Position numbers and translations under genes: made by a program. The notes beneath the pieces were generated by a model. The model did not search any database. It was not told the DNA's origin and saw nothing but the letters and a program-made list of their open reading frames with translations. A stretch of DNA of 64,000 nucleotides from Candidatus Daviesbacteria bacterium (lineage in GTDB: Bacteria > Patescibacteriota > Microgenomatia > Daviesbacterales > UBA10151): assembly GCA_016432425.1 (NCBI GenBank), contig CP066688.1, positions 446,211-510,210 on the forward strand. The letters run 5' to 3'. Positions 1 through 64,000 of the stretch are shown one piece after another (positions within the stretch are counted from its first letter, which is position 1; the number at the start of each line of letters is the position of its first letter).

Positions 1-32
1 TTTGTTGGCCATAACATAATCATACCAAAATT

Positions 33-67
33 GACAAAATGATGATATTGGCTTAAAGTATTTTTAA
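33..67 (+). promoter_or_regulatory. Candidate sigma70-like promoter (TTGACA, 17-nt spacer, TAAAGT)
   Basis: ttgaca at ~33-38 followed 17 nt later by a -10-like taaagt; a hairpin-rich untranslated stretch lies downstream. Confidence 0.25.
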
Positions 68-418
68 AGTTTAATTAATGGTTAAAGAATTGTCGGTTAA
101 AGAATTACCACTTGCTCTGCAGGCAGAAGTTATTCCTCTTCCTAAAATTGTCAATACTTGGTCAGGGGAAGGGCAAGAAACATTTCATCGTGTTCAGTTA
201 CAACATAATGACAGTGCTGCTGATCCTAAATCTAAATGTTCCGGCTTACTCTCTATAATTTTGTCCCCCAGCGACCGGGGGACTAAAACTACCTCCTGTC
301 AGTCTTGCAGGCAGCAAGTACCAGTAAGCCTTTTTATTGTTAAATTAGAGCTTGGTTTAAAATAGAGCTTAGGTTTCTTAAACTTTGATTTTTGCGGGGA
401 AAATGCGATAATTAATCC

Positions 419-1120
419 ATGTCCCGCTTCAAATCCTTATTAAAAAACATTTTCTCTCTTTCCCTGCTACTGCCCGTGCTCTTAATTATCTTTTATATTT
501 TTGCGCTGTTTTTATTCCAGGGTTCCCCCCTTTCCCCCCAAGAAATTGTCAACCATTTTGCCCAAATTTATGACCGATACGGTTATGAGCTGATTTTTAC
601 CGGGGCTTTTTTAGAGGGGTTGGTAATTGTGAATTTCTTTATCCCCGGGGTAACTATTGTAATTTTAGGGGTAGTTTTTGCCAAAGCCGGCCAGGTGGAT
701 TTGACCCTGGCAATTTTATTTGCTTCTTTAGGTTTTTTGGCCGGGTTTATAATTGACTACCTAATGGGTTATTTTGGTTTTGCCCAAGCGATCAACAAAT
801 TTGGGATTTCCCCAGCCTTACAAAAGGCTAAAACTCATTTAGAAAAAAAAGATCGGTTGCGCAGCTTTGCCCTGGCTTTTATCCATCCCGATATTGGCTC
901 GTTCGTGGCTTTGGCGGCCGGGACCATTAAGATGAATTTTTTCCATTTTTTCTGGCTGTGTACTCTTTCCACTGTGGCCTGGATGAGTATTTGGGGGCTG
1001 TTGGTTTATGCTTTTGGCCAGGTTTTCTTAACCGTTTTAACCAGGTACACTGTAATTTTATTAATTATAGTTTTGTCAGTCTGGTTGTTAATTAATTTTG
1101 TGGGGGAGAAAAGAAAGTAA
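419..1120 (+). CDS. DedA/SNARE-associated family integral membrane protein
   Basis: 233 aa with multiple hydrophobic helices; the GVTIVILGVVFAKAG...LGFLAGFIIDYLMGYFG pattern is typical of the DedA/TVP38 family. Confidence 0.55.
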   Translation: MSRFKSLLKNIFSLSLLLPVLLIIFYIFALFLFQGSPLSPQEIVNHFAQIYDRYGYELIFTGAFLEGLVIVNFFIPGVTIVILGVVFAKAGQVDLTLAILFASLGFLAGFIIDYLMGYFGFAQAINKFGISPALQKAKTHLEKKDRLRSFALAFIHPDIGSFVALAAGTIKMNFFHFFWLCTLSTVAWMSIWGLLVYAFGQVFLTVLTRYTVILLIIVLSVWLLINFVGEKRK

Positions 1121-2199
1121 TGCTCATCCCTAATTATAAAATTACCAATGCTTTGCTTAAAAATGTGGGCCGTATTGACGGCGCCCGAGAGGTGATCTTG
1201 AATGCCCCCTTAGTACCGGCTTGGGAAGCTAAATTTAGAAAAGAGGCTATGGAGAGGACTGTCCATCACGGCACTCACCTGGAAGGCAATCCGTTATCAG
1301 AAGAAGAGGTAAAAGATGTCTTGGACGGACAAGAAGTGATGGCCCGGGAGCGGGATATCCAGGAAATTTTAAATTATCGCAATGTCTTAAAATTTATTGA
1401 TTCCATTGAACAAACTATTGGTTCCTCCAACCTCTATCATTTAACAGTGGAAACCATTTTAGAAATGCACCGGCTGACGGTGGAAAAAACTGTGCCGATA
1501 GAATATCAGGGAACTTTTCGCTCCCGCCAGGTAGTCATTAGAAATTCTTTGACCGGCCAAGTTTCTTACACTCCGCCTCCGGCAGTGGAGGTGCCGTTTT
1601 TAATTGAGGATTTAGTTAACTGGGTCAATTCGCAGGAGGCTAAAGATATTCATCCGGTGATTAAAGCCGGGATTGTCCATTATGAGCTGGCCCGAGTGCA
1701 TCCTTTTGTGGATGGCAACGGGCGGGTAGCCCGGGCAGTGGCGACCTTAATTTTATTTTTGGAAGGTTATGATATTAAGAAATTTTTTTCTCTGGAAGAA
1801 TATTTTGACTCTGACCCTATGAATTATTACTTAACTCTGCAGGCGGTTTCCAACCAGTTGGTCTTGGATACCCATGAGCGGGATTTAACCCCTTGGTTGG
1901 AATATTTTTGTGAGGGGGTGGCCATTGAACTAAACCGGGTCAAAGAGCGGGTCCAGCGTATTTCAGTTGATGCCCGGATTAAAGATAAACTGGGGGGAAC
2001 ACAGCTAATGCTTAATGAAAGACAGATGTTAATTATGGAGTACTTGCAGCGGCACAAATCTCTGGCTAATAGAGAATTCCGCAAAATCTTCCCGGACCAT
2101 TCTGATGATACGGTATTGCGGGAGCTTAAATTTTTGCGCCAAAAAGGTTTGGTCAGAAAAGCCGGCGGAACTAAGAAGGCTACTTACGTACTAAAATAA
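1120..2199 (+). CDS. Fic/DOC family protein (AMPylator-type) with C-terminal winged-helix domain
   Basis: Canonical Fic motif HPFVDGNGRVARAV is present; start overlaps the upstream stop (ATGA). Confidence 0.85.
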   Translation: MLIPNYKITNALLKNVGRIDGAREVILNAPLVPAWEAKFRKEAMERTVHHGTHLEGNPLSEEEVKDVLDGQEVMARERDIQEILNYRNVLKFIDSIEQTIGSSNLYHLTVETILEMHRLTVEKTVPIEYQGTFRSRQVVIRNSLTGQVSYTPPPAVEVPFLIEDLVNWVNSQEAKDIHPVIKAGIVHYELARVHPFVDGNGRVARAVATLILFLEGYDIKKFFSLEEYFDSDPMNYYLTLQAVSNQLVLDTHERDLTPWLEYFCEGVAIELNRVKERVQRISVDARIKDKLGGTQLMLNERQMLIMEYLQRHKSLANREFRKIFPDHSDDTVLRELKFLRQKGLVRKAGGTKKATYVLK

Positions 2200-2776
2200 A
2201 AGTTTCTTGAAGATTTCCATTAATGGTGGGAATAGCTTGTCGTTTGGCTGCTACCAAGCCAATTTTATTTCCCCCTTCTTTTGTAACCACTGTTAATCCA
2301 TCTAAAGCTCTTTCTACAAGTGTATTTGGTGTGCGTCCATCTGATTTGTGATACAAACCTACTCCTATGCTAGTGTTCAAGTCTTGAGTTTCTGGCAGGG
2401 ATAAAATTGTTTTTAATATGCTTGCAGCATACGATAAAACATGAGTATCAGGAATTTGGGGCAAAATTACTCCCAAATCAGCAAATTTTTTTGGTAAACC
2501 TACTATACCTTTTTGTTCAGTAAGCCCGGAAATAATGTCCCCGATTCTGTTTAGTTGGTCAGGAGAAGGTTGATTTGTGAAGTTGAGTAAAAGTAGGGCT
2601 AAGGGAGATCTTGGTCGGGATATGCCGGTCCTATCTGTCTCTTGAGATAAATGCTTAATAAATGCAAACGCGTCAAGCATATTAGATGGTAAGGTTGGTC
2701 CTTCAGTTTCTTGAGTCATAAGAGTGTATTTTACAACATTTAGGCTACTACTGTCCTCAATCAGGATATCTTTCAA
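2180..2776 (-). CDS. Hypothetical protein, possibly degenerate GGDEF-like domain
   Basis: 198 aa; C-terminal VERALDGLTVVTKEGGNKIGLV loosely resembles the AD.ALY.AK..GRN.V end of GGDEF domains but has no GGDEF/GGEEF catalytic motif. Overlaps the upstream GGDEF gene by 20 nt. Confidence 0.3.
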   Translation of the reverse strand: MKDILIEDSSSLNVVKYTLMTQETEGPTLPSNMLDAFAFIKHLSQETDRTGISRPRSPLALLLLNFTNQPSPDQLNRIGDIISGLTEQKGIVGLPKKFADLGVILPQIPDTHVLSYAASILKTILSLPETQDLNTSIGVGLYHKSDGRTPNTLVERALDGLTVVTKEGGNKIGLVAAKRQAIPTINGNLQETFILVRK

Positions 2777-3431
2777 TGTTAATAGAGTCTTTAACTAAGC
2801 CGGTAGATTTACCTTGTTTGGCGACATAAAGTGCACGGTCTCCTACCTGTAATAAAGTATAGGCATCTGCCCCTTCCGGTGCATAAACTAATCCTAAGCT
2901 CATGGTCTGTTCTGATCCATATTCCGGAAACACTTCTTTAACAGCACTAACTATGAGGCGGCGTATTCTTATAGCCGCCCCTAAGGCAGTAGATTGTTGG
3001 GCGCCGACAAGAAAGGCATAAAATTCATCACCACCTCGTCCCAAAAGATCAAATTCTTCTCTTCTGTTTTCTCTTTTTTCAGCCATTTCTGGAGAAGGGG
3101 GACGGGTTCTGGTGTGTTCATATAAAATGCTGCCAGCAAGTATAATTAACTCATCTCCGGCTGGGTGACCTTGCTTATCATTAAACCTTTTAAAGTCATC
3201 TAAATCTACAGTGAGAAGGGTTCCGGTGGCGCCCTGCTTCAGATATTCTTTTAATCTATCTTTAAATCCGCCTTTCCTTAAGAATGTCTTTGGCATTAAA
3301 TCATCTCTGTCTAAAAGTCTAGAAAGCTGTTTAGGAGTGAGTTCTCCTTTACGTACTGCATCATAGATTTTCTGGTGCTCCCGAGGTATTTGGGGTTCAA
3401 AATCAGGATTAATATCTGGATACTGGCTCAT
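2757..3431 (-). CDS. Diguanylate cyclase (GGDEF domain protein)
   Basis: Intact RGGDEFYAFLV active-site motif, LTVDLDDFKRFND inhibitory/metal region and LLQVGDRALYVAKQGKSTG C-terminal signature. Confidence 0.8.
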   Translation of the reverse strand: MSQYPDINPDFEPQIPREHQKIYDAVRKGELTPKQLSRLLDRDDLMPKTFLRKGGFKDRLKEYLKQGATGTLLTVDLDDFKRFNDKQGHPAGDELIILAGSILYEHTRTRPPSPEMAEKRENRREEFDLLGRGGDEFYAFLVGAQQSTALGAAIRIRRLIVSAVKEVFPEYGSEQTMSLGLVYAPEGADAYTLLQVGDRALYVAKQGKSTGLVKDSINIERYPD

Positions 3432-3496
3432 CTCTTCTACCGTAGCTGATAAATGCGTATTTTACAAGAGCTTTTGAATCTATTACAATTGCTAAA

Positions 3497-3958
3497 ATGA
3501 CCAGTGACAAATCGTATGATATAAGTATATTACCTCTGGTCCTCACTGCTCAGGAAAGAGTTATAATGGGTGCTAGTGCGCCTGCCGATACTGAGGCAGA
3601 TTGGTATCGCCCGCAAGGAGTACTTAACCAAGAACTGAGTTTAGAAAAGGTAATTGAGGAAAGAGGCAACTTAGGAAACCAAGTTATAAGTGAAATAATG
3701 GGACTTGCTTTAGGTGCAGACAAGCCAATTGTTTTGAAACTGGAGGATATAAATCCTGAAACAGGACTAACGAAAAGTGATCCAAAAATAATAGGCTTAT
3801 GGGATAAAGAAAAAAGGACAGTTGTTAGGGCAGAAAATGGTCCCGAGCTAACCTTGCAAGTTTATGAATCTCTTCAAGCAAGAGGCTATGATCTTCATCT
3901 TCGTCCACAATCCCGTGATGTAGAAAGCGGAGGTTTAGGGGGAGCAGAGCACGAATGA
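3497..3958 (+). CDS. Hypothetical protein, likely co-transcribed with the DNA ligase
   Basis: 153-aa ORF whose stop overlaps the ligase start (3955); no recognisable motif. Confidence 0.35.
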   Translation: MTSDKSYDISILPLVLTAQERVIMGASAPADTEADWYRPQGVLNQELSLEKVIEERGNLGNQVISEIMGLALGADKPIVLKLEDINPETGLTKSDPKIIGLWDKEKRTVVRAENGPELTLQVYESLQARGYDLHLRPQSRDVESGGLGGAEHE

Positions 3959-5763
3959 CTTTTAGTAAACTTGTACAGTATTTTGAAAAACTGGAGGGAA
4001 CTTCTTCCAGACTTATCTTAATTGATATCTTAGCTGAACTTTTCAAGGAAACCACCACAGATGAGATAGCCCAAGTTTCTTATTTACTTCAAGGAAGAAT
4101 AGCCCCCTTTTATGAGCCTTTAGAAATTGGGATGAGCGAGAAATTAGTAGCAGCAGCTGTGGCCAGAGCGTATAGCCTGGAACGTGAGCAGGTGCTGAAA
4201 GAGTATGGGAAGGTGGGAGATTTAGGAAAGGTGGCCCAGAAGTTGTTATCCCTGCGAAAGCAGGGATCCAAAAGACAAAAGTCAGAGTCGGAATTGGATT
4301 CCCGCATCCGCGGGAATGACGAAGGGATGACAGTCAATGAAGTATTTGAGACACTGAGGCGTATTGCTCAAACCACAGGGGAGGGGACGGTGGAGAAAAA
4401 GGTTTCTGCATTAGCTGGATTACTGGGAAAGGTAGATGGGGTGGGAGCTAAACATTTAGTCAGAATTCCCCTTGGGGTTTCCAGATTAGGGATTGGAGAC
4501 CCCACTATTTTGGATGCTTTTGCCAAATTAAAACTGGGCGACAAATCTAAAAGAAAGCTTTTGGAGGGAGCATATAACAAAGTTTCTGATCTAGGTTTAA
4601 TTGGAGAGACTTTATGGAAAGAAGGATTAAAGGGAGTAGAAAAATTAGATGTGACTGTTGGCAGACCAATCAGATCGGAGCTTTGTGAGAGAATTACCGA
4701 CCCTAAGACTATTTTGAAAAAATATGGAGGCGAGGCTCATACCCAGTATAAATATGATGGCTTCAGGGTCCAGATTCACTACAGGCATGACGGGAATCAA
4801 GTGAGGCTATTTTCCAGAAATTTAGAGGAAACCACACCCATGTTCCCTGATATTGTGGAGGCAGTCAAAAAACAGATTAAAGCAAACTCTGTAATTTTGG
4901 ATTCAGAAGCTTTGGCTTTTAATCCGGAGTCTGAGGAGTTTTTACCTTTTCAGGAGACTACCAAACGCCGCCGTAAGTATAACATTGAAGAAATGCAAAG
5001 AAAGTTTCCTTTAAAAGCTTTTGTTTTTGACATTATGTATTTAAATGGTAAGTCTTTAATGGATATGCCTCTTAAAGAACGGATTAATAATTTGGAAAAA
5101 GTCATCTCGGGAGAGGAAGTGCTTATACCACAACCTGGAGAGATGGTCAAAGATCCGGAAAGGTTGCAGCAACTGTTTGATGATGCTATATCCCGCGGAT
5201 TGGAGGGAGTGGTCACCAAAAGACCTGATTCAAAGTATGAAGCTGGAAGAAGGAATTTTAATTGGATAAAATTAAAAAGACACTCCTCAGGGGAGTTAAA
5301 AGATACCATAGATTGTGTGATTTTAGGTTATATTTTTGGCAGGGGTAAAAGGGCTGCTTTTGGGGCAGGAGCTTTGTTAGTAGGAGTTTATGATGATAAA
5401 AAAGATGAATTTGTCACAGTATCAAAGATTGGCACAGGTTTAACAGATGAGGAGTGGAGGGAAATCCACAAAAGGGCAGATAAAATAAAAGTTGATCACA
5501 AACCAGCCAGGGTTAACTCAATCTTAACTCCTTCTGTTTGGATTGCCCCGGAGATTGTGATAGAGGTGTTGGCTGATGAGATTACCAAATCCCCGGTTCA
5601 TACAGCAGGTGCTTCGACAAGCTCAGCATCTGGACAAAAAACTCCTGGGTACGCCCTAAGATTCCCCAGACTGGTAAAATTCAGAGGTGCTGACAAACAA
5701 GCAGAAGATGCCACCACTGTTAAGGAATTAATAGAAATGTATAAACAGCAGTTTAAAAAGTAG
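3955..5763 (+). CDS. ATP-dependent DNA ligase (archaeal/eukaryotic LigB type)
   Basis: KYDGFRVQIH adenylation motif (KxDG) plus N-terminal DNA-binding, adenylation and OB-fold layout; 602 aa. Confidence 0.85.
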   Translation: MTFSKLVQYFEKLEGTSSRLILIDILAELFKETTTDEIAQVSYLLQGRIAPFYEPLEIGMSEKLVAAAVARAYSLEREQVLKEYGKVGDLGKVAQKLLSLRKQGSKRQKSESELDSRIRGNDEGMTVNEVFETLRRIAQTTGEGTVEKKVSALAGLLGKVDGVGAKHLVRIPLGVSRLGIGDPTILDAFAKLKLGDKSKRKLLEGAYNKVSDLGLIGETLWKEGLKGVEKLDVTVGRPIRSELCERITDPKTILKKYGGEAHTQYKYDGFRVQIHYRHDGNQVRLFSRNLEETTPMFPDIVEAVKKQIKANSVILDSEALAFNPESEEFLPFQETTKRRRKYNIEEMQRKFPLKAFVFDIMYLNGKSLMDMPLKERINNLEKVISGEEVLIPQPGEMVKDPERLQQLFDDAISRGLEGVVTKRPDSKYEAGRRNFNWIKLKRHSSGELKDTIDCVILGYIFGRGKRAAFGAGALLVGVYDDKKDEFVTVSKIGTGLTDEEWREIHKRADKIKVDHKPARVNSILTPSVWIAPEIVIEVLADEITKSPVHTAGASTSSASGQKTPGYALRFPRLVKFRGADKQAEDATTVKELIEMYKQQFKK

Positions 5764-5787
5764 AATGGCTCCCCAAAAATAAATCCC

Positions 5788-6543
5788 ATGAAGATTTTAA
5801 CTATTCAAGAACTAAAAGAGAAAAATTATCCCGGTTCGCAAATAACCATAGAGCAAGAACTGGGGAAGAAAGAGGGTTACCATGCTTATCTAGTTTCGTA
5901 TCAATCAGAGGGCCTGAAAATTTATGGATATTTAACTGTGCCCGCTGGTAAAAAACCCCCAAAAGGATGGCCGGCCATTTTATTTAACCATGGCTATATT
6001 CCCCTGGACAAATTTAAGACTGACAGGCAGTATGTGCGTTATTTAGCTCATCTGGCCAAAGCCGGATATGTGGTTTTTAAACCGGATTTTCGCGGCCATG
6101 GTCAATCTGAGGGTGAGCCTTCCGGTAACTTTGAATCCGGTTATGCTATAGATGCTATTAATGCCTTGGAGTCTTTGAAAAAATTACCAGCAGTAAATCC
6201 AGACAGAATAGGAGTTTGGGGCCACTCCATGGGAGGGCATATTACTTTAAAAGTGCTTTTAGTTAAACCGGAAATTAAGGCAGCAGTAATTTGGGCAGCA
6301 AAATACCAGTCTATCTCACCAGTGTCTTTTATACATGAGTTAAATATGCCTATTCAACTGCATCATGGACTATTGGATGAGCGTATTCCCACTTCCCGAT
6401 CCGAGGAGTTTAAAGAGGTTTTAGAGAAATTAGGTAAAAGTGTGGAGTTGTATTTGTATCCGGAGGGCAACCATAACCTGTCCGGACCGGAACTAAAGAT
6501 AGCCATGGACAGATCAGTTAAGTTTTTTAACCAATTTCTATAA
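5788..6543 (+). CDS. Alpha/beta hydrolase (S9 peptidase / dienelactone hydrolase-like)
   Basis: Nucleophile elbow GHSMGG and an alpha/beta hydrolase-fold pattern with a C-terminal His. Confidence 0.7.
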   Translation: MKILTIQELKEKNYPGSQITIEQELGKKEGYHAYLVSYQSEGLKIYGYLTVPAGKKPPKGWPAILFNHGYIPLDKFKTDRQYVRYLAHLAKAGYVVFKPDFRGHGQSEGEPSGNFESGYAIDAINALESLKKLPAVNPDRIGVWGHSMGGHITLKVLLVKPEIKAAVIWAAKYQSISPVSFIHELNMPIQLHHGLLDERIPTSRSEEFKEVLEKLGKSVELYLYPEGNHNLSGPELKIAMDRSVKFFNQFL

Positions 6544-6562
6544 CATATGTTAAAATGCGCTC

Positions 6563-7849
6563 ATGGCATACGTGGCTGATTTGCACATCCACTCTCGCTT
6601 TTCCAGAGCTTGTTCCCAGGCTTTAAACGTGCCCAATCTGGTGGAATGGGCTAAATACAAAGGGATTAATCTGTTGGGGACAGGGGATTTTCTTCATCCT
6701 TTGTGGCTGGCAGAATTGAAAAATCAATTAACAGAGGATGGAACTGGATTTCTAACCCATACAGGCGACCCAACAGTTAAATTTTTGTTAACAGTGGAGA
6801 TTGCCACCATGTATTCCCATAGGGGCAGGGGCAGAAGATTGCATAATTTAGTGTTCCTGCCGGATTTTCGCTCCGCTGAAGCTTTTCAAAAATCACTTCT
6901 TTCCAGAAGGGCTAATTTAGGATCAGACGGCAGGCCAATTTTAGGAATGTCCTCTAAAGATTTGTTATCTTTAGCACTTCAGGCATCAGAGCAAGCTCTT
7001 TTTATTCCGGCTCATGCCTGGACTCCTTGGTTTGGGATTTTTGGGTCTGAGTCAGGCTATGATTCGCTGTCAGAGTGTTTTGAAGACTTAACCCCATATG
7101 TTTATGGCATAGAAACCGGCCTTTCAAGCGACCCGGCCATGAATTGGAGGGTTGCTGAACTTGATAACAGATCAATTCTTTCTTTTTCTGATGCCCATTC
7201 TTTGCCTAATTTAGGCAGGGAATCAACTGTTTTTTCTGAGGATTTAAAAGATGGATATTGGGGGATGTTTGAGGCTATAAAGCAACAAAAAATTGCCGGG
7301 ACTTTGGAGTTTTATCCTGAGCAGGGGAAATACCACTATACCGGGCACAGAAATTGTAATGTTAAATATACACCGGAGGATACAAAAGATAAAGGCACTA
7401 TTTGTCCTAAATGCGGGAGAAATTTAACTGTAGGGGTGATGGAAAGGGTAGAGAAGCTGGCTGATCGGGAAATAGGGGAAATTGGGGAAATAAGAGAGAT
7501 GGGGGTAGTAAAAAGCAAAACATTTCCAAGGAGAGCAGGGTATAGAATGTTAGTACCTTTGCATCAGGTTATAGCAGAAGCTTTTGGCACTGCTCCAACA
7601 ACACAAAAAGTCTTAAATGAGTACAAAAAGTTAGTAACTGAGTTAGGGGGAGAAATTAAGGTTTTAACCAAAATTTCCATAGAAGATATCGCTAAAGTCT
7701 CAGGGCCAAAGGTGGCAGAAGGGGTGGACAAAGACAGGAAAGGAGATCTGGTGATAGATCCGGGGTATGATGGAGTGTATGGAGTGGTGAAGATTTGGAA
7801 TGAAGGAGAGGAGAAGACAGAAGCTCCGCAGATAAGTTTGTTTGACTAA
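6563..7849 (+). CDS. PHP-domain protein, Endonuclease Q-like (PHP + zinc ribbon)
   Basis: N-terminal ADLHIHSRFSRA PHP metal-binding motif and an internal CPKCGR zinc finger, the arrangement seen in archaeal EndoQ-like proteins. Confidence 0.5.
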   Translation: MAYVADLHIHSRFSRACSQALNVPNLVEWAKYKGINLLGTGDFLHPLWLAELKNQLTEDGTGFLTHTGDPTVKFLLTVEIATMYSHRGRGRRLHNLVFLPDFRSAEAFQKSLLSRRANLGSDGRPILGMSSKDLLSLALQASEQALFIPAHAWTPWFGIFGSESGYDSLSECFEDLTPYVYGIETGLSSDPAMNWRVAELDNRSILSFSDAHSLPNLGRESTVFSEDLKDGYWGMFEAIKQQKIAGTLEFYPEQGKYHYTGHRNCNVKYTPEDTKDKGTICPKCGRNLTVGVMERVEKLADREIGEIGEIREMGVVKSKTFPRRAGYRMLVPLHQVIAEAFGTAPTTQKVLNEYKKLVTELGGEIKVLTKISIEDIAKVSGPKVAEGVDKDRKGDLVIDPGYDGVYGVVKIWNEGEEKTEAPQISLFD

Positions 7850-8048
7850 TGGTAAAATAGCTTTATAATCACAAGGAAACCCTGCTTTCTTAAAGCGGGG
7901 TTCAACTGACAAGTGATTACACACTTCCGCGGGGTAGGTGTAAATCTTAAGTTAGGGTTTTCTTGTTTCTTAAGACAACGAAGTTGTCGCAAGCTCTGCT
8001 TATAAACTTGAAAGGAGAAAACCGCGGACTTTTAGTCCGCGGAAGTTT
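7850..8048 (+). other. Structured 5' leader upstream of pth (candidate cis-regulatory RNA)
   Basis: Nested hairpins aaccccgc...gcggggtt, cttaag...cttaag and a perfect ccgcggacttttagtccgcgg stem between the aaaggagaaaa RBS and the ATG. Confidence 0.3.
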
Positions 8049-8651
8049 ATGAAACTAATTATTGGTTTAGGGAATCCGGGGGAGAAATATATTGGTACCA
8101 GGCATAATTTGGGGTTTGTGGTGGTAGATGCGCTAATCAAGAAGTTGGATGTGGGAGGTGAGAAGCGGAATATTGAAGTGGGAAGTTGGAAATTGGAAGA
8201 AAAGTTCAAGTCAGAAATAATTAAGACACCAAATGTAATCTTAGCTAAGCCTCAAACTTATATGAATAACTCCGGTTTGGCAGTCAAACTGCTAACTGAT
8301 TATTTTAAAATTCCTCCGGAGGATATTATTGTCGTCCATGATGAGCTGGATTTGCCTTTAGGGAAAATTAAAGTTCGCAAAGGAGGAGCTGCTGCCGGGC
8401 ACCATGGGGTACAGTCCATTATTGCTGCTTTAAATTTTGATCAGTTTGTCAGGGTCAGACTGGGGATTGGAAATTTAAAAACCTTATCAGCAGAGCGAAA
8501 AGGGGCCCATGTTAATACTGATAAATTTGTACTGGAGCCTTTTATCTCTAATGAGAGAGCTAAAATTAAACACTTGATTAAACAAGCTGTTTTGGCCCTG
8601 GAAACTCTATTAGAAAAGGGTTTGGATAAAGCCCAGAGTCAGTTTAACTGA
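8049..8651 (+). CDS. pth: Peptidyl-tRNA hydrolase
   Basis: MKLIIGLGNPGEKYIGTRHNLGF N-terminus is the classic Pth signature. Confidence 0.9.
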   Translation: MKLIIGLGNPGEKYIGTRHNLGFVVVDALIKKLDVGGEKRNIEVGSWKLEEKFKSEIIKTPNVILAKPQTYMNNSGLAVKLLTDYFKIPPEDIIVVHDELDLPLGKIKVRKGGAAAGHHGVQSIIAALNFDQFVRVRLGIGNLKTLSAERKGAHVNTDKFVLEPFISNERAKIKHLIKQAVLALETLLEKGLDKAQSQFN

Positions 8652-8691
8652 AATATTGACATAACGAAAAAGTATCAGTAAACTAATTTGG

Positions 8692-9456
8692 ATGGATGAT
8701 AAACAGAGCTTCTCTTCGAGTAAAGATGCCTTTCTAACTACTCCGATGGCCATTCTCCTAGGATCTTTTGTGATTGCTTTTGCTATTTTACTACAAGGAG
8801 GAGTGATCAAACTAAATTCCAATACTGGTATCACTGCTACAGGAGGTACCCCCGCTGCCCAAACTACTCCTTCAGCCGCTCCCACTAGCGCCCAAGTTTC
8901 CCCGGATGATGATCCTGTTTTGGGAGATAAAAATGCTAAAGTTACCTTAATTGAGTTTTCAGATTATGAATGCCCGTTTTGCAAAAGACATTTTGACCAA
9001 GTTTATCCTTCTTTAAAAAAAGACTACATTGATACCGGCAAGGTGAAACTGGTTTACCGGGACTATCCCTTACCTTTCCATGACCCCATGGCCACCTTTG
9101 AGGCCCAAGCAGCCAGTTGTGCCCGGGAACAGGGCGGGGACGGCAACTATTTTAAAATGCATGATGAAATGTTTAAACAGACCACCTCTAACGGCAATGG
9201 TTTAACCAAGGAAAAAATTGCTCAAATTGCCACCGGTTTGGGGTTAAACGGAGCCAACATTGTCTCCTGTGCTGACTCCAATAAATATAAAGATGAAGTG
9301 GCTAAAGATATTGCTGATGGTTCTGCTGTGGGAGTTTCCGGCACCCCCACCTTTATGGTCGGGAAAAGCTCTGGGGGCACTATTGATGGAACCATTATTG
9401 TGGGAGCCCAACCTTACAGCGCTTTCCAGCAAATTATTGACCCTCTCTTAAAATAA
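8692..9456 (+). CDS. DsbA-family thiol:disulfide oxidoreductase (membrane-anchored)
   Basis: N-terminal TM helix and a CPFC thioredoxin-fold active site in a DsbA-like context. Confidence 0.8.
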   Translation: MDDKQSFSSSKDAFLTTPMAILLGSFVIAFAILLQGGVIKLNSNTGITATGGTPAAQTTPSAAPTSAQVSPDDDPVLGDKNAKVTLIEFSDYECPFCKRHFDQVYPSLKKDYIDTGKVKLVYRDYPLPFHDPMATFEAQAASCAREQGGDGNYFKMHDEMFKQTTSNGNGLTKEKIAQIATGLGLNGANIVSCADSNKYKDEVAKDIADGSAVGVSGTPTFMVGKSSGGTIDGTIIVGAQPYSAFQQIIDPLLK

Positions 9457-10109
9457 TGAATAAATGGGTAATTATTGGAATTACGGCCTTCCTGGTGAGT
9501 GTATTTTTCGTTTGGTTATTTAAAGAATCCTCGAAACCTTTACCGGGAGAGAAAACTTTGCAAGAGGGCAGGAAACATGTCCCGGAAAGCGAAATGAGTT
9601 TCCAATTTAACCCCCCCACCTCCGGAGATCATGATGCTGCCTGGATCACCAAAGGTTTCTACGACGAGCCCCGGTCAGACGGCAGTTTAGTTCACTCTCT
9701 GGAGCATGGTTATGTCATTGTCTGGTATGACTGCGAGAAAAAAGCTACAGGCTACAGGCAACAGGGCATAATCAAAACAGCCTTTGCTCATGAAGAGGCT
9801 ACCCCGGCTGCTACTGATAACTCTTCAGGGATGACCGGAGGTTCATCTGGCGTAGCTACTAAGCATTTTGAGGATATGCCCAAAAGTTTTTCCGATGGCT
9901 CTTGTGACAGCTTAAAAAATGAGCTTAAAACGCTTTCTGAAAATGACCGGCACAAGCTAATTATCATGCCCAGGATTAATATGGATAAAAGAATTGCCTT
10001 AACTGCCTGGGGCAGGACCCTGAAACTGGACAGGGTGGATAAACTTAAAATCAAACAATTTATTGATGCTTTTCGTGACAACGGCCCGGAAAAAACTGTT
10101 GAACCCTAA
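9456..10109 (+). CDS. DUF3105-like membrane-anchored protein
   Basis: N-terminal TM helix; PPTSGDH and HSLEHGYVIVWYD motifs typical of DUF3105, which often neighbours DsbA. Confidence 0.55.
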   Translation: MNKWVIIGITAFLVSVFFVWLFKESSKPLPGEKTLQEGRKHVPESEMSFQFNPPTSGDHDAAWITKGFYDEPRSDGSLVHSLEHGYVIVWYDCEKKATGYRQQGIIKTAFAHEEATPAATDNSSGMTGGSSGVATKHFEDMPKSFSDGSCDSLKNELKTLSENDRHKLIIMPRINMDKRIALTAWGRTLKLDRVDKLKIKQFIDAFRDNGPEKTVEP

Positions 10110-10111
10110 TT

Positions 10112-10882
10112 GTGGACACTATTTTAATCTACATTATTGTTTTTAGTTTTATTGGCAGTGTCCTTTCTCTAATTGGAGGAGTAATTCTCCTCACCAAAGA
10201 AAAATTTGCCTTAAAAATTTCCCATTTGCTCTCTGCTTTTGCCGGAGGGGCCCTTTTGGGGACGGCTTTTTTTGATCTGCTGCCGGAAGGGTTGGAACAG
10301 GCCCAGGAGCTGGGGTTAGAAGTGAATGTTTTTTTGTGGAGCTTGCTGGGGGTGCTAGTCTTTTTTCTATTAGAGAGGTTTATCCATCATCATGACCAAA
10401 ATGGCAACCCGGCCCATAAACAGACTTTAGTCCCTTTAATTGTGATTGGAGACAGTATCCATAATTTTATTGATGGAGTGGCCATGGCAGCCACTTTTTT
10501 AATTAGTATCCCTCTGGGAATTGTGACAGCCCTAGCCGTGGCCGCCCATGAAATTCCCCAAGAAATAGGGGATTTTGGCTTAATGTTGCACAAAGGAGTA
10601 GCCAGAAAAAAAGTATTACTGATTAATTTTTACTCTGCCCTGGCAGCGCTGCTGGGAGCAATTTTAACTTATTTAGCTAAAGACAAAATTGAAAATTTAT
10701 TGCCGGCAGTTTTAGGTTTGACAGCCGGTTTTTTTATCTATATTGCCGCTGCTAATTTGATTCCGGAAATTCATCATCAGGGCAACCAAAGGGCAGCCTT
10801 TTGGGAAACCATGGCTTTAATTTTGGGAGTAATAGTGGTGTATATGACTATCACCATTTTGGAGGTCCAAATTATTCATTAG
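10112..10882 (+). CDS. ZIP family metal (zinc) transporter
   Basis: HNFIDGVAMAA and AHEIPQEIGDF ZIP signature motifs with ~8 TM segments. Confidence 0.8.
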   Translation: MDTILIYIIVFSFIGSVLSLIGGVILLTKEKFALKISHLLSAFAGGALLGTAFFDLLPEGLEQAQELGLEVNVFLWSLLGVLVFFLLERFIHHHDQNGNPAHKQTLVPLIVIGDSIHNFIDGVAMAATFLISIPLGIVTALAVAAHEIPQEIGDFGLMLHKGVARKKVLLINFYSALAALLGAILTYLAKDKIENLLPAVLGLTAGFFIYIAAANLIPEIHHQGNQRAAFWETMALILGVIVVYMTITILEVQIIH

Positions 10883-10958
10883 CTAAATGGTATAATCTCT
10901 TTTAAATTATGCATAGTATAGAAGTAGCCCGTTGGCCATTAGAAGGATGGGTAGATAA

Positions 10959-11492
10959 ATGGTGACCCAAGTAATTTTGGTTACTGATGAATTTGGTAAT
11001 TTTACCGGTGAATATATTCCCAAGGAAGTTGGTCATAGCGGTGAAGGGAAAAGACACTTAGCAATTACAGTTTTGATTTATAACAACCGGGATCAAGTTC
11101 TACTTCAGCGAAGGAAACACCAAGTGTTTGATGATATCTGGGATATTACCGGAGCTACTCACCCTTTACATTTAACAAACAGAGATGAAACTGTAGCAGA
11201 AGCCACCCAGCGGTGTTTGAAAAGAGAATATAATATTGAGGGGGTAGCTCTTAAGAATTTAGGTTCTTTTAATTATTTTGCTAAATATGACAATCTTTGT
11301 GAAAATGAACACTGCTATCTTTTAGTAGGGGAATATAACGGTTTAGTTAAATTAAATCCGGAAGTAGGTTATGAGTATAAATGGATTCAAAAAGACGAAT
11401 TTTTACAAGATATTAAGATAAATCCTGATAAATACAGTGCTTGGGCTAAAGAAGCTGTCAAGATTCTAGAGAAAAATGGATTTTTCAATTAA
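10959..11492 (+). CDS. Nudix-fold protein, candidate type-1 isopentenyl-diphosphate isomerase
   Basis: The VLLQRRKHQVFDDIWDITGATHP pattern resembles the IDI-1 Nudix subfamily, and the gene leads an isoprenoid cluster. Confidence 0.45.
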   Translation: MVTQVILVTDEFGNFTGEYIPKEVGHSGEGKRHLAITVLIYNNRDQVLLQRRKHQVFDDIWDITGATHPLHLTNRDETVAEATQRCLKREYNIEGVALKNLGSFNYFAKYDNLCENEHCYLLVGEYNGLVKLNPEVGYEYKWIQKDEFLQDIKINPDKYSAWAKEAVKILEKNGFFN

Positions 11493-11513
11493 TTTGTATA
11501 TAATTAATGGGTC

Positions 11514-13322
11514 ATGCCCGAGTCAGAAGAGCAGTTAAACCTTCCTAAGCATTTGGTGCTCATCCCTGACGGCAACGGTCGTTGGGCCCGCAAACATAAT
11601 TTACCCATAGAGGCAGGACATTTTCAAGGGGCTCAAGCAATAAGGGAAATTCTGTATGAGTTACAAGATATGAATGTAGAGGTAGTGACAGTTTGGGGAT
11701 TCTCTACGGAAAATTGGTCCAGATCTCCTGAGGAATCCGCCAATATCATGGGAGTGATGCGAAATTTAATTCAAATAGAAGGAGAACGATTAGCTGAAAA
11801 AGGAATTAAATTTAGGTATATTGGTAGAAGAGATAGAGTTCCTCAGGATCTGTTGCTAGAGATCATAAATCTAGAAGAGAAAACTGTCACTAATCAAGGG
11901 AAAACTTTTGTGCTGGCGCTTGATTATGGAGGTCGGGATGAAATTATTCGTGCCGTCAATAAAGTTGGGGGACAGCCAGTTGATGAAAATAGCTTTAAGG
12001 AATTTTTAGATACTGCCGGTTTGCCAGACCCGGATTTAATTATTAGAACTTCTGGTGAGATGAGAACTTCGGGAATACTGCCTTATCAAAGCGTTTATGC
12101 AGAATTTGTCTCATCTCCGGCTCTGCTGCCAGATTTTAATAAAAATGAGCTCTTGAAATGCTTAAATGAATACTCTCGGAGACAAAGAAGATTTGGCCAC
12201 AGGCCAGACAGTACCATCAGAGCGACCTTTAGTTGGTTAAATCTGCCAGAAAATAGTTTGGATGGTTTTATGGGAGCACTTCTGCCAGTGCTGGATCAGA
12301 CAGCAAATAAATTTGTCGAGCAGTGGCGACAGGGTAGATTTTATAAAAATTCTCCGGCACAGGAGGATATCGATATCTTCCAGAAATTGTTATCTGGTGG
12401 GAAAAAATTAAGACCGGCTCTAGTGGCCTTGGGGTATGAAAATTTTAGAGGGGAGGAGGAATTTCTAGAGGGTATGTTAACTGCCGCGATCAGTTATGAG
12501 ATTATACATAACTCTTTTTTGATTCATGATGATATTATGGATAACTCCTTAATACGGCGTGGTCAACCATCGGTTCATGATCAGTATCGGGCCTTGCATG
12601 AAAATCAAGGTGGGGTTTTAGATTCCACTCAGTACGGTATCGCGGCCGCCATAAATGCCGGAGATCTAGGTCCATTTAGAGCCCTGAAGGCTGTCTGTGA
12701 GATTGAGAATAAACCGGACAGAATAGTAAAAGCAGAGCAATGGTTAAGATATGTGATTGAGACAACACTGCAAGGTCAAAGGAGAGATTTAACAGAGATT
12801 CCGTTGGATCAGTTAACGGAAAAATATGTTTATCAGATTCATCATCAAAAAACAGCCGTTTATAGTGTGGTGGGGCCTTTAACTTTAGGGGCAATTTTAG
12901 CCGGAGCTTCGGAAAAAGAATTAGCCTATTTAAACACTTTTGGGGTGAGTCTGGGAATTGCTTTTCAAATAATTGACGATCATTTAGGCCTTTATGGGGA
13001 CGAGAGAGTTTTGGGTAAATCGGTAGTTTCTGATACCAAGGAAGCTAAAAAAACTTTGCAGTTTACCCAGGCTTATCGTTTGGCAACTTCGCAGCAGAGA
13101 CAATTCTTAAAAGAGGTTTGGGGGAAACAAGATATTACCATAGATGAGCTAGCTCAGGTCAGACAATTAATAGAAGAACTGGGGGTGAAAGAAGTAGTGT
13201 TACAAAGGGCAGATTTACTAGCCCAGCGAGCTAAAAATGTGATCCCTCAAATAACTAGTGACCAAACCATGAGTGATATTTTAGAGGAACTAACAACTTT
13301 TGTAGTTAAAAGGGATTTTTAA
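11514..13322 (+). CDS. Fusion protein: N-terminal cis-prenyltransferase (UPP synthase-like) + C-terminal trans-polyprenyl diphosphate synthase
   Basis: N-terminus has the UppS LVLIPDGNGRWARKHN motif. C-terminal ~370 aa carries both trans-IPPS aspartate-rich motifs, FLIHDDIMDNS and FQIIDDHLGLYGDE. Single 602-aa ORF. Confidence 0.8.
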   Translation: MPESEEQLNLPKHLVLIPDGNGRWARKHNLPIEAGHFQGAQAIREILYELQDMNVEVVTVWGFSTENWSRSPEESANIMGVMRNLIQIEGERLAEKGIKFRYIGRRDRVPQDLLLEIINLEEKTVTNQGKTFVLALDYGGRDEIIRAVNKVGGQPVDENSFKEFLDTAGLPDPDLIIRTSGEMRTSGILPYQSVYAEFVSSPALLPDFNKNELLKCLNEYSRRQRRFGHRPDSTIRATFSWLNLPENSLDGFMGALLPVLDQTANKFVEQWRQGRFYKNSPAQEDIDIFQKLLSGGKKLRPALVALGYENFRGEEEFLEGMLTAAISYEIIHNSFLIHDDIMDNSLIRRGQPSVHDQYRALHENQGGVLDSTQYGIAAAINAGDLGPFRALKAVCEIENKPDRIVKAEQWLRYVIETTLQGQRRDLTEIPLDQLTEKYVYQIHHQKTAVYSVVGPLTLGAILAGASEKELAYLNTFGVSLGIAFQIIDDHLGLYGDERVLGKSVVSDTKEAKKTLQFTQAYRLATSQQRQFLKEVWGKQDITIDELAQVRQLIEELGVKEVVLQRADLLAQRAKNVIPQITSDQTMSDILEELTTFVVKRDF

Positions 13323-13368
13323 AAACGCGAGAAGCACTTTATTTAAAATTTTATGAGATAATTACCCT

Positions 13369-14085
13369 ATGTTTCATAATACTCATGTCTATATTGCTTC
13401 TAAATTGTATAATTCTGCAGACGAGCTATTGCTTGTAGGAAGTATTCTGCCGGATTTAGCAGTAACAGGAATTATTCAATGGGAGGGTGGCTTACATGGA
13501 AAAGAAAGTGTGAAAAGTTTTTTTCAGTTTATTCAAGGAAATTCGACCTATCTCAATCTATATAAAGGCGTATATGCTCATAATATTTTAGACGATTTTA
13601 CCCACCAAAATTACCAAGGAGAACCAGGGTTTGCCTATCAAAATAATAAAGAGCTCGTCCAGTTAGTTAAGAGATTTTACGATTTAGATGATAAAGGTGC
13701 CGCAGGAAAAGCTCACAACTATATCGAGAGCGGAGTGGATATCTTATTACTTAAAGAGCATCCAGAAGTGCAAAATCAGTTTCGAAAGGCAATTAACCAG
13801 GTAGATAAACCACAATTAGCTTATCTGCTGAGCGCTTATTTTAAAGTAGATGAAGCTAAATTTTTAGTAGCAATACTTCAGTTTTTTGAATTGTTTACTA
13901 AATATGATTTTAGCAAACAAGAAAATTGGGTTTTATTTTGGCAGGATTTGGAAAAACTACTTGTTTTAAAAGATATTGGAGATAAAAATAGAAAAGTATT
14001 AATTGATAAATCCTTAGAAATAGTTAAAAATACTTACCAAGATTTTCTAAATTACTCTCTAACAGAGGGGGTAAAACAAGTTTAG
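13369..14085 (+). CDS. Hypothetical protein
   Basis: 238-aa ORF inside the isoprenoid cluster with no recognisable motif. Confidence 0.35.
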   Translation: MFHNTHVYIASKLYNSADELLLVGSILPDLAVTGIIQWEGGLHGKESVKSFFQFIQGNSTYLNLYKGVYAHNILDDFTHQNYQGEPGFAYQNNKELVQLVKRFYDLDDKGAAGKAHNYIESGVDILLLKEHPEVQNQFRKAINQVDKPQLAYLLSAYFKVDEAKFLVAILQFFELFTKYDFSKQENWVLFWQDLEKLLVLKDIGDKNRKVLIDKSLEIVKNTYQDFLNYSLTEGVKQV

Positions 14086-14123
14086 TTGCAATCAGAGCTG
14101 ATTATTAGTAAAATGCTATTCGA

Positions 14124-15101
14124 ATGGTAGAACAGAACGATTGGTTAGTTATACCTTTTTACAGTGATCCAACTTCAGGTAGTTATGAAACTGCGGTAAG
14201 TAAGTTTGGAGATTTTTTAGTTAGATCTAAAGAAACCATTGGTTTAAACTTAGCAGTAATTGATGATGGTTCCAACCTTACTTTGGAAAAACTTAGACAT
14301 ACTCCTGATTTTTTAGTCACTCTTCCAAAAAATAAAGGTAAGTCTCATGCGATGAGGGAGGGTTTAAGAGCTCTTCTGAAGCAGAATCCGGGTTTTATAG
14401 TTCAATATGATGGTGATGGTGATCAATCATATGTAGATATTCCGGTTGTTTATAACCGCCTGATCGCTTTTTCAGGAGGTAACCCTGATGCACCGGTTTT
14501 AGTAATCGGAGATCGATATTCTGAGGACTTAACTATCCCACCCAATCCGGAATCAGTTGTCTATAGACAGACTATTTTAATGTTTTTTGGTGCTTTAGCC
14601 AAACACTTAGGCTTTGATGATGTTCGTGACTGGGTGTCCGGAGCTAGAGGTTACAGTCGAGAATACGCTAAAAGATTTCTCAGTCAGAGTAAATCCAGCC
14701 GTTATGGATTAGAATCAGAACAGTTAGTGGTAGCTAGTCTAACAGGAGCCAAAGTAACTACCGCTCCTTTAACACAGTCCCGCCCCCGGGATCCCGACAC
14801 TTTAACTTCTAAATGGTTGCAAAATTTTGAAGTCTATTCGGACCATGAACAAGCTTTACGGGAACAAGGTAAGGGTGTGATGGTCGATTTAGTTTATTCT
14901 TTGGTAGATAGTTTAAAGAAAGAAATAGATGAGTTTGATCTTCCATTGGATCCAATCGGAGAAAAAACTACAGTGCATTTTACTCGAAGAGGTGATCGCT
15001 ATGCGGCAGAGATACCACTAGAATATAGGGCTAGGTTGTTTATGGTAGAAGATAAATTCCCTTTTACTATTAGAAAGTCTTCCATCCCTACATCTGTCTA
15101 A
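14124..15101 (+). CDS. Glycosyltransferase family 2-like protein
   Basis: LAVIDDGSN...KNKGKSHAM...QYDGDGDQ, a GT-A fold DxD-type pattern. Confidence 0.5.
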   Translation: MVEQNDWLVIPFYSDPTSGSYETAVSKFGDFLVRSKETIGLNLAVIDDGSNLTLEKLRHTPDFLVTLPKNKGKSHAMREGLRALLKQNPGFIVQYDGDGDQSYVDIPVVYNRLIAFSGGNPDAPVLVIGDRYSEDLTIPPNPESVVYRQTILMFFGALAKHLGFDDVRDWVSGARGYSREYAKRFLSQSKSSRYGLESEQLVVASLTGAKVTTAPLTQSRPRDPDTLTSKWLQNFEVYSDHEQALREQGKGVMVDLVYSLVDSLKKEIDEFDLPLDPIGEKTTVHFTRRGDRYAAEIPLEYRARLFMVEDKFPFTIRKSSIPTSV

Positions 15102-15103
15102 TT

Positions 15104-15913
15104 ATGCCAGAAGATAAAGATGTCATTTTAATCAAGCTTGGGGGAAGTGTGGTGACTGTTAAAGACAGCTCTAATCCTGCTCCGCAACTACAGAATATTG
15201 ATCAATTGGCTAAGGAACTTCACCGGGCCCGAAAAAAAACTGGAGTGAAAATGATATTAGGTCACGGGGCGGGTTCTTATGGTCATCCTCAGGCTGCTAA
15301 ATATCACACCATGGAAGGAGTAGTGGATGAGAACAGTTTAATTGGAGCCTCAGAGGTGAGATTATCTGTGGTTGAGTTAAACTCCATAATTACAAAAAGA
15401 CTATTATCAGCAGGAGAGCCAGTAGTGAGTCTGCCTCCGGCCGCCCTCCTAACTAGTGCTGATGGCTCAGTAGTTAGTATATTTCCTAATCCCGTAGTTA
15501 ACTTCCTCAAAATTGGTATGTTGCCAGTTATATTTGGTGATGTAATTTCTGATGAGAAGAAGGGTTTTACAATCTTCTCCGGTGAACAAGTGCTCAATTT
15601 ATTAGCCAGTAACTTAGCAAAATTTGGCTTAAATCCTAAATTTGTCATTGAGGTTGGGGAAACAGCCGGAGTATATGGTGATTTAAGTAAGAAAGATACA
15701 ATCCCTTTAATTAATAAAGATAATTTTGCCGAGATTGAAGATAAATTAGGTGGTTCAGCTAGTACTGATGTCACAGGTGGAATGGCGCATAAGGTTAAAG
15801 AAGCTTATCAGTTAGCTCAAAATGGTATTCCGACCCTACTTATATCTGCAGATGAAGGTAATTTATATAAAGCCATCTTAGGTCAATCCGTAATAGGGAC
15901 TTGGATCAGATAA
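15104..15913 (+). CDS. Isopentenyl phosphate kinase (amino-acid-kinase family)
   Basis: ILIKLGGSVVT and GHGAGSYGH motifs of the IPK/amino-acid-kinase fold, in isoprenoid context. Confidence 0.6.
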   Translation: MPEDKDVILIKLGGSVVTVKDSSNPAPQLQNIDQLAKELHRARKKTGVKMILGHGAGSYGHPQAAKYHTMEGVVDENSLIGASEVRLSVVELNSIITKRLLSAGEPVVSLPPAALLTSADGSVVSIFPNPVVNFLKIGMLPVIFGDVISDEKKGFTIFSGEQVLNLLASNLAKFGLNPKFVIEVGETAGVYGDLSKKDTIPLINKDNFAEIEDKLGGSASTDVTGGMAHKVKEAYQLAQNGIPTLLISADEGNLYKAILGQSVIGTWIR

Positions 15914-16011
15914 ATTAATTTTGGGAGTTGCTGGATATTCTACTCACTTCTGTGAAACTCTGAATAACTAAATTGGATTATACCAAAAATTTGTGGTAAA
16001 TTTGAGCTTAC

Positions 16012-17046
16012 ATGGACTTTACAAGTTATTTAAAGGAAGCTGCGGGGGAGATAAATTCTTATTTAATCTCGTTTTTTAATAATTGGTTAGCAGAAGTTAC
16101 AGATATTAGCCCCACGCTTTTGCCTCTGGCAAAAACTCTCTCAGATAACTGTGGTGGGGGAAAAATGTTACGCGGGAGTTTAGTTAAATTGGGATATGAA
16201 CTGGCTGGGGGAAAAAATTTAACAGAGATCTTAAAACCAGCTGTGGCCGTGGAGATTTTTCAAACCGCCATCTTGGCTCACGATGACATTATTGATCAAA
16301 GTCCGCTGCGCCGGGGCAAACCCACTATCTATAAACAACTGGGTGGGGATCATTATGGCATCTCTCAAACAATAGCTTTGGCTGATATTGGCTTTTTCTT
16401 AAGCGTTAAACTCATTGCTGAGTCTAACTTTGACAAAGATAAAAAGAACAAAGCTCTCTCTCATTTTGCTCAAACTGTCATTAATACCGGTTTGGGGGAG
16501 GTTTTAGATGTAGAGTTGCCTCATATTAAAGAAGATAGAGTAGATAAAGATGTTATTACTATCCATAAGCTAAAAACTTCTTATTACACGATTATTGATC
16601 CCCTAACTTTAGGAGCTATTTTAGGAGGAGCGCAGGAGGAAACTCTTAAAGTCATTGCCAAATTTGGAGAAAATTTGGGCATTGCTTTTCAGATTACTGA
16701 TGATATTTTGGGAGTGTTTGGGGATGAAAAGACTCTGGGGAAATCTGTTACCTCTGATATTGAAGAAGGGAAAAATACACTGTTGATTACTTATGCGCTG
16801 CAACAGGCCACAGGAGCTCAAAAGCAGGTGCTGGATAGGTATTATGGCCAGGGTAAGATTGGAGAAAAAGAGTTGGAAATAGTGCGGGCAGTCTTTAAAG
16901 AAACCGGTTCATTGGACAACTCTAGACAAGAAGCGTTAAAATATGTCACACAGGCTAAAGCGGTTATTCCCAAAATAACCCAGGAGTCAAAATATAGCCA
17001 GTTACTGTCACAAATGGCTGATTTTTTAGTTGAAAGAGACAGATGA
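16012..17046 (+). CDS. trans-Polyprenyl diphosphate synthase (GGPP/FPP synthase family)
   Basis: Two aspartate-rich motifs, ILAHDDIIDQS and FQITDDILGVFGDE. Confidence 0.85.
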   Translation: MDFTSYLKEAAGEINSYLISFFNNWLAEVTDISPTLLPLAKTLSDNCGGGKMLRGSLVKLGYELAGGKNLTEILKPAVAVEIFQTAILAHDDIIDQSPLRRGKPTIYKQLGGDHYGISQTIALADIGFFLSVKLIAESNFDKDKKNKALSHFAQTVINTGLGEVLDVELPHIKEDRVDKDVITIHKLKTSYYTIIDPLTLGAILGGAQEETLKVIAKFGENLGIAFQITDDILGVFGDEKTLGKSVTSDIEEGKNTLLITYALQQATGAQKQVLDRYYGQGKIGEKELEIVRAVFKETGSLDNSRQEALKYVTQAKAVIPKITQESKYSQLLSQMADFLVERDR

Positions 17047-17477
17047 TGGTATTTACTAACGTGCTAACCATTAAAAGTAAAAATCCGGCAGTTAAGATGA
17101 TGGACATTACCAAAAAAGTAGAAAGGGAAGTGGTTAAATCCAAAGTAACAGATGGCCAGGTACTGGTTTTTGCCCGCCACACCACTGCCGCGGTGATCCT
17201 GCAGGAAAATGAGCCGGGAATTGGTCAGGATTTACACAATATTCTTTGTGGAATTGCCCCCCAAGAAGGTGACTGGCACCACGATCGTTCATCTGACCAC
17301 CTAAAAGATAAAATGCCTAATGGCCATTCCCATGCCCAGCATGTATTTTTAGGTTCTTCCGAAATAATTCCTCTTTGCCAAGGCAAGATGCTACTAGGAA
17401 CATATCAAAAAATCTTTTTAGTAGAGCTAGATCGAACCAGAATGAGGGATATAGTTGTTCAGGTGACTGGCGAATGA
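17043..17477 (+). CDS. YjbQ/UPF0047 family protein
   Basis: ARHTTAAVILQENEPG ... HSHAQHVFLGSS ... GTYQKIFLVELD matches the YjbQ family. Confidence 0.7.
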   Translation: MMVFTNVLTIKSKNPAVKMMDITKKVEREVVKSKVTDGQVLVFARHTTAAVILQENEPGIGQDLHNILCGIAPQEGDWHHDRSSDHLKDKMPNGHSHAQHVFLGSSEIIPLCQGKMLLGTYQKIFLVELDRTRMRDIVVQVTGE

Positions 17478-17484
17478 AATCGAA

Positions 17485-18210
17485 GTGTCGAAGGATCTTA
17501 TGAAATCAAATGGCTTAGATTATAAAAATATTCCTGCCCATATTGCCATTATCATGGATGGTAACAGGCGTTGGGCTAGGCTGCGTGGCTTGCCTGATCT
17601 TAAAGGCCACGAAAAAGGTGCAGATACCTTAGAAGAAATTGTGGAAGCGGCAGAAAAGCTGGGGATTAAAACTATTACTGTTTATGCCCTCTCGACGGAA
17701 AATATTAAAGAGCGGGCCAAAAGGGAAATCCTGGGTCTTTTTAACCTGATGCGCTCCGGCTATAATACCAAGCTTAAAAAGATGATCAAAAACGGAGTGA
17801 AAGTGGCAGTTTTAGGGCAGGAACAGGGATTACCGGCTGTGATTAAAAAAATTATTAATGAAATCCGCCGTACTTATATTAAAAATGAGTCCATTAAGCT
17901 CAATATTGCCTTAAATTACGGGGGGAAAAAAGAGCTGGTGGATGCCATTAAAGATATAGTTAAGTCCGGGGTGGAAGTAGGCCGGATTAATGAAGAGATT
18001 ATCTCCAAGCATTTATATACTAATGGCCAATCTGATCCGGAGCTGGTGATCAGAACCGGAGGCAGAATGAGGCTGTCTAACTTTTTGCTGTGGCAGACAG
18101 CCTATTCTGAACTGTATTTTACTAATAAACTCTGGCCGGATTTTGATGGCAGTGAGTTAAAAAAGGCTATTATCTGGTACCAAAACCAAAAAAGAAATTT
18201 TGGCAAATGA
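17485..18210 (+). CDS. uppS: Undecaprenyl diphosphate synthase (di-trans,poly-cis-prenyltransferase)
   Basis: HIAIIMDGNRRWA and the conserved UppS core; 241 aa. Confidence 0.9.
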   Translation: MSKDLMKSNGLDYKNIPAHIAIIMDGNRRWARLRGLPDLKGHEKGADTLEEIVEAAEKLGIKTITVYALSTENIKERAKREILGLFNLMRSGYNTKLKKMIKNGVKVAVLGQEQGLPAVIKKIINEIRRTYIKNESIKLNIALNYGGKKELVDAIKDIVKSGVEVGRINEEIISKHLYTNGQSDPELVIRTGGRMRLSNFLLWQTAYSELYFTNKLWPDFDGSELKKAIIWYQNQKRNFGK

Positions 18211-18228
18211 ATATGGTAAAATGAATAT

Positions 18229-18429
18229 ATGCCTTTCATTTGGGATTATGATATCAATGAGCTGAAAAAAACTAAATCAGGTAGGTTGTTGATTTTAGAG
18301 AGAATGATAAATTATGGCCCAGATAAGGGTGAGAAGATTAGCCTGTCTGAGGTTAAGAAAAATTGGAAGAAGTTACATCTGGATCCTTTAAAAAAAAGAC
18401 TTATGGAACTTCTAATATGGGGAAGATAA
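18229..18429 (+). CDS. Small hypothetical protein
   Basis: 66-aa lysine-rich ORF with no motif. Confidence 0.25.
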   Translation: MPFIWDYDINELKKTKSGRLLILERMINYGPDKGEKISLSEVKKNWKKLHLDPLKKRLMELLIWGR

Positions 18430-18541
18430 TTCTTACACCGAAGCAACAGATTATCTTTAATGAGTTTAAACAGAGTGATTTTTTAAAACATAATTTGCCT
18501 ACCTAATCCACCCCCCAGGTGTCCTTATCTTACTGAGTAAA

Positions 18542-28988: not shown

Positions 28989-29489
28989 GTGCTTTGTTTA
29001 TTTAAAAAACTTAATTTTAAGATGCCTTGGGAATTATTAATTAAATTAGTTGAGTTTCATTTAAATAACCACTGCGATATGACAGTAGGTCTTACCAGTT
29101 ATTTGACAGATTATACAACCGATGTAGGAAAAATCTGGATCAATGGGTTCACGAATGATATTGTTAAATGTCTAGGAAGAGAAGAATATGATACTAATTT
29201 AAATAAAAACATTATTCCGTTAACGAGCGCAGGAATATATATAGTAAATTCACAAAAATTTAAAAATATGTACAAAACGTTTTTAGAAGATAATCAAAAT
29301 ATAAAAGAAACTCAGGTAGAGATGAGAGATCAATTATTACCTTGGTTGATTGGAGAAAAGATTTTCAAAGTAAAGGGTTTTGATTTAAGAGGAGAGATAC
29401 TAGATATCGGAAATTATGAAAGAATTGTTTATGCAAAAAAACATTGGAAGAAATATACTATAAACAATCAGGAAAATAGCCCTCTATGA
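28989..29489 (+). pseudogene. N-terminally truncated sugar-phosphate nucleotidyltransferase remnant
   Basis: 166 aa resembling only the C-terminal half of G1P-nucleotidyltransferases (LTSAGIYIV...GFDLRGEILDIGNYE). Preceded by a ~670-nt AT-rich non-coding gap. Confidence 0.4.
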
Positions 29490-30598
29490 AATATGGGAAA
29501 TTAATAGGTATAGATGCAAATGAAGCAAATCTAATATCTGAACGTGTTGGATCAAATAAGTTAGCATTCAATTTACTTAGGGCGTTGTATAAGTTAAAGG
29601 TGCAATATAATTTTGTGGTGTATCTCTCGAAGCCTCCGTTAGATGATTTGCCGAATCCCAAGGCAAATTGGCAGTACAGAGTTATTTCTCCTGCTAAGTT
29701 TTGGACCCAATGGAGGTTACCGTTAGATCTATATGCTCATAATCCTCGTCCGGATATTTTTTTAAGCCTAGGCCATTATGCACCAAGATTCACTCCGATC
29801 AAAAATATAGTTACTATCACAGACCTAGGTTTCCTGACCTATCCCGAACAATTAACCAGAAAAGATCTTTGGCAATTAAAACATTGGACTGACTATTCTG
29901 TTAGGTCGGCAGGGCATATTATAGCAATTTCTGAATATACGAAGAAAGATATAATAAAGTTCTATCACATTAATCCAAATAAAATATCAATAATTTATCC
30001 TGGGTACGATAAAGATCTGTTTAGACCACTAAATAATCAAAAAGAAATAGAGAAAATACTCCTTAAATACAATATTACTAAACCATACTTATTATTTATA
30101 GGTGCTCTTAAACCAAATAAAAATTTAGAGAGATTAATCACCGCATTTAGTAGGTTGGAGTACAAAAATTTTAATCTAGTTATAGTAGGGAAAAAGGGCT
30201 GGTTTTATGAATCAATTTTTGAAACTGTCTCTAAATTAAAACTTGAGGATAGAATAATTTTTACAGGATTTGTGCCAGATATTGAACTGCCTTTTCTACT
30301 AAATGCAGCTAGATTGTTTGTATTTCCATCTCTGTATGAAGGTTTTGGGATGCCAGTCATAGAAGCTATGGCGTGTGGTACCCCAGTAGTAACTTCTAAT
30401 GTGGCTAGCCTGCCAGAGGTTATCGGTGATGCTGGTGTGACAGTTGATCCTTACAGAGTTGAAGATATAACAGCTGGTATTATTGATGGTTTAGAAAAAC
30501 ATATATTTTATAGCGAAAAGGGTCTAAAAAGAGTAAAATCATTTAGTTGGGATCAAAGTGCAAAACAATTAATAAAAATAATAGAACGCTTCTTATGA
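29486..30598 (+). CDS. Glycosyltransferase family 4 (GT-B, retaining)
   Basis: EGFGMPVIEAMACGTPVV signature of GT4; 370 aa. Confidence 0.85.
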   Translation: MKYGKLIGIDANEANLISERVGSNKLAFNLLRALYKLKVQYNFVVYLSKPPLDDLPNPKANWQYRVISPAKFWTQWRLPLDLYAHNPRPDIFLSLGHYAPRFTPIKNIVTITDLGFLTYPEQLTRKDLWQLKHWTDYSVRSAGHIIAISEYTKKDIIKFYHINPNKISIIYPGYDKDLFRPLNNQKEIEKILLKYNITKPYLLFIGALKPNKNLERLITAFSRLEYKNFNLVIVGKKGWFYESIFETVSKLKLEDRIIFTGFVPDIELPFLLNAARLFVFPSLYEGFGMPVIEAMACGTPVVTSNVASLPEVIGDAGVTVDPYRVEDITAGIIDGLEKHIFYSEKGLKRVKSFSWDQSAKQLIKIIERFL

Positions 30599-30604
30599 CC
30601 ATCT

Positions 30605-31714
30605 ATGGTGTCATCTAATAAACAAATAAATTTTTTCTACTCTAAGACAACAAGTAAAAATGTTCGGATTATTATAGGGATTGATTCAATATTTAACCTG
30701 GATAAATTTCTCAAAAATTTTTATGCAGATATGATTTTTATTATTTGTGATGATAATGTAGCTAATCTTTACGCGAAAAAGATTCAGAAGATAATTAAAA
30801 GATTGCCGGTGTATTTAGTGACTCATTCACCTAATGAAAAAAGCAAAAATCTCAAGACTGCTAAAAAAATCATGGATATAATCATAAAAGAAGGAGGTAG
30901 CGAAAATAGTATTATATGTTCATTGGGCGGAGGTGTTACTGGAAATATTGCAGGTTTTGTCTCTTCGGTTTTATTTAGAGGTCTTACATTAATTCATATA
31001 CCAACTACACTTCTGGCACAATTAGATAGTGCTCCAGATGTAAAGCAATCTCTCAATACGATTCTTATAAAAAACGGTATAGGTTCATATAAGGCACCGG
31101 ATTTAGTATTAATAGATCCTCAATTTATGATCTCATTATCGGAGCGTGATATTAGATCTGGTTATGCAGAAGCGATAAAACATGCTTTTGCTCAAGATTT
31201 AGATTTTATTAAATTTATAGCCAGTCTTTTTAAGAACAACGATTATATAAACCTAAATTATTTAGAGAAAGTTATTATTAAGACGATCTCTTTGAAGATA
31301 TATCACTGGAAGAATGTTCCGACTATGTGGAATGATATGGGTAAAGTTGAGAGACTCACTCATCTGGGTCATACCATAGGTAAAGTATTAGAAATAATTG
31401 ATTTGGGGTATCTTACTCACGGAGAAGCAATAGCGCATGGTATGGTCATAGAATTTTATATATCATTCAAGCTTGGATATCTAGATATAGCTAAAGTTAA
31501 AAAAGCTCAAGAAATTATGAATGATATGGGACTGTTATTTCCTCTAAGTAAAAAATATACTCAGAATAAGATTATGAAGTTACTATATTCATCATCTTCA
31601 GATAAAGAACCATTGGTTGCTCTTTTACAAGATTTTGGTAATCCCGATACAATCTCTTTGCATTTACCTAGAGCAATAACAAAGGAAGCATTAAAATGGT
31701 ATTTTTCATTATAA
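30605..31714 (+). CDS. 3-Dehydroquinate-synthase-like sugar phosphate cyclase family protein
   Basis: LGGGVTGNIAGFVSSVLFRGLTLIHIPTTLLAQLDSA closely follows the DHQS core (GGGV.GD..GF....Y.RG...I.VPTTLL.Q.DS), but the substrate-binding DSSVGGKT is replaced by DSAPDVKQS. Confidence 0.75.
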   Translation: MVSSNKQINFFYSKTTSKNVRIIIGIDSIFNLDKFLKNFYADMIFIICDDNVANLYAKKIQKIIKRLPVYLVTHSPNEKSKNLKTAKKIMDIIIKEGGSENSIICSLGGGVTGNIAGFVSSVLFRGLTLIHIPTTLLAQLDSAPDVKQSLNTILIKNGIGSYKAPDLVLIDPQFMISLSERDIRSGYAEAIKHAFAQDLDFIKFIASLFKNNDYINLNYLEKVIIKTISLKIYHWKNVPTMWNDMGKVERLTHLGHTIGKVLEIIDLGYLTHGEAIAHGMVIEFYISFKLGYLDIAKVKKAQEIMNDMGLLFPLSKKYTQNKIMKLLYSSSSDKEPLVALLQDFGNPDTISLHLPRAITKEALKWYFSL

Positions 31715-31896
31715 AAATATTTTTATAATGTATGGCTTCGGGCATGTTGTTAATCTAGAACCAAAATTAAAGGAGTTTTTATGAAAGTTAGAGAGGGAAC
31801 ATTGAATGAAGAAGCTCTTAAATTTTTTAGTAAGATGGGATTCAATAAATTTGAATCAGATTATATAAGTTTGGAAAGAAAATTAGATTAATAAAT

Positions 31897-32601
31897 TTAT
31901 TCATGTAGGCAGGTAGACCACTTATAGGTAGCTGAACCTGGGTAAAATTGGCAAATGGTTATAAAATCTTCCGAGCTTTGTTTAGCATTAATAATATAAG
32001 AAGCTCCAAATCTAGTTTCATCAGGTTGAGTCTTCATGGTATTGCATTCAACAATACCTGCTATATCAGGGGAACTACAATTCCAAGTTAATCCTGAAGG
32101 AAATTGGACATATTTAGCCACAACTGTAGCTACAGTAGAATTAGAGATAGAAGTAGTAGCTTTAGATATAGATAATGATAAATTCAAATTGAGAGGAACT
32201 TGTTTTTTAGAATCCCACTGGTTAGAGAAATTAACTGCTACTGATCCTACTTGCCATCTATAGCCGAATGAAGAAGGTAACTCTAAAATTTCACCATTCT
32301 GTTTAAAAACACCTTTTTTTAAGTTTAGCTGAGTTTGGTAGGGGGTAGTTAAATACTGGTTAACAAATATTTGCGAAATTTTGGTTACCCCGGTGGGGAT
32401 TTCTAAGGGAATGGTTTGAGAAATGGAATTTTGACTGGTTTGTCTATTAAGATTTAATTTTAAGATGCCTTGAGAATTAAGATAGTAGAGGATAGAGGCC
32501 AGGAGGATTAAAATTAAGACCAGCAGGAGAATTTTGGCCCAAATGGTCTGAAAAAAACTCCTTTTTAGTATTTGTACCTCTGGTTTGGGTATCTCATCCA
32601 T
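31897..32601 (-). CDS. Membrane-anchored hypothetical protein
   Basis: N-terminal TM (ILLLVLILILLASILYYL), then a Ser/Thr/Asn-rich domain. Confidence 0.4.
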   Translation of the reverse strand: MDEIPKPEVQILKRSFFQTIWAKILLLVLILILLASILYYLNSQGILKLNLNRQTSQNSISQTIPLEIPTGVTKISQIFVNQYLTTPYQTQLNLKKGVFKQNGEILELPSSFGYRWQVGSVAVNFSNQWDSKKQVPLNLNLSLSISKATTSISNSTVATVVAKYVQFPSGLTWNCSSPDIAGIVECNTMKTQPDETRFGASYIINAKQSSEDFITICQFYPGSATYKWSTCLHE

Positions 32602-32743
32602 AACCTAATCGTAGATTTTATAAAGTTTTGTGTCAACTTTAAAAATTTATATCTATTACTTCTTCTCTTTGTATAACTGGGCGTGAATTCCCAGTATCAC
32701 AAAAATAACATTCCGAAACAGTTTTGTTATGGTTGTATTTGAA

Positions 32744-33742
32744 TTATTTTTGGGGAATCTCAATAAATGGTTGATTTTCATTCCAGGAGGCCCAGGTTCC
32801 CTCTAATAGACCGGGGATAGGGGAAAGCACTAACTGAATGGCCGCTGTGTTATTAGGCAAACTTCTGCTTGACACAACCCAAAAAGTGATACTTTCACCC
32901 AATTTTAGGGTTTTGGGTAATCCAGCCTCTTTGTCTATATACAGCTCCGCAGTAGCCACATTTAATTCCCGGGTTAGATTACCGACTCTATTTTGCTGGA
33001 TAGCTAGAAAGTATCCATTTCTAAACTCTTGAGCTTGGGTGGGATTAAAAAAACGCACCACACTATTATTTAAGACCAATTGCAAATCACCACTTTGGCC
33101 GGTATTTTCTATTTTTACTCTGACCCGAAATTGATTAATTAAAGGTTCTAATTTGTCCACGGTAAAGGTAGCACCACATTCACTACATTTCTCATGATAC
33201 GATAATGGAGTTGTCTCTGTAGCCGGAACAGTTTTGGTTTCTGGATTTGACTTTGGGGAAGAACTTGAAAGAGGGGTAGGGCTAAGTGAATTAGCTATAA
33301 CTGGGGTGGTTAAGCTGGCCATGACATAGTATTTATTGTCGGGTGTTTTATTTAAACCTATTCCTACACCCAAGACTTTTGTTCCTTTACCCCAAAGCTG
33401 CTCTCCATCTCCACAAGGTTGGACAAATTCTATCCCACCAGACACAGGGGGGCCAATTAAATTGCCGGCTAGGTTTTCGGCAATAACAATCTCTTTAATC
33501 TGGCAGCCAGCCAAAATTTGACCGTAGGGAGATAAGTAGGTAGAGATTGTCTCATCAGTTCTGGCTTCCGGTAGTAAAAACTGGCTAGCCCGATTATCAT
33601 CATTTTGAATTAGGGCTTGGACAAAGTCGCTGGCAATATCTCTGGGAGAAACGGGCTGAGCACAAGCTAAGATGGATAAAGAAGCTGCGCTGAAAGCTTG
33701 TAAGAGAGCCTTTTTGTCAAAAGCAAAGCACCTTTCTCTCAT
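32744..33742 (-). CDS. Secreted hypothetical protein
   Basis: Signal-like N-terminus (LSILACAQP) on a 332-aa ORF. Confidence 0.4.
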   Translation of the reverse strand: MRERCFAFDKKALLQAFSAASLSILACAQPVSPRDIASDFVQALIQNDDNRASQFLLPEARTDETISTYLSPYGQILAGCQIKEIVIAENLAGNLIGPPVSGGIEFVQPCGDGEQLWGKGTKVLGVGIGLNKTPDNKYYVMASLTTPVIANSLSPTPLSSSSPKSNPETKTVPATETTPLSYHEKCSECGATFTVDKLEPLINQFRVRVKIENTGQSGDLQLVLNNSVVRFFNPTQAQEFRNGYFLAIQQNRVGNLTRELNVATAELYIDKEAGLPKTLKLGESITFWVVSSRSLPNNTAAIQLVLSPIPGLLEGTWASWNENQPFIEIPQK

Positions 33743-34263
33743 TTAAAATCCTTTTGGGTTAAAGCTAATTTTTCTCCCTCGGGATAATTTTTAATGATGG
33801 AAAAAACCAAAGAAGCCTGATAATAGGTCATTTTCTCTCCCGCGCTGCCAATTTTTTCTCCTTCCTCAACCGCTTTGGGGTTGGTATCTGCTATTTCACC
33901 CTGGACATAATACACTGCCCTTAGACCCCGCTCTTCATTATCCAAATAAATAGTGGTAATTTTTTCATTATTGTACTCTGCCGGCAGGGTAGAGGTAACT
34001 GTGCTCATTTGCCCATCAAATACAGCATAAAGAGGGTCGCCCTTTTTCACTGCTGCTCCTTTTTGGCAAAAGCTCTCAGTAGAGGGACATTTAAAAGGAC
34101 CTTGCTGTAGGACAATTGGTTTGGGTTCAGTTGGAGGCGGGGTAATAACTACCTCTCGCTGTGGCAGAGGCGGAAATAGGTTTATCCGGTAGCTTAAAAA
34201 AATACCTACTCCTAAAGCAATCAAAGCTGCTATTAAAACAGGGCGCTTGAAAAATGATGGCAT
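33739..34263 (-). CDS. Membrane-anchored hypothetical protein
   Basis: N-terminal TM (VLIAALIALGVGIFLSY); 174 aa. Confidence 0.4.
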   Translation of the reverse strand: MPSFFKRPVLIAALIALGVGIFLSYRINLFPPLPQREVVITPPPTEPKPIVLQQGPFKCPSTESFCQKGAAVKKGDPLYAVFDGQMSTVTSTLPAEYNNEKITTIYLDNEERGLRAVYYVQGEIADTNPKAVEEGEKIGSAGEKMTYYQASLVFSIIKNYPEGEKLALTQKDFK

Positions 34264-34316
34264 TAACTTAATTGTTAATGTTTAGCTGCTAATTGTCAAA
34301 TGTTTTTCTCAAAAAC

Positions 34317-34676
34317 TTAGGATTTGGATTCTATTTGCTGCTCTTTTTCTGACCACCAGAATTTTTGGTCTTCAGAAACCCATGCTGATTCCCGGATGAT
34401 AACTGCTCCGGCAAAATTTTGACAATCTGACAGCTGAGATACCCGCTGGATGAGATGCCCGGCAAACTTAGGGTAATAACAATAAATATGGTCCTGTGCT
34501 TCCGGGTTAAGGTAAGCTCCCAGGTAAACTCCATTCATATCAGAGCTGTGGTGCAAAATGGTGCCCAACCTAGTTCTAAGAAATGGATAATTTGACTCCG
34601 GAGCAGGATTAAAGAGCTGACTTACCAGCACTATCCAACCAGCCCAGAAAATTAATAACAAGACTAATTTTTTCAT
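34317..34676 (-). CDS. Small secreted hypothetical protein
   Basis: Signal peptide MKKLVLLLIFWAGWIVLVS; 119 aa. Confidence 0.4.
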   Translation of the reverse strand: MKKLVLLLIFWAGWIVLVSQLFNPAPESNYPFLRTRLGTILHHSSDMNGVYLGAYLNPEAQDHIYCYYPKFAGHLIQRVSQLSDCQNFAGAVIIRESAWVSEDQKFWWSEKEQQIESKS

Positions 34677-34742
34677 CAGTTTAACCTTGCTAAAAATACC
34701 TTAAATTGCACGGTTTGGCAAATTCAGGTACAATTTGAACCT

Positions 34743-35318
34743 ATGATAGACAAAAGAAAGCTGGTTTTAAATGCTAAACAGTTAAGGAAAGGTCTTCCGA
34801 CTACCGACTACGGACTACAGAAGTTACGCAAGTCTGTAGACCGAAGACGGAATGCAATTTATATTGTCCTGGACAATGTGTTGGATACCTATAATATTGG
34901 CTCCATTTTCAGGCTGGCTGATGCGGTGGCTGCTAAAAAGATTTACCTTTGTGGGGGGACAGAAACACCGCCCAATCACAGGATCAAAAAAGCCTCTATT
35001 AATACTACTGAGGTGGTGGAGTGGGAGTATTATGCTTCGGCAAGCGAAGCGATCTCGAAACTTAAATCTCAAAACTCGAATCTACAAGTTATAGCTATTG
35101 AACAAGTTGAGGAATCAGTCCAATATGACAAATTTGAGTACAAATTGCCCCTGGCTTTGGTAGTGGGGCATGAAACTTCGGGAGTTTCACCAGAAGTTTT
35201 GAAAATAGTGGATGGAGTGGTAGAACTACCCATGTTTGGCGTGAACAAATCCCTTAACGTGATGGTTTCTTTAGCGATAGTTTTATATGAAGTTATCGAA
35301 AGGACTATCTCTAAATAA
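34743..35318 (+). CDS. SpoU/TrmH-family RNA 2'-O-methyltransferase
   Basis: VLDNVLDTYNIGSIFRLADAV and the C-terminal SPOUT knot region (VVGHETSGVS...LNVMVSLAIVLYE). Confidence 0.7.
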   Translation: MIDKRKLVLNAKQLRKGLPTTDYGLQKLRKSVDRRRNAIYIVLDNVLDTYNIGSIFRLADAVAAKKIYLCGGTETPPNHRIKKASINTTEVVEWEYYASASEAISKLKSQNSNLQVIAIEQVEESVQYDKFEYKLPLALVVGHETSGVSPEVLKIVDGVVELPMFGVNKSLNVMVSLAIVLYEVIERTISK

Positions 35319-35323
35319 CCTAT

Positions 35324-36334
35324 ATGGAAATTCTAATTTTGTATAACAGAGCGAGGGAGCTCAAAAAGGGTATACCTTCAGATTTGATCTGTGAGCAGGA
35401 AATGAAAATTATTGTTCCACTGGTAGCTGATCTATTACAAAATAAAGGCTACGGTGTTCAAACATTGAGGACAGAGTTTGGTTTGTGGGAGCAACTCAAA
35501 AAAAGAAGAAAGAGTGTTGATTTGGTTTTAAACCTTGCTGAGGGATTTGGAGGAGGTAATTCTGATGAACCCTTAGTTCCAGCAATGCTAGAAGCTCTAA
35601 ATGTACCATTTACAGGTGCATCTGCTCGTAATATGTATTTTACTCTTGATAAAGAGAAGACGAAGGTTTTTTTACATCAAGCAGGTATTCCTATTCCAAA
35701 ATGGCAATTGTTTAGAGATGAAACAACTGATTTATCACCTGATTTACAATTCCCACTTATAGTTAAACCAGTTAGAGAAGAAGCTAGTATAGGAATATAC
35801 GAAGATAGCGTAGTAACTACGGAGGTTGAGATGAAAAGAAAAGTTTCTCATACTCTTGCAAGGTATAAACAGCCTGCATTGGTAGAACAGTATATTGAAG
35901 GCAGAGAATTATCTGTTGGAATCATTGGTAACTATCCAGATCTGGATGTATTACCTCCACTAGAGTTTTTGTTTGAAGATGCAACGTCACCCCTGCAAGC
36001 ATTTAGATCTTATGAATACAAATGGGGAGGCAGGAAAGAACAAATGGTTCGAGCAAATATTACTCGAGGTTTACATGATCAATTAGTGGATTATGCTAGG
36101 GTCGCTTTTATAGAGACAGAATGTCAGGACTACGCACGAATGGATTACAGAATAGATAAAGAAGGCAATCCTTATTTATTAGAAGTTAATTATAATCCTG
36201 GTATTGGTCCAAATACTCATGGATTAAATAACACTTTAACTATGATGGCTTCTTTTAAAGGATTATCATTTGAAGATATGGTGGAAGATATTATTCTGTC
36301 TAGTGCTAAAAGATATGGTATAGCTACTTCATAA
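35324..36334 (+). CDS. ATP-grasp enzyme of the D-alanine-D-alanine ligase family
   Basis: Ddl-like central and C-terminal ATP-grasp motifs (FPLIVKPVREEASIGI..., EQYIEGRELSVGIIGN, ARMDYRIDKEGNPYLLEVN). Confidence 0.65.
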   Translation: MEILILYNRARELKKGIPSDLICEQEMKIIVPLVADLLQNKGYGVQTLRTEFGLWEQLKKRRKSVDLVLNLAEGFGGGNSDEPLVPAMLEALNVPFTGASARNMYFTLDKEKTKVFLHQAGIPIPKWQLFRDETTDLSPDLQFPLIVKPVREEASIGIYEDSVVTTEVEMKRKVSHTLARYKQPALVEQYIEGRELSVGIIGNYPDLDVLPPLEFLFEDATSPLQAFRSYEYKWGGRKEQMVRANITRGLHDQLVDYARVAFIETECQDYARMDYRIDKEGNPYLLEVNYNPGIGPNTHGLNNTLTMMASFKGLSFEDMVEDIILSSAKRYGIATS

Positions 36335-37653
36335 TGGTCAAAACTATAATTATCGCTAATGTAGCAGAGGCATTTAGTAGATCAATAGCCAAGATTAGAA
36401 GCAGAAAAGAAAAAACTCTTAGATTAGCTATTGAACAATCATTATCCCAACGCAGTATGTTTTGGGGCGGGGATAATAAAGTAGTAATAACACCTTATTT
36501 TATACCAAAATTGTTATTCCATAGGAACTCAATATTTTGTAAATATAAAAATACTGTAAACGTAACTCCTGTCAATGAGAGCATCAATTTATGTGAAGCT
36601 ATTCTTAAAGATAAAAAACTGTATGATTGGCTGAAAGTAATAATAAAAAATAACCCAAAGGTCAACCTTTCTCCCTATAGCTTTACAAATTTTTTCCTAG
36701 AATTGACCCGGAAGCTCAAAGAAGATAATCTGATATTTAAAACTGATGCTATACCGGATAGTAATACTGATGTTGTTTCTTACCTTGATTCTAAATCTGG
36801 TTTCCGGCTTGAACTTCTAAAGCTGCAAAAACAGTTTCCTGAAATAAAAATTCCTTATGGTTTTATATGTAACAATCCAGAAGTGGCTTTAAGAATAGTC
36901 GAACAATTCTATAAGCTTAATGCTTCTTGTGTATTAAAAGCTAATTTAGGTGAGTCGGGGTGGGGATTATTAACAATAAAACCTGGGGTGTTTAAATCTC
37001 TTATAGAACTGAGCAATAGTATAAAGTCTACTATTATTAACGAATCTATTTGGCAGAATGACTCTATAATCATAGAAGAACTAATTTTGCACACGAGTTC
37101 ACCCTCTGTAGAGGTGTTAGTTACTGCAAAAGGTCCAAAAATCACATATATTTGTCAACAAATAATTGATGATAAAGGAACATTTTCTGGAATACTTTTA
37201 GGAAAAAACACTATTAAAACCTCGCTGATTAAAAAATTGATCCATATCTCTTCAATAATAGGAAAAAGATATTGGCAAATGGGTTATAGAGGTTATTTTG
37301 ATATCGATTTTGTCATCTCATATAACGGTACTGCTTTTGCAATAGAAACAAACATGAGAAGGACTGGTGGTACTCATGTCTATGATTTTGCTTGCAAAGT
37401 TTTAGGAAAAAATTGGTTTGAAAAAGCAGTTATTTTATCTAAAGATAATTTTATTTATGGAGATGAAATTATTGATGGAAAAGAGATTTTTAAAAGAGTA
37501 AGTAAAATGTTATTTACAAGTAAAATTGGGAAAGGGGTAGTAATTTCGTTTATTAGTAAATCTATCCCCTTATTAGGATATTTCATCATAGGGGATAGTT
37601 TAGTGGAGGCAAGTAATCTAAAGAGTAGATTTGAGAGTTTAGTTAAGCTATAA
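36334..37653 (+). CDS. ATP-grasp domain protein (carboxylate-amine ligase-like)
   Basis: CVLKANLGESGWGL glycine-rich loop and the downstream ATP-grasp pattern; start overlaps the upstream stop. Confidence 0.45.
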   Translation: MVKTIIIANVAEAFSRSIAKIRSRKEKTLRLAIEQSLSQRSMFWGGDNKVVITPYFIPKLLFHRNSIFCKYKNTVNVTPVNESINLCEAILKDKKLYDWLKVIIKNNPKVNLSPYSFTNFFLELTRKLKEDNLIFKTDAIPDSNTDVVSYLDSKSGFRLELLKLQKQFPEIKIPYGFICNNPEVALRIVEQFYKLNASCVLKANLGESGWGLLTIKPGVFKSLIELSNSIKSTIINESIWQNDSIIIEELILHTSSPSVEVLVTAKGPKITYICQQIIDDKGTFSGILLGKNTIKTSLIKKLIHISSIIGKRYWQMGYRGYFDIDFVISYNGTAFAIETNMRRTGGTHVYDFACKVLGKNWFEKAVILSKDNFIYGDEIIDGKEIFKRVSKMLFTSKIGKGVVISFISKSIPLLGYFIIGDSLVEASNLKSRFESLVKL

Positions 37654-37665
37654 TTTATCCGTTTT

Positions 37666-38178
37666 ATGAAGAATACAAATTTATTGCCTGTTAAACCTTT
37701 TCAAGAAAGTTTAAATAAGGGTTATTGTGGACCAGCAAGCCTAAAAATGGTGCTTGATTATTATGGAGTTAATAAAACTGAAAAGGAGCTAGCTAAGCTT
37801 GCTAATACCACTACTGATTTAGGGACTAATGATCAATCACTAAAGAAAGCTGCAGAGATACTAGGTTTTAAGGTTGACATTAAAAACTATTCTTCTTTTG
37901 AAGATACAAAAAATTGGCTTGATAAAAAAGTTCCAGTAATCGTAGATTGGTTTACTAGAGGCAGAACGGATTATGATGAGTCAGAAGTAGCAGATGGGCA
38001 CTACTCAGTAGTAGTAGGATTAGATGAAGAATTTATCTATTTACAAGATCCAGAGATTGGAAAATTAAGAAAGATTAAGAAAGATGATTTTATGCGTGTA
38101 TGGTTTGATTTTACTGGTGAGTATATTAGCTCATGGCCAGAGATGATTATTAGACAGGTAATAGCCATTTACAGATAG
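37666..38178 (+). CDS. Peptidase C39-like (papain-fold cysteine peptidase) domain protein
   Basis: NKGYCGPASLKMVLDYYGV catalytic Cys motif of the C39/C39_2 family with a downstream His (DGHYSVVVG); 170 aa, stand-alone. Confidence 0.6.
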   Translation: MKNTNLLPVKPFQESLNKGYCGPASLKMVLDYYGVNKTEKELAKLANTTTDLGTNDQSLKKAAEILGFKVDIKNYSSFEDTKNWLDKKVPVIVDWFTRGRTDYDESEVADGHYSVVVGLDEEFIYLQDPEIGKLRKIKKDDFMRVWFDFTGEYISSWPEMIIRQVIAIYR

Positions 38179-38215
38179 TATTGTATAAGGTTATAGAAAA
38201 GACTATGCTGGATGT

Positions 38216-39004
38216 ATGACCAGCCTTTACAACTTGCTTGTCGATAGGTTGTCTCATCTGGATTTTACCAACCCCTTAAGTTTATTAGATTTAATAATTG
38301 CCATTTCTTTAATAGTAGGAACGCTCGTTTATTTAAGCCGTTTCTCGGTTTTTAGGGTGGTGTTGGGCACTTTATTCTTATTTGGTTGCGCAATTTTGTT
38401 TTTGTTGGGAGGGTTTTTACTAACCGGCTTACTTTTTGTCCTCGTTGCCAATCTAATTTTAATTAGTTTGCCGCTAATTTTTGCTCCTGAGGTGCGTCAT
38501 TATTTGGAAAAACTGGGCAGATTTCCTTTTTTGCATCTTCCTTCTGTGACCACTACCCAAAAAACCCAATATTTTGTCCGTAATTTAGTGGGGGCTGTTT
38601 ATGAGCTGGCTGAGAGAAAAACCGGGGCTTTGATAGTCTTGGCCAGGAAAGCCGGTTTAGGAGAGACAATTGAGACCGGAGTAATTATTGATGCCAAGTT
38701 TGGCTCCAAACTGCTCTCCACCATCTTTTTTAACAAAAGTCCGCTCCATGATGGGGCAGTAGTCATCAAAAACAGCCGTATTCTGGCGGCCAGTTGTCTG
38801 TTGCCCCTGCGGGGAGAAGTCAAGCTGGACCCGCCCTTTGGCACCAGGCATAAATCCGGTTTATCTTTGACCCAAGATACTGATGCGGTGGTAATTATCA
38901 TTTCTGAGCAGCGAGGAGAGGTGTCTTTGGCGGAGAACGGTAAGCTGGAAATTAACCTAGACAGGGGGACTTTGATCCAAAAATTAAATAAATTACTGGG
39001 CTAG
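38216..39004 (+). CDS. cdaA: Diadenylate cyclase CdaA (c-di-AMP synthase), membrane-anchored
   Basis: Three N-terminal TM helices plus a DAC domain (ALIVLARK...HDGAVVIKNSRILAASCLLPL...RHKSGLSLTQDTDAVVIIISEQRGEVSLA). Confidence 0.85.
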   Translation: MTSLYNLLVDRLSHLDFTNPLSLLDLIIAISLIVGTLVYLSRFSVFRVVLGTLFLFGCAILFLLGGFLLTGLLFVLVANLILISLPLIFAPEVRHYLEKLGRFPFLHLPSVTTTQKTQYFVRNLVGAVYELAERKTGALIVLARKAGLGETIETGVIIDAKFGSKLLSTIFFNKSPLHDGAVVIKNSRILAASCLLPLRGEVKLDPPFGTRHKSGLSLTQDTDAVVIIISEQRGEVSLAENGKLEINLDRGTLIQKLNKLLG

Positions 39005-39042
39005 TTTACATTCTTGCATTTAGGGGGTAAAATAACCTGCAA

Positions 39043-39603
39043 ATGGCAGAGCAGTTTAAGGATCAAGGTACCATTGCCGTTTTGTCCTCGGATCAACCAG
39101 CCCCAATTAAATCGGGGTCAGCAGTTAGTCTCAGTAACCAACTGGTGTCGGTTACCTCTCCGGGTACTCTTAGAAGAGTCCGCATCACCAAAGTAGAAGG
39201 CCTGCCGGATTTGCACCATGAGAGTGCTGATATTGAAGTAGCTAAAAAAGCAGCCGAGCTTTGTAAAATAGCCGGGATTAGAAGAAGTATTGTGGCCAGG
39301 CACCTCCATGAGGGCCATGGGTATGAGCTTTTGGAAGCAGAAGGAAATGTACCATTTCAAGCAGGAGAGGAAGGTTTGATAGAAGATATGAGAGTGGGAG
39401 AAAGCGGATTTGTCTCTTGGCAATGGGTAGAAGATCAACCGGCTAGAATGTTACCGGGCCGGGCCGAAGAGAAAGGTTTGGTAGTTTTGAGCCAAACTTT
39501 GGATGGGATACGAGAGCCATTAGAAAAGATTATTGACTTAACAGCAGTTTCTGTCAAAAAGCAGGTCATTTTAGATACTCTTCAACTCAAAAAGGCAGTT
39601 TAA
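39043..39603 (+). CDS. Hypothetical protein downstream of cdaA
   Basis: 186-aa ORF with no motif. Its position after cdaA suggests a CdaR-like partner, but it is too short for YbbR. Confidence 0.35.
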   Translation: MAEQFKDQGTIAVLSSDQPAPIKSGSAVSLSNQLVSVTSPGTLRRVRITKVEGLPDLHHESADIEVAKKAAELCKIAGIRRSIVARHLHEGHGYELLEAEGNVPFQAGEEGLIEDMRVGESGFVSWQWVEDQPARMLPGRAEEKGLVVLSQTLDGIREPLEKIIDLTAVSVKKQVILDTLQLKKAV

Positions 39604-39796
39604 AAGATAGGCTTGACTTAAACTCTAATTTCCGTTAAAATTCTTGCGCACATTAACAACCGAAAAGTTTTTTAATAAACCACTTTTCGGGATTTAAATC
39701 CGCCAGTGGGCGGATTTTTTGTTTCGACTCATCCCAATGAATTGGGATTCGCTCAACACTATAGTCCTGAGTGAACGAAGTGAATCGAAGGATTAA

Positions 39797-39820
39797 TACC
39801 AAAAAAGTGGTGGGTTCAAT
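39797..39820 (+). promoter_or_regulatory. 16S rRNA 5' processing-stem strand
   Basis: taataccaaaaaagtggtgg is the exact reverse complement of ccaccacttttttggtatta at 42239-42258, immediately 3' of the 16S gene. Confidence 0.7.
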
Positions 39821-39927
39821 TTGACAAAGTTTTTGTCAATTCCAATAAAATGGATAACTTCTTTAGGATTTGAGAGTTTGCTCTTCGACGAAGTCGAAGC
39901 AAAATCGAAAAAATTCGAAGAATTTTT

Positions 39928-39968
<41 letters not shown>

Positions 39969-40815
39969 TTTAAATATGCAAGTCAAAGGGATCGCAAGAT
40001 AACTGGCGGACGGGTGAGTAATGTATAGGAATCTACCTTGAAGTGGGACATAGCTTCTCGAAAGAGGAGGTAATTTCCCATGTGAACGCAAGTTCAAAGT
40101 CGTAAGACGCTTTAAGATGAGCCTATATTCTATCAGCTTGTTGGTGGGGTAATGGCCTACCAAGGCGACGACGGATAGCTGGTCTGAGAGGATGGTCAGC
40201 CACAATGGCACTGAGATACGGGCCATACACCTACGGGTGGCGCAGTTGGGAATTGTTGACAATGGGCGAAAGCCTGATCACGCGACGCCGCGTGGAGGAT
40301 TGAAGGCCTTCGGGTTGTAAACTCCTTTTATGTGGGAAGATTATGACGGTACCACACGAATAAGCACCTGCTAACTACGTGCCAGAAGCCTCGGTAATAC
40401 GTAGGGTGCAAGCGTTATCCGGATTCATTGGGCGTAAAGAGTTGCGTAGGCGGCTCGGCGCATTCTGCTTGAAAGCCTCTGGCTCAACCAGAGATTTGGG
40501 CAGAAGATGGCCGAACTAGATGGTTTGGGAGGGTGCTGGAACCTGTAGTGTAGCAGTGAAATGCGTTGATATTACAGGGAACACCAAAGGCGTAGGCAGG
40601 CACCTAACAAACCCATGACGCTGAGGCACGACAGCTAGGGGAGCGAAGCAGATTAGAGACCTGCGTAGTCCTAGCCGTAAACGATGTCCGCTAGTTACCC
40701 CGCCTTTGGCGGGGCGACGACGCTAACGGAAAAACCTCACCAGGGTTTGACATGCAGATGCTAAGCCTATGAAAGTAGGCCTCCTTCGAGGGTTCTGCAC
40801 AGATGCTGCATGGCT

Positions 40816-41633
40816 AATCCCGATTGAATCGGGATGATGGCCGCTCCTTAAGTAATTAAGGAGAAAAATAACCAACCCAAAACGGTGAAGCCCTACTTTT
40901 GGCGTAAGCCAACAAGCAAGATTTCTTACTTGATTTTCGTATTACTTTCGGGTAATGTGAAATTAAGGGGTAATACCGTGGGAAGCTGGTTAGTGTGAGG
41001 TTAGATGTTTGAGGTCGGAAGATGGATAAAGAGATTGGAAGTTTGAAATTGGTAGGATACAATCAAAGTAATGTGATCCAAAGTTTTAAAGATCTAAAAG
41101 TATATCAGGAATCTTATGAATTGGCTTTAATAATTAACAGAGCAATTTTGAGATTGCCTAATAGCGAGAGATTTGATTTGGTAGATCAGATGCGAAGAGC
41201 GTCAAAATCTATTCCAGCAAATATTGCTGAAGGATATGCTAAAAGATTGTCTGAGAAAGAATTTAAAAGATATCTTTTATCAGCAATTGGATCGTGTAAT
41301 GAAATGGTTGTACATATCAGTTTTGCAAAAGATTTAGGTTTTTGGAAATCTGAATTTTGTGAGGATTTACTTAAACGATATGATATCGTAGGTAAACAAC
41401 TTACAAGATTGTTGCAAAATTGGAAAGCCTATCCAACTTCTAAAGTCTAATTTCACAATCTACCTTCTAATTTCTAACATCTAACTTCTATCTAACATAG
41501 CCCCGTAGAGACTGATTCCGCCAGCTGGCGGATGAGAATAGCCAAATGAGGTTATTCAGACGGTTGGCTCCCTACCTTAAATAAAGGGGGAGAAGGTATA
41601 GTCCATGCTCCTAGTAATAGGCAGATTTACATG
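40816..41633 (+). mobile_element. Group-I-like intron in the 16S rRNA between GCATGGCT and GTCGTCAGCTCG
   Basis: Exon sequence GCTGCATGGCT|GTCGTCAGCTCG is restored exactly when 40816-41633 is removed. The 5' exon ends in U and the insert ends in G. The 3' part shares blocks with 23S intron 3 (ccccgtagagact, gtatagtccatgc, ttacatg). Confidence 0.65.
41022..41450 (+). CDS. Four-helix-bundle protein of the 23S-rRNA-intervening-sequence family
   Basis: DLKVYQESYELALIINRAI...FDLVDQMRRASKSIPANIAEGYAKRLSEKEFKRYLLSAIGSCNEMVVHISFAKDLGF matches the IVS four-helix-bundle family pattern; encoded inside the 16S intron. Confidence 0.75.
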   Translation: MDKEIGSLKLVGYNQSNVIQSFKDLKVYQESYELALIINRAILRLPNSERFDLVDQMRRASKSIPANIAEGYAKRLSEKEFKRYLLSAIGSCNEMVVHISFAKDLGFWKSEFCEDLLKRYDIVGKQLTRLLQNWKAYPTSKV

Positions 41634-42238
41634 GTCGTCAGCTCGAGGCGTGAGCTGTACCCTTAAGTGGGACATCGAGCGCAACCCGCACCGTATGTTA
41701 AATAATCCATACGGAACAGCCCCAGTTTTTACTGGGAAGGAAGGTGCGGATGACGTCAAGTCAGCACGGTTCTTACACCCTGGGCTACACACACCCTACA
41801 ATGGCGAAGAACAACGAGTTGCAAGCTGGTAACAGCAAGCTAATCTCTGAAATTTCGCCTCAGTTCAGATCGAGGGCTGCAATCCGCCCTCGTGAAGTCG
41901 GAATTGCTAGTAATCGCGGATCAGCAGGCCGCGGTGAATACGTTCTCGGGTCTTGTACACACCGCCCGTCAAGCGAGCAAAGTTGGGGGCGCCCGAATGC
42001 CTATGTATGTAGGCAGAAGGTGAAACCAGCGATGAGCGCTAAGTCGTAACAAGGTATCCCTAGCCGAAGCTGGGGATGGATCACCTCCTTTCTGGAGATT
42101 AGGTCAAACTAATGATTACTTAAATAATGTATCGTTATGGTATGTCATAGTTCGCAGTAGTTTGATCCATTGATCACGTATGTTCACGCATATGATGATA
42201 GAGAGTTTGAATATTCTCTCTTTAAAGAAAAATATTCC

Positions 42239-42262
42239 CCACCACTTTTTTGGTATTAAAGT
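42239..42262 (+). promoter_or_regulatory. 16S rRNA 3' processing-stem strand
   Basis: Complement of 39797-39820 (see above). Confidence 0.7.
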
Positions 42263-42374
42263 TTTTTTGGCCATTTTTGCGCCAACCGCAGATTTTTATG
42301 AAGTCTAGGGAGCAAAAAGGCCAGTTCGACCTTATACTGTTTATTTGCAAAGCAAATGACAGTTCAAGCTATGC

Positions 42375-42740
42375 TTATACTCGTAAATTTCTAATTTCAG
42401 TAGAAGAGGAGAGCTGGTAAATTTTCTCTCCCAGTTTGTAATCAAAAACAAATCTCGGTAGAATTTTTACTTTTATTCCAGCTTTTAAAAAATCTTTTCG
42501 GTGATTTTTATCCATTGGATCAGCTCGATACCAAGTATTAGTATTAGAATCTTTTAATTTCAACTGTTTTTTAAAATATTTTACCCAATTTTCTGGGGAA
42601 TTTTGATCTATTAATGGAAGTATTTGATATGGTTTAGTAGTGGTTTTTAATTCCTCCTGAAGCTTCTGGACTCTTACTTGATAAGTAGACAGACTTGGAT
42701 CCTGAGTAGAACCAATACCAATAATAATTCCTATTGTCAT
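42375..42740 (-). CDS. Hypothetical protein (possible C-terminal extension or partner of the LAGLIDADG endonuclease)
   Basis: 121-aa ORF whose start overlaps the stop of the upstream LAGLIDADG gene (ATGA); no motif. Confidence 0.3.
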   Translation of the reverse strand: MTIGIIIGIGSTQDPSLSTYQVRVQKLQEELKTTTKPYQILPLIDQNSPENWVKYFKKQLKLKDSNTNTWYRADPMDKNHRKDFLKAGIKVKILPRFVFDYKLGEKIYQLSSSTEIRNLRV

Positions 42741-43399
42741 TCGAGAAATTTAGCCTTTCTTTCAAGATATAATTTGCAATTAGGGTAGTATATAAAATTC
42801 AAAAGTTTCTTAGTATCTTTCTTTGCATATTCTAACTTCCATTGGTTGCCATTACCATAAGAACATATTTTCCTTGGGAAAAGTTCTAACTCTTTGGTTA
42901 ATAAATCTCTCAATGAATTCAAAAACAATGGACTTCCGGAGGTAAAATTACATCTAAGATCAGTTTGTTTGCGATGATCTTTAGTTCTTAAATAAGTTGT
43001 AAAAAATACACTTCCATCGCCATCAAAATAGCCCCTAATAAAATCAGCTAGAAATTCTTTTTGGATTTTAGGTAACCTAATTACTAGACTTTTTTTTCGG
43101 AGGCCACCTAATAAAAGTAAATCTTTGTATAAAATTTTAGAATGTACGATTAGGGTAGAAGATTTTTCAAGCTTTCCTTTTCTGCGATAACGGAAAATAG
43201 GGGAATTAGAATTCAGAACCCCTTTTACTTGCTGTAGGATTGATTCATCTAGCGAAGAGAAAGTAATTCTATAAGATCGCTCGTGTCTCATATATCCATC
43301 AGCTAACCAGTATCCAAAAACATAGGCCATATCTGGGGACCATTTTGAGAAGAAATTTTCGTTCAAGGTGTATTTTCTAGAGTGGTATTTAAGAAGCAT
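42737..43399 (-). CDS. Free-standing double-motif LAGLIDADG homing endonuclease
   Basis: Two LAGLIDADG motifs, YVFGYWLADGY and FIRGYFDGDGSV, in a 220-aa ORF between the 16S and tRNA-Cys. Confidence 0.8.
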   Translation of the reverse strand: MLLKYHSRKYTLNENFFSKWSPDMAYVFGYWLADGYMRHERSYRITFSSLDESILQQVKGVLNSNSPIFRYRRKGKLEKSSTLIVHSKILYKDLLLLGGLRKKSLVIRLPKIQKEFLADFIRGYFDGDGSVFFTTYLRTKDHRKQTDLRCNFTSGSPLFLNSLRDLLTKELELFPRKICSYGNGNQWKLEYAKKDTKKLLNFIYYPNCKLYLERKAKFLE

Positions 43400-43444
43400 T
43401 ACTTTATATTAGCCAAATAAAATACGAAAAGTCAATATTTTGGG

Positions 43445-43516
43445 AGGTGCAGGCGGGAATCGAACCCGCGCATCGAGGTTTTGCAGACCCCAGCGTTTCC
43501 ACTTCGCCACTGCACC
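43445..43516 (-). tRNA. tRNA-Cys (GCA)
   Basis: Reverse complement folds as a cloverleaf: acceptor GGTGCAG/CTGCACC, anticodon loop CTGCAAA (anticodon GCA), T-arm GCGGG-TTCGATT-CCCGC. Confidence 0.8.
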
Positions 43517-43560
43517 AAGTATTGGCTTATTTTAACACGAACTTCTGGTAGAATACATTT

Positions 43561-43980
43561 ATGGCAAAAGTAATTCGAGTAGTCGGAGCAGTAATTTTTA
43601 ATCCCAAAAGTGATAGTTATTTTGTGGGCCAGCGGGGGAAAAATAAAAAAGTTCCTTTAAAATGGGAATTTATTGGGGGAAAAGTAGAAACAGGAGAAGA
43701 TTTGTTGCGAGCTATTCAGAGAGAATTTAAAGAAGAAGTGGGGATAAATATTAAGGCACTAAGATCTATTAATAAAAGTCAGTTTAATTATGGAGGGGAA
43801 GTGGGTTTGATTGAGGTTAATTTTATTGAATGCGAACTTTTTAAAGATGAGCCGAATTTTGACCCGGAGGTTTATGAAATCTGCAAATGGGTTAAAAGGG
43901 GAGAATTAGCTAATCTGGATTGGGTAGAAGCAGATAGAGAGTTTGCTTTAAATTTAGCCAAAAATGAGGTAAAATATTGA
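43561..43980 (+). CDS. Nudix hydrolase (MutT-like)
   Basis: Nudix box GGKVETGEDLLRAIQREFKEEVGI. Confidence 0.8.
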   Translation: MAKVIRVVGAVIFNPKSDSYFVGQRGKNKKVPLKWEFIGGKVETGEDLLRAIQREFKEEVGINIKALRSINKSQFNYGGEVGLIEVNFIECELFKDEPNFDPEVYEICKWVKRGELANLDWVEADREFALNLAKNEVKY

Positions 43981-43987
43981 AGTTTTA

Positions 43988-44059
43988 GGGCGCGTAGCTC
44001 AGTGGTAGAGCGCTTATCTGATAAGTAAGAGGTCCTTGGTTCAATCCCAAGCGCGCCCA
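43988..44059 (+). tRNA. tRNA-Ile (GAT)
   Basis: GGGCGCG acceptor, GCTCAGTGGTAGAGC D-arm, anticodon loop CTGATAA (anticodon GAT), T-arm CTTGG-TTCAATC-CCAAG. Confidence 0.85.
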
Positions 44060-44085
44060 CTTAAGTTCATGTTATGATTTAATTA

Positions 44086-45093
44086 ATGCAAGTTGTTTCT
44101 TCAGACCTTGTTTTAGGTAAGAAAGTTTTGCTCCGTTTAGACTTAGATGTTCCCCTTCGACAAGTCGGAGATGCCCGACAGGGTACTCAGGGCCATGGCC
44201 AATTTGAGGTAATTGATGACTTTAGATTAAAAGCCGGGCTGGAAACAGTGTATCTCTGTTTAGAACATGCCAAACAGGTAATTATCATGGGACATATTGG
44301 CAGGCCAATGGGAAGGGAGGTCCCAGAGCTTTCCGTAAAACCTATTTATGGTTGGTTTTTAAGTCAGGGTTTAGCTCCCCACCTCGAAGGTGGAAGGCTA
44401 AAGTTGTTGGAGAATTTAAGGTTTGAGGAGGGGGAAGAGAAAGCGGATTTAGGATATGCCAAGGAATTAGCTAAATATGGGGATTTTTTTGTTAATGAAG
44501 CTTTTGCCTCTTTCCATCCAGCTGCCTCTACCACAGTTTTGCCTACATTACTGCCTCACGCGGCAGGGTTACATTTTGCCAAAGAAGTAGAAAAATTAAC
44601 CAAAATCAGAATTAATCCACATCACCCCTTGGTAGTAATTGTGGGAGGGGCCAAAAAGGAGGATAAAATCCCCTTTATCCAGGAAATTTCTAAGATAGCA
44701 GATCAGGTTTTAGTAGGAGGGAAAATGGTTTCGACTGCTTCTAACTTCACCGCCAACGTACTAGTAGCTACTTTAAATGAAGATGGTTTAGATATTACTG
44801 AGGAAACAATAAATTCCTGGAAGGAAATAATTAAAGCGGCCGGGATGATAGTTTGGAACGGACCCATGGGGAGGGTGGAAGAAGGTAAAATAGCCGGCAC
44901 TAAGGCAGTGGCAGAAGCGATCAGTGAGTCTTGGGCGGAAGTGATAATTGGTGGAGGAGATACGGTGGGTTTTTTAGCAAAAGAGGGACTGCTGGAAAAA
45001 TTCGAACACCAAGCTTTCATCTCTACCGGTGGTGGGGCTATGTTAGAATTTTTAAGTAAAGGGACTTTGCCCACCATAGAGGCCCTGAAATGA
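44086..45093 (+). CDS. pgk: Phosphoglycerate kinase (compact form)
   Basis: N-terminal KKVLLRLDLDVPL and HIGRP substrate-binding motifs and C-terminal GGGDT nucleotide-domain motif; 335 aa. Confidence 0.75.
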   Translation: MQVVSSDLVLGKKVLLRLDLDVPLRQVGDARQGTQGHGQFEVIDDFRLKAGLETVYLCLEHAKQVIIMGHIGRPMGREVPELSVKPIYGWFLSQGLAPHLEGGRLKLLENLRFEEGEEKADLGYAKELAKYGDFFVNEAFASFHPAASTTVLPTLLPHAAGLHFAKEVEKLTKIRINPHHPLVVIVGGAKKEDKIPFIQEISKIADQVLVGGKMVSTASNFTANVLVATLNEDGLDITEETINSWKEIIKAAGMIVWNGPMGRVEEGKIAGTKAVAEAISESWAEVIIGGGDTVGFLAKEGLLEKFEHQAFISTGGGAMLEFLSKGTLPTIEALK

Positions 45094-45665
45094 ATTTAAT
45101 AATTACTAATCTTTATTTGTTTGCCATGGCCACAGTGCTGGCCCTTTTGGAAATCCAAATTGAAGGAGCTCATGGTTGGGCGAAAAATCTACCAACCTGG
45201 AGGCCGCATCCCGGCCATCCTTTAGCTAAAATTTATGCAAAGTTTATGTCCGGGAAAGAGCTAACTGGCTATCACAGCGCCATGTTTATCTTTGTGGTTT
45301 TAATCTTCCATCTGCCTTATGTATTTGGTCTAACCTTTACCCTGGAACACTGGTTACAAACACTCTCTTTATTTTTTATCTTTATAGCCTTATGGGATTT
45401 TTTGTGGTTTGTCTTTAACCCCTACCATCCTTTGAAAAATTTTTCTAAAAATAACCCTAATCACAAAGCTTTCTTTTTAGGGTTGCCTCTAGATTACTAC
45501 TGGGCGATTGCTTTTTCTTTCTCACTGGCAGCAGTTGCACAGTTTATTTTTGGATTTAGTGGTTTTATCTCCTGGTGGTTGGGGAATTTTGGGTTATTTT
45601 TAACAGAAACTGTGGGGGCTATTTTATTTTCTTATCTGGTTTTGGATATAGATAATTGGTTCTAA
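45090..45665 (+). CDS. Integral membrane hypothetical protein
   Basis: 191 aa with ~5 hydrophobic helices; overlaps the pgk stop. Confidence 0.45.
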   Translation: MNLIITNLYLFAMATVLALLEIQIEGAHGWAKNLPTWRPHPGHPLAKIYAKFMSGKELTGYHSAMFIFVVLIFHLPYVFGLTFTLEHWLQTLSLFFIFIALWDFLWFVFNPYHPLKNFSKNNPNHKAFFLGLPLDYYWAIAFSFSLAAVAQFIFGFSGFISWWLGNFGLFLTETVGAILFSYLVLDIDNWF

Positions 45666-45686
45666 ATTTGCTACTCTAAAGGGGCC

Positions 45687-46727
45687 ATGAAAATTGCCAT
45701 TAATGGCTTTGGCCGGATTGGCCGAACTGCCTTTAAGATTATTATTGATAAATATTTGGATCAAATTGAAGTGGTAGCTGTCAACGACCTCACTGATAGT
45801 AAAACCCTGGCCCATTTACTCAAATATGATTCTAACTACGGGATTTGGAACCATGAGGTTTCTGGTGATGGTGATACTTCAAGTCCGCTCAGTACAGGAA
45901 ATATCATTGTGGATGGGAAAAGTTTTGCTGTTTTAAAAGAATTAGAACCGGAGAAACTCCCCTGGAAAGATTTAGAGGTGGACATAGTAATTGAGTCAAC
46001 CGGCAAATTTACCGATCAGGCCGGGGCCCAAAAACACTTAAACGCTGGAGCCAAAAAAGTAATTATTTCTGCCCCCAGCAAAGAGGGGGATTCGGGTGAT
46101 AATACCGAGGTGGCCACCTATATCTTGGGAGTTAATGCCGCTAAATACCAAAATGAGGCCATAATTTCCAATTCTTCCTGTACTACCAACTGCATTGCCC
46201 CCATTGCCGCGGTGATGAACCTCAAATTTGGTATAGTCAAGGCCATGATGACCACCATTCATGGCTACACTGCTGATCAAAACCTGCAGGATGGACCCCA
46301 CCGGGATTTAAGAAGAGCCAGAGCAGCCTCAGTTAATATTATCCCCACCACTACCGGAGCAGCTATTTCCACTACTAAAACTATTCCTGAGCTGGAGGGT
46401 AAATTTGATGGAGTGGCTTTGAGAGTACCGGTCCCAGTGGGGTCAATTTCTGATTTTACCTTTCTCCTGGCGAAAAAGGTGACCAAAGAAGAAGTCAATA
46501 ATGCTTTTAAGGAAATTTCCCAAAACCCTTCTTTTACCAAAATCTTAGCCGTGACAGAGGAGCCAATTGTCTCTTCCGATATTGTGGGAAGATCTGAGTC
46601 AGCCATAGTAGATTTATCTCTAACTCAGGTAGTAGATGGGGATTTGGTCAAGGTTTTTGCCTGGTATGATAACGAATTTGGGTATTCCAACAGGTTAGTA
46701 GAACAGATAATAAATGTAGGTAAATAA
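45687..46727 (+). CDS. gap: Glyceraldehyde-3-phosphate dehydrogenase
   Basis: MKIAINGFGRIGR NAD-binding start and catalytic SCTTNC motif. Confidence 0.9.
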   Translation: MKIAINGFGRIGRTAFKIIIDKYLDQIEVVAVNDLTDSKTLAHLLKYDSNYGIWNHEVSGDGDTSSPLSTGNIIVDGKSFAVLKELEPEKLPWKDLEVDIVIESTGKFTDQAGAQKHLNAGAKKVIISAPSKEGDSGDNTEVATYILGVNAAKYQNEAIISNSSCTTNCIAPIAAVMNLKFGIVKAMMTTIHGYTADQNLQDGPHRDLRRARAASVNIIPTTTGAAISTTKTIPELEGKFDGVALRVPVPVGSISDFTFLLAKKVTKEEVNNAFKEISQNPSFTKILAVTEEPIVSSDIVGRSESAIVDLSLTQVVDGDLVKVFAWYDNEFGYSNRLVEQIINVGK

Positions 46728-46866
46728 TACTAAAACCTGTATAACATTTCGTTATACGATCGTACACGAATTGTGACGGATTTCAGATGTCAATCTAATC
46801 CACCCCCAGGTGTTCTGATTTTATTTAACTATTGACATTGGTTGGGTTTTTATATAAAAAGTAGCC

Positions 46867-48060
46867 ATGGCAAAAACATACCACCTACAGAAACAAAAAC
46901 ACTATGCCCGAAACTACCAGGACCTGCGCAAAGGTTGGGACGATAATTTGGAGCCTTTAAAACCCCTGGATGTTAACAAAATCAAAAACTTTTCTGATAT
47001 GGCAGAGGCTATGTCCCAAACTGCTTTTGGAGGCAGAATTGTGGGGGAGGCCGTGGATACGCTGGTGGCCATGAATAAAGATAAAGCAGCATTCACGGTC
47101 ATGACAGTGGCCGGGGCCATGACTGTAGCCAAGATGGGCCTGTTGATTTGCGAGATGATCGATCGGGGTATGGTTCAGGCTTTGGTAGTGACAGGGGCTT
47201 TAATGGCCCATGGGTTGGCTGAGGCAGCCGGTATGACCCATTTTAAAGCTCCCCAGGACATGTCTGATGATGAAATGTATCTGGCCGGTTATGACCGGGT
47301 TTATGACACAGTAGAGTTGGAGAAAAACCTGGATGATACGGAGGAGATTTTATTTGAAATTTTAGAAGGAATTCCGGAAGAGAAAGTTTTATCCAGCAGG
47401 TTAATTACTGAAGAAATTGGTAAATATTTAGTTAAGAATTCAGTTCACCGGGGTGTTTTAAAAAGCGCTTATCTAAAAGGGGTACCGGTTTATGTCCCGG
47501 CCTTTACTGATTCTGAGTTAGGATTGGATTTAGGCATGTACAATCGGGCCCGAGTAAAAAAAGGTTTACCACCACGCCGCTATGATCCGTTAATTGACTT
47601 AGAACACTACACCAAACTGATTTGGCGCCAAAAGAAGCTGGGGATTTTTACTATTGGGGGAGGAGTACCCAGAAACTTCGCCCAACAAGTTGGCCCTTTT
47701 ACAGATTTAGTACATCAGCGAGGTTTGGACAGTCCAGAGGATACTGGCAAAAGGACTAATGGTAAAAAAACTTACCAACCGGTGATGTTTACTTATGGAC
47801 TAAGGATCTGTCCGGAGCCGGTTTACTGGGGTGGATTATCCGGCTGCACCTATTCAGAAGGGGTATCTTGGGGAAAATTTGTACCCGAAAAAATGGGAGG
47901 CAGATTTGCGGAAGTTCCCTCGGATGCTACTATTATCTGGCCTTTTATTTTAAAAGCTGCGCTGGAGAGATTAAAGGTTAAAGATATGAGAAAAAAGGTT
48001 AAGTCTGGGAAAAAAGTTATTAAAGAAATAGATGATCAAATAATGGTTAATTATAAATAA
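46867..48060 (+). CDS. Deoxyhypusine synthase-like protein (homospermidine/deoxyhypusine synthase family)
   Basis: IGGGVPRNFAQQ resembles the DHS GGGVPKNF motif; 397 aa; adjacent to agmatinase. Confidence 0.65.
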   Translation: MAKTYHLQKQKHYARNYQDLRKGWDDNLEPLKPLDVNKIKNFSDMAEAMSQTAFGGRIVGEAVDTLVAMNKDKAAFTVMTVAGAMTVAKMGLLICEMIDRGMVQALVVTGALMAHGLAEAAGMTHFKAPQDMSDDEMYLAGYDRVYDTVELEKNLDDTEEILFEILEGIPEEKVLSSRLITEEIGKYLVKNSVHRGVLKSAYLKGVPVYVPAFTDSELGLDLGMYNRARVKKGLPPRRYDPLIDLEHYTKLIWRQKKLGIFTIGGGVPRNFAQQVGPFTDLVHQRGLDSPEDTGKRTNGKKTYQPVMFTYGLRICPEPVYWGGLSGCTYSEGVSWGKFVPEKMGGRFAEVPSDATIIWPFILKAALERLKVKDMRKKVKSGKKVIKEIDDQIMVNYK

Positions 48061-48189
48061 TCCGGCTCGTCTAGCCGCAAAGTACAACTGCACCGTTTAC
48101 TTTGGCTGGTTTAGACTTCGTCGTCTCTGGAATTATTTCTGTAATAATGCGTAACCCAAAATTTTATGCCTGCTTTAGCAGGCTCAAGA

Positions 48190-49077
48190 TTATCTTATCT
48201 CTTTAATTAATGAATAACCAATAATCTTATATGCTAATTTGGCGGCCAGAAAGTTTGGGGCAGAAATTCCCGGCAAAGGAGACAGCTCTACAATATCCAG
48301 TCCCACCAAATTCCTTCTTTTGGCTACAGCTTTAATTAAGTCTAACACTTGATAAAACGATAACCCACCCGGTTCCGGAGTGCCGGTGGCAGACATGATG
48401 GCCGGATCCAGCCCATCCAGGTCAAAGCTAAGGTAGACATTTTGCTTTAAAGTTTTAAGGATTTTTTTCATGGGCAGATCCGGTGCATAGAAGATATATT
48501 TTTCTCTCTTGCTTTTCTTGATAAAACCCATTTCTTCCTCACTGACACTTCTAATTCCTACCTGGGTAACCGGTAATTTTAGGTCTCTGACCACCCGGCC
48601 CATTACACAGCCATGATGGAATCTGGTCCCTTCATACTCATCCCGCAAGTCAGTATGGGCATCAATTTGCAAAACCGATAAATTTTTAAATTTTTTGGCT
48701 GCCGCCCTAATGGGGCCCAAGGCAATAGAGTGTTCTCCTCCTAAGGTAACGGGGAATTTACCATCTGCAAACAGTTGAGAAACAACTTGGTCAATTTGTT
48801 CCACCACCTCTTCCGGGGAATTTTTAGAAGGAGCCAGTGGATCTAGGGTATAAATTCCTAGTTTAGAGGAAATGTCTAATTTAAGTTCCAGGTCAAAAAG
48901 TTCTAAATGGCGGGAGGCTTCAATGAGTGCCTGGGGGCCAAATTTAGTACCCGGGTTCCAATAAGTGGTAGAGGAGTAAGGGACAGGGAATATTATGGCC
49001 TTTGCTTTTTCATAAGTTTGATCTGTCAGTCCGGTAAAATTAAAAGGTTCACCAGCGTCAAATTTGGGTTGTTTCAT
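48190..49077 (-). CDS. Agmatinase/arginase family ureohydrolase
   Basis: Arginase-family metal-binding motifs GGEHSIALG, DAHTDL and SFDLDGLDP. Confidence 0.8.
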   Translation of the reverse strand: MKQPKFDAGEPFNFTGLTDQTYEKAKAIIFPVPYSSTTYWNPGTKFGPQALIEASRHLELFDLELKLDISSKLGIYTLDPLAPSKNSPEEVVEQIDQVVSQLFADGKFPVTLGGEHSIALGPIRAAAKKFKNLSVLQIDAHTDLRDEYEGTRFHHGCVMGRVVRDLKLPVTQVGIRSVSEEEMGFIKKSKREKYIFYAPDLPMKKILKTLKQNVYLSFDLDGLDPAIMSATGTPEPGGLSFYQVLDLIKAVAKRRNLVGLDIVELSPLPGISAPNFLAAKLAYKIIGYSLIKEIR

Positions 49078-49284
49078 GAAGCTATTATATTAGATATATT
49101 GAGGTTGACAATAGGCTAATCATTTGTTAAACTCTGTCCAGTGTTTAATCAGATGAGAAGCAACGCACCATTAACTTAACTCTTTGCGCGCTGAGGGTCT
49201 TCCTGGTGCGGAAGATAAAAAGCCTTAGCGTTGTATCCCTCAATTAAATTTTTAAAATAATATTGGATTTCTGGAAAGTGAATC

Positions 49285-49356
49285 GGGCCCGTAGTTCACT
49301 GGTAGAACGTGTCATTTGCAATGACAATGTAGGAGGTTCGATTCCTCTCGGGTCCA
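49285..49356 (+). tRNA. tRNA-Ala (TGC)
   Basis: Acceptor GGGCCCG/CGGGTCC with the G3:U70 alanine identity pair; anticodon loop TTTGCAA (anticodon TGC); T-loop TTCGATT. Confidence 0.85.
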
Positions 49357-49682
49357 CATTAGGTAGGGAATAGTTAATTAGCGTATAGCGTATAGTTAGA
49401 TTTCTTTAACTAAACGCTAAACGCTAGCGAACTAAACGCTAGTTAATTTGCACTTTGAAATGTGAATACGTATATTTTGGACTTTTTAGGCCTACCGCAG
49501 ATTTGTTTATGTAGTTTGTCAACGAAAAAGTCCATTTCGGCCGCTTGGGTCGTAGTGGACAATTTGGCAGAAAACGTAAATTAACAGATTTAGGTACGTG
49601 CCAAATTAGTCCAAAGAATTGAGAAGGCCAAATTAAACCCCGATTTAATCGGGGTTCATGAGCCAAAAATACTCAATACTTC

Positions 49683-49702
49683 GATTTCACTCAGTATTGT
49701 AC
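49683..49702 (+). promoter_or_regulatory. 23S rRNA 5' processing-stem strand
   Basis: cgatttcactcagtattg is the reverse complement of caatactgagtgaaatcg at ~55133-55150, 3' of the 23S. Confidence 0.65.
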
Positions 49703-50205
49703 TGAGCGTAAATTGAATGTACAACATTAATGCATACGGTGGATGCCTTGGTCGAAAGTACCGATGAAGGACGCACTTGACCGCGATAGTCTGCGAGGAG
49801 CTGCCAAGAAGCTTTGATCCGCAGGTTTCCGAATGGGATAACCCCTCCTTTTTTGGGGGATCCTGTCATGAATACATAGTGGCAGGAAGGGCACGCACTG
49901 AACTGAAACATCTAAGTAAGTGCAGGAAAAGAAATCAACAGAGATTCCCCAAGTAGCGGCGAGCGAAACGGGAACAGCCTAAAGTTATTTGCGCTTCGCG
50001 CAAGTGAAGACAAATAACGGGTAGTGGGGTCTGTAATATGGTATCAGATGAGGATAGCTGAAATGTCTGGAAAGATATGCCAAAGAACATGATAGCTGTG
50101 TAAGCAAAATTCAAATCTGGCCTAACGGATACCCGAGTAACTCAGGACACGTGTAATCCTGGGCGAATCTGTGGCGACCATGCCATAAGGCTAAATATAC
50201 TTTCG

Positions 50206-50245
<40 letters not shown>

Positions 50246-50841
50246 AAGGGCGAGATGCCCTGTGAAATAGTACCTGAAACCGTATGCTGACAAGCAGTGG
50301 GAGCTGGAGGCTAGATGTTGGACGTTAGAAGCTGGAAAATATCTAGCATCTAATTTCTAACTTCTAGCTTCTAGTAACCGCGTGCCTATTGAAGAATGAA
50401 CCGGTGAGTTATCGTTATTTTCAAGTCTAAGCAAGTTTACTTGTGCAGGCGCAGTGAAAGCGAGGGTTAATAGCCCGCATGCCCTGAGTTTATCGAAGGG
50501 TAAGAAGATGACGTTAGACCCGAAACCGAGTGAGCTAACCATGTCCAGGGTGAACCCGCCTTAATCGGCGTGGGGAGGCCCGAACCCGTATCTGGATCAA
50601 AAGGTTGGGATGAGGTGTGGTTAGGGGTGATATGCCTAACGAACTCGGAGATATAGGGGTAGAGCACTGGATGGTCTTTCCGCCGCAAGGCGGGAGATCA
50701 ACCAAACTCCGAATACTACTGCGATTATCTTGAGGAGTCAGTCCGATCCGGCTAAGCGGAGCGGGCCTAAGGGAAACATCCCAGATCAATAGCTAAGGTC
50801 CCTAAAACAGGTTAAGTGTTAAAGGTAGTCTTGATCCTTAT

Positions 50842-50898
<57 letters not shown>

Positions 50899-51776
50899 TG
50901 GTCTACTACGGATTGGGGCGCCGACAATGTATCGGGGCTCAAACCTGTTACCGAAGCTTTGGGGGTGCACCATATGGTGCACCCGGTAGAGGAGCGTCCG
51001 CCAAACAGTGAAGGTGAGTTGTAAGACTTGCTGGAGATTGGCGGAGTGAGAATGCCGGTATGAGTAGCGTATTGATGTGAAAAACATCATCGCCGTAAGC
51101 CCAAGGTTTTCCACGCAACGTTAATCGGCGTGGAGTTAGTCGATCCTAAGGTCAGGCCAAATGGCGTAGCCGATGGACAACAGGTTAAAATTCCTGTACT
51201 TTTGTTTTCTGTCAAAGACTTCAAGGGTTGACGGAGTGGGAAAATTTTCTACCCTGAGTGAGGAGCGTCAGCTCCGAATCGAAGGGTCTAAGCAACAAGT
51301 TAGTGGAGGCAGGCAAATCTACCTCCATGTGTCATCAGTTTCTCTTGAGCAATCGAGCGAGCTGGTGGCTTTAAAAAATACGAGTTGTTATGGCGTAAGA
51401 GAAGATTTTTCTGTTTCCAAGAAAAGACTCGTGAAGGAGAAAATGAAATTCGTACCAAAACCGACACAGGTGGGTAGATTGAGTATATTAAGGCGATCGG
51501 GAGAACTATCCTTAAGGAACTCGGCAAAATAGCTGGACGTAACTTATTGGAGATGTCCTGTCTTTCATCGCAAGATGGAGGACCTCAGTTAATGACGCTA
51601 AGCGACTGTTTATCAAAAACACAGCTCCCTGCTAAATCGAAAGATGATGTATAGGGGGTGACACCTGCCCAGTGCCAGTAATTTAACACTTCAGTTGATC
51701 CCTTTCCGCAAGGTCAGGAGGAGGTTGGGGTCTAAGATCTGGTGAACGGCAGCAGTAACTATAACTGTTCTATGGT

Positions 51777-52533
51777 GAGATTCGTTGCCTTAGAAGTAAA
51801 AATCCGTGAAAGCGGATGGTGTGTTTTTGAAATTCTGCTATATGCTGGAAACTCTGTAGTATCCTAAGCTAGTTATTGATTTTTGGTAAAATTTCGGGTA
51901 ATACTGAAATAATGTCTAATTTGATAACTAATAATGTTCTAGGTGCAGACAATCAGCAGGAAAGACTAGTGGAAATTGGTTGGATAGTTGGTTTTGTAGA
52001 TGGAGAAGGTTGCTTTTCAACTGGAATTGTTCAACAAAATGATCGTCCCGGAAGAAAAGGATACAAACTTCGTTATCAAGTATTCTATGAATTTGCAGTA
52101 ACTCAAGGAGCAAAAAGTATTGATTCTCTTGAGAAAATACACAAATACTTTGGAGTAGGTAGCGTAGTAATTAATAGACGATATGATAATCATAAAGAGC
52201 ATTTATATCGTTATATTGTTAGAAAGAAGGAAGATTTGTTGAATGTAATAATTCCTTTCTTCCAAAAGTATCATTTGCAATCTTCTAAGCAAAAAGATTT
52301 CGAAAAGTTTGTCCAAATTGTTAGTCTAGTTGATCAAAAAAGGCATCTAGAAGCGGATGGATTAATCGAAATATTAAAAATTGCTGAAACCATGAACCGA
52401 CAAAAATCCCGCCAAGATCTAATTAGAATCCTCAGAGACTAATACGCAGAAGTCCAATGAAAATTGGACAAGATAGAGTCCGAACTTTATGGCGACATAA
52501 AGAGTCTAGGTTTATCCTAGGAATAACATTTTT
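51777..52533 (+). mobile_element. 23S group I intron 1 (insertion near E. coli ~1923, GGT|AGCGAAATTCC)
   Basis: Exon 1 ends ...ataactgttctatggt and exon 2 resumes aagcgaaattccttgtc; the ~757-nt insert contains a LAGLIDADG ORF. Boundary uncertain by 2-3 nt. Confidence 0.6.
51876..52442 (+). CDS. LAGLIDADG homing endonuclease (intron-encoded)
   Basis: IVGFVDGEGCF LAGLIDADG motif; 188 aa inside intron 1. Confidence 0.8.
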   Translation: MIFGKISGNTEIMSNLITNNVLGADNQQERLVEIGWIVGFVDGEGCFSTGIVQQNDRPGRKGYKLRYQVFYEFAVTQGAKSIDSLEKIHKYFGVGSVVINRRYDNHKEHLYRYIVRKKEDLLNVIIPFFQKYHLQSSKQKDFEKFVQIVSLVDQKRHLEADGLIEILKIAETMNRQKSRQDLIRILRD

Positions 52534-52654
52534 AAGCGAAATTCCTTGTCTGGTGAGTTCAGACCCGCACGAAAGGTAGAACGACTTAGCGACTGTCTTG
52601 AGGATAGACCCGGCGAAATTGCAATGGCTGTGAAGATGCGGCCTTCCCATACTT

Positions 52655-52690
<36 letters not shown>

Positions 52691-53042
52691 ACTCTGATTT
52701 AAAAGTTAAATTGTGTAGCGTAGGAGGGATCCTGAGAGCAATCGAAGGAAACAATGAAACACCTCTCTTTTTAAGTTTTAAGTCTCACCATGGGCCCTAG
52801 AAAAACGGGCCATGGGACCAAGTCTGGCGGGCAGTTTTACTGGGGCGGTACCCTCCAAAAAAGTAACGGAGGGGTACAAAGGTACACTTGTCTCGAATGG
52901 AAACCGAGACTGAAGCGTAAAGGTATACAGTGTGCTTGACTGCGAGAGGTACATCTCGAGCAGGGACGAAAGTCGGTCTTAATGATCCTCACGTAGCTTA
53001 TGGGAGCGCGTGGGCTTAACGGATAAAAGCTACCCCGGGGAT

Positions 53043-53924
53043 ACAAATGTGTCCTGTCCCGATATATAATGAAATCGGGACGATAATGTGGCTAATAACG
53101 GTGAAACCTATCAATTGGTGGTTTGGTCTTACCAAATGCATCGAGACAATTAGTAGGCAATACCGTGGGAAGTCGAAGGTATGGACAAGATACAAAAGGC
53201 AATAGTTATTGGAACTATTTTAGGAGACGGTTTTTTGCAAAAAACTGGCAAAAATAATGCTCGTTTAAGGCTAGAACATAGTTTAAAACAGCAGGATTAT
53301 CTTCTCTGGAAGTGTCAAATTTTAAATAATTTCTTTCAGAAAAAGCCAAAGATTTTAACAAGAACCAATCTGAAATTTGGTAAAAGTTACCAATATATCA
53401 GAAACCAATCCTATTCTGGTTTGGAGTTTGGAAAACTACATCAACTTTTTTATGTTGATGGTAAAAGGGTTGTCCCAAATGAGATATCCAAACTTCTCAA
53501 AAATCCAATGAGTTTGGCTGTTTGGTTTATGGATGATGGGTATTACTACTTTAGAGATAAAATAGCTTATATCTATTTACCTGAACTAGACTCGGATTCA
53601 ATAAATAACTTATTAATTGCTTTGCGAATGAATTATGGTTTATCTCCTCAACTAAAAATTAAAAAAAGAGGGGAATATGTTTTAAACTTTAGCGTAAAAG
53701 ATACAGCAAAGTTAATTCAAATAATTAAACCATATATCATAAAATCTATGTCCTACAAATTACCTTTTGACCCCGTATCGACTGAACCTAGTAGCAAAGA
53801 GTAAATATCATTTATTCTTGGGTGAGATGTGAGGTTAAATCTTGCATCATATGCCGCACTCCAGCACCAAATTGGTGTTGGATGAAGATATAGTCAGTAC
53901 TAACAGTGATGTTAGATTTTTATG
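53043..53924 (+). mobile_element. 23S group I intron 2 (insertion in CCCCGGGGAT|AACAGGCT, E. coli ~2449)
   Basis: Removing 53043-53924 restores CCCCGGGGATAACAGGCT exactly. The upstream exon ends in U and the insert ends in G. Confidence 0.7.
53181..53804 (+). CDS. Double-motif LAGLIDADG homing endonuclease (intron-encoded)
   Basis: Motifs IIGTILGDGFLQ and VWFMDDGYYY; 207 aa inside intron 2. Confidence 0.8.
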   Translation: MDKIQKAIVIGTILGDGFLQKTGKNNARLRLEHSLKQQDYLLWKCQILNNFFQKKPKILTRTNLKFGKSYQYIRNQSYSGLEFGKLHQLFYVDGKRVVPNEISKLLKNPMSLAVWFMDDGYYYFRDKIAYIYLPELDSDSINNLLIALRMNYGLSPQLKIKKRGEYVLNFSVKDTAKLIQIIKPYIIKSMSYKLPFDPVSTEPSSKE

Positions 53925-54068
53925 AACAGGCTAGTCTTGCCCTACAGTCCACAAGGACGGCAAGGTTCGGCACCTCGATGTCGGCTCATCGCATCCTCCT
54001 GCTGAAGTAGGTGGGAAGGGTCGGGCTGTTCGCCCGTTAAAGCGGTACGCGAGCTGGGTTCAAACCGT

Positions 54069-54792
54069 TTAGTAGTTGAGAATTTTTCGACTATTGAACA
54101 GTTTGAACCCGAGGTTTAAGACATCAAAATTACGGCGGCGCAGTACAGCAATGTATTGTGTAAAGCTGATTCATATCGGTGAAATCCTGATGTAAGGTTG
54201 CATAGCAACCTGTCATATGTTAGGATAATACCGAGGGAAATTGTCCATGGTTAAATTACTTTCTGAAGTTAAAAAAGCTTACATAGCAGGTTTTTTGGAT
54301 GGAGATGGAAGTATTTATGTTAGAGCAAAACCTAACTCTGATTACAGATTTGGTTTTCAAATTGCTCCCTACATAATTTTATTTCAATCTTCCAAAGAAA
54401 AAGAGAAATTTACAGAGCTTTGTAAGTTAATTGGTTTTGGGTATATGAGAGAAAGAAAAGATGGAGTTTTAGAATATACTATCAATAAGATAGCAGATAT
54501 TCGAGAATTCTTGAAAGCAATATATCCATTTTCTATTTTAAAGAAAAGACAGATAGAATTAATGTTAAAAATTCTGGATGCCAAGGAAAAAATAGAATCA
54601 GAGAGTGATTTTCAAGCTCTTTTAGAATTAGTTGATTCGTATAGAAGCTTAAATTATTCTAAAAAGAGAATTAACCGTGTATTAACCCCGTAGAGACTAC
54701 AAATCAGCCATCCTGAGCGAAGTCGAAGGATGAAAGTATAGTCCATGCCTTTAGAATAAGCAGAGCTTTTCTGCGAATAGAGGAATTACATG
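54069..54792 (+). mobile_element. 23S group I intron 3 (insertion in GGGTTCAAACCGT|CGTAAGACAGG, E. coli ~2593)
   Basis: Exon junction matches the conserved GGGTTTAGAACGTCGTGAGACAG block. The insert ends ttacatg (terminal G) and shares 3' blocks with the 16S intron. Confidence 0.7.
54241..54693 (+). CDS. LAGLIDADG homing endonuclease (intron-encoded)
   Basis: IAGFLDGDGSIYV LAGLIDADG motif; 150 aa inside intron 3. Confidence 0.8.
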   Translation: MSMVKLLSEVKKAYIAGFLDGDGSIYVRAKPNSDYRFGFQIAPYIILFQSSKEKEKFTELCKLIGFGYMRERKDGVLEYTINKIADIREFLKAIYPFSILKKRQIELMLKILDAKEKIESESDFQALLELVDSYRSLNYSKKRINRVLTP

Positions 54793-55261
54793 CGTAAGAC
54801 AGGTTGGTCTCTATCCAGTATGGGCGTTTTGATTCTTGAGGGGAGTTGTCTCTAGTACGAGAGGACCGAGATGAGGAAACCTCTAGTGTGCCTGTTGTAC
54901 CAAAAGTGCAGCGCAGGGTAGCTACGTTTCTAACTGATAAGTGCTGAAAGCATCTAAGCACGAAGCAGGCCCCAAGATAAGGAATCTTTAAGATCCCTGG
55001 AAGACTACCAGGTCCCGCAAGGGAATCCTGAGAGCAATCGAAGGATTGATAGGTTGGCGGTGTAAGTGCTGTAAGGTATTTAGCCTACCAATACTAATGA
55101 TCGTTGTTGATACATTCGACTAATGCTCAGTGTCAATACTGAGTGAAATCGAATGTATTGAGATTTTTTGACTCACAGCCTTCTTTTAAAATACGTATTC
55201 ACATTTCAGGGCGCAAAATTAGTCAAATTTGACTTATCATCCTTATTTGTTTTATACTAAA

Positions 55262-55378
55262 AGCCTCGGTGGTTGGAGCGGTAAGGTTCCACCTGATTCC
55301 ATCCCGAACTCAGTAGTGAAACTTACCAGCGGGGACGATAATGCATCCGCAAGGTTGCGTGAAAATACCTCACTGCCG
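55262..55378 (+). rRNA. 5S ribosomal RNA (3' half divergent)
   Basis: ccacctgattccatcccgaactcagtagtgaaac matches the universally conserved 5S helix II/III-loop C region. I could not pair the termini convincingly, so the ends are approximate. Confidence 0.5.
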
Positions 55379-55405
55379 GATTTTTAGAAAGACAGGTGAA
55401 AATGT

Positions 55406-56518
55406 TTGGCAAAAGCAACTTCTAATTCAAAAATACTCTCTATGGAGGATCTTTTATCCTCCGTTAAACCAATTTTCTTCTCCCGTGGCCAAGAAATTAC
55501 CGGCCAAATCATGGTTAAAACTGACCGGGAAGCAGTTTTAGATTTAAATGGTAAGTCCGATGGAATCATTTCCAGCAGAGATTTTAGTAGTGAAGCTTTT
55601 GCTAAATTAAAAGTGGGAGATGTTGTCTCCGGCTTTGTGGTAGGGGAAAATGATTCAGGTCAAATCCAACTTAGCACCTCTCCTAAAAGTGCGCCTGCCA
55701 GACGTTCTCGTGGTGGTGGCAGTATCTCTTGGGACCACTTTATCCAAGCTAAAAACCAACAAACTCCCCTTAATGCCAAAGTTATAGAGGTTAACAAGGG
55801 TGGGTTAATGTTGGAAGTAGCAGGGGTGAGGGGGTTTTTACCCAGCTCTCTAATTGGTTACCATCTTATTCATCAAGTTGACCAAAATGGGCTATCCGGT
55901 AAAGAAACTACTGTCTTAGTTTCGGAGATAGATGAGGATAGTAATAGATTAATCTTTACACAAAAAGACTTGTTAGGGGAAGATATAAAACAAATATTGG
56001 ATAAAATAAGTATGCAAAAAGAAATCACTGCTAAAGTTTTAACTGTTTTGCCTTTTGCTGCAGTTGTAGAGATGGAAAAAGGGGTTAATGGAGTAGTTTT
56101 TAGCAGCGAAGCTAGTTGGGAGGGAACAAATTTGGCAACTTTATTAACAGCCGGCCAGGAAGTTAAAGCCAAAATAATCTCCATAGATAAAGATTTGGGC
56201 AGGGTGAGTTTAAGTGTTAAACAGCTGCAAAAAAATCCCTTTGATGAGGTGGCAGAGAAATTACAGCCTGATGATGTAGTTAAGGCCATGGTCACGCAGA
56301 TTAATGACCAGGGAGTAAACTTTGAATTAAAAGATCCCTCGAGCGAACTCGGGACAGGTGGGATAGTTGGATTTATGGAAAATAGTAAAAAAGAGGCTGG
56401 GGTAAGCTATGAAGTGGGACAAAGCGTGCAGGTCCTGGTAGATTCAGTGGATAAAAGAAGGCAAAGAGTCAATTTAGCTCCGTTTATTACTACCACTAAG
56501 GGATTGATCTATAAATAA
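55406..56518 (+). CDS. S1-domain RNA-binding protein (ribosomal protein S1-like, multiple S1 repeats)
   Basis: Repeated S1-like segments (GQEITGQIMVKTDREAVLDLNGKSDGIISSRDFS; VGDVVSGFVVGEN...; AKVIEVNKGGLMLEV; AKVLTVLPFAAVVEM; AKIISIDKDLGRVSLS). Position after the 5S; the true start may be further downstream. Confidence 0.65.
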   Translation: MAKATSNSKILSMEDLLSSVKPIFFSRGQEITGQIMVKTDREAVLDLNGKSDGIISSRDFSSEAFAKLKVGDVVSGFVVGENDSGQIQLSTSPKSAPARRSRGGGSISWDHFIQAKNQQTPLNAKVIEVNKGGLMLEVAGVRGFLPSSLIGYHLIHQVDQNGLSGKETTVLVSEIDEDSNRLIFTQKDLLGEDIKQILDKISMQKEITAKVLTVLPFAAVVEMEKGVNGVVFSSEASWEGTNLATLLTAGQEVKAKIISIDKDLGRVSLSVKQLQKNPFDEVAEKLQPDDVVKAMVTQINDQGVNFELKDPSSELGTGGIVGFMENSKKEAGVSYEVGQSVQVLVDSVDKRRQRVNLAPFITTTKGLIYK

Positions 56519-56549
56519 TTGATCTATAAATAATTGATATAATACCCTC

Positions 56550-57842
56550 ATGCCAAGGTTAACTTCAGTCTACATTTGCCAGCAATGTGGTTATCAATCT
56601 TCCCAATATCTAGGCCGCTGTCCTAATTGCGATTCCTGGAACTCTTTTGTAGAAGAAGTAGAAGAAGTAGTCAGTAGCAGGCAGCAAGCAGTAAATAAAG
56701 CGGCAGAGATTGTCAATTTGGCGGAGTTTGATGACAAGGGTTATGAACGGATTTCTACCAAAATGGAAGAGTTTGACCGGGTATTGGGGGGAGGAGTAGT
56801 CAAAGGTTCTCTGGTCCTGGTGGCAGGAGAGCCGGGAGTGGGTAAGTCCACCTTATTAACTCATTTAAGCATTAATATTCCTAATACTTTATATGTGGCC
56901 GGAGAGGAATCTCCCAGCCAGATTAAACTCAGGGTGAACAGGATTAACCCCAAGGCTCAACTTTTCATCTTAAATGAAACAGACGTAGATGTTATTATTG
57001 GAGCAATTAAACAATTTCAGCCCGGTTTGGTGATTATTGACTCCATCCAGGTTCTACAAACCACTGATTTATCCTCGGTGGCAGGCTCGGTGGGACAGGT
57101 ACGAGAGTGTGCCTATCGTTTGCAACGCCTGGCTAAAGAAAGCCACATCCCCATTTTCTTGGTCGGCCATGTGACTAAAGAAGGGACAGTGGCCGGTCCC
57201 AAAACCCTGGAACATTTGGTGGATGTGGTTTTAAGCCTGGAAGGGGATCAAACCAGCCAATTTAGGATTTTAAGGGGCAATAAAAACCGTTTTGGACCCA
57301 CAGATGAGGTAGGGATTTTTGAAATGGCTGAGAGAGGTATGGACGAGGTTAAAAATCCTTCTAGGTTATTTTTGGAAAGTAAGCAAAATTCTCCTGGCTC
57401 AGCTGTAACTGCCATTATTACGGGACTCCGCCCACTACTGGTGGAAATTCAGGCCTTGGTAGTTAAAACTTCCTTAAGCTTTGGGCGGCGGGTAGCTTTG
57501 GGGATTGATAATAACCGTCTGCAGCTTTTGGTGGCTGTTTTGCAAAAAAGATTAAATTTACCGCTGTTCCAATATGATATTTTTGTTAATGTGACAGGGG
57601 GACTGCGGATCAATGAGCCGGCTGCTGATTTGGCCATTATTTTAGCTCTAGCATCTTCTTTCAAAGATAAAATCATACCAGCTAAGACTGTTTTTATTGG
57701 AGAAGTCGGGTTACTGGGGGAAATTAGATCAGTCAAAGCCTTGGAAAAAAGGATCACCGAGGCTAAAAAGTTGGGGTATACCCGGGTAATTAGTTCTAAA
57801 AATACCCAAAATATCTCAGAAATTATTAAAAAAATCAGCTAA
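56550..57842 (+). CDS. radA: DNA repair protein RadA/Sms
   Basis: N-terminal C4 zinc finger (CQQCGYQSSQYLGRCPNCDSW), Walker A GEPGVGKST, KNRFG motif and a Lon-protease-like C-terminal domain. Confidence 0.9.
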   Translation: MPRLTSVYICQQCGYQSSQYLGRCPNCDSWNSFVEEVEEVVSSRQQAVNKAAEIVNLAEFDDKGYERISTKMEEFDRVLGGGVVKGSLVLVAGEPGVGKSTLLTHLSINIPNTLYVAGEESPSQIKLRVNRINPKAQLFILNETDVDVIIGAIKQFQPGLVIIDSIQVLQTTDLSSVAGSVGQVRECAYRLQRLAKESHIPIFLVGHVTKEGTVAGPKTLEHLVDVVLSLEGDQTSQFRILRGNKNRFGPTDEVGIFEMAERGMDEVKNPSRLFLESKQNSPGSAVTAIITGLRPLLVEIQALVVKTSLSFGRRVALGIDNNRLQLLVAVLQKRLNLPLFQYDIFVNVTGGLRINEPAADLAIILALASSFKDKIIPAKTVFIGEVGLLGEIRSVKALEKRITEAKKLGYTRVISSKNTQNISEIIKKIS

Positions 57843-57915
57843 TTATTAAAACCCGAAGGCAAACCCGAACATCCACTGGTTATCCACAAAATAGAGCTGT
57901 GGGAACTATTATCTC

Positions 57916-58920
57916 TTGTCATCCGGTAATTTCTATGTCAGAATAATGACGGCAAGAATTTTTTTATTCGATAACTTTCTTGTCAAAGGAAATTATTTCG
58001 TGTCAATCAAGTTAATTTTACGCCTGGTTTTGGCTGTGGTGTTTGCCACACTGGCCATTATATATTCTGAGCTCCTGCCGCCCATTGAGGGGGCCAATGC
58101 CTTTCTGTTGCGGGCTGCTATTACTATTTTGTTAGGAGTAATTGGTTTTGCTATTTTCCCGGAGCTGGCTACCAGAGTGACTACTGCCACTATTCATCTT
58201 TTTAATTTAACTATTACCCGGATTTCCACGGAGATTTTAAACCAGATTTTGCGGGTGTCCCGCCAAACCCATGTGAGCCAACCCTCAGTTTTGCCAACTC
58301 GGGGCAGTAATATAAGTAACCCTTTAATCATAGATACCTCAGCCATTATTGACGGGCGGGTACTGGATATTGCCAAAACCGGATTTATCAATGGTTTGGT
58401 ACTAGTCCCTAATTTTGTCTTATTGGAGCTACAACAGGTGGCTGATTCCAAAAGTAGCGAGAAAAGAGCCCGGGGCAGGCGGGGTTTCGAAATAATGGAG
58501 GAGCTAAAGCGGGTCAGTGACTCGTCTGGGGCTAAAATGAAGGTAGAGGTTTGGGATAAAGAGATTAAAGGTAAAGATGTGGATGAAAAATTAGTGAACC
58601 TGACGAAGGCTTTAAATGGGAAAATTCTTACTACTGACTTTAATTTAAACCGTCTGGCCGGGGCCCACAGTGTTTTGGTATTAAATATTAATGATTTGGC
58701 TAATGCCTTAAAAACCATTGCCATCCCCGGAGAAAGACTAAAGATTAAAATTCTGCATTTGGGTAAAGATGCCCACCAGGGAGTAGGGTATTTAGCTGAT
58801 GGGACCATGATTGTGGTCCAGGATGGGGCAGGGGCAGTGGGGAAAACTATTGAAATAGAAGTGACTAAAATTCTGCAAATTCCCGCCGGCCGGATGATTT
58901 TTGCCCAAAAAAGTTCGTAA
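57916..58920 (+). CDS. YacL-like PIN and TRAM domain membrane protein
   Basis: N-terminal TM helices, a PIN domain (LIIDTSAIIDGRVLDIAKTGFINGLVLVP..LLELQQVADS) and a C-terminal TRAM-like beta domain. It follows radA here, as yacL does in the B. subtilis radA-disA-yacL locus. Confidence 0.7.
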   Translation: MSSGNFYVRIMTARIFLFDNFLVKGNYFVSIKLILRLVLAVVFATLAIIYSELLPPIEGANAFLLRAAITILLGVIGFAIFPELATRVTTATIHLFNLTITRISTEILNQILRVSRQTHVSQPSVLPTRGSNISNPLIIDTSAIIDGRVLDIAKTGFINGLVLVPNFVLLELQQVADSKSSEKRARGRRGFEIMEELKRVSDSSGAKMKVEVWDKEIKGKDVDEKLVNLTKALNGKILTTDFNLNRLAGAHSVLVLNINDLANALKTIAIPGERLKIKILHLGKDAHQGVGYLADGTMIVVQDGAGAVGKTIEIEVTKILQIPAGRMIFAQKSS

Positions 58921-58940
58921 AGTGATAAAATGGCCTGGTT

Positions 58941-59912
58941 ATGTCACCGGAAGCTAAAGATGATGGTTTATACCCATCAGGGAATTTCTCCAGGCGGGAT
59001 TTTTTTGACCGCTCTTTTTGGTTACTCTCGATAGCAGGAATTACCCCTAAATATATTGATTATTTATATCAAAAATTTGTTAAGCCCGGAATAGAGAGAA
59101 CTAATCCCGCTGTAATTACAGCCGCACATTCTTTTTGGGAACCAAGATATACCAGGGAATGGGGGCCTATTTTTAAAGGGGGAGTTGAGCAGTTGCAGAA
59201 TCAGGATCCAAACCGGGGGTTAAGTTTATTTGATCAGGTTGCTCAGGCAAAAGGGATGCCGGTTAAGGCTTTAGAAACGGCTTTATACGTAATCAATTAC
59301 GCCATTGAGGAAGGTAATAGACAGTTGAATGCAGGAGAAATTAGTCAGGGGGTGAGAGATTCATACGGATTTTGCTGGGAAGCAGCTGCCTTTAGGGCCC
59401 GTTGGATTTCTCCTGGTTTAGGCAGCAGAGTGTACCAGGCAAATGGTTCCTCGTTTGTTTTGGATGAGGGTACGATGGCTGTGTGGGTCATGGCAGCAGG
59501 CACTAATATTGCCAAAATTAAAGATACTAAAGTAGCTTATGATGCCAACGGTAACAAGCTTTCAGACGCCATTTATCACCGGTTATATGAATGGTTCTTG
59601 AATCCTAATCGCCGGCCTTTTGTGCTTGACCGCCCTAAACCCGGTCAAGAAGGACAGTGGTTTGTGACTTGTTTGGGGGTTACTGAAGACCTCCAATTTG
59701 TCCTGACGGATGATTTTAATAATGGTCCCAACTATTTCCCGGTCAGCCTGGTTAATGCTTATATGGAACCTCAGCCTCTGGCAGCGGGGTTACCCATCCC
59801 TCCTGAACACCAGGAGGGAGTTAATCAATGGTTGGCTAAATGGGATGGGGGTAGAATTCCAGCGGATTTACACTTAGTTTATGATGGTTTATACAATAGC
59901 CAAAGAATTTAG
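58941..59912 (+). CDS. Hypothetical protein
   Basis: 323-aa ORF with no motif. Confidence 0.35.
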   Translation: MSPEAKDDGLYPSGNFSRRDFFDRSFWLLSIAGITPKYIDYLYQKFVKPGIERTNPAVITAAHSFWEPRYTREWGPIFKGGVEQLQNQDPNRGLSLFDQVAQAKGMPVKALETALYVINYAIEEGNRQLNAGEISQGVRDSYGFCWEAAAFRARWISPGLGSRVYQANGSSFVLDEGTMAVWVMAAGTNIAKIKDTKVAYDANGNKLSDAIYHRLYEWFLNPNRRPFVLDRPKPGQEGQWFVTCLGVTEDLQFVLTDDFNNGPNYFPVSLVNAYMEPQPLAAGLPIPPEHQEGVNQWLAKWDGGRIPADLHLVYDGLYNSQRI

Positions 59913-60116
59913 TGACGCAAAGCGTCACTTTTCCACAAAATAATTTTTTCTGTTAATAATAAAAAGTAGGTAGCTAATTTGGGGCTTTGTGACAAGCTAA
60001 AATTGGCTAGATATCCTCTTTGTAAAACTACAGGACTATAGAAATTTTAAGTAAAAAACTCTATGGGTTAGATAAAACTTGACAAATAGTTTTTTTGGTG
60101 CTATGTTAAATCAACT

Positions 60117-60254
60117 ATGATGTTTTTGCAGCGGATGTTCAGCCCTAAAAAGGCCAGACAGTTGAAAAATAGGCAGTCAGAAGTAATTGTGGATCAGGTG
60201 AAGAAATTATTACAGGAAGCGGATCAAAGTATTATCTTAATGGTCCGTAGATAA
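60117..60254 (+). CDS. Candidate small protein (45 aa) with own promoter and terminator
   Basis: ATG at 60117 to TAA at 60252-60254 encodes MMFLQRMFSPKKARQLKNRQSEVIVDQVKKLLQEADQSIILMVRR. TTGACA-17-TATGTT promoter-like at 60079-60112 and a hairpin+T-run immediately downstream. Below the 60-aa ORF-track cutoff. Confidence 0.25.
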   Translation: MMFLQRMFSPKKARQLKNRQSEVIVDQVKKLLQEADQSIILMVRR

Positions 60255-60256
60255 AA

Positions 60257-60300
60257 AGGGTTCCTTGAAGGCAGACGGATCAAGGAGCCTTTTTTATTTG
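60257..60300 (+). terminator. Rho-independent terminator
   Basis: gggttccttga-aggcagacggatc-aaggagcc stem-loop followed by tttttt. Confidence 0.45.
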
Positions 60301-60728
60301 CTTGTACTTTAAAACATTAAAAAAGCATTATTCTCGATTAGAGATGAAGGCTTTTTAGTAAGATTTTGAAAAAAATCCATTAAAAAAGCATTACTACCGC
60401 AGACGGACTCGAATAGCAATGCTTTTTTGATTTAAGTTCGAAAACACAACTTCTAGAGCAGTAAGAAATTATGTTTTCTATAGTTAGAATAGAACAAAAA
60501 TTTAAGGGTTGTCAAGCCCCAATTTTAGGTTCAAATTTAGAAAATTGGATAAATTTTGCCTGCAAAATTAAAGGATTGGAAAAAGTTAAGTTGTGAGCTA
60601 TATTGGGGGTTAGTCTAGGGCAGGGACTAGTCCCCAATATAGAACACAACCACCTCCGTCGGAATGGCAGTAACAGTTCAGTAATAAAAACGTAAAAAAC
60701 ATTGACTTGATAAGGAACCCATAGTAGA

Positions 60729-61415
60729 ATGCAAGTGAACTTCAAGGACATGAGTAACTCATTCAGAGATAAAACAATTAAAATCTGCTTGTTTTTAATA
60801 TCCTTAAGTATATTTTTAAGTGTTTCAGCGACCAATACTTTTGCCCAGCAAAGGCCAGTTCCACCACCCCCAACTCCTCCAGCCCCACCCGCGCCTCCTC
60901 CTCAAGTGCCCCAACCCCCAGCTCAACCTCCTCCTCAGATACCTCCACCGGTAATTAATATACCGGCGCCAATCATTAATCTGCCAGCCCCGGTAATCAA
61001 TATCCCTGCCCCCACAGTGGTTACTCCGCCACCCATGAACCAAAATACCAATGTCAGCAGCAGTAATGCCAACAGTAATGTTAATAATAATACTAATATT
61101 GCCCAGGCCCAGGGTGGGGCAGGGGGGTTTGCCAATGTCAATATATCCGGGGTAGCTCCGGCAGCAGTTCAACCAGTAGTTGTTCAACCGGCACCAGTGG
61201 TGGTGGCCAGACAAGCCGTTCCTGTAGCTCAAGTTTCCGGAGTCAGCTTCATAAAACAATTACCGGCCACTGGTTTGCCGGAAATTGCCTTAGCCAGTTT
61301 AGGTCTCATCCCTTTGGGGTCTATACTAAAAGCATATAAAAGTGGTATAAAAGGTATAAGAGAGAATCATGCTTCCTATATTTGGGAAAAGAGGCAGTTT
61401 AATTATCACAGCTAA
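60729..61415 (+). CDS. Secreted proline-rich repeat protein with C-terminal LPATG sorting-signal-like motif
   Basis: Signal peptide, poly-Pro tract (PPPPTPPAPPAPPPQVPQPPAQPPPQIPPP), VINIPAP/IINLPAP/VINIPAP repeats and an Asn-rich tract. C-terminus is KQLPATG + hydrophobic LPEIALASLGLIPLG + charged tail. Confidence 0.6.
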   Translation: MQVNFKDMSNSFRDKTIKICLFLISLSIFLSVSATNTFAQQRPVPPPPTPPAPPAPPPQVPQPPAQPPPQIPPPVINIPAPIINLPAPVINIPAPTVVTPPPMNQNTNVSSSNANSNVNNNTNIAQAQGGAGGFANVNISGVAPAAVQPVVVQPAPVVVARQAVPVAQVSGVSFIKQLPATGLPEIALASLGLIPLGSILKAYKSGIKGIRENHASYIWEKRQFNYHS

Positions 61416-62458
61416 TGGAGACTAATATTTTTAAACAATCAGTTTTTTGGCAAAGGTTTGTCAGGTTCTTGTTAATCGGATTGTCAGTTTGGTTGTTAAC
61501 CTTTACCCTGCAGGCTTCTCCCACTACCTTACTAGCTTCCCATGCCTGTGTCTCTGTACCGGCAGCAGTTAACATTTCCACGCCTGTCAATAACCAAACT
61601 TTTCCTGCCAACACTTCCAGCGTGACCGTGATCTGGAACCAGGATGCTAATGTTGATTCCTCTAGAATTAGGATGACTGATAACCATACCAATACTATCA
61701 TTGCCTCCACCACTGTGACTACTAATAGTTTTACTACGCCTGCTTTACAAAATGGCCATTCTTTTACAGTGCTGATTGTTCCGGGTAACAGATGTGGAGA
61801 GGGGGCCGGCAGGCAAGTAAGCTTTACCATCGCCTCTGTCCCGCCAATAGGTCAGCTCAGCTGTTCAATCTCCCAAAGATTGTTAGGTCCCTCCGGCAAT
61901 GGTTTTTTATTTGAGCTGATAGGTAGTTCCGGCTTTCCAAACATCAAAAGCTGGGAGTGGTTTACTGTTAATAATGGGGCAAATCGTTTTAATACCGGCC
62001 AGTTCATCCAGCAACAATTTTTCGCCAATGCCACTGTTAGGTTGGTGGTGACTGATACGGAAAACCGTTCCGGCAGCTGCGAGACTGCAATTGTTTTACC
62101 CACCACTCTTCTTCCACCTCCTCCGCCTCCTGTCCAGTGTTTTACCTTCACCGCTACCGAACAAAGATGTATGGGCAATCAACTCTGCAGCGTTAATATT
62201 ACCCAAAATGTCAATAATATTTGTGGCAACCGGGCTGAAACTGCTCCCTTTAACTGTAGCCCTGCCGCACAATGCGGCTTTGTCCTGGTACCGCCGCCAG
62301 CCATCCCTCCTTTACCTCCTCTTCCTGTGCAACTGGGTAACTTACAACAAACTACGGTGGGTGTAGCCAACGCCAATAGTAACGTTAACTCTAACTTCAA
62401 TTCCAGCTCAGCCAGCGCAGGAGCGGGAGGTTCCACCAGTGTGACTATCACTTGGTAA
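61415..62458 (+). CDS. Secreted protein of the same low-complexity family (no LPATG)
   Basis: N-terminal TM/signal. Ends with ANANSNVNSNFNSSSASAGAGGSTSVTITW, paralleling the N-rich GGAGG segment of the two flanking genes; PPPPPP tracts. Confidence 0.5.
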   Translation: METNIFKQSVFWQRFVRFLLIGLSVWLLTFTLQASPTTLLASHACVSVPAAVNISTPVNNQTFPANTSSVTVIWNQDANVDSSRIRMTDNHTNTIIASTTVTTNSFTTPALQNGHSFTVLIVPGNRCGEGAGRQVSFTIASVPPIGQLSCSISQRLLGPSGNGFLFELIGSSGFPNIKSWEWFTVNNGANRFNTGQFIQQQFFANATVRLVVTDTENRSGSCETAIVLPTTLLPPPPPPVQCFTFTATEQRCMGNQLCSVNITQNVNNICGNRAETAPFNCSPAAQCGFVLVPPPAIPPLPPLPVQLGNLQQTTVGVANANSNVNSNFNSSSASAGAGGSTSVTITW

Positions 62459-62470
62459 GTAAAATCGGGG

Positions 62471-63388
62471 TTGACAAATAATCTATCTTATAGTATGATT
62501 GGAGGTATTAAAATGACAAATATATCAAATTTGTTAAAAATATTTTTCCTTGGAGCCAGCTTCATTTTAATGCTGGTTATTTTCCAATTGAGCCATCCGG
62601 CTTCAGTTTCAGCTCAAACCCAAGTTTGTTCCCCTAACCAATGGGATGTTAACCAATGCGCCAGATGCGCCGCTGACGGCAGCAGAATGGGTGCTTTTGG
62701 CAGCGATTATGGGGATTTAAGCAATAAAGCTGCCTGGTGTTCTTGCGCTGCCAGAAATAATGACACTGGTTCTTTAATGAGAGAAAGTTGTCCTCAAGCC
62801 CCCAGGAATGTAACTACCGGTACTACTGCAGTTAGCTGTGATGATTTAGGCAAAGATTTTGGCTTTTGCCCGGGAGTGAGGACTTATGACCAGTGTACCT
62901 TAAGGTTTGAAGGTAACCAGGCATTTTTTGATTGCAAAGCTTCTCAAAACAGTAATTGTATTGGCACTATCAGATGTCAAGCTAAAGATAAGGTAGCAGC
63001 CCAGCCTGCTCCGGCAGCTGCTGCAGTAGTAAATTGTCCGGCAGGGACAACTGTCGGCCAAAATTCCCAGGGAGTGACTGTATGTGTGGCCAATGCTAAT
63101 GTTAATGCTAATGCCAACACTAATATTGCCCAGGCCCAGGGTGGGGCAGGAGGTTCAGCCAATGTCAGTATCACCGGTGCTGCTCCGGCCCAACCAGCTG
63201 CACTTTTAGCCGCTGCTCCCGCAGTTAAACAATTACCGGCCACTGGTTTGCCGGAAATTGCCTTAGCCAGTTTGGGTCTCATCCCTTTGGGGACAGGGCT
63301 CAAAGGTTTCCGCAGGGGTCTTAAAACACTGCGGTCAAATGACCCCAGCTTTATTTGGGAAGATAGACAATTTAAAGGCCAATCTTGA
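62471..63388 (+). CDS. Secreted Cys-containing protein with C-terminal LPATG sorting-signal-like motif (paralog of 60729-61415)
   Basis: Signal peptide (true start probably Met at 62513); NANVNANANTNIAQAQGGAGGSANVSITGAAP; C-terminus KQLPATGLPEIALASLGLIPLG...IWEDRQF. A 63-nt block near-identical to 61257-61319. Confidence 0.6.
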   Translation: MTNNLSYSMIGGIKMTNISNLLKIFFLGASFILMLVIFQLSHPASVSAQTQVCSPNQWDVNQCARCAADGSRMGAFGSDYGDLSNKAAWCSCAARNNDTGSLMRESCPQAPRNVTTGTTAVSCDDLGKDFGFCPGVRTYDQCTLRFEGNQAFFDCKASQNSNCIGTIRCQAKDKVAAQPAPAAAAVVNCPAGTTVGQNSQGVTVCVANANVNANANTNIAQAQGGAGGSANVSITGAAPAQPAALLAAAPAVKQLPATGLPEIALASLGLIPLGTGLKGFRRGLKTLRSNDPSFIWEDRQFKGQS

Positions 63389-63525
63389 CAATAAATTTAT
63401 AGTATGCAAGAATAGGTTTGTAAGCCTGTTTACTTCGGGACGAATAATTTTAAAATCTAAATTTCCAATTTTAAATCAAATCTAAATGTTTTAAAACTTA
63501 AAATTTAAAATTTAAAATTAATTAT

Positions 63526-64000
63526 TATGCCTCGAGTTACTAAATCCTTTAAACCAAAAAATCAGTCGTCAGAAGAAATAACTGCTGATCAGTTAGTGGG
63601 GGAGCCAACTTCCCCTGTCATTCCGAGCGCCAGCGAGGAATCTCTGACGAATGACAATCACAATTCCTATCGCCCACGCTATGGTAATGGTGGTTATCAA
63701 AATGGAGGCCGGGATTATTCCGACCGTGACCGTGATGTGCCCACGGAAAAAGTGTCCGGTATTTTGGATATCATGCCGGAAGGCCATGGGTTTTTACGCC
63801 CCAAATACGTCCCTTCCAGCAGTGATGTTTATATTTCTGCTTCCCAAATTCGCCGTTTTAACCTCCGCCCGGGTGATTTAGTAGATGGGGCTGCCCGTCC
63901 GCCCAAAGAAAATGAGCGCTATTTTGGACTGTTGCAGGTAGATAAAATCAACGGTCAAGAGGCAGAGAAATTTGTTTCCCAGGACGGATCTCGGATCAAA
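63526..64000 (+). CDS. rho: Transcription termination factor Rho (5' partial, runs off window end)
   Basis: Open frame from ATG 63526 to the window end encodes ...[67 protein letters not shown], the canonical Rho N-terminal RNA-binding region. Missing from the ORF track because there is no stop in the window. Confidence 0.85.

Follow-up and report, generated by a model that had tools for sequence, protein, structure and literature searches.

The window analysed here, a stretch of 64,000 nucleotides from contig CP066688.1 of a Candidatus Daviesbacteria bacterium, contains on its forward strand an open reading frame (11514–13322, +) that starts with ATG, is free of internal stops and encodes a protein of 602 amino acids, in which a cis-prenyltransferase (cis-PT) is continued by a trans-isoprenyl diphosphate synthase (trans-IPPS). 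A single continuous frame of this composition had been proposed by the first-pass annotation, and the domain assignment by HMM search agrees with it: Pfam places Prenyltransf (PF01255) at aa 17–228 (E 4.9e-65, 219.6 bits) and polyprenyl_synt (PF00348) at aa 288–551 (E 4.9e-55, 186.9 bits), both far above the cut-off of 27; no other Pfam domain was detected, including any terpene cyclase domain. The protein is 100% identical to a Candidatus Daviesbacteria MAG protein at NCBI that is named only “di-trans,poly-cis-decaprenylcistransferase”.

Immediately upstream of the fusion, an IDI-1-like Nudix protein is encoded (10959–11492, +; Pfam NUDIX match). H25, H32, H69, E87, Y104, E114, E116 and W161 are kept (metal ligands and Glu116 intact), but its earlier designation as a putative IDI needs correction with regard to a type 1 IPP isomerase proper: the protein scores below the NCBIfam IDI cut-offs (PRK03759, 72.8 versus 127; TIGR02150, 57.3 versus 105.8) and does not possess the Cys67/Glu116 pair, the catalytic Cys67 being replaced by Ala in the window and in the related loci L001, L003 and L004, while L006 and L015 have Ser at this position. 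Orthologs of this Nudix protein flank the fusion or its split orthologs in L001, L003, L004 and L170.

The interval between the fusion and the isopentenyl phosphate kinase (IPK) gene is occupied by two poorly characterised genes (13369–15101, +), coding for a 238-aa protein with a sub-threshold match to Zn_dep_PLPC and a 325-aa protein in which DDGS/DGDGD motifs occur beside a faint PpgS-like similarity; both follow the fusion in L170, not in L001, L003 and L089, and PDB sequence searches with both proteins returned nothing usable. The earlier assignment of a GT2 to this cluster is weak, as there was neither a Pfam match nor a PDB relative, and only a 21.8-bit PpgS match (cut-off 370). The IPK-like kinase, on the other hand, passed NF040647 (IPPK_Arch) with 184.7 bits versus a cut-off of 120 in a full-length match (8–268 of 259 profile positions) and is located at 15104–15913 (+); an IPK is also present near the fusion in L001, L003, L088 and L170.

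Further downstream, a second, stand-alone trans-IPPS (transB; 16012–17046, +) was found as previously described, followed by a YjbQ/UPF0047 protein (17043–17477, +; PF01894, 114 bits; TIGR00149, 108.7 bits) that has the same position in L004, and by a second, stand-alone cis-PT of the annotated UppS type (cisB; 17485–18210, +; PF01255, 256 bits; TIGR00055, 235 bits). TransB, with orthologs in L004 (59%) and L089 (48%), lacks an aromatic residue at −4/−5 of the first Asp-rich motif and has DDILG as the second. CisB shares 31% identity with the cis domain of the fusion; it passes TIGR00055, in keeping with its description as a canonical uppS, but at three E. coli positions it departs further from the canonical sequence than the fusion does: W75 has become Ile, with a 1-aa insert, E198 Arg and R242 Asn, and the orthologs in L004 and L089 carry these changes as well. 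The view of cisB as defective through R242→Asn was toned down, since Arg and Asn both occur naturally at this position (10.1101/139675). Operon structure was derived from short same-strand gaps alone, and the signals obtained in a promoter/terminator scan of 10.7–18.7 kb were at shuffle background. The richness of this toolkit for a reduced genome, formerly regarded as unusual, is no novelty, having been documented for Microgenomates (PMC6107057).

Conserved residues of the two halves and the junction

The cis-prenyltransferase (UppS-like) domain (aa 17–228; 11562–12197, +) was identified by PF01255, TIGR00055 and Foldseek. It passed the equivalog TIGR00055 (183.3 bits versus 109.55) and remained below the cut-off of all species-specific PRK equivalogs; it superposed on S. 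aureus UPPS (4h8e) with TMt 0.90 and an rmsd of 1.5 Å over 229 columns, and was closest to C55-type synthases (S. aureus UPPS: 40% identity, one gap in the alignment), with bit scores of 179 versus medium-chain UPPS and 90 versus Rv1086. The UppS catalytic residues presumed for the N-terminal domain are present and, mapped onto E. coli UPPS, invariant or almost so among the fusions. Region I, D-G-N-x-R-W (E. coli D26, N28, R30), occurs as DGNGRWA (aa 19–25; 11568–11588, +) and is nearly invariant, and H37 aligns with E. coli H43. The flexible-loop or IPP-activating set (S71, N74, W75, R77) is represented by FSTENWSR (aa 63–70; 11700–11723, +) with invariant N67, W68 and R70, and the IPP diphosphate set (R194, R200, S202) together with E213 by the invariant R178, R184, S186 and E197; a further motif within the domain is RTSGEMRTSGILPYQ (12045–12089, +). 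At the C-terminal end of the domain, the RxG set (R242-x-G244) corresponds to RRFG (aa 225–228; 12186–12197, +), of which R225, F227 and G228 are invariant in 20 aligned fusions; R242 of this motif binds the IPP diphosphate (10.1101/139675). Altogether, D19, N21, R23, W24, N67, W68, R70, R178, E182, R184, S186, E197, R225, F227 and G228 (E. coli D26, N28, R30, W31, N74, W75, R77, R194, E198, R200, S202, E213, R242, F243 and G244) are invariant or near-invariant in the 20 fusions at 30–86% identity.

Some positions deviate from the E. coli enzyme. Arg39 of E. coli UPPS contacts the allylic (FPP) diphosphate; its equivalent is not conserved, being Ile in the fusion, variable among the fusions and Asp in the stand-alone cis-PT of the window, a pattern that marks its absence, as far as the alignments indicate, as a lineage trait and the residue as not strictly defining for the cis-PT family. 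At the position of the tunnel-floor Leu137 the fusions have Lys or Gln, so that the chain length of the cis product is unreadable from sequence; an assignment of chain length from this position was dropped, Lys/Gln being without citable precedent. The cis half has Gly where E. coli UPPS has Ala69, and in a sub-clade of fusions (P0010, P0011, P0014) Tyr takes the place of H43 and Val that of G29. The cis clade of the fusion is further characterised by SGxxP[YW]Q instead of SNFLLWQ; this clade comprises 118 of the retrieved cis-PT relatives, plain single-domain ones included, and those of its members for which a source name is given belong to Paceibacteria, Woesebacteria and Nanoarchaeota, an indication that the SGxxP[YW]Q cis-PT is a common CPR/DPANN form. 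The interpretation of SGILPYQ as a mark of a fusion-specific or irregular (lavandulyl-type) enzyme was rejected because of the occurrence of the motif in these 118 proteins; in lavandulyl diphosphate synthase Asn74 is replaced by His, and the fusion has kept this Asn, which likewise speaks against the lavandulyl-type reading.

The trans-IPPS core extends over aa 288–551 (12375–13166, +; PF00348), and the fold runs on to aa 602 (13319). Both Asp-rich motifs had been expected to read DDxxD: the first is DDIMD (aa 339–343; 12528–12542, +) with invariant D339, D340 and D343, which, like DGNGRWA in the cis half, bore out the expectation, whereas the second is DDHLG (aa 488–492; 12975–12989, +) with invariant D488 and D489. 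At the third Asp position of the second motif the main clade has Gly, whereas Asp is present in P0029 and in the P0037 clade. DDxLG is common to M. tuberculosis Rv2173 (8f8f) and C. glutamicum GGPPS (3lk5), and because these closest solved and biochemically named relatives carry it too, DDHLG is to be read, on the strength of the alignments, as a subfamily trait and not as the sign of a defective, inactive protein. In the 20 fusions, the invariant or near-invariant residues of the trans half are K297, R300, D339, D340, D343, R348, K446, T447, F484, Q485, D488, D489, K502 and D507.

The nearest solved relatives of the trans half, one named as FPP synthase and the other as GGPP synthase, are Rv2173 (8f8f/8f8k/8f8l) and C. 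glutamicum GGPPS (3lk5/3qqv); the E values are 6e-33 and 2.5e-32, and TMt is about 0.9 (Foldseek: 0.89–0.91 to 3qqv and 8f8k). They share with it a DDxLGvFGD second motif and an insertion after the first Asp-rich motif, but are stand-alone proteins of about 26–28% identity in the structural alignment and differ at the chain-length position, where Rv2173 has Trp at −5, C. glutamicum GGPPS has no such residue and, in the fusion, Phe stands at −4 relative to the first Asp-rich motif. No cut-off was reached by the trans half in any of the NCBIfam FPPS/GGPPS models that it matched (NF045485, NF041003, NF040698, NF042416 and others; GGPP_syn, 165 versus 500; FPPsyn, 112 versus 275; f2_encap_cargo4, 199 versus 450; IdsA, 143 versus 468), and its product specificity is therefore not assignable by homology. 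The presumed product class (FPP/GGPP) would nonetheless match the type of allylic primer needed by the cis enzyme, as had been supposed.

The junction (aa 229–287; 12198–12374, +) was delimited by alignment to stand-alone trans orthologs and by the AF2 model. The stand-alone trans orthologs P0035 and P0121 (371–379 aa) align from fusion residue ~233–238 onwards; the junction is not a spacer and consists of N-terminal helices that are also borne by these proteins. The RxG motif is internal in the fusion, with the trans domain coming directly after it. According to the AF2 model of the 602-aa protein (pLDDT 93.2, pTM 0.76), the junction forms a helix at 249–272, and pLDDT falls to 67–78 only around aa 221–240; each half superposes at TM about 0.9 on UPPS or Rv2173/GGPPS.

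Distribution, authenticity and gene context of the fusion

The same architecture was recovered in relatives, where it had been suggested to be sought: 36 protein clusters with both domains (30–86% identity) were drawn from NCBI, JGI, ENA and Logan assemblies. The fusion is rare, accounting for 2 of the 150 best matches among 1.84 billion representatives. Adjacent yet separate cis and trans genes were present, among the matches listed, in Eisenbacteria, Bipolaricaulota, Levyibacteriota, Ilumatobacter and a gammaproteobacterial MAG; the gene order in the most often recovered split loci is trans-then-cis, opposite to that of the fusion. As read from these sequences, the combination of separate neighbouring genes with a fusion is a Rosetta-stone pattern. 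A metagenome scan yielded mainly single-domain trans-IPPS, and most “full-length” matches were two genes; close Daviesbacteria relatives were absent among the matches listed in a scan of GTDB genome contigs with the fusion alignment, which were mostly generic-motif matches. Single-domain sisters separate the fusion groups in both domain trees; these trees, which are rough, point to three or more independent fusion events. Other fusions were observed in the relatives, namely IDI-like::trans-IPPS and acylphosphatase::cis-PT. The taxonomy of fusion relatives beyond the Candidatus Daviesbacteria of the window was deduced from synteny only.

An assembly or sequencing artefact, i.e. two adjacent genes joined through a missed frameshift or stop, might be suspected, since numerous other lineages have the two as neighbouring genes, as overlapping genes or as genes in different frames, and a single indel could in principle mimic the fusion. 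However, the architecture recurs in the 36 clusters from independent projects, the junction peptide is conserved among the fusions, and the gene order of the commonest split loci is the reverse of that in the fusion. The sequence of the open reading frame contains no N, and its longest homopolymer comprises 7 nt (5 nt within the junction region 12100–12400). In the closest, independent ortholog (L170; 86% amino acid identity, a single 1-aa gap in the alignment) the frame is kept throughout the linker at a dS of ~1.2, and dN/dS values of 0.086 (cis), 0.062 (linker) and 0.066 (trans) reveal purifying selection of like strength (about 0.07) across all three segments. The frame at the junction, questioned beforehand, is thus intact and the artefact explanation effectively refuted: given the independent clusters, the invariant catalytic residues and the low dN/dS in all segments, the cis::trans fusion is real.

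The gene context points to lipid-carrier synthesis, as judged from the IDI-like Nudix protein and IPK nearby and from MraY, FtsW, MurG and FtsZ or a full mevalonate operon in relatives. The order Nudix(IDI-like)-fusion-...-IPK is common to the window, L001, L170 and L088; in L003 it is MraY-Nudix-IPK-Nudix-fusion-FtsW-MurG-...-FtsA, and in L088 the fusion is followed by FtsZ. In L086, the trans half has a split ortholog, which is embedded in a complete mevalonate operon. Separate trans-IPPS and cis-PT genes come directly after the fusion in L089 and stand alongside a split pair in L004; the cis member of that pair has lost R200, E213 and W31.

Proposed function and its alternatives

The fusion is likely to represent a bifunctional prenyl diphosphate synthase, with both activities, their order, the chain lengths and the carrier role predicted from sequence. 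The C-terminal trans-IPPS domain would join DMAPP with IPP, yielding an all-E allylic diphosphate of short chain length (C15–C20 by prediction), which the N-terminal cis domain would take as primer and elongate with Z-geometry IPP units to a medium/long polyprenyl diphosphate; the dephosphorylated product would act as the lipid carrier of glycans in the assembly of peptidoglycan and further envelope polymers. For comparison, the substrates of UPPS are FPP and 8 IPP, and both enzyme classes are homodimeric (PMC7839719). A 1:1 stoichiometry and the co-localisation of both steps would be enforced by the fusion. In homodimeric UPPS the RxG tail forms a lid on the IPP site; in the fusion it leads straight into the first trans helix, and for this reason the active sites of the two halves are probably held near each other.

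Beside the fusion, the operon of the window has stand-alone genes for a trans-IPPS and a cis-PT (16012–18210), so the fusion need not make the peptidoglycan carrier in this organism. A division of labour might be envisaged, in which transB and cisB supply the peptidoglycan carrier and the fusion forms a second polyprenyl diphosphate from another primer or of another chain length, destined for another glycoconjugate or acting as a membrane constituent; a sequential scheme like that of Rv1086 and then Rv2361c would be possible too. Such a division would be in line with the co-occurrence of both sets, even contiguous (window, L089, L004), with the assignment of the two cis-PTs (31% identical) to different clades (SGxxP[YW]Q versus SNFLLWQ), with the difference of the trans enzymes at the chain-length position (Phe at −4 versus none) and with the stronger conservation of cisB orthologs (69–76%) compared with the fusion cis domains (55–59%). 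We nevertheless rate it as unlikely, as it is the fusion and not a cisB-type gene that is found amid MraY, FtsW, MurG and FtsZ in L003 and L088, and as the size of its cis clade (118 retrieved relatives) suggests a common CPR/DPANN form. Far less probable still is the loss of activity in one half, which would leave a cis-only or trans-only enzyme with the other domain as scaffold or regulator. Non-catalytic partners do exist in both classes (NgBR for cis-PT, the GPPS/HexPPS small subunits for trans enzymes; PMC7839719; 10.1101/139675), and the missing third Asp of the second Asp-rich motif and the degenerate split cis partner in L004 could be taken as indications of it; however, all residues known as catalytically needed are invariant in both halves across the fusions, DDxLG also occurs in Rv2173 (deposited as FPP synthase) and in C. 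glutamicum GGPPS, and dN/dS is equally low in both halves.

The bifunctional synthase may be extended to a more far-reaching proposal, which we regard as doubtful in its entirety: a self-contained “C5 to polyprenyl” synthase with an unreleased, channeled primer, two parallel carrier systems and an integrated pathway specific for CPR/DPANN. Here, the RxG tail would act as a tether holding the trans domain above the active site of its partner, and the all-E primer would be passed on without release, as true channeling between two folds of unrelated evolutionary origin; the fusion and transB-YjbQ-cisB, differing in primer or chain length, would serve different envelope polymers. If true, this would, together with the IDI-like::trans-IPPS and acylphosphatase::cis-PT fusions, point to a CPR/DPANN-specific, physically integrated lipid-carrier pathway.

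Comparison with known systems and significance

The separate IspA and UppS/IspU proteins have the same two folds and catalyse the same consecutive reactions, formation of a short all-E primer followed by Z-elongation with IPP. In the fusion, in contrast, both are combined in a single chain with no spacer; its cis half is of the CPR/DPANN type, with SGxxP[YW]Q for SNFLLWQ and without R39, and its trans half is not IspA-like. The mycobacterial pair of Rv1086 (Z-FPP synthase) and Rv2361c (decaprenyl diphosphate synthase) is a precedent for two cis-prenyltransferases per organism; these proteins are no fusions, and their structures (2vg1, 2vg2) are among the fold matches. In fungal chimeric prenyltransferase-terpene synthases (PTTS), such as the fusicoccadiene synthase PaFS, a trans-prenyltransferase is fused to a product-consuming enzyme. 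The idea of a fused producer and consumer with co-localised steps is common to both, but the partner in these eukaryotic chimeras of secondary metabolism is a terpene cyclase and the relationship implied is confined to the trans-prenyltransferase fold; the likeness is functional and does not denote family membership.

Cis- and trans-prenyltransferases are a textbook case of unrelated folds with analogous chemistry; to our knowledge, all descriptions so far concern separate enzymes or hetero-oligomers formed inside one class. In Microgenomates, MVA genes, an archaeal-type IPK and IDI-I syntenic with cis-IPPS have been reported (Hoshino & Gaucher 2018, PMC6107057), i.e. the same lineage and neighbourhood as in the window; the gene was treated there as cis-IPPS, the fused trans-IPPS domain was not reported, and fused unrelated sequence was, according to the methods, trimmed off before phylogeny. 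A literature search yielded no paper on a cis::trans prenyltransferase fusion. The fusion is real, rare and apparently undescribed, with a function that is largely predictable.

Because the predicted chemistry is conventional, no concept is overturned. The trans-IPPS activity would be invisible in metabolic reconstructions of reduced genomes, since the protein is named after its N-terminal half alone; recognition of the fusion makes the trans half visible to annotation. It may further provide a compact part for the engineering of polyprenol production and a tractable system for asking about FPP/GGPP channeling and about the arrangement of two obligate homodimer folds in one chain. For the enzyme family, the fusion would constitute Rosetta-stone genomic proof of one trans-IPPS subfamily as the dedicated primer supplier of the CPR/DPANN-type cis-PT.

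The cis/trans fusion and its junction

The open reading frame at 11514-13322 (+) starts with ATG and comprises 602 codons with zero internal stops; it contains no ambiguous bases, and its longest homopolymer measures 7 nt (5 nt around the junction). As the first-pass annotation had proposed, a cis-prenyltransferase (cis-PT) and a trans-IPPS are joined in one chain: Pfam placed PF01255 (Prenyltransf) at aa 17-228 (E 4.9e-65) and PF00348 (polyprenyl_synt) at aa 288-551 (E 4.9e-55). The N-terminal half scored above the NCBIfam equivalog TIGR00055 "polyprenyl diphosphate synthase" (183 bits versus a cut-off of 110); the C-terminal half stayed below the cut-off of every NCBIfam FPP, GGPP and longer-chain synthase model matched. 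An identical protein is present in an NCBI Candidatus Daviesbacteria MAG, its sole name there being "di-trans,poly-cis-decaprenylcistransferase". Full-length proteins with both Pfam domains were found by word-index search in NCBI, JGI, ENA and Logan assemblies, and domain-wise BLAST revealed 36 cis/trans fusions among all retrieved proteins.

Across 20 aligned fusions (30-86% identical to the window protein), the junction could be aligned and was partly conserved (RRFGxR...FxWLNL...W...RFY). The closest ortholog (locus L170, 86% amino acid identity) stems from a separate sequencing run, and one 1-aa gap sufficed to align it. Despite a dS close to saturation (~1.1-1.26), dN/dS between the two stayed low in all three segments (cis domain 0.086, linker 0.062, trans domain 0.066); in consequence, the reading frame has been kept by selection across the junction. 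The intact frame of L170 and the low linker value answer the suspicion of a frameshift at this site: the fusion is real, and the chance that it is an artefact is negligible.

Orthologs that consist of the trans half alone (371-379 aa) begin to align at fusion residue ~233-238; the RxG tail of the cis domain therefore leads straight into the first trans helices, with no true spacer between the halves. The AlphaFold2 model, based on a 71-sequence alignment, reached a pLDDT of 93.2 and a pTM of 0.76; confidence dipped at aa ~221-240 only. A Foldseek comparison of the model with the PDB yielded no chain spanning both halves (best query TM-score 0.55); the separate halves matched their own families at a target TM of ~0.9 (cis: 4h8e; trans: 8f8k, 3qqv).

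Residues and relatives of the two halves

The cis half was aligned to the E. coli UPPS sequence, the numbering of which matches the published D26, H43, S71, N74, W75, R77, R194, R200, S202, E213 and R242. All of these residues are kept and the R-x-G motif is present; a lack of UppS catalytic residues, considered in the first-pass annotation, was not found. R39 of the E. coli enzyme is replaced by Ile, and Gly occupies the Ala69 position. The alignment with S. aureus UPPS needed one gap only, and C55-C60 synthases are the nearest relatives. The cis half carries SGILPYQ versus SNFLLWQ of classical enzymes. This motif was ruled out as a fusion-specific trait, since plain single-domain cis-PTs carry it as well: it occurred in 118 of the retrieved cis-PT relatives, including plain 230-260-aa, ~350-aa acylphosphatase-fused and 426-aa proteins. 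The source-named bearers belong to Paceibacteria, Woesebacteria and Nanoarchaeota, which places the cis half in a broad CPR/DPANN-type cis-PT clade.

Other extended cis-PTs were encountered. Many proteins of ~340-365 aa from Paceibacteria- and Nanoarchaeota-labelled MAGs (P0040, P0043, P0047, P0054, P0126, P0130 and others) combine an acylphosphatase domain (PF00708) with a cis-PT at ~residues 115-348 that is 45-52% identical to the fusion cis half; a phosphoanhydride, either PPi or the product diphosphate, could be the substrate of the acylphosphatase-like domain. Cis-PTs of 423-431 aa (P0046, P0052, P0060 with Candidatus Woesebacteria label, P0067, P0074, P0164, P0217) possess an N-terminal PF01255 followed by a ~190-aa C-terminal extension without Pfam domain.

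Of the two Asp-rich DDxxD motifs that had been attributed to the trans half, the first is complete (DDIMD, aa 339-343), whereas the second lacks its third Asp (DDHLG, aa 488-492). DDxLGvFGD likewise occurs in the two nearest relatives of known structure, C. glutamicum GGPPS and M. tuberculosis Rv2173 (the latter deposited as (2E,6E)-FPP synthase); DDHLG is hence a subfamily trait and no lesion. The diphosphate-binding residues K297, R300, R348, K446 and K502 are invariant in the 20-fusion alignment. Residue -4/-5 before the first Asp-rich motif reportedly governs chain length (Ohnuma/Tarshis-type mutagenesis); the Phe at -4 and the FPP/GGPP-synthase nearest relatives suggest a C15-C20 product.

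Distribution and genomic neighborhood

HMMER, run exhaustively against 1.84 billion representatives at 50% identity, gave 18,907 hits (E <= 1e-10). Among the best 150, two were full-length fusions (P0029, P0032) and the others single-domain proteins, with stand-alone orthologs of the cis half (P0124, 57%) and the trans half (P0121-P0123, 45-50%); the fusion architecture is rare. Adjacency of separate cis and trans genes is, unlike the fusion, common: cis precedes trans, often as overlapping ORFs, in Eisenbacteria, Levyibacteriota, Ilumatobacter and a gammaproteobacterial MAG, and follows it in Bipolaricaulota and many metagenomic contigs. In the related locus L004, a divergent cis-PT with SGxxPxQ motif (4958-5752 (+)) comes after a trans-half ortholog (50% identity); the substitutions R200 to His (with 4-aa insert), E213 to Gly and W31 to Ala in this cis-PT may mark it as a degenerate or non-catalytic cis-PT-like subunit. 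In rough neighbor-joining trees of each domain, the 29 main-clade fusions clustered, with a few single-domain members nested inside. Both trees place single-domain proteins as sisters of the 632-aa group (P0032-34, P0268) and, separately, of the ~570-aa group (P0037, P0038, P0045). The pattern is suggestive of three or more independent fusion events, a count that is tentative because the trees are without support values and the sampling is skewed to query relatives.

In the window, the same-strand run comprises an IDI-like Nudix gene (10959-11492), the fusion, a 238-aa protein (Zn_dep_PLPC match below threshold), a 325-aa GT-A-like protein, isopentenyl phosphate kinase (IPK, 15104-15913), a second trans-IPPS (16012-17046), YjbQ and a second cis-PT (17485-18210); the first five genes recur in L170. 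For the GT2 of the first-pass annotation, support was limited to DDGS/DGDGD motifs and a 21.8-bit PpgS match. Loci L001 and L002 have DsbA-DUF3105-ZIP-Nudix-Nudix-fusion in common, with IPK close by. In two relatives the neighbors of the fusion are genes of cell-wall synthesis and division (gene order in L003: MurA-like, Mur ligase, FemAB, MraY, Nudix, IPK, Nudix, fusion, FtsW, MurG, ..., FtsA; L088: IPK, Nudix, fusion, FtsZ), and in L086 the split trans ortholog is located inside a complete mevalonate operon (HMGR, HMGS, thiolase, MVK, MDD). For Microgenomates, Hoshino & Gaucher 2018 (PMC6107057) had described MVA genes as well as an archaeal-type IPK and IDI-I in synteny with a cis-IPPS gene, with no mention of a fused trans-IPPS; their methods trimmed fused unrelated sequence.

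In the sub-clade of P0011 and P0014 (L087, L089), the sequenced flanks showed no IPK of AA_kinase type. A Nudix gene and an AIR-synthase-related gene (PF00586, ThiL/SelD-like) are transcribed divergently from the fusion there (L087 7416-8928 (-), L089 1928-3440 (-)), and the latter may encode another kinase with an equivalent task; the cis domains show H43 to Tyr and G29 to Val. Downstream of the window run lie genes for a 502-aa protein with N-terminal type IV pilin-like prepilin motif FTLIEILVVITIIGVL and Cys-rich C-terminal region (18542-20050 (-)) and an adjoining 1084-aa ORF (20868-24122 (-)); comparable large ORFs border the prenyl cluster in L086 and L088. Low GC (0.31-0.35 at 24001-26000, 28001-32000 and 36001-38000; elsewhere ~0.40-0.46) coincides with glycosyltransferase, DHQ-synthase-like and unannotated genes; these stretches may represent acquired islands for sugar modification.

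The putative IDI resembles IDI-1, yet scores below both NCBIfam cut-offs: H25, H32, H69, E87, Y104, E114, E116 and W161, including the metal ligands, are kept, and the catalytic Cys67 is Ala in the window, L001 (6928-7473), L003 (6027-6548) and L004 (3290-3856), Ser in L006 and L015 and, by eye, Ile in L093. The best PDB match is the E. coli C67A mutant. The protein may be an isomerase using another acid/base or a prenyl/isopentenyl diphosphate hydrolase alongside IPK, and published CPR "IDI-I" assignments may deserve a second look. L093 (1594-3150 (+)) and L100 (2125-3678 (+)) contain a 518-aa ATG-start ORF of IDI-like Nudix (aa 1-170) and trans-IPPS (aa ~208-518), a second Rosetta-stone fusion; an IspH-like gene (by eye) lies upstream of it, and a cisA-type cis-PT (233 aa, SGMMPWQ) lies downstream.

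The second cis-PT, called a canonical uppS at first pass, passes TIGR00055 but departs from the E. coli residues in having Ile plus a 1-aa insert for W75, Arg for E198 and Asn for R242. The changes are kept in its orthologs (L004 10599-11288, L089 6531-7220) as STEN(I/L)K(E/Q)R for STENWxR, Arg or Val for E198 and C-terminal RNFG versus RRFG. In the C-terminal RxG motif, R242 serves to bind the diphosphate of IPP, and Asn is a natural alternative to this Arg (10.1101/139675); the changes are therefore a lineage signature that gives no evidence of inactivity. In all three loci this cis-PT is paired with a trans-IPPS without aromatic residue before the first Asp-rich motif, with YjbQ in between in the window and L004.

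Function and meaning of the fusion

UPPS adds eight IPP units to FPP, giving C55-PP; the allylic primers come from trans enzymes, and both classes are homodimeric (PMC7839719). In the fusion, the trans domain would form a short all-E primer that the cis domain would extend to a polyprenyl diphosphate; one chain would guarantee stoichiometry and proximity of the domains, and primer channeling between them is plausible. A bifunctional enzyme is the most economical reading, and both domains probably act in sequence to give a Z,E-polyprenyl diphosphate. That one domain is non-catalytic is highly improbable, being contradicted by the invariant catalytic residues and equal purifying selection in both halves.

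The dcw-cluster context favors a function in lipid-carrier synthesis. That the fusion is the peptidoglycan carrier synthase in this organism is rated lower, at slightly better than even, because a second trans+cis set is located 2.7 kb downstream. Both sets occur in the window, in L004 and in L089 (there directly after the fusion), and two parallel sets are thus conserved in the lineage; a division of labor between them by chain length, primer or glycoconjugate is conceivable, if rather unlikely.

No description of a natural cis::trans prenyltransferase fusion was found in the full-text literature searched, including a 2026 polyisoprenoid biosynthesis review, a coverage that is incomplete and in which absence is no proof; the proteins were already public under a name covering the N-terminal half only. 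New is the domain architecture; both enzymes are very well known and their functional link is textbook knowledge. The fusion, no deep surprise to a prenyltransferase specialist, represents a neat, usable system for channeling, quaternary structure and annotation.

Follow-up and report, generated by a model that had tools for sequence, protein, structure and literature searches.

Two ATP-grasp ligases and a stand-alone C39-like peptidase form a co-inherited cassette typical of Patescibacteria

Analysis of a 64-kb stretch of DNA (the window), part of an 820-kb contig from a Candidatus Daviesbacteria MAG, revealed a three-gene core, here called A, B and C, that recurs elsewhere as an uncharacterised cassette typical of Patescibacteria. 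The most likely function of this cassette is to build and trim a short non-ribosomal peptide. In the fuller form of this reading, the co-inherited genes form and trim amide bonds without a ribosome or an NRPS, probably on a cell-wall-type diamino-acid peptide, a proposal to which we give slightly less than even confidence. The genes and their surroundings in the window are as follows.

34743-35318, + strand: SpoU methyltransferase gene, with a 5-nt gap to A
35324-36334, + strand: gene A, ATP-grasp Ddl paralog by sequence, 336 aa (ORF list; Pfam, NCBIfam and PDB searches)
36334-37653, + strand: gene B, ATP-grasp of the PGM1/BesA clade by predicted fold, 439 aa (ORF list; Foldseek)
37666-38178, + strand: gene C, soluble stand-alone C39-like papain-fold cysteine peptidase, 170 aa (ORF list; Pfam, PDB and Foldseek searches)
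38216-39004, + strand: cdaA, 3' of C, within the same-strand run
+ strand: 186-aa ORF, at the end of the same-strand run that begins at the SpoU methyltransferase gene
39696-39717: terminator-like site of the run SpoU-A-B-C-cdaA-186-aa ORF

The ORF list and the junction sequences confirm that A, B and C are three consecutive, tightly packed genes, as had been predicted originally. A and B overlap by 1 nt at position 36334, where the junction reads ...TCA TAA TGG... and an A of the TAA stop codon is also the A of the start codon of B; the spacer between B and C is 12 nt long (37654-37665). The GC contents of the three genes (A 0.358, B 0.308, C 0.331) lie 5-10 points under those of the flanking genes (0.41-0.46), and the SpoU methyltransferase gene, cdaA and the 186-aa ORF are not conserved partners of the triad at other loci. 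The window holds the three-gene core only, as a low-GC insert between the SpoU methyltransferase gene and cdaA. Another locus (L164), in which a SpoU gene directly precedes C, was considered as an 'empty site' of the SpoU-A-B-C arrangement and rejected: its SpoU protein is of another subfamily than that of the window and shares just 27% identity with it.

The three families were found adjacent in around 36 of the 80 genome loci retrieved through B, in 14 of the 53 informative metagenome loci retrieved through C and in both contigs retrieved through A. C lies directly 3' of B in every close triad examined, and nearly every A that was found adjoins B and/or C, not mur/fts genes. Across 23 triads, the pairwise identities of A, B and C are correlated (Spearman 0.44-0.66). 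The arrangement is more than chance: the three genes diverge together as a co-inherited unit, and the recurrent adjacency and correlated identities support the earlier view of them as one unit. Nearly all triad loci come from Patescibacteria, with A and C sharing 60-75% identity between distant lineages, and one copy of A (L089) is interrupted by a transposase. A full-text literature search found the triad described nowhere. Patescibacteria (CPR) have genomes of about 1 Mb and have lost most biosynthesis, and no such system had been expected in a reduced symbiont genome; this expectation was overturned, as the cassette is almost confined to Patescibacteria and common there. That genomes reduced to about 1 Mb should yet conserve an operon of 3-7 genes that would spend ATP on peptides of non-proteinogenic diamino acids suggests that it likely matters for the envelope or for host interaction.

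Protein A matched Pfam Dala_Dala_lig_C (9e-30), with no Dala_Dala_lig_N match in the Pfam search, and its top PDB matches were Ddl enzymes (6e-20). It scored under the NCBIfam cut-offs for Ddl (PRK01372, 145.1 versus 243 bits; TIGR01205, 136.2 versus 245.65), whereas the canonical Ddl of a related contig (L161), used as a control, scored above them (NF002528, 354.8 versus 262; TIGR01205, 306.2 versus 245.65). Alignment was made to E. coli DdlB, with the residue numbering checked. In this alignment A retains E15, K97, K144, E180, E187, K215, R255, D257, E270 and N272, and the ATP/Mg and catalytic set (K97, K144, E180, K215, R255, D257, E270, N272) is kept in the window protein and 29 orthologs. 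Identity among A orthologs is 60-69%. Three substitutions, S150 to A, Y216 to W and Y210 to R, are invariant across the same 29 orthologs. In the window protein, S150 and Y216 correspond to A154 and W234, so that the E15-S150-Y216 hydrogen-bond triad is broken with E15 retained. The family alignment also has G for S281, another residue of the D-Ala sites, an equivalence that is less certain because this loop carries an insertion. At the N-terminus the GGxSxE motif is replaced and an 11-residue insertion is present. A is thus a Ddl paralog with its catalytic residues kept and its specificity residues altered. Retention of the E15 and R255 equivalents implies a product made of two amino acids, and the altered specificity positions beside an intact catalytic set suggest that this dipeptide is not the standard D-Ala-D-Ala.

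At the sequence level B has weak matches, to Pfam ATP-grasp_3 (0.005) and to NCBIfam BesA (9e-9) and LdmS (9e-8), the latter two far under cut-off; with 34.6 bits against a cut-off of 750, B falls outside the BesA equivalog family by sequence. Its PDB sequence matches (BesA, 8ynd and PGM1) span residues 314-366 only. The AF2 model of B (pLDDT 94.4) was matched over its full length by 8ynd, PGM1 (3wvq) and BesA (8yi6) in Foldseek, with E-values of 2e-27 to 4e-23 and TM scores of 0.72-0.81 over 420-465 columns; the next-best folds reached a TM score of only about 0.55. Some B orthologs carry a precomputed Pfam PF18604 PreAtp-grasp domain. On the basis of the modelled fold, B is assigned to the PGM1/BesA (pre-ATP-grasp) clade of peptide ligases, and its invariant residues (K202, E248, E260, D323, D325, E338, N340 and R342) fit an active ATP-grasp enzyme. 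The family is small, with 554 representatives at E<=1e-3 among 1.84 billion, and is called 'hypothetical protein' wherever a source names it. More distant paralogs of B (25-30% identity, L026-L080) were followed as a functional lead and set aside, their neighbours being lineage-specific housekeeping synteny. The comparison of both ATP-grasps with profiles and structures that had been suggested therefore separates them: A matches Ddl models only, and B matches BesA/LdmS weakly by sequence and PGM1 by fold.

The Pfam, NCBIfam and PDB searches also bore out the reading of the locus as tandem ATP-grasps followed by a stand-alone C39-like peptidase with no transporter domain. C matched Pfam Peptidase_C39 (PF03412; 3.6e-16, 59.6 bits versus a cut-off of 22) and C39_2 (2.3e-14), and in the PDB the ComA peptidase domain (3.6e-7) and the pseudomurein endoisopeptidase PeiR (1.3e-6). 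The best Foldseek matches of its AF2 model (pLDDT 84) were the C39 domains of PCAT1 and ComA together with PeiR (TM 0.63-0.71). The catalytic triad, flagged originally as the point to check, is intact as part of a full set, with Gln13, Cys21, His112 and Asp128 invariant in 30 orthologs (mean column identity 76%). This set indicates that C is probably catalytically competent; its substrate we infer. Of the two ATP-grasps, then, A alone is Ddl-like, as a divergent paralog, and C has both its His and its Asp. The sequence of C has no N-terminal hydrophobic segment, the 170-aa protein is not fused to an ABC exporter and none is conserved nearby, and small-ORF scans of the window triad +-5 kb and of about 38 triads found no conserved GG-leader ORF near C.

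The C family exceeds 2,700 clusters, and identity among its members is 64-85% across the whole superphylum. Orthologs of C (64-82% identity) lack A/B upstream at 39 of 53 informative loci and in all five long contigs sampled, so C has a role independent of A/B. The commonest neighbour of C is a NUDIX hydrolase gene (21 of 80 loci), an association that a ligase/peptidase cassette leaves unexplained. Several other leads were discarded: B and C have no relatives among the viral contigs of IMG/VR that would point to a phage origin or lysin, A, B and C give no PADLOC matches to anti-phage defence systems, and a cut ORF upstream of C at one locus (L092) was rejected as a fragment of B.

At 8 of 16 well-flanked triad loci we found at least one of SbnA/SbnB, diaminobutyrate transaminase or lysine-2,3-aminomutase-like (KamA-like) genes, and in this half of the loci the cassette is part of a tight operon that reaches seven genes, as in L088. 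The scores were 380 versus a cut-off of 350 for SbnA, 302 versus 327 for SbnB and 429 versus 402 for the diaminobutyrate transaminase family. SbnA/SbnB lead to L-2,3-diaminopropionate, and lysine-2,3-aminomutase to beta-lysine. The KamA-like enzyme retains counterparts of both Asp residues of 2A5H that are reported to be the ligands of the lysine epsilon-ammonium group (Lepore 2005; Ruzicka & Frey 2007). The presence of these genes at about half of the well-flanked loci makes basic diamino acids likely building blocks. None of them lies in the 64-kb window, so the amino-acid substrates for its own A, B and C must come from elsewhere. A DHQ-synthase-like gene in the window (30605-31714) had suggested an analogy with mycosporine-like MysC/MysD, which was dropped because this gene is conserved near no other triad.

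Genes of cell-wall metabolism also occur near C and the triads. An S66 LD-carboxypeptidase-like gene adjoins C in at least three independent arrangements, and S66 genes lie near triads at five loci (L027, L028, L041, L087, L098). On the contig with the canonical Ddl (L161), a MurF-like gene comes first, then Ddl and, after a 6-nt gap, C; in L122, VanW is followed by C. A convergent MurD gene lies beside the triad in L020/L158, and a PBP and an SLT-like gene flank it in L085. It is not unusual for a peptidoglycan gene to lie within 6 kb by chance. The adjacencies that count are the direct ones, to S66, MurF-Ddl and VanW, and the cell-wall association is guilt by association from small numbers.

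From homology we infer three steps for the cassette. A would condense two free amino acids into a dipeptide that, to judge from its residues, differs from standard D-Ala-D-Ala; the retained Glu would bind the first amino acid through its amino group, and the retained Arg the second through its carboxylate. B, as members of its fold family suggest, would activate a carboxylate as an acyl phosphate and join it to the free amine of a peptide or diamino acid, giving an extended or branched product. C, as an intact cytoplasmic Cys-His-Asp peptidase, would then hydrolyse, or possibly transpeptidate, such an unusual peptide. Because C lies beside S66 genes and once after MurF-Ddl, and A is a Ddl paralog, the favoured product is of the cell-wall type, namely a stem-peptide, cross-bridge or muropeptide-like peptide, ahead of a natural product for secretion.

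Some observations run against this reading. The known stem residues of peptidoglycan are attached by Mur ligases and not by ATP-grasp enzymes, with Ddl and the D-Asp cross-bridge ligase as exceptions. The patchy distribution and low GC of the cassette resemble those of an accessory mobile trait, which would fit a secondary metabolite too. C occurs mostly without A/B, and the window lacks diamino-acid genes.

The original prediction linked paired ATP-grasps both to L-amino-acid-ligase pathways and to graspetide/microviridin-type RiPPs. The former link gains from the Ddl-like character of A, the PGM1/BesA fold of B and the non-proteinogenic amino-acid genes at related loci; the latter did not survive. 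In a graspetide pathway A and B would form side-chain lactones or lactams on a precursor and C would cut off its leader; the locus bears a superficial likeness to such a cluster, having two ATP-grasp genes beside one for a C39-like peptidase. No MdnB/MdnC-type graspetide ligase family was among the Pfam, NCBIfam or Foldseek matches of A or B, which are instead Ddl-like and PGM1/BesA-like. Scans for the proposed Thr/Ser/Glu/Asp-rich core peptides covered ORFs of 15-120 aa in the 5 kb on either side of the window triad, where none was precursor-like, and ORFs of 18-95 aa beside about 38 triads, where no precursor was conserved; the small ORFs that recur beside triads are shadow frames of conserved or accessory genes, and a few GG strings arose by chance. 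Graspetide loci do exist in CPR bacteria, and their partners (TPR proteins, cluster 23, zincins and SPASM enzymes; PMC8939145) differ from those of A-B-C. The graspetide reading is effectively refuted. The same scans bear on a hybrid with the logic of pheganomycin, in which C would cut a ribosomal precursor at a Gly-Gly-like site and B would acylate the N-terminus so exposed, using either an amino acid or the dipeptide product of A. The nearest structures of B (PGM1 and the Streptomyces peptide ligase) and of C (Gly-Gly leader peptidase domains), the adjacency of B and C in all close triads and the occurrence of C independently of A/B, as for a general processing peptidase, would all suit it. 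We nevertheless consider it quite improbable, given the lack of any small or GG-leader ORF conserved in those scans or present around the window triad and an identity between B and PGM1 of only 14-16%; L085 does have three small ORFs upstream of B, but these are conserved nowhere else.

A rather unlikely alternative is a secreted or stored small-molecule peptide, made as in the L-amino-acid-ligase pathways of rhizocticin, bacilysin and dapdiamide, for which DdaF and BacD are precedents. RhiM/RhiC is a further precedent (PMC13579937). Diaminopropionate, diaminobutyrate or beta-lysine would here be joined by A and B into a di- or tripeptide that might act as a cationic antimetabolite, metal chelator, polyamine substitute or osmolyte in the epibiont-host relationship, with C as a maturation, turnover or self-protection hydrolase. 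Two sequential ATP-grasp ligases cluster with non-proteinogenic amino-acid genes at 8 of the 16 well-flanked loci, and the patchy distribution, island-like low GC, variable flanks and transposase-disrupted A of L089 also fit. However, this clustering, and with it any building-block gene, is missing from the window, the triad has no conserved exporter or regulator, the 60-75% identity of A and C between distant Patescibacteria is unusually constrained for secondary metabolism, and orthologs of C are common at loci that lack A/B, where they adjoin salvage and cell-wall peptidases. It is very improbable that A serves this genome as its housekeeping D-Ala-D-Ala ligase and nothing more, with B and C as unrelated neighbours. 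Several sources do label A orthologs 'D-alanine--D-alanine ligase', all catalytic residues are conserved and the 64-kb window has no second ddl. This is outweighed by scores of 136-145 bits against cut-offs of 243-246 (306-355 for the canonical Ddl of L161), the replacement of hallmark S150 and Y216 by A and W in 29 of 29 orthologs, the adjacency of A to B and/or C and not mur/fts, the joint divergence of the three genes and their shared low GC. Hardly credible is a role of C as a thiotemplated BtrH/CtaG-type transacylase that takes an aminoacyl chain made by the ATP-grasps from a carrier protein and passes it to an acceptor. C has a weak Pfam BtrH_N match (9e-4) and CtaG among its Foldseek matches (E ~1e-5, TM ~0.6), and a pairing of an ATP-grasp with a papain-like transacylase is known from closthioamide synthesis (PMC7183216); yet the C39, ComA and PeiR matches are much stronger, and the conserved neighbours include neither a carrier-protein family nor one of phosphopantetheinyl transferases.

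The favoured reading, a cassette that makes and trims a short non-ribosomal peptide, can be extended to a broader proposal that we consider clearly unlikely: that Patescibacteria carry a clade-specific, Mur-ligase-independent route in which A and B assemble a diaminopropionate, diaminobutyrate or beta-lysine peptide for the envelope, and that the near-universal, conserved C is the cytoplasmic (iso)peptidase of the clade for wall-type peptides. If true, this route and C would be an unrecognised branch of cell-wall peptide chemistry and salvage in ultra-small epibiotic bacteria. A is often misnamed D-Ala-D-Ala ligase and C bacteriocin double-glycine peptidase, and correcting these names affects metabolic reconstructions of CPR cell walls. 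The cassette is also a source of new ATP-grasp ligases, probably of unusual substrate scope, and C defines a highly conserved family of soluble cysteine peptidases.

Compared with known systems, A is closest to Ddl and its VanA-type specificity-shifted paralogs, with which it shares the ATP-grasp fold, the aligned ATP/Mg and catalytic residues and the E15/R255 equivalents. Unlike A, Ddl has S150, Y216, Y210 and the GGxSxE motif and lacks the 11-residue insertion, and A, below the family cut-offs, is linked to B and C and not to mur/fts genes. B shares with PGM1 (3wvq), the Streptomyces ATP-grasp peptide ligase (8ynd) and BesA (8yi6) the full-length fold including the N-terminal pre-ATP-grasp part, and the ExN/R Mg-ATP motif region, at an identity of only 14-16%; it occurs in Patescibacteria, where its partners are the genes for a Ddl paralog and a C39-like peptidase and not PKS or amidinotransferase genes. 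C is matched best, in sequence and in fold, by the C39 leader peptidase domains of ComA and PCAT1, with an identical Gln-Cys-His-Asp set; in contrast to them, C is stand-alone and soluble, with no transporter or GG-leader substrate gene nearby, and its strong conservation (64-85%) is unlike that of fast-evolving bacteriocin peptidases. Second come PeiR, PeiW and PeiP (sequence E 1.3e-6, fold TM 0.67-0.71), papain-fold enzymes that act on wall peptides, cutting the isopeptide bond at the side chain of a diamino acid; these are phage lysins with wall-binding repeats, a domain that C lacks. As a whole, A-B-C has an organisational analogy only, with no sequence-level membership, to glutathionylspermidine synthetase/amidase (an ATP-grasp-like synthetase and a CHAP amidase), cyanophycin synthetase/cyanophycinase and the murein-peptide operon ykfABCD of B. 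subtilis, which includes an S66 peptidase and a papain-fold NlpC/P60 peptidase. It resembles them in the logic of one or more ATP-dependent amide ligases encoded next to a thiol or serine hydrolase that acts on the same kind of bond, and the ykfABCD pairing of an S66 with a papain-fold peptidase is also seen here beside C.

The three genes lie exactly where the original prediction had placed them, and a six-frame ORF list confirmed both the single base common to the stop codon of A and the start codon of B (TAATG) and the 12-nt spacing between B and C. They belong to a same-strand run with the following layout (A, B and C as in the ORF list):

34743–35318, + strand: SpoU-family methyltransferase, opening the run, with a 5-nt gap before A
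35324–36334, + strand: A, Ddl-like ATP-grasp protein, 336 aa
36334–37653, + strand: B, PGM1/BesA-type ATP-grasp protein, 439 aa
37666–38178, + strand: C, C39-like peptidase, 170 aa
38216–39004, + strand: CdaA diadenylate cyclase (cdaA), 3' of C
after cdaA, + strand: 186-aa ORF
39696–39717: terminator-like hairpin, after the 186-aa ORF and immediately 5' of the 16S rRNA gene

Scanning species-representative genomes with a B alignment, with neighbours identified by local ORF calling and phmmer, retrieved 80 loci; A, B and C are adjacent in around 31 of these, and a further few are interrupted by contig ends. The three normally run in the order A-B-C, with B-C-A in L007 and L017, so that C directly follows B in every close triad, including one fetched via A (L085). 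Two A homologues, picked from contigs outside the B list, likewise fall within triads. Across 23 complete triads, the identities of A, B and C in pairwise comparison rise and fall together (Spearman 0.44–0.66), and the proteins have therefore been inherited together. Hosts include Daviesbacteria, Collierbacteria, Staskawiczbacteria, Yanofskybacteria, Moranbacteria, Paceibacteria, Minisyncoccia and unclassified Patescibacteria; a few bins are labelled otherwise. As the GC content of A, B and C in the window (0.36, 0.31 and 0.33) is low against that of the flanking genes (0.41–0.46), and the flanks vary from locus to locus, the cassette behaves like a mobile, accessory island. Some genomes carry two copies of C, as in a Staskawiczbacteria MAG (two locus tags) and in L089, which has another C-like gene 4 kb downstream. 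In this locus (5898–13732), A is reduced to a 94-aa remnant directly preceded by a Y1 transposase, and B and C after it are intact; L089 thus gives evidence for decay of the cassette and for paralogy of C.

The window, assigned by exact matches to database proteins to an 820-kb contig of a Candidatus Daviesbacteria (Patescibacteria/CPR) MAG, holds several other features. A second low-GC patch of similar composition (29486–31714) comprises two genes (GC 0.34 and 0.31), a putative glycosyltransferase-like ORF and a 3-dehydroquinate-synthase-like sugar-phosphate cyclase (Pfam DHQ_synthase, 3e-29); this pair showed no linkage to the triad in other loci. A 1084-aa ORF (20868–24122, minus strand) had no Pfam match at E<=0.001; after it, on that strand, come a 274-aa and then a 502-aa ORF, the latter with a pilin-like N-terminus. 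The 16S rRNA gene (39922–42091) is 2170 nt long where the model has 1533 nt, and it contains an insertion with an ORF (41022–41450) for a 142-aa protein (Pfam 23S_rRNA_IVP, 2e-29). In the region 49722–55381, the 23S rRNA gene measures 3372 nt against a 2925-nt model and encloses a LAGLIDADG_1 ORF (51876–52442), with two more LAGLIDADG ORFs (53181–53804 and 54241–54693) beyond the Rfam 23S end and before the 5S gene. Between the 16S gene and tRNA-Cys is a LAGLIDADG_3 ORF (42737–43399, minus strand), and the 7.6 kb separating 16S from 23S hold protein genes and tRNA-Ile/Ala.

Protein A matches Pfam Dala_Dala_lig_C (9e-30) and solved Ddl structures (6e-20), with no match to the Ddl N-terminal Pfam model, and its best NCBIfam scores (145 and 136 bits) fall below both Ddl cut-offs (243 and 245.65). 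We aligned it and 28 orthologues to E. coli DdlB, with the residue numbering verified. All ATP/Mg and catalytic residues are retained in these 29 proteins, as are the equivalents of E15 and R255, alongside three invariant substitutions (S150 to A, Y216 to W and Y210 to R) and a glycine at S281. As a control for CPR proteins being merely divergent, we scored a canonical Ddl met by chance on another CPR contig, L161, which exceeds the cut-offs of NF002528 (355 bits) and TIGR01205 (306 bits) and keeps S150, K215 and Y216; this argues that A is most probably a re-specified Ddl paralogue rather than a drifted Ddl. That A is the housekeeping Ddl itself is very unlikely: this control, the substituted hallmark residues and the linkage pattern of A contradict it, with the genome searched over the 64 kb of the window.

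Protein B gave marginal sequence matches to ATP-grasp_3, BesA and LdmS. Its AlphaFold model (pLDDT 94) was matched over the full length by Foldseek to the Streptomyces peptide ligase 8ynd, PGM1 and BesA at TM 0.72–0.81, with a clear gap to the next folds (PurK, LdmS and biotin carboxylases, around 0.55). Among its invariant columns are the ExNxR region and the flexible-loop lysine, the pattern expected of an active ATP-grasp. Of the two ligases, only A is Ddl-like, a divergent paralogue under the cut-offs, and B has the PGM1/BesA fold. The B family is small: of 1.84 billion representatives scanned exhaustively with HMMER, 554 pass E<=1e-3 and 152 pass E<=1e-30. In many Microgenomates, distant B paralogues (25–30% identity, L026–L080) are unaccompanied by A or C; such paralogues also come from a TM6 genome, Cyanobacteria, Chloroflexota, an archaeal bin and a Sulfitobacter isolate. 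Divergent variants in L040 and L060 have two B-like genes together with remote A-like and C-like genes.

Protein C passes Pfam Peptidase_C39 and C39_2 and aligns to the ComA peptidase domain and to the pseudomurein endoisopeptidase PeiR. The closest folds to its model (pLDDT 84) are the C39 domains of PCAT1 and ComA and PeiR, followed by staphopains, the phytochelatin-synthase-like Alr0975 and CtaG. The catalytic triad, the conservation of which the original prediction had left to be checked, is intact: all 30 orthologues aligned have Gln13, Cys21, His112 and Asp128 (mean column identity 76%). No signal peptide or membrane segment was found in C. Judged by their residues, all three proteins are catalytically intact members of their superfamilies. 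Orthologues are 60–69% identical to the window protein for A, just 35–45% for B and 67–85% for C. Databases name A as Ddl or 'ATP-grasp domain-containing protein' and C as 'C39 family peptidase' or 'double-glycine peptidase'; B is a 'hypothetical protein' wherever it is named.

C also occurs without its partners, with 2,713 clusters of C-like proteins against 140 for B in the same type of search. Five long contigs with C orthologues (68–74% identity) lack both A and B within 6–8 kb. A metagenome scan with a C alignment gave 80 loci, 53 of them with at least 1.5 kb upstream; B lies upstream of C in 14 of the 53, 13 of which also have A, and 39 are without. Stand-alone C has a NUDIX hydrolase neighbour in 21 of the 80 loci, often directly upstream, Peptidase_S51 in six and an S66 peptidase in five (directly adjacent in three); Ham1, HIT and CYTH proteins also recur. 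The NUDIX protein directly before stand-alone C is 147 aa long on many contigs among L093–L172 (for example, L115, L117, L119, L127, L147 and L150), and the order NUDIX-A-B-C is seen in L149 and L152. For C orthologues there is a link to S66 peptidases, seen in three or more independent arrangements, and a single one to MurF-Ddl. In this last case (L161, 2674–6495), an alpha/beta-hydrolase, a MurF-like Mur ligase and the canonical Ddl precede a C orthologue after a 6-nt gap, the clearest single link of the C family to the D-Ala-D-Ala branch of peptidoglycan precursor synthesis. A VanW protein lies directly 5' of C in L122.

Clustering of all triad neighbours gave four further families (c3–c6), identified by NCBIfam: SbnA (c5; 380 bits, cut-off 350), an SbnB-like protein (c4; 302 bits, cut-off 327), a member of the diaminobutyrate–2-oxoglutarate transaminase family (c3; 429 bits, cut-off 402) and a KamA-type radical-SAM aminomutase (c6). 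Both aspartates that hold the lysine epsilon-ammonium group in 2A5H are retained in the aminomutase, which points to beta-lysine rather than beta-glutamate as its likely product. In many genomes, the triad is embedded among enzymes for L-Dap, L-DABA and, probably, beta-lysine. In L088, SbnA, SbnB, the aminomutase, A, B, C and the aminotransferase form one tight seven-gene operon. Sixteen loci extend at least 4 kb either way; at least one of the four accessory genes is present in eight of them and none in the other eight. The window belongs to the group without them, as tblastn and phmmer found none of the four families in its 64 kb. Triads have other neighbours too: c8, which is S66 LD-carboxypeptidase-like, lies nearby in L027, L028, L041, L087 and L098, MurD is beside the triad in L020/L158, a PBP and an SLT-like gene in L085 and cdaA in the window. 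Because a wall gene can readily fall within a few kilobases by chance, we placed weight only on direct adjacencies.

Our leading explanation, held tentatively, is that the triad forms and trims an unusual peptide without the ribosome. A would make a non-standard dipeptide from two free amino acids, as suggested by its retained amino-group Glu and carboxylate Arg and its altered specificity residues. B, like PGM1, BesA and related ligases, would link a carboxylate to the amine of a peptide or diamino acid, and C may hydrolyse or transfer the same class of peptide. Within this explanation, a cell-wall-type peptide, to which we give about half of its weight, is slightly favoured over a secreted small molecule because A is a probable Ddl paralogue, C is associated with S66, MurF-Ddl and VanW and resembles PeiR, and both A and C are unusually strongly conserved.

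That the product is instead a secreted small peptide appears rather unlikely. Still less probable is a ribosomal peptide as the acceptor, in the manner of PGM1, which B resembles in fold; no precursor-like ORF, such as the short core-peptide ORFs for which the original prediction suggested a scan, lies within ±5 kb of the window triad, and none is conserved around the roughly 38 triads compared. The graspetide (microviridin-type RiPP) origin also proposed there is excluded, since neither ligase is of the graspetide type and a precursor was not found in these regions; the CPR graspetide loci of Makarova et al. (PMC8939145) have partners unlike those of the triad. We also rejected a defence system (no PADLOC matches), a phage lysin (no relatives on viral contigs) and BtrH/CtaG-type thiotemplated transacylation (no carrier protein conserved near triads).

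In full-text searches of the literature, we found neither the triad nor the seven-gene operon described. All components belong to known superfamilies and the logic of ATP-grasp amide ligases with a thiol hydrolase is known, and the cassette is therefore not a new category. It is a real and conserved cassette, specific to its clade and amenable to biochemistry, and its hosts are organisms in which whatever biosynthesis has been kept is informative. If C acts on the peptides made by A and B, the result would be a synthetase/hydrolase pair, an organisation with precedents in glutathionylspermidine synthetase/amidase, cyanophycin synthetase/cyanophycinase and the ykfABCD murein-peptide operon, which the triad resembles in organisation by analogy only.

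Follow-up and report, generated by a model that had tools for sequence, protein, structure and literature searches.

A 105-nt gap in the core of a Daviesbacteria 16S rRNA gene is most probably an assembly artefact

Introduction

Can a small ribosomal subunit RNA do without its 900 region? The question is raised by the 16S rRNA gene in a 64,000-nt stretch of Candidatus Daviesbacteria DNA (the whole stretch analysed is referred to here as the window), in which two flanks that are normally separated by this region are directly joined. Helix 27 (h27), the central pseudoknot, G926, the h28 neck and the 966 loop of h31 are indispensable in the 30S subunit, and no 30S subunit is known that does without these elements. 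If the gap were real and the gene functional, this would be the first bacterial SSU rRNA that lacks the neck, the switch helix and P-site elements, or that is put together from separately encoded pieces, an important finding on how ribosomes have evolved in CPR bacteria.

Deviations of CPR rRNAs from the usual pattern are well documented. CPR genomes have basically a single copy of every rRNA gene, insertions of at least 100 nt are present in 42% of CPR 16S genes, and the reductions affect h6, h10, h17 and two regions designated 16Gap4 and 16Gap5, all of which are surface-exposed (Tsurumaki et al. 2022, PMC9297842). Intervening sequences and surface-helix reductions in CPR 16S rRNA are credited in the same paper to Brown et al. 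2015.

Results

A 105-nt core segment is absent from the 16S gene

The 16S gene of the window lacks exactly 105 nt, equivalent to E. coli positions 868-972. When the gene was aligned by E-INS-i with E. coli and 24 full-length relatives, 105 core columns proved to be absent, and alignment to the relatives located the true junction, at which GCTAACG (40722-40728) abuts GAAAAACC (40729-40736). The limits of the deletion were taken from annotated landmarks of E. coli rrs, GCTAACG at 861-867 and GAAGAACC from 973 onwards. When the region alone was searched with the covariance model (CM) RF00177, two pieces were obtained, corresponding to model positions 745-870 and 977-1189 and meeting at 40741/40743; in the left piece, the final ~14 nt result from GGAAAAACCUCACC being forced into alignment. 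From GATTAGAGACC to TGCATGGC the window has a distance of 156 nt, as against 260-302 nt in 33 relatives. About 64 columns that are invariant in the relatives are cleanly absent, which cannot be a chance effect, and the universal motifs AAACTCAAAGGAATTGACGG and GGAGCATGTGGTTTAATTCGA have no match anywhere in the window with up to three mismatches allowed. Features of the locus are listed in Table 1.

Table 1. Features of the 16S rRNA gene and its surroundings, in window coordinates. E. coli numbering is used for rRNA positions; a slash within a sequence marks the junction.
Feature	Position	Strand	Basis or remark
16S rRNA gene	39922..42091	+	RF00177 model 1-1533, 1012 bits; BLAST to relatives
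5' end region, central pseudoknot 5' strand (17-19)	39933..39948	+	Partner 916-918 missing
Universal 341-357 site, CCTACGGGTGGC-GCAG	40230..40245	+	A353 missing between 40241 and 40242
GGGCGTAAAG, includes h19 5' strand (567-570)	40430..40439	+	Partner 880-883 missing
h26 base 5' strand, GTCCGCTA	40686..40693	+	3' partner (872-879) in missing segment
Deletion junction, GCTAACG/GAAAAACC	40722..40736, break 40728/40729	+	CM, relative and E. coli alignments
818-nt intervening sequence	40816..41633	+	E-INS-i: insertion before 1061
Intervening sequence ORF, four-helix-bundle "23S rRNA intervening sequence protein"	41022..41450	+	PF05635, E=2e-29
h30 3' strand, GGGCTACACAC...CCCT	41782..41792	+	Retained; state that pairs with AGCGTGTGG in relatives
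h29 3' strand, GGAATTGCTAG	41900..41910	+	Retained, identical to relatives
h28 3' strand, CTCGGGTCTTGTAC	41945..41958	+	Retained, CGGGTC state
LAGLIDADG ORF 1	42737-43399	-	Antisense, between 16S and tRNA-Cys
LAGLIDADG ORF 2	51876-52442	+	Inside ~758-nt 23S insertion, also in L018
LAGLIDADG ORF 3	53181-53804	+	Between 23S 3' end and 5S

These results agree with the sequence-only reading of this DNA, which had reported that about 100 nt of the conserved 900 region are missing and had given a landmark spacing of ~133 nt against ~245 nt in E. coli. Its coordinates and motifs proved correct, as did its statement that both universal motifs are absent. It had also named the finding that would overturn it, namely helices of the 885-975 region that are present with divergent sequence. 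This possibility was ruled out by the CM and E-INS-i alignments, in both of which the helices are truly gone.

By the numbering of the 16S secondary structure, we take the lost elements to be the 3' strands of the h26 base, of h19 and of the central pseudoknot (916-918), all of h27, the 5' strands of h28, h29 and h30, and h31. Measured against a functional SSU rRNA, model positions ~870-977 are gone, and with them h27, the pseudoknot 3' strand, h31 and the 5' strands of h28-h30. We concur with the earlier view that the 900 region is essentially never missing from functional SSU rRNA.

The remainder of the gene is well preserved

The gene matches RF00177 from end to end; an 818-nt intervening sequence (IVS) inserted in it brings its length to 2170 nt. 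Its sequence is Microgenomates/Daviesbacteria-like, with 84-91% identity to the closest GTDB representatives by BLAST. Helices h6, h10, h17 and h44 are shortened; these are the usual CPR reductions and are common to the relatives, as are the changes in the 515 region, which are compensated. The 530 loop GTGCCAGAAGCCTCGGTAATAC (compensated as in relatives) and the 790 loop (the left-hand spacing landmark above) are present, and so are the decoding centre (1400/1492 region) and the anti-SD sequence, represented by ACACCGCCCGTCA and GGATCACCTCCTTT. Only about one private substitution (position 357) was found at columns that are invariant elsewhere, against 0-20 in the relatives. In addition, a single nucleotide, A353, invariant in the 24 relatives and E. 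coli, has been lost. Decay as an rRNA pseudogene was ruled out by this comparison.

The bases that follow the A353 loss are also unlike those of the relatives, AGTT vs AACT. Behind the loss there may be either a second local error or a private change that is real.

The strands that would pair with the missing segment in h2, h19, h26, h28, h29 and h30 are all intact, and they are in the covarying states of the clade. In the relatives the h26 base forms seven of eight pairs with many compensatory types; in the window its 5' strand has no partner. Two states of h28 are found among relatives, GAGGCG/CGCCTC and GACCCG/CGGGTC, and the CGGGTC of the window covaries with a 5' strand GACCCG. Position 949:1232 of h30 is A-T in some relatives and G-C in others. 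Together the retained strands of the window predict a 5' strand resembling that of loci L051, L028 and L066. A cell that contains the segment would be expected to have such intact partner strands; combined with the lack of decay elsewhere in the gene, they mean that the segment was lost extremely recently or is not missing from the real genome at all.

The gap is confined to one sequence

For comparison, 38 loci were retrieved from GTDB representative genomes using the signature GATTAGAGACCTGCGTAGTCCTAGCCGTAAAC, which lies just to the left of the junction. The genomes are named as Daviesbacteria, Roizmanbacteria, Gottesmanbacteria, Curtissbacteria and Microgenomates. All 24 full-length Microgenomates 16S genes contain the segment, as do further partial ones, and none of the 33 relatives with enough flanking sequence lacks it. 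The closest loci (L049, L051, L040, L058 and L028) are 84-91% identical to the window, and every one of them has it. Loci L021 and L066, reached via contigs that bear the IVS protein, have the same IVS at the same site and an intact 900 region; h33/34 of L066 is almost identical to that of the window.

The junction sequence gave no matches in GTDB representative genomes. In JGI metagenomes it gave a single chance match, inside a protein-coding gene, and none in rRNA. Homologs of the antisense read-through protein of this region come only from relatives with an intact 900 region. The gap is therefore confined to one sequence and is not a trait of the lineage.

In other respects the gene resembles the CPR 16S genes described in PMC9297842, with its long insertion, short surface helices and single locus with dispersed genes. 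The gap itself differs from 16Gap1-5 of CPR in that it is situated in the core of the subunit (E. coli 868-972) and not at the surface, and in that it occurs in one sequence, whereas the known CPR reductions are of surface helices and are common to whole lineages.

Irregularities were seen in two of the related loci as well. L028 (JACOXG010000023.1, Candidatus Daviesbacteria NC_groundwater_147_Ag_S-0.1um_38_19) belongs to a GTDB representative MAG from the same groundwater site. Its 16S gene is without 166 core columns (E. coli 1148-1312), with a clean junction GTTAAATAAT/TCAGCAACCCGACCCC, and the missing piece is absent from the rest of its 8-kb locus. This deletion is equally implausible biologically and could have a different cause from that of the window. 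In L021 (ENA ERZ27284378 k139_435648), positions 1-2232 comprise the 5' part of a 16S gene (to E. coli ~1060), the IVS, the 3' part of a 23S gene and 5S; this contig probably arose as a chimera in assembly, across an IVS common to 16S and 23S genes.

The missing piece is not found elsewhere in the window

The rest of the 64 kb was searched for the missing segment in several ways. Two 20-21-mers from it had no match with up to three mismatches, and neither cmscan over the full window (E<=1) nor blastn-short found it. A profile built from the segments of 24 relatives and E. coli and run with nhmmer --max had its best match in the 64 kb at E=3. No second 16S copy was detected in the 64 kb by cmscan at E<=1.

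The intervening sequence is a separate feature

The IVS follows GCATGGCT, at E. coli 1060/1061, and begins 88 nt downstream from the deletion junction. It is an ordinary CPR feature and is separate from the deletion: the stretch 40816-41633 has the character of a CPR intervening sequence with a PF05635 ORF, and the deletion does not. A link between the gap and the nearby IVS was ruled out, as relatives with an IVS at the same site keep the segment. The real start of the IVS ORF is likely to be GTG at 41073, giving a protein of 125 aa. A search for homologs of this protein yielded 781; identity is 87-91% in the best of them, which mostly have a length of 125 aa. Homologous IVSs with 82-88% nucleotide identity occur in other rRNA genes of Microgenomates.

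Copies of the IVS are present at the same 16S site in L021, L065 and L066 and near 16S position ~1400 in L008 and L023, and in the case of 23S inside the gene in L025 and downstream of its 3' end in L018. Such variety of rRNA sites indicates that the IVS behaves as a mobile rRNA-targeting element. The 23S gene of the window has a ~70-nt insertion at 50308-50379, in which a 33-nt stretch is identical at 28 of 33 positions to the 3' stem of the IVS (41457-41490) and is accompanied by an inverted partner. This insertion has the appearance of a "mini" member of the 16S IVS family without an ORF, or of a footprint left by that family.

Discussion

A working ribosome with a reduced or split 16S rRNA is most probably not what the gap represents. 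With a probability of roughly 0.75, we attribute it to a local assembly or consensus error, and we infer a technical cause and not a real mutation. The anomaly occurs in one assembly only and its surroundings are otherwise normal, as expected for an error of this type. A real deletion fixed in the sole 16S gene would be lethal. The real genome would instead carry an ordinary 900 region like those of L051, L028, L021 and L066, resembling ...GCTAACGCGTTAAGC.GACCGCCTGGGGAGTACG...GACGGGGACCCGCACAAGCAGTGGAGCGTGTGGTTTAATTCGATAC.AA.CGAAAAACC..., and the join would not be supported by reads of the real population, in which the intact path would run GCTAACGCGTTAAG...CGAAAAACCTCACCAGGGTTTGACATGCAGATGC instead of the joined GCTAACGGAAAAACC.

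The origin of the sequence agrees with this explanation. An exact-protein look-up of the flanking genes in Logan contigs found the population of the window in runs SRR121133xx-4xx; in the same type of look-up, the IVS ORF (in its 142- and 125-aa forms) and a spurious 99-aa ORF were not on record. On both sides, independent Logan contigs of this population break off within ~30 nt of the 16S gene, and contigs that stop at the edges of the gene indicate that it is hard to assemble. The runs belong to the agricultural groundwater samples of He et al. 2021, whose published MAGs consist of MEGAHIT contigs scaffolded with IDBA-UD, and the places where the population occurs suggest that the window came through that pipeline. 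"Local assembly errors", in which the consensus is supported by no read, have been described especially with IDBA-UD (Chen et al. 2020, PMC7111523). The gap is like those errors in being an isolated implausible change within a hard-to-assemble conserved or repeated gene on a MAG-type contig; absence of perfect read support is their defining criterion, and the likeness is drawn here from the assembled sequence, in which there are no flanking Ns or long repeats. Comparable anomalies on other MAG contigs of the clade, the internal deletion of L028 and the 16S-IVS-23S join of L021, point the same way. Because the junction flanks contain neither Ns nor a repeat of k-mer length, a standard de Bruijn collapse does not explain the junction. 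A further point against an artefact is that chimerism is not detectable in the flanks, which have their closest relatives in common.

A real but non-functional deletion, produced very recently by illegitimate recombination or slippage and carried by a second, redundant copy or by a minority of dying or defective genomes that assembly happened to follow, is unlikely, and yet several observations fit it. The junction is clean, without Ns, and adjoins the short similar motifs AACG and A(A/G)CG; such motifs resemble those of microhomology-mediated deletions. The gene has a second private oddity in the A353 loss, and an event of very recent date would agree with the lack of other decay. The microhomology, however, does not give the exact junction observed. 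Recombination between AACG repeats would yield GCTAACGAAAAACC, and the sequence shows GCTAACGGAAAAACC; the usable microhomology is 0-1 nt or, if one extra base is allowed, no more than 4 nt. The sequence-only reading had suggested a mechanism based on AACGCG-like repeats, and this is unsupported since the right-hand motif in the clade is ACGAAGC/GAAAAACC or ACAAAAC/GAAAAACC. Template switching on short homology, in vivo or in vitro, stays among the conceivable routes. Also against a real deletion, CPR rRNA genes are basically single-copy (PMC9297842), so that the loss would be lethal; no second copy is present in the 64 kb, and the gap is situated in the only rRNA locus seen, together with tRNA-Ile, tRNA-Ala, 23S and 5S. 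The truncated rRNA copies mentioned under operon macroheterogeneity in PMC5658200 are similar in having an internal 16S deletion, but they come from genomes with several operons, whereas CPR normally have one and the copy in the window is in the canonical locus.

Could the missing 105 nt be encoded elsewhere and assembled in trans, leaving the ribosome complete? All partners of the missing strands are kept in a clade-appropriate form, as trans-complementation requires, and CPR rRNAs already have intervening sequences that are excised, including the 818-nt one located just downstream in this gene. An artefact accounts for the retained partners equally well, though, and the piece is not in the 64 kb. 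No relative has such a split, so it would be brand new, and yet an additional copy of the piece would already have had to exist and be expressed. In the gene, residues 867 and 973 are directly bonded; presumably the former lies on the platform side and the latter in the P-site loop of the head, and the architecture of the 30S subunit suggests that an extra cleavage would be needed. Fragmented rRNA genes are known, e.g. in Chlamydomonas and apicomplexan mitochondria, where related organisms share the same arrangement and the genome holds the pieces at other places. The window resembles such fragmented or scrambled rRNAs of organelles and protists in that the main gene is without a core segment but has the strands that pair with it; it differs in that its piece was not found in the 64 kb and the arrangement is not common to relatives. 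We consider a split 16S extremely improbable, and hardly any credence can be given to a real junction fixed in a single-copy gene whose core segment comes from a separate gene, i.e. to a 16S rRNA made of independently encoded pieces. The earlier suggestion that the segment is provided in trans has no support, with no copy in the 64 kb and a split in no relative. Among the causes which that reading had offered, assembly error or deletion remains the best, and neither the repeat-mediated nor the in trans variant found support.

A chimeric join of the 16S genes of two organisms at the junction is very improbable. Conserved rRNA stretches are classic sites of such joins, and L021 joins 16S and 23S across their common IVS. 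A join at homologous positions would not remove 105 nt, however; the parts to the left and right of the junction are closest by BLAST to the same relatives (L049, L051, L040 and L062, 84-91%), which speaks against a chimera across it, and protein genes on both flanks occur in the same run series.

If the gap is a local assembly or consensus error, as we favour, the case bears on other data. CPR 16S genes on MAG contigs can hold silent internal deletions and should be checked against reads; such deletions would distort 16S phylogeny, primer evaluation and surveys of "reduced ribosomes".

Other features of the rRNA locus

The rRNA locus is dispersed, in the order 16S, tRNA-Cys (on the minus strand), tRNA-Ile, tRNA-Ala, 23S (49722-53093) and 5S (55265-55381). 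BLAST tiling against relatives revealed no stretch of 50 nt or more that is lost from the 23S gene. The RefSeq record L064 (NZ_AP027616.1, E. coli "plasmid pLR-72_4", 2911 bp) contains a 23S gene only, appears rearranged in comparison with a normal 23S and probably entered the reference collection as an artefact of assembly. As L064 is unreliable as a 23S reference, the 23S control rests on the tiling against relatives.

The 7.6 kb between 16S and 23S (42092-49721) contain genes for a NUDIX protein, phosphoglycerate kinase, GAPDH and a deoxyhypusine synthase homolog. The distance from tRNA-Ile to tRNA-Ala is 5.2 kb and that from 23S to 5S is 2.2 kb (53094-55264). The three LAGLIDADG endonuclease ORFs of the window belong to three different Pfam families. 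In the stretch 44086-45665, the ORF for phosphoglycerate kinase has a length of only 335 aa and overlaps by 4 nt with the next ORF, which has 191 aa and no Pfam match; the two may represent a split or fused gene arrangement.

Follow-up and report, generated by a model that had tools for sequence, protein, structure and literature searches.

A Predicted Group I Intron in a Candidatus Daviesbacteria 16S rRNA Gene Carries an IVS-Type Cassette at the Tip of P6a

The 16S rRNA gene of the contig analyzed here (39922–42091, the extent of the Rfam SSU model) is interrupted by an 818-nt insert that encodes a protein of the family best known from 23S intervening sequences (IVSs), which raises the question of whether the insert is an intron, an IVS or one inside the other. 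All positions refer to the window, namely the whole stretch of 64,000 nt that was analyzed. The evidence most probably describes a group I intron at site S1060 that is removed by splicing, together with an IVS-type cassette at the tip of its P6a helix that is mobile in its own right.

When positions 40816–41633 were excised in silico, the 16S sequence was restored exactly, as the initial annotation had proposed, with the 5′ exon ending in ...GCTGCATGGCT at 40815 and the 3′ exon beginning with GTCGTCAGCTCG at 41634. The boundaries are unambiguous because the first base of the intron (A) differs from that of the exon (G), and the last base of the intron (G) from that of the exon (T). Mapping onto E. 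coli rrsH placed the insert between U1060 and G1061, and not near position 1056 as first annotated; this site lies in the conserved 5′ strand of 16S helix 34, not at a helix tip.

The insert has the architecture of a full group I intron, with a P1/P10 guide sequence, P2–P9, a P3/P7 pseudoknot, P7.1/P7.2 and a terminal G. The predicted elements (with their basis in brackets) are as follows.

40816..41633, + strand: group I intron, 818 nt, IA-like, 16S site 1060/1061 (junction; fold; weak RF00028 match of 18.2 bits with good J8/7-P7-P9 alignment)
40811..40815, + strand: P1 5′ exon strand UGGCU, partner GGCCG 40839-40843 (read from sequence; kept in 4/4 S1060 introns)
40818..40834, + strand: P1 extension hairpin UCCCGA-uugaa-UCGGGA (MFE fold)
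40833..40843, + strand: internal guide sequence; GAUGAU pairs with 3′ exon GUCGUC (P10), GGCCG with 5′ exon UGGCU (P1) (read from sequence)
40844..40863, + strand: P2 hairpin (RNAalifold and MFE)
40872..40877, + strand: P3 5′ strand CCAACC, partner GGUUGG 41562-41567 (RNAalifold)
40882..40979, + strand: P4 (ACGGU 40882-86 / ACCGU 40975-79), enclosing J4/5 GAA and P5 with three extension hairpins (RNAalifold, MFE)
40980..40993, + strand: 5′ strands of P6 (GGG) and P6a (CUGGUUAG), partners 41492-41504 (RNAalifold, MFE, cassette fold)
41492..41507, + strand: 3′ strands of P6a and P6 (CUAACAUAG, CCCC) and J6/7 (GUA) (RNAalifold, MFE)
41508..41513, + strand: P7 5′ strand G(A)GACU with bulged A (guanosine-binding helix), partner AGUCC 41600-41604 (read from sequence)
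41517..41557, + strand: P7.1 (41517-32) and P7.2 (41536-57) hairpins, between P7 and P3′ (RNAalifold, MFE)
41562..41567, + strand: P3 3′ strand GGUUGG (RNAalifold; cross-site P3 comparison)
41568..41592, + strand: P8 hairpin (RNAalifold)
41593..41604, + strand: J8/7 (AAGGUAU) and P7 3′ strand AGUCC (Rfam alignment; block shared with a 23S intron)
41608..41633, + strand: P9 hairpin (41608-24), 3′ tail and terminal G (41633) (Rfam alignment, RNAalifold; 3 compensatory pairs in P9)
41634..41639, + strand: P10 3′ exon strand GUCGUC (read from sequence; RNAalifold)

The P10 and P1 pairing segments are contiguous in the guide sequence (5′-GAUGAU/GGCCG-3′), and the U·G pair at the 5′ splice site is formed by U40815 and G40839; with the terminal G, these features bear out the group-I-like termini described initially. 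The pairing of the guide sequence with the 3′ exon was recovered independently by RNAalifold (columns 29–36), and GAUGGCCG in the guide sequence is invariant across four S1060 introns. The P1 extension is replaced by UCCGCC/GGCGGA (compensatory) in one homolog (comparison locus L012) and its hairpin is absent from another (L011).

RNAalifold analysis of the four S1060 introns returned P2, P3, P4, P5, P6/P6a, P7.1, P7.2, P8 and P9 in addition to the guide/3′ exon pairing, with compensatory pairs at 17 of 87, and the same helices were obtained in the unconstrained MFE fold of the intron minus the cassette. The P2 strands are CUCCUUAA/UUAAGGAG in the window and CUCCGAUA/UGUCGGAG in homologs (3 compensatory pairs), and the closing pair of P4 changes from A-U to U-A in sibling introns (UCGGU...ACCGA). 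Across insertion sites, P3 takes at least nine different sequences, all of them compensated; cognate and non-cognate strands were clearly separated (Mann–Whitney p 1e-5) after P3′ was confined to its expected position, and poorly so when no positional restriction was applied (5.15 vs 4.57). The P8 hairpin is formed by three unrelated sequences (CUCCCUACC.., CAACAUUCA.. and CCCCCUACCC..). P7 and P1 are invariant and so yield no covariation signal, the backing for P7 being its conservation and the alignment of its 3′ strand and J8/7 with the Rfam group I consensus GAAGAUAUAGUC. P7.1 and P7.2 hairpins between P7 and P3′ are a feature of subgroup IA; both are present in the insert and are retained in homologs with different sequences.

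With the Rfam group I model RF00028, the window copy reached 18.2 bits (E 0.049), below the gathering score of 50, and only the 3′ part was aligned, because the 490-nt cassette splits the core. Other introns among the fetched loci scored 55 bits (L031), 50.3 bits (the L2500 intron of locus L025, which has the same conserved core motifs) and 35.4 bits (the L2657 sibling in L002). From its sequence and fold, the insert is predicted to be an IA-like group I intron at 16S U1060/G1061.

Nested within the intron is a second unit, with the following features.

40997..41488, + strand: IVS-type cassette; purine-rich heptad-repeat 5′ arm 40997-~41056, ORF, pyrimidine-rich 3′ arm ~41425-41488; ~45-50-bp G·U-rich stem
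41073..41450, + strand: four-helix-bundle protein gene, 125 aa, GTG start, PF05635/TIGR02436, Avd/S23p family (profile matches; start codon comparison; dN/dS)

The cassette (~490 nt) is located at the tip of P6a, where cargo-free relatives (the L025 L2500 intron, L036/L037) have a short P6a hairpin, and its fold has an energy of −149.8 kcal/mol (z −7.2). Its stem contains 44 conserved pairs over 12 copies and, the copies being recent, shows little covariation (2 compensatory pairs). The heptad repeats read roughly GYTRGAR, with the complement in the opposite arm; a 7-nt period was detected by TRF at 41459–41490, and 60 family members show the same periodicity on either flank (lag-7 match 0.42 vs 0.26). 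Similarity between copies stops sharply at the stem base. As in classical IVSs, terminal inverted repeats form a long stem, but the cassette lies at the tip of P6a instead of replacing the tip of an rRNA helix (23S helices 9, 25 and 45).

The ORF at 41022–41450 matched PF05635 over its full length (E 2e-29, 102.4 bits against a cut-off of 33.8) and TIGR02436 (E 2e-28, 98.7 bits against a cut-off of 24), and the encoded protein matched PDB 2GSC (E 5e-16). The family assignment made initially is thus confirmed, but the length of 142 aa is not: the ATG at 41022 falls within the stem arm and is out of frame or stop-blocked in the other copies having an ATG, and the start conserved among copies is the GTG at 41073, giving 125 aa. 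The dN/dS of the ORF (0.04–0.10) points to strong purifying selection on the four-helix-bundle protein. A single-sequence AlphaFold model was all-helical with poor confidence (pLDDT 59). Exact-sequence look-ups of the 142-aa, 125-aa and M-start versions found none of them in the collection searched, and a PADLOC search gave no match. No homing nuclease (LAGLIDADG, GIY-YIG or similar) was found in the 16S intron, PF05635 being the sole Pfam match of the ORF, nor was any further ORF of at least 100 aa on either strand.

Three 23S introns in the same window carry LAGLIDADG genes (the third, at about L1931, with LAGLIDADG_1), and a hairpin resembling the cassette arms occupies a classical IVS site.

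53043..53924, + strand: 23S intron L2449, LAGLIDADG_2 ORF 53181-53804 (within the window, its P4-P6 region comes closest to the 16S intron 5′ domain, E 0.011)
54069..54792, + strand: 23S intron L2593, LAGLIDADG_1 ORF 54241-54693 (same core sub-lineage as the 3′ domain of the 16S intron)
50296..50376, + strand: ORF-less hairpin in 23S helix 25, where classical IVSs are found (arms similar to those of the cassette, at 88% over 33 nt with E 1.5e-5 and at 79% over 33 nt)

The 3′ domain of the 16S intron shares two 13-mers with 23S intron 3 (L2593), each found in the window at these two places only and expected 0.04 times by chance: CCCCGTAGAGACT at 41501–41513 and 54686–54698, and GTATAGTCCATGC at 41596–41608 and 54736–54748. 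The P9 and terminal ACATG blocks also align, and an nhmmer profile of the S1060 3′ domain matched 54715–54762 (E 1e-5). These matches agree with the blocks and the LAGLIDADG-encoding 23S relative noted initially, and they place the two 3′ domains in the same sub-lineage. The further proposal that one intron lineage moved between the SSU and LSU genes and swapped its cargo is supported with refinements: the 3′ sub-lineage is shared and cargo exchange is seen directly in homologous scaffolds at S1396 and L2657; the 5′ domain is nearer to 23S intron 2 (L2449), and the main moving unit appears to be the cassette. The other arm-like matches inspected in the window (8141–8199, 1424–1445 and 20152–20173) showed no evident hairpin and fall in sequence that is ordinary or looks coding; they were treated as chance.

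Cassette copies were found at many sites in the comparison loci. Those 82–91% identical in amino acid sequence occur in group I introns at S1060, S327, S1080 and L2511 and in group II-like inserts at S1396 and S1402, and those 56–68% identical at S1398, S1498, L2603 and L1931; since the loci are mostly metagenome contigs, the single-contig sites (S327 and S1080) and some identities may be affected by chimeras. The group II-like hosts were recognized by RF01998 (51.9 bits in L001) and by RF00029 (34.3 bits, ending at the 3′ end of the L019 insert). A group II-like nature of some inserts agrees with a published survey (PMC11270868). Identity of the ORF does not follow that of the host 16S (96% vs 83% for L019/L023; 65% vs 95% for L012/L036), and one copy (in L003) is intergenic. 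Homologous scaffolds at one site differ in cargo: at S1396, LAGLIDADG_1 in L016 and the four-helix-bundle cassette in L019; at L2657, LAGLIDADG_1 in L025 and the cassette stem only in L002. One solo stem still carries the final ~30 nt of the ORF. Target-site duplications were not observed, and no mobility enzyme is encoded. These distributions suggest that the cassette moves as a separate unit and has probably passed between distantly related hosts.

An alternative role for the protein would be that of a domesticated splicing cofactor (maturase or RNA chaperone), kept because the host needs efficient rRNA splicing. Strong purifying selection would suit such a role, as would the facts that the related Avd is a nucleic-acid-binding pentamer and that LAGLIDADG proteins often double as maturases. 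However, both close and distant relatives also exist where there is no intron, namely at the helix-45 site of classical 23S IVSs and in intergenic DNA, the same protein accompanies unrelated ribozyme classes, and ORF-less solo stems persist in apparently intact introns, so that this role is considered unlikely.

The similarity of the cargo might instead reflect whole introns that home or reverse-splice with their ORF, through recent intron transposition and gene conversion between copies, with no independent cassette. The group I hosts do share a conserved core (P4, P6 and P7 motifs), similarity between the window 16S intron and the L2511 intron runs ~75 nt upstream of the cassette into P5-P4′, and P6a itself resembles one more heptad repeat. 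The same cassette is nevertheless present in group II-like inserts and intergenic DNA, with arms 84–89% identical between group I and group II-like hosts and the adjoining 30 nt at a random level (24%); in S1498 introns it is in P8 and not in P6a; and P1-P2 and P7.1-P9 of the window 16S intron and the L2511 intron are not alignable. Movement of introns without an independent cassette is thus quite improbable, and what moves appears to be chiefly the stem with its ORF, not a whole intron swapping cargo.

It is very unlikely that the whole 818-nt insert is an unspliced IVS, cut by RNase III at the stem without ligation so that the 16S rRNA is fragmented like that of classical 23S IVSs. Classical IVSs do share the ORF family and long inverted-repeat stem of the insert, and no Rfam group I call was made at threshold; the stem, however, closes only the inner 490 nt and not the insert ends, which show the canonical P1/P10 guide arrangement, U·G pair and terminal G, and the site is in the conserved helix 34 strand. 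The initial annotation had tied an unspliced IVS to failure to model a group I core together with retention of the insert in mature rRNA, and a P3–P9 core with the P3/P7 pseudoknot and covariation was modelled. An assembly artefact, in which the contig was joined through the repeated cassette, is hardly credible. Locus L014 shows that such chimeras occur, its 16S 5′ exon and S1060 5′ half running into the 3′ half of an L2500 intron followed by a 23S exon. In the window, however, 16S sequence lies on both sides, the P3 and P6a strands that flank the cassette can pair with each other (the best P3 complement in L014 is only 2 bp), and the S1060 arrangement recurs in at least four distinct contigs and two MAGs.

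With a spliced group I intron and a separately mobile cassette as the preferred reading, the following course of events is proposed. The intron would be part of the pre-rRNA transcript and leave it through the usual pair of transesterifications, with both exons lined up by the guide sequence through P10 and P1, the U·G pair at the 5′ splice site and the terminal G; helix 34 of the mature 16S rRNA would therefore be intact. The cassette stem would join the two halves of P6a, so that the ribozyme core could still fold. The cassette would settle in terminal loops (P6a or P8 in group I introns, the position normally held by the ORF in group II-like inserts, and rRNA helices) as well as in intergenic DNA; it would take the position where related same-site scaffolds carry a LAGLIDADG gene, and subsequent loss of its ORF could leave only a solo hairpin. 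The four-helix-bundle protein may be translated from the excised intron RNA and may act on its own heptad-repeat stem.

More tentatively, the 23S IVS element could be an autonomous mobile cassette, or hyperparasite, that targets the terminal loops of structured-RNA genes, invades CPR group I and group II-like introns, displaces homing-endonuclease genes and spreads horizontally by means of an Avd-like protein that would recognize the GYTRGAR stem, possibly via an RNA intermediate. Should this be the case, it would represent a new class of transposase-less mobile element and an extra stage in the cycle of homing-endonuclease gain, decay and loss.

The cassette links self-splicing rRNA introns with RNase III-processed IVSs, which are usually treated apart, and suggests that the IVS spreads horizontally as a discrete cassette with a protein under strong selection. 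Two long-standing questions, the role of the IVS/S23p protein and the mode of IVS spread, become testable, and the locus shows what can fill the cargo position of an intron instead of a homing endonuclease. Being shared, the cassette also gives rise to chimeric rRNA contigs when metagenomes are assembled, as in L014. Its modular behavior appears to be undescribed, no description having been found in the literature searched.

Group IA introns such as the phage T4 td intron have P7.1/P7.2 between P7 and P3′ and an ORF in the P6a terminal loop. The window intron has both arrangements in common with the td intron, but its cargo is not a homing endonuclease and its host gene is a bacterial 16S rRNA gene. 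The LAGLIDADG rRNA introns of CPR bacteria and organelles are represented in the same operon by sibling ribozyme cores (L1931, L2449 and L2593) and elsewhere by homologous scaffolds at the same sites; unlike them, the S1060 intron is without an endonuclease and so has no encoded means of homing.

CPR rRNA insertion sequences encoding 23S_rRNA_IVP have been reported by Tsurumaki et al. (2024; PMC11270868), whose Table S4 lists 18 cases in 16S rRNA and who cite an earlier study for the same protein families. The phenomenon is the same and the elements are probably the same; the cargo pairing, which the initial annotation had thought worth documenting, is therefore not new. There, 15 of the 18 IVP-bearing 16S inserts were assigned to the class 'no hit to group I or II intron'; the window insert was under-scored by Rfam, yet its fold is that of a complete group I intron, and covariance-model surveys under-call such introns. 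The cassette boundaries, heptad-repeat stem, cross-ribozyme spread, host-incongruent identity and solo-stem derivatives are not described in the available part of the same report (PMC11270868).

PF05635 resembles Avd, the accessory variability determinant of DGRs (PDB 2GSC and 4DWL; PMC10053308). The two belong to a homologous four-helix-bundle family, but the window gene lies in a stem-loop that is itself part of an rRNA intron, and as a candidate reverse transcriptase no YxDD-bearing ORF of at least 150 aa was found in a motif scan of the 64-kb window.

A further likeness is to the classical 23S IVSs with an S23p ORF, such as those of Coxiella burnetii and Leptospira (PMC4990558). Both are 430–490-nt elements whose terminal inverted repeats pair into a long stem (about −143 kcal/mol for the Coxiella IVS, PMC4990558; −150 for the cassette), with a loop ORF of the same protein family, and relatives at 43–53% identity are situated at the 23S helix-45 site. 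A classical IVS takes the place of an rRNA helix tip, and its excision by RNase III leaves the rRNA fragmented (PMC4990558), whereas the cassette is located inside an intron that is expected to be spliced out in one piece. Finally, the ORF of the Coxiella IVS is decaying (PMC4990558), whereas that of the window appears to be under strong purifying selection.

The rRNA genes of the window and the inserts of its 23S gene are as follows (S and L denote insertion sites in the 16S and 23S genes, E. coli numbering):

39922-42091, bacterial 16S gene (Rfam)
49722 (start), 23S gene (Rfam)
51785-52534 (approximate bounds), first 23S insert, at about L1931, with a LAGLIDADG_1 ORF
53043-53924, 23S insert at L2449 (23S intron 2), with a LAGLIDADG ORF
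54069-54792, 23S insert at L2593 (23S intron 3), with a LAGLIDADG ORF
55265, 5S gene (Rfam)

The 16S 5' exon reads ...GCTGCATGGCT, with 40815 as its last base, and the 3' exon, GTCGTCAGCTCG..., begins at 41634. As stated in the initial annotation, removal of the 818-nt insert restores the 16S junction (40815|41634); the boundary is unambiguous and cannot be shifted, because the flanking bases differ at each side. By alignment to E. coli rrnH, the insertion site is U1060|G1061, within the 5' strand of helix 34, which corrects the earlier position of ~1056. A spacer of 7.6 kb (42092-49721) separates the 16S gene from the 23S gene and contains three tRNA genes along with several that encode proteins; the arrangement is therefore not that of a compact rrn operon. 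This spacer holds a NUDIX hydrolase gene (43561-43980) and, directly downstream of a tRNA gene (43445-43516, minus strand), a free-standing 220-aa ORF of LAGLIDADG_3 type (42737-43399, minus strand; E 1e-12). The Rfam LSU alignment claimed model positions 1-2925, yet ended at 53093, within 23S intron 2; by BLAST against the E. coli 23S gene, the window was aligned as far as 54981 (E. coli position 2782).

The group I covariance model of Rfam scored the 16S insert at only 18.2 bits (E 0.049); the J8/7-P7-P9 part was well aligned (GAAGGUAUAGUCC). The group-I-like termini described earlier (exon U, terminal G) were present when the sequence was read, within a canonical arrangement: exon UGGCU pairs with GGCCG (40839-43) in P1, with a U.G pair at the 5' splice site, the adjoining GAUGAU (40833-38) of the guide pairs with GUCGUC of the 3' exon in P10, and the last base of the intron is G. 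The same intron was found in a Daviesbacteria MAG (L001) by a protein scan of species-representative genomes, and three more S1060 variants, about 78-88% identical, by a metagenome scan. Four S1060 introns were folded with RNAalifold after removal of the cassette, i.e., the IVS-type unit of ~490 nt at the P6a tip that consists of a purine arm, a four-helix-bundle ORF and a pyrimidine arm. P2, P3, P4, P5 with its extension, P6/P6a, P7.1, P7.2, P8, P9 and the pairing of the guide sequence with the 3' exon were predicted, with compensatory changes in 17 of the 87 pairs; P8 was represented by three unrelated sequences, all of which formed the hairpin. The unconstrained MFE structure of the window intron without the cassette contained the same helices. 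Across introns at sibling sites, the long-range P3 occurred as at least nine different sequences, each compensated (mean pairing 4.95 for cognate vs 3.72 for non-cognate strands, p 1e-5), the P4 closing pair changed from A-U to U-A, and P7 (G[A]GACU/AGUCC, with a bulged A) was invariant. P7 and P3' are separated by two hairpins, which is indicative of an IA-type intron. As modelled, the group I fold of the 16S insert is complete and is under-scored by the Rfam model.

The claim that the 16S insert and 23S intron 3 share blocks at their 3' ends was borne out. Two 13-mers, CCCCGTAGAGACT and GTATAGTCCATGC, each occurred twice in the window, in these two inserts only (0.04 expected by chance), and their P9 hairpins and terminal ACATG blocks could also be aligned. 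The S1060 3'-domain profile matched 23S intron 3 at 54715-54762 (E 1e-5), and the 5'-domain profile matched 23S intron 2 at 53096-53173 (E 0.011). LAGLIDADG ORFs, previously assigned to the related 23S intron, were present in all three 23S inserts. Among the window and the fetched loci, the core signature GUAGAGACU...UAUAGUCC was shared by S1060, S1498 and L2593, and GUAACGACU...UAUAGUCU by L2511, L2500, L2657, S327 and S1080. Since each signature occurs in both rRNA genes, it is reasonable to suppose, as initially proposed, that these introns moved between the SSU and LSU genes. The first 23S insert gave no Rfam group I match at E<=1; it holds a J8/7-like motif (AAGAUAGAGUCC), and with the simplest alignment of the exons it lacks a terminal G. 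In two fetched loci (L042 and L043), the boundaries of the inserts at this site are ambiguous by 2 nt. One 23S gene (L025, 1970-3057) carries two group I introns separated by 11 nt of exon, an ORF-less one at L2500 and one with the cassette at L2511.

The cassette opens with a purine-rich 5' arm (from 40997) and closes with a pyrimidine-rich 3' arm complementary to it (to 41488), the latter including the final ORF codons. The 511-nt region folded at -149.8 kcal/mol (z -7.2) into a G.U-rich stem of about 45-50 bp; the G.U wobbles suggest that this structure forms at the RNA level. Pairing was retained in 12 copies, mostly by G.U to A-U or G-C changes. When copies in group I hosts were compared with those in group II-like hosts, the arms were 84-89% identical and the 30 nt immediately outside them only 24%. 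Both flanks of 60 family members (L003-L090), including classical IVSs and intergenic copies, showed a 7-nt periodicity (match 0.42 at lag 7 and 0.37 at lag 14, vs about 0.26 for the remaining lags and inside the ORF), which was also seen in classical IVSs at helix 45 of 23S genes that are not CPR-like. TRF reported a 7-nt period at 41459-41490, and the repeat units approximate GYTRGAR, a consensus partly biased by rotation of the units to a reference.

The ORF (41022-41450) matched PF05635 over its full length (E 2e-29) as well as TIGR02436, and its closest solved relative was Xanthomonas XCC0516 (2GSC, E 5e-16). The family of the 23S-IVS protein was thus correctly named, but not its length of 142 aa: the annotated ATG (41022) lies inside the cassette arm and, wherever another copy has it, is out of frame or stop-blocked, and the conserved start is GTG 41073, which yields 125 aa. 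dN/dS between cassette copies was 0.04-0.10. A motif scan of the window found no YxDD-bearing ORF of >=150 aa, and hence no candidate reverse transcriptase.

Proteins 82-91% identical were encoded by inserts at S1060, S327, S1080, S1396, S1402 and L2511, those 56-68% identical at S1398, S1498, L2603 and L1931, and those 43-53% identical at the classical helix-45 IVS site in other bacteria. The S1396 and S1402 inserts are group II-like (RF01998, 51.9 bits in L001; RF00029, 34.3 bits in L019, terminating at the insert 3' end), consistent with PMC11270868. The cassette lies in P8 rather than P6a of S1498 introns, and in relatives that carry no cargo a short P6a hairpin occupies its place. In a Gottesmanbacteria MAG (L003, 3870-4425), a cassette with like arms and a 52%-identical ORF sits in the gap separating two protein-coding genes, away from any rRNA or intron. 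The nucleotide identity of the ORF is decoupled from host relatedness:

L019 (S1396) vs L023 (S1080): ORF 96%, 16S 5' half 83%
Window vs L019: ORF 83%, 16S 5' half 76.5%
L012 vs L036: ORF 65%, 16S 5' half 95%

The proposed exchange of ORF cargo was found on homologous same-site scaffolds: at S1396, a LAGLIDADG_1 ORF in L016 and the cassette in L019; at L2657, LAGLIDADG_1 in L025 and the stem alone in L002. The solo stem keeps the final ~30 nt of the ORF and is therefore the product of an ORF deletion. In the window, a similar ORF-less hairpin of ~80 nt (50296-50376) takes the place of helix 25 of the 23S gene, one of the classical sites of IVSs; its arms match those of the cassette (88% over 33 nt, E 1.5e-5), and it may be a remnant IVS stem. 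ORF-less purine/pyrimidine heptad hairpins were also seen in P6 of the L2657 intron (L002, 4918-5040), in P5 of an S1498 intron (L036, 2235-2365) and in a 16S gene, between E. coli positions 173 and 227 (L023, 1341-1377). The comparison sequences are mostly metagenome contigs, and one of them (L014, 1-1989) joins a 16S 5' exon and the 5' half of an S1060 intron, through the cassette, to the 3' half of an intron of L2500 type and a 23S exon. Its P3 strands are mismatched (best complement 2 bp), and the contig was most likely assembled as a chimera via the shared cassette.

The initial finding was correct and its interpretation is supported. From these comparisons, the cargo is an IVS-type cassette that behaves as an independent, selected and horizontally moving unit. 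IVP-type ORFs in CPR 16S inserts are already known: Tsurumaki et al. 2024 (PMC11270868) list 23S_rRNA_IVP ORFs of CPR bacteria, 18 of them within inserts of the 16S gene and 4 within those of the 23S gene. Rfam classed only 3/18 and 2/4 of these, respectively, as group I, and the authors describe the ORFs as scattered across sites dominated by other families. The PF05635 family shares homology with Avd, a DGR protein (PMC10053308). Our literature search found no account of the cassette boundaries, the heptad stem, the spread across ribozyme classes or the host-incongruent identity. Added here are the complete group I fold predicted for an insert that the Rfam model under-scores, the independent behaviour of the cassette and its position, which is that of the LAGLIDADG gene in sibling introns. 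Classical IVSs are of the 430-nt class, with terminal inverted repeats, an S23p ORF and excision by RNase III (PMC4990558), and the 16S intron cargo is presented here as a discrete cassette of this IVS type.

Follow-up and report, generated by a model that had tools for sequence, protein, structure and literature searches.

Putative sortase-type surface proteins with a long-tailed LPXTG domain encoded upstream of rho in Candidatus Daviesbacteria

CPR/Patescibacteria are mostly uncultured, and an attached life on other cells is assumed for many of them; to our knowledge, the surface proteins they display and the mode of their display are largely unknown. We analysed a window of 64,000 nucleotides (64 kb) from Candidatus Daviesbacteria (Microgenomates, CPR), an uncultured organism with tiny cells. 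Near its end, the window contains three adjacent open reading frames, 60729-61415 (228 aa), 61415-62458 (347 aa) and 62471-63388 (305 aa). A first-pass annotation made from the sequence alone had described them as a lineage-specific set of surface proteins, two of which end in a sorting signal of the LPXTG type whose tail is unusually long. The question raised by the locus is whether these C-termini are indeed a sorting signal or a coincidental resemblance, and which enzyme could recognise them.

Three genes in a variable slot upstream of rho

The three genes, referred to as genes 1, 2 and 3, and the features around them are (positions in the window):

56550-57842: radA, upstream of the PIN/TRAM gene
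57916-58920, + strand: gene for a PIN + TRAM membrane protein, conserved upstream boundary of the slot
60702-60730, + strand: promoter-like TTGACT-17-TAGAAT just before/overlapping the gene 1 start (consensus match only)
60729-61415, + strand: gene 1, 228 aa from ATG 60729, alternative start ATG 60750
60729-60845, + strand: predicted Sec signal peptide of gene 1, MQVNFKDMSNSFRDKTIKICLFLISLSIFLSVSATNTFA followed by QQ, judged by inspection of the sequence
61092-61123, + strand: second identical block, gene 1 copy, 32 nt encoding TNIAQAQGGAG, pairs with 63119-63150
61254-61319, + strand: gene-conversion tract, gene 1 copy, LPATG and hydrophobic helix, pairs with 63227-63292
61254-61412, + strand: putative sorting domain of gene 1, KQ-LPATG-LPEIALASLGLIPLG-SILKAYKSGIKGIRENHASYIWEKRQFNYHS
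61415-62458, + strand: gene 2, 347 aa, start overlaps the gene 1 stop (TAATG)
62339-62455, + strand: N-rich / GG-x-S-x-VTI stalk motif at the gene 2 C-terminus, the sole segment in common with genes 1 and 3
62471-62499, + strand: promoter-like TTGACA-17-TATGAT (11/12), then GGAGG and ATG 62513, upstream of gene 3
62513-63388, + strand: gene 3, 291 aa, corresponding to QQG43085.1 (HYW45_02660); the mechanical ORF starts at TTG 62471
63119-63150, + strand: second identical block, gene 3 copy, 32 nt encoding TNIAQAQGGAG, pairs with 61092-61123
63227-63292, + strand: gene-conversion tract, gene 3 copy, pairs with 61254-61319, 1 of 66 nt differs
63227-63385, + strand: putative sorting domain of gene 3, KQ-LPATG-LPEIALASLGLIPLG-TGLKGFRRGLKTLRSNDPSFIWEDRQFKGQS, 113.6 bits in the profile search
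63385-63413: promoter-like site before rho, overlapping the stop codon of gene 3 (consensus match only)
63529-64000, + strand: 5′ part of rho, conserved neighbour downstream of the slot

In about 45 related loci the order is radA–PIN/TRAM–[1-3 members]–rho, with one variable slot for carriers of the C-terminal domain, and all three genes of the window occupy this hypervariable surface-protein slot between PIN/TRAM and rho. A LysM/M23 peptidase is encoded downstream of rho in relatives. Peptidoglycan synthesis is plausible, as a D-Ala-D-Ala ligase (Ddl) is encoded within the window.

The NCBI annotation of gene 1 comprises only the last 126 aa (QQG43083.1, HYW45_02650). Since the promoter-like site overlaps the first ATG, we favour ATG 60750 as the start. 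The predicted signal peptide has a basic n-region, is hydrophobic from residue 15 and carries TFA before QQ. It is followed by a Pro-rich PPII/VINIPAP stalk, in which the PPPP tracts and VINIPAP repeats described earlier are present, an N-rich region with a GGAGG motif, an A/P/V linker and the putative sorting domain, the product ending in ...IKQLPATGLPEIALASLGLIPLGSILKAYKSGIKGIRENHASYIWEKRQFNYHS. The orthologue in the related locus L001 (7123-7794, 223 aa) combines a signal peptide with collagen-like GPxGPx repeats, and P0011 matched the Pfam family Collagen.

The overlap between the gene 1 stop and the gene 2 start is also found in L001, and gene 2 is probably translationally coupled to gene 1. 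The gene 2 product has a conserved N-terminal hydrophobic segment (FWxxF..LL.G.S), FN3/PKD-like regions and 10 Cys. Its C-terminus (...NANSNVNSNFNSSSASAGAGGSTSVTITW) was correctly described as N-rich and GG-containing (...AGAGGSTSVTITW) and lacks both LPXTG and a C-terminal helix. Orthologues in L001, L025 and L045 end directly after the VTI motif and are located downstream of a putatively anchored member. The product would be a secreted or N-terminally anchored FN3/PKD-like partner with the N-rich/GG-VTI stalk motif, not anchored in the wall, and it probably cooperates with the anchored proteins.

The frame 62471-63388 first proposed for gene 3 exists as an ORF, but the most likely start is ATG 62513 (291 aa, in agreement with the NCBI annotation), because the promoter-like site and GGAGG lie just upstream. 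The product comprises a signal peptide (…SVSA before QT), a Cys-rich domain (14 Cys), a CPAGTT…CV loop, an N-rich region with the motif GGAGGSANVSITG, an Ala/Pro linker and the putative sorting domain, with the C-terminus ...VKQLPATGLPEIALASLGLIPLGTGLKGFRRGLKTLRSNDPSFIWEDRQFKGQS. The AF2 model of full-length gene 3, built on 4 sequences, was unusable (pLDDT 37). Hydrophobic segments with AxA-like sites, as expected for N-terminal Sec signal peptides, were recognised by inspection in genes 1-3.

The idea of a three-gene family held only in part. Alignment of the three proteins supported a shared C-terminal stalk module: about 100 C-terminal residues of genes 1 and 3 align with 50% identity (E 2e-25), and gene 2 has just a 38-residue N-rich/GG segment in common with them (E 0.1). 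The N-terminal domains, however, are mutually unrelated.

The C-terminal domain and its conservation

Genes 1 and 3 both end, exactly as the first-pass annotation had it, in KQLPATG-LPEIALASLGLIPLG and a 31-residue tail containing [YF]IWExRQF. LPATG sits 51 residues from the end of both proteins, within the range of about 30-60 residues expected of a sorting signal. No other LPxTG or WExRxF C-terminus was found in all six frames of the window.

When 1.84 billion representatives were searched with a profile built from five C-termini, the domain, which spans the ~52 C-terminal residues, was recovered in 316 clusters, 124 of them at E<=1e-10, in proteins of 63-954 aa. The best match was P0010, the NCBI version of gene 1 (114.8 bits). 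In all 316 clusters the domain forms the very C-terminal end of secreted proteins that otherwise have nothing in common: matches to any Pfam family (DUF11, PKD, collagen, CARDB) were obtained for only about 15 of 113 members. An N-terminal hydrophobic stretch is present in 107 of 119 full-length members. Wherever a source is named, it belongs to Daviesbacteria or Patescibacteria, and the loci show synteny, which agrees with a lineage-specific set. The shared C-terminus is thus a true domain, but it does not recur throughout a genome: the domain-coding copies are essentially confined to one locus per genome, upstream of rho. A contig scan with a 12-sequence alignment yielded only 4 loci.

In order, the domain comprises LP[K/A]TG-LP, a helix that is short and contains Pro/Gly, a cluster of basic residues and P-x-[YF][IL]WE[DE]RQFK, with the consensus LP[K>A,N,R,S]TG-LP-x-LAW-x-ALAFIP-x-GF-x-LRRF-x-K-x-KK…P-x-YIWEDRQFK. 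Across 43 distinct loci, conservation reaches 100% for L, P, T, G and the LP that comes next, and the X of LPXTG is free (K, A, N, R, S, Q). Being conserved in orthologues, the LPXTG region is not a coincidence. A hydrophobic segment directly follows LPXTG (LPEIALASLGLIPLG, Kyte-Doolittle mean 1.65-1.82) and is helical in the AF2 model; it is short, at about 15-18 residues, and includes Pro and Gly at invariant positions. The subsequent basic cluster is K/R-rich, e.g. LKGFRRGLKTLR, but instead of ending there with a short charged tail the protein runs on into the conserved WEDRQFK helix, giving a tail of 22-38 residues (median 28) in the family. In the AF2 model of the 55-residue gene 3 domain (mean pLDDT 80.9), helices were predicted at residues 10-19 and 21-39, interrupted at residue 20, and the WEDRQFK motif falls in a second helix (42-53).

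Third codon positions are about twice as variable as the others, both in the LPXTG-helix block (1.52 bits against 0.84 for first and 0.57 for second positions) and in the tail motif (1.26 against 0.80 and 0.54 bits), which shows that selection acts on the protein. The models PF00746 Gram_pos_anchor and TIGR01167 LPXTG_anchor gave no match to the whole proteins, to six C-termini (E<=10) or to 113 full-length members. Likewise, the PEP-CTERM, PGF-CTERM, GlyGly-CTERM, MYXO-CTERM and other such models in NCBIfam did not match the six C-termini (E<=10). We found no description of a long-tailed signal in the literature on sortase/LPXTG in CPR, Patescibacteria, Microgenomates or Daviesbacteria.

The nearly identical DNA blocks shared by genes 1 and 3 had been taken as a trace of recent gene conversion or duplication. 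The reported 63-nt block with one mismatch lies inside a 66-nt block, also with one mismatch, and the block of about 32 nt proved to be 32 nt long. In the LPATG-helix block, the same codon is used for 21 of 22 identical residues, compared with 7.0 expected from the codon usage of this genome, and none of 400,000 simulations reached 21. The N-rich block shows the same codon in 10 of 11 cases (4.0 expected, P about 2e-4), whereas the adjacent tails are no more alike than chance (8 of 14, 6.5 expected, P = 0.26, not significant). Because codon identity in the LPATG-helix block is far above what shared amino acids would produce, we conclude that this block was homogenised by gene conversion within this genome while the tails remained diverged.

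A Daviesbacteria sortase outside the curated classes

In agreement with the first-pass annotation, no sortase was detected in the 64-kb window: the T[LIVMF]xTC motif is absent from every ORF and tblastn with three Daviesbacteria sortases gave no match. A PF04203 sortase (E 4.5e-21, 75.3 bits) was identified in the related locus L051, directly upstream of a 240-aa family member; this is the only one of about 55 loci where a sortase adjoins a member. In assembly MFCP01 a sortase (locus L056) and a family member (L003) occur together. The L051 sortase has 1229 homologues, the best matches being about 60% identical and many of them named sortase [Candidatus Daviesbacteria]; no HYW45 sortase is among the 120 matches listed of these 1229. 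According to Méheust et al. [quoted passage not shown]

The Daviesbacteria sortase has an N-terminal membrane anchor, a TLxTC active site and only about 7 cytoplasmic residues, and should therefore be unable to read the tail itself. Its His, Cys (LTLQTC) and Arg align with those of the nearest solved relative, 4D70 (PDB name 'SORTASE FAMILY PROTEIN'), which we take to be a class D sortase of Clostridium perfringens. Against every class model it scored 17-45 bits with cut-offs of 140-166 (NCBIfam NF033745-NF033748 and related models), namely 45/160 for class C, 41.7/165 for D, 30.9/160 for E and 17.4/166 for F. The cut-off of the generic sortase_fam model (39.35) was borderline for the L051 sortase (39.6) and the L056 sortase scored 29.2. 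The enzyme thus shares with classes A-F the PF04203 fold signature, the membrane anchor and TLxTC, but it falls below all class cut-offs and represents an unclassified clade outside them.

The sortase gene has a conserved neighbourhood, sortase-PEGA-mreB. The PEGA protein was considered as a substrate and dismissed, as it has no LPXTG and is N-terminally anchored. In locus L002, an 81-aa antisense ORF matched TLLTC, but we judged this match spurious as a sign of a sortase.

Compared with the classical LPXTG signal of sortase A substrates (TIGR01167 / PF00746), the domain is likewise tripartite and strictly C-terminal, with LPXTG of free X, a hydrophobic segment and a basic cluster; N-terminal signal peptides and a lineage sortase of PF04203 with aligned His/Cys/Arg are also present. 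In Daviesbacteria, however, LP always comes directly after the G, the helix is short and includes invariant Pro and Gly, and the tail of 22-38 aa, with about 20 residues past the basic cluster including the WE[DE]RQFK helix, is three to five times the classical length of about 5-10. Moreover, the carriers stand at essentially one locus per genome and are not scattered. The PEP-CTERM/exosortase, PGF-CTERM/archaeosortase, GlyGly-CTERM/rhombosortase and MYXO-CTERM/myxosortase systems similarly combine a motif, a helix and a basic cluster on unrelated secreted proteins of one lineage, but their signature is PEP, PGF, GG or Cys and not LPXTG, and the presumed cognate enzyme here is a sortase rather than a polytopic membrane protease.

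Proposed sorting and its alternatives

We consider it likely that genes 1 and 3 encode Sec-exported surface proteins and that their ~52 C-terminal residues serve as a lineage-specific signal for cell-wall sorting, cleaved by sortase. They would be sortase-type surface proteins bearing a sorting-signal variant absent from the curated models, with anchoring inferred. After export, the precursor would be retained in the membrane by the Pro/Gly-containing hydrophobic helix and the basic cluster. Daviesbacteria have a single, highly conserved sortase, which would be encoded in another part of the genome, cleave LP[A/K]TG between T and G and join the Thr to peptidoglycan. What would be left in the membrane is the helix together with the tail (…P-x-[YF][IL]WE[DE]RQFK), the latter forming a predicted second short helix on the cytoplasmic side. 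Most likely, the extra tail either reinforces membrane retention, the helix being a weak anchor, or is recognised by a further partner. In Streptococcus gordonii, as cited in PMC11326707, a 'C-peptide' of helix and tail left in the membrane after sortase cleavage can be sensed. This precedent offers, by analogy, one possible reason for the conserved tail, though the streptococcal tail is short and has no conserved motif, and a sensor in Daviesbacteria would be hypothetical.

The proteins might instead stay unprocessed, with the helix as a permanent anchor, the tail docking an intracellular partner (e.g. a cytoskeletal or localisation factor) and the LPXTG-like sequence as a structural or juxtamembrane element. 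The tail is conserved as strongly as LPXTG and predicted to be helical, which a discarded sequence would not need; the lack of a cytoplasmic sortase domain to read it and of matches to curated LPXTG models point the same way. However, invariance of exactly L, P, T and G around a free X is the signature of sortase recognition, a short helix with invariant Pro and Gly would make a poor permanent anchor, and the lineage has a conserved sortase, once directly beside a member. About 650 kb of related sequence (a biased sample) revealed no other substrate type for this sortase. We therefore regard the unprocessed state as unlikely. Even less probable is that the three genes encode subunits of a sortase-polymerised pilus-like fibre, resembling the major and minor pilins and tip/base protein of Gram-positives. 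They do stand in tandem, two have LPXTG, genes 1 and 2 appear translationally coupled, and gene 1 forms an extended Pro-rich or collagen-like rod. We reject the pilin hypothesis because the pilin motifs are missing, with neither YPK nor an E-box (ETxAPxG) in any of the three proteins. Leaving aside K6, K15 and K18 in the putative signal peptide and those of the post-cleavage tail, only one Lys remains in gene 1, beside LPATG; no class C sortase is encoded nearby, and the lineage sortase is far below the class C cut-off. In addition, the slot of many relatives holds one member only, and gene 2 has no sorting signal.

The location of the domain-coding sequence, always 100-250 bp upstream of rho, and the promoter-like site over the gene 3 stop codon could also suggest constraint on DNA as a rho regulatory region, or chance, in place of protein sorting. 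We give this practically no weight. The codon-position pattern, with third positions by far the most variable, indicates selection on amino acids and leads us to reject conservation of the tail for rho regulation. The domain is moreover found on tandem copies located upstream, at 1-7 kb from rho, and, in L051, beside the sortase and away from rho, and its presence in 316 clusters is not due to chance.

Returning to the sortase-cleaved signal, we tentatively raise a further-reaching version, which we hold to be possible but doubtful: the ~52-residue domain and the unclassified sortase would form a distinct sorting pair, the cytoplasmic helix [YF][IL]WE[DE]RQFK would be a second functional element (read by a partner or acting as a C-peptide), and the pair would serve the rho-upstream slot as the main locus of host or environment recognition. 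A cytoplasmic or membrane partner could time or place the anchoring, and we note the position of the sortase gene beside mreB; alternatively, the cytoplasmic helix could be a signalling C-peptide after cleavage.

The results define a recognisable C-terminal tag that current Pfam/NCBIfam models miss and that marks putatively wall-anchored surface proteins of Daviesbacteria, putatively paired with a sortase clade outside the curated classes. The conserved long tail of this tag does not fit the usual description, in which a motif is followed by a helix and some charges. Annotation would gain from a profile of the domain, for instance that of gene 1, called by NCBI as a fragment. The tagged proteins are gathered in one fast-evolving slot (radA–PIN/TRAM–X–rho), with unrelated passengers and intragenomic gene conversion, and this slot is a natural place to seek host-recognition adhesins. 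If the distinct sorting pair is real, it would in effect be a new sortase/signal class, and the rho-upstream slot would be the main recognition locus of these ultra-small bacteria.

The three genes and their C-terminal domain

All three open reading frames described in the first-pass annotation are present:

60729-61415, plus strand: gene 1; signal-peptide-like N-terminus, Pro-rich stretch (PPPPTPPAPPAPPP…VINIPAPIINLPAPVINIPAP), Asn-rich segment terminating in NIAQAQGGAGGFANVNISG, Ala/Pro/Val/Gln linker, C-terminus KQLPATG-LPEIALASLGLIPLG-SILKAYKSGIKGIRENHASYIWEKRQFNYHS
61415-62458, plus strand: gene 2; start on the gene 1 stop codon (TAATG), C-terminus …NANSNVNSNFNSSSASAGAGGSTSVTITW
62471-63388 (likelier start 62513), plus strand: gene 3; signal peptide, Cys-rich region with 14 Cys, Asn-rich/GGAGGSANVSITG motif as in gene 1, linker, C-terminus KQLPATG-LPEIALASLGLIPLG-TGLKGFRRGLKTLRSNDPSFIWEDRQFKGQS

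None of the three proteins had a match in Pfam or NCBIfam. Gene 2 has neither LPXTG nor a C-terminal hydrophobic segment, and among all ORFs of the window, in every frame, only genes 1 and 3 have LPxTG or WExRxF C-termini. Gene 3, identical to QQG43085.1 (HYW45_02660), most likely encodes 291 aa from ATG 62513, because a promoter-like TTGACA-17-TATGAT (62471-62499) and GGAGG precede this codon and the NCBI start is the same; the AF2 model of the full-length protein was uninformative (pLDDT 37). Gene 1 is identical to QQG43083.1 (HYW45_02650), and both records come from one Candidatus Daviesbacteria contig of 820,589 bp. The GenBank version of gene 1 has only 126 aa and starts at MNQNTNV, so signal peptide and Pro-rich stalk are missing from the annotated protein. 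The long form is backed by two orthologues, that of the related locus L001 (223 aa) and the homologue P0011 (263 aa).

The shared C-terminus (the last ~52 residues of genes 1 and 3) is a conserved, autonomous domain, a question that the first reading had put forward for checking. A profile built from five C-termini retrieved it in 316 clusters at E<=1e-3, of which 124 at <=1e-10, among 1.84 billion representatives; all the matches listed stop at most a few residues short of the C-terminus, and the proteins range from 63 to 954 aa. Six isolated C-termini gave no Pfam/NCBIfam match at E<=10, and the Gram-positive anchor model matched 0 of 113 full-length relatives. The consensus is [KE]-LP-[K>A,N,R,S]-T-G-L-P-x-L-A-W-x-A-x-A-F-I-P-x-G-F-x-L-R-R-F-x-K-x-K-K-…-P-x-Y-I-W-E-D-R-Q-F-K. 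Across 43 distinct nucleotide versions there is no variation at L, P, T, G, the L and P that follow, or the mid-helix Pro and Gly, and conservation of W, E, R and F in the tail motif is 81-95%. Third codon positions are far more variable than first and second ones in both halves of the domain, so it is the protein that is conserved and not the DNA upstream of rho. The tail after the hydrophobic segment measures 22-38 residues (median 28), and ~650 kb of related sequence, a sample biased by having been fetched via the domain, showed no true LPXTG signal whose tail had the short classical length. AF2 modelling of the 55-residue domain with 68 sequences (pLDDT 80.9) predicted helices 10-19 and 21-39, broken at residue 20, which span the membrane segment together with the basic cluster; after an interruption at the conserved Pro, a second helix runs across [FY]IWEDRQFK.

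Upstream of LPXTG, the family has a loose common stalk with a CP.G…C loop, Asn/Thr/Ser/Gln-rich low complexity, the motifs GGAGGSANV(T/N)I or REVVREV or FGNVGVG, and V-A-G-V-x-V-K-E as lead-in. The passenger domains are unrelated, with any Pfam match in only ~15 of 113 (DUF11, PKD, collagen, CARDB, MG10). An N-terminal hydrophobic stretch is present in 107 of 119 members.

Copied tracts and the anchorless gene 2

Pairwise alignment of the 3′ ends of genes 1 and 3 recovered the two near-identical DNA blocks noticed before, one of 66 nt differing at a single position (61254-61319 vs 63227-63292) and one of 32 identical nt (61092-61123 vs 63119-63150). For residues that are identical in the two proteins, we set the number of shared codons against that expected from codon usage in the window. 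The same codon is used at 21 of 22 residues in the LPATG-helix block (7.0 expected; reached in 0 of 400,000 simulations) and at 10 of 11 in the N-rich block (4.0 expected, P about 2e-4). In the tail directly downstream of the LPATG-helix block the count is 8 of 14 (6.5 expected, P 0.26). Short tracts have thus been copied recently between genes 1 and 3, and the tails are of ancient divergence. The gene 1 tail resembles that of P0011 (…YRSGIKGIREDQASYIWEKRQF) and the gene 3 tail that of the homologue P0003 (…FRKGLKALRANDPSFIWEDRQFK), i.e. each its own orthologue type, and the two paralogues of the syntenic relative L001 are not homogenised. The gene conversion proposed in the first-pass annotation is borne out by this mosaic.

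Regarding gene 2, similar proteins occur in the slots of L001, L022, L045, L046 and L025, in four of these five loci directly after an anchored member. Members of this family share a conserved FWKKFSK.LL.G.S segment at the N-terminus and FN3/PKD-like regions, and those that are complete terminate just past the N-rich/…VTI motif (VTITW for the window and L001, VTIKP for L025, ISINI for L045). Judging from these orthologous ends, the absent anchor of gene 2 is a conserved trait and no artefact. The N-terminal segment (window 61415-61480; L001, L022, L025, L045, L046) is more conserved than ordinary signal peptides and may therefore serve for specialised export or stay uncleaved as a membrane anchor.

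A variable slot upstream of rho

We collected 55 related loci, 4 from species-representative genomes, 46 from metagenomes and 5 by exact look-up. In ~45 of them, as in the window, rho follows the last family member, usually 100-250 bp and at most ~1.9 kb away; in the others the contig stops before any neighbour is visible. Where flanks are long enough, radA and a PIN/TRAM membrane protein lie upstream, and rho, a LysM/M23 peptidase and a Wzy_C-like gene on the opposite strand downstream. The slot holds 1-3 tandem members, and L001 repeats the whole three-gene layout including the gene 1/gene 2 overlap. A single locus on the 1.15-Mb contig behind L020 matched the search patterns, which suggests a low copy number per genome. 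Positions 56550-64000 of the window and L001-L055 share a conserved hot spot, with flanks 55-80% identical and passenger domains wholly different between relatives.

Several further features were seen around the slot. A 323-aa protein without Pfam/NCBIfam match (58941-59912) lies between PIN/TRAM and the surface-protein genes, and no counterpart was detected at the same position in related loci. The ~800-bp gap upstream of gene 1 (59913-60728) contains a 45-codon ORF (60118-60254), then a hairpin and T-run, and carries CATTAAAAAAGCATTA twice. A few genes downstream of the slot, L006 encodes a ~2800-aa protein (18079-21938) with MerR-like, intein-splicing and Peptidase_S74 matches. The records of L001 (CAZJNI010000008.1) and L004 (CAZFZP010000018.1) are titled 'uncultured Gammaproteobacteria bacterium'; both show Daviesbacteria-type synteny and tagged proteins, their Rho and PIN/TRAM share 58-76% identity with those of Daviesbacteria loci, and the label is probably wrong.

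The source lineage, Candidatus Daviesbacteria, belongs to the Microgenomates group of Patescibacteria, and the window has CPR hallmarks, its 16S, 23S and 5S genes being unlinked and with protein-encoding insertions. Insertions within the small-subunit rRNA gene have been reported for CPR bacteria. Glycolytic genes, arginase, deoxyhypusine synthase and tRNAs lie between the rRNA genes. Other features are:

18542-20050, minus strand: type IV pilin-like protein (N_methyl + DUF1554)
20868-24122, minus strand: 1084-aa protein upstream of the pilin-like gene, no Pfam match (18542-24122 has 46-48% G+C vs ~40% elsewhere)
39922-42091: 16S rRNA gene, 2170 nt vs 1533-nt model, with ORF 41022-41450 inside (23S_rRNA_IVP family, E 2e-29)
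42737-43399, minus strand: LAGLIDADG_3 ORF
49722-53093: 23S rRNA gene, 3372 nt vs 2925, with LAGLIDADG_1 ORF inside (51876-52442)
53181-53804 and 54241-54693: LAGLIDADG ORFs between the 23S end and the 5S gene (55265-55381)

The sortase and possible roles of the tail

The window encodes no recognisable sortase, as first noted: no ORF contains a TLxTC motif and tblastn gave no match. In L051, the sole locus away from rho, the gene immediately upstream of a 240-aa DUF11 member carrying the complete domain encodes a 229-aa sortase (PF04203, E 4.5e-21). When aligned with the solved sortase 4D70, this enzyme has its His (LFSHSTD), Cys (LTLQTCDPPGT) and Arg (NRLIVRAKL) in matching positions. Its homologues number 1229; the best among the matches listed are ~60% identical, and many of these bear the name sortase [Candidatus Daviesbacteria bacterium]. 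None of the curated sortase class cut-offs was reached (best class C, 45 bits vs 160), and the score only borders the generic sortase_fam cut-off. The usual neighbourhood is argS–metallophosphoesterase–ndk…sortase–PEGA protein–mreB–glycosyltransferases. In the sortase loci L056-L061 (e.g. L056:6001-9038) the gene after the sortase regularly encodes a membrane protein with a PEGA domain, and mreB and glycosyltransferases for wall glycopolymers (WecG type) come next, an order that may point to a connection of anchoring with the elongation machinery. One assembly, MFCP01 (Daviesbacteria RIFCSPHIGHO2_01_FULL_40_11), carries the sortase (L056) as well as a family member that precedes rho (L003). 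Méheust et al. 2019 (PMC6744442) found the sortase family in over half of CPR genomes and reported it as near-ubiquitous among Microgenomates. Peptidoglycan is plausible given the D-Ala-D-Ala ligase encoded in the window and the LysM/M23 enzyme adjoining rho in relatives.

Sortase-mediated wall anchoring is in our view the best explanation, and a likely one, given a motif in which L, P, T and G never vary but the third position is free, a helix and basic cluster found strictly at the C-terminus, export signals at the N-terminus, passengers unrelated to one another, and a sortase that is conserved in the lineage and once adjacent to a member. Genes 1 and 3 would then be the same in kind as known LPXTG/sortase surface proteins. 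A further ~20 conserved residues are unexplained by the textbook signal. DNA-level constraint or chance as the cause of conservation is excluded by the 316 clusters and the codon-position pattern. A permanent tail-anchor with a cytoplasmic docking motif seems to us improbable. A pilus-like polymer is also unlikely, as neither pilin motif nor E-box was found, K176 is the only gene 1 lysine between the putative signal peptide and the LPATG region, and no class C sortase lies nearby.

The sortase cannot itself read the tail, as it has only ~7 cytoplasmic residues. Two roles appear most economical: the tail may reinforce retention of the short Pro/Gly-broken helix until cleavage, or another factor may bind it or the helix-plus-tail remnant may have its own role. 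A precedent for a remnant or partner role comes from S. gordonii, in which a two-component system senses the C-peptide that sortase A leaves behind (cited in PMC11326707).

That Microgenomates have sortase is known from published work. What appears to be new is the domain itself (LPKTG-LP, short kinked helix, basic cluster, WEDRQFK helix), which no Pfam/NCBIfam model detects and for which we found no description in the searchable literature, together with its apparent partnership with a sortase clade that falls outside classes A-F, and its apparent confinement to one hypervariable slot upstream of rho. It brings no new principle unless the tail proves to be a second recognition or signalling element, and it is useful for the annotation and study of CPR surfaces.
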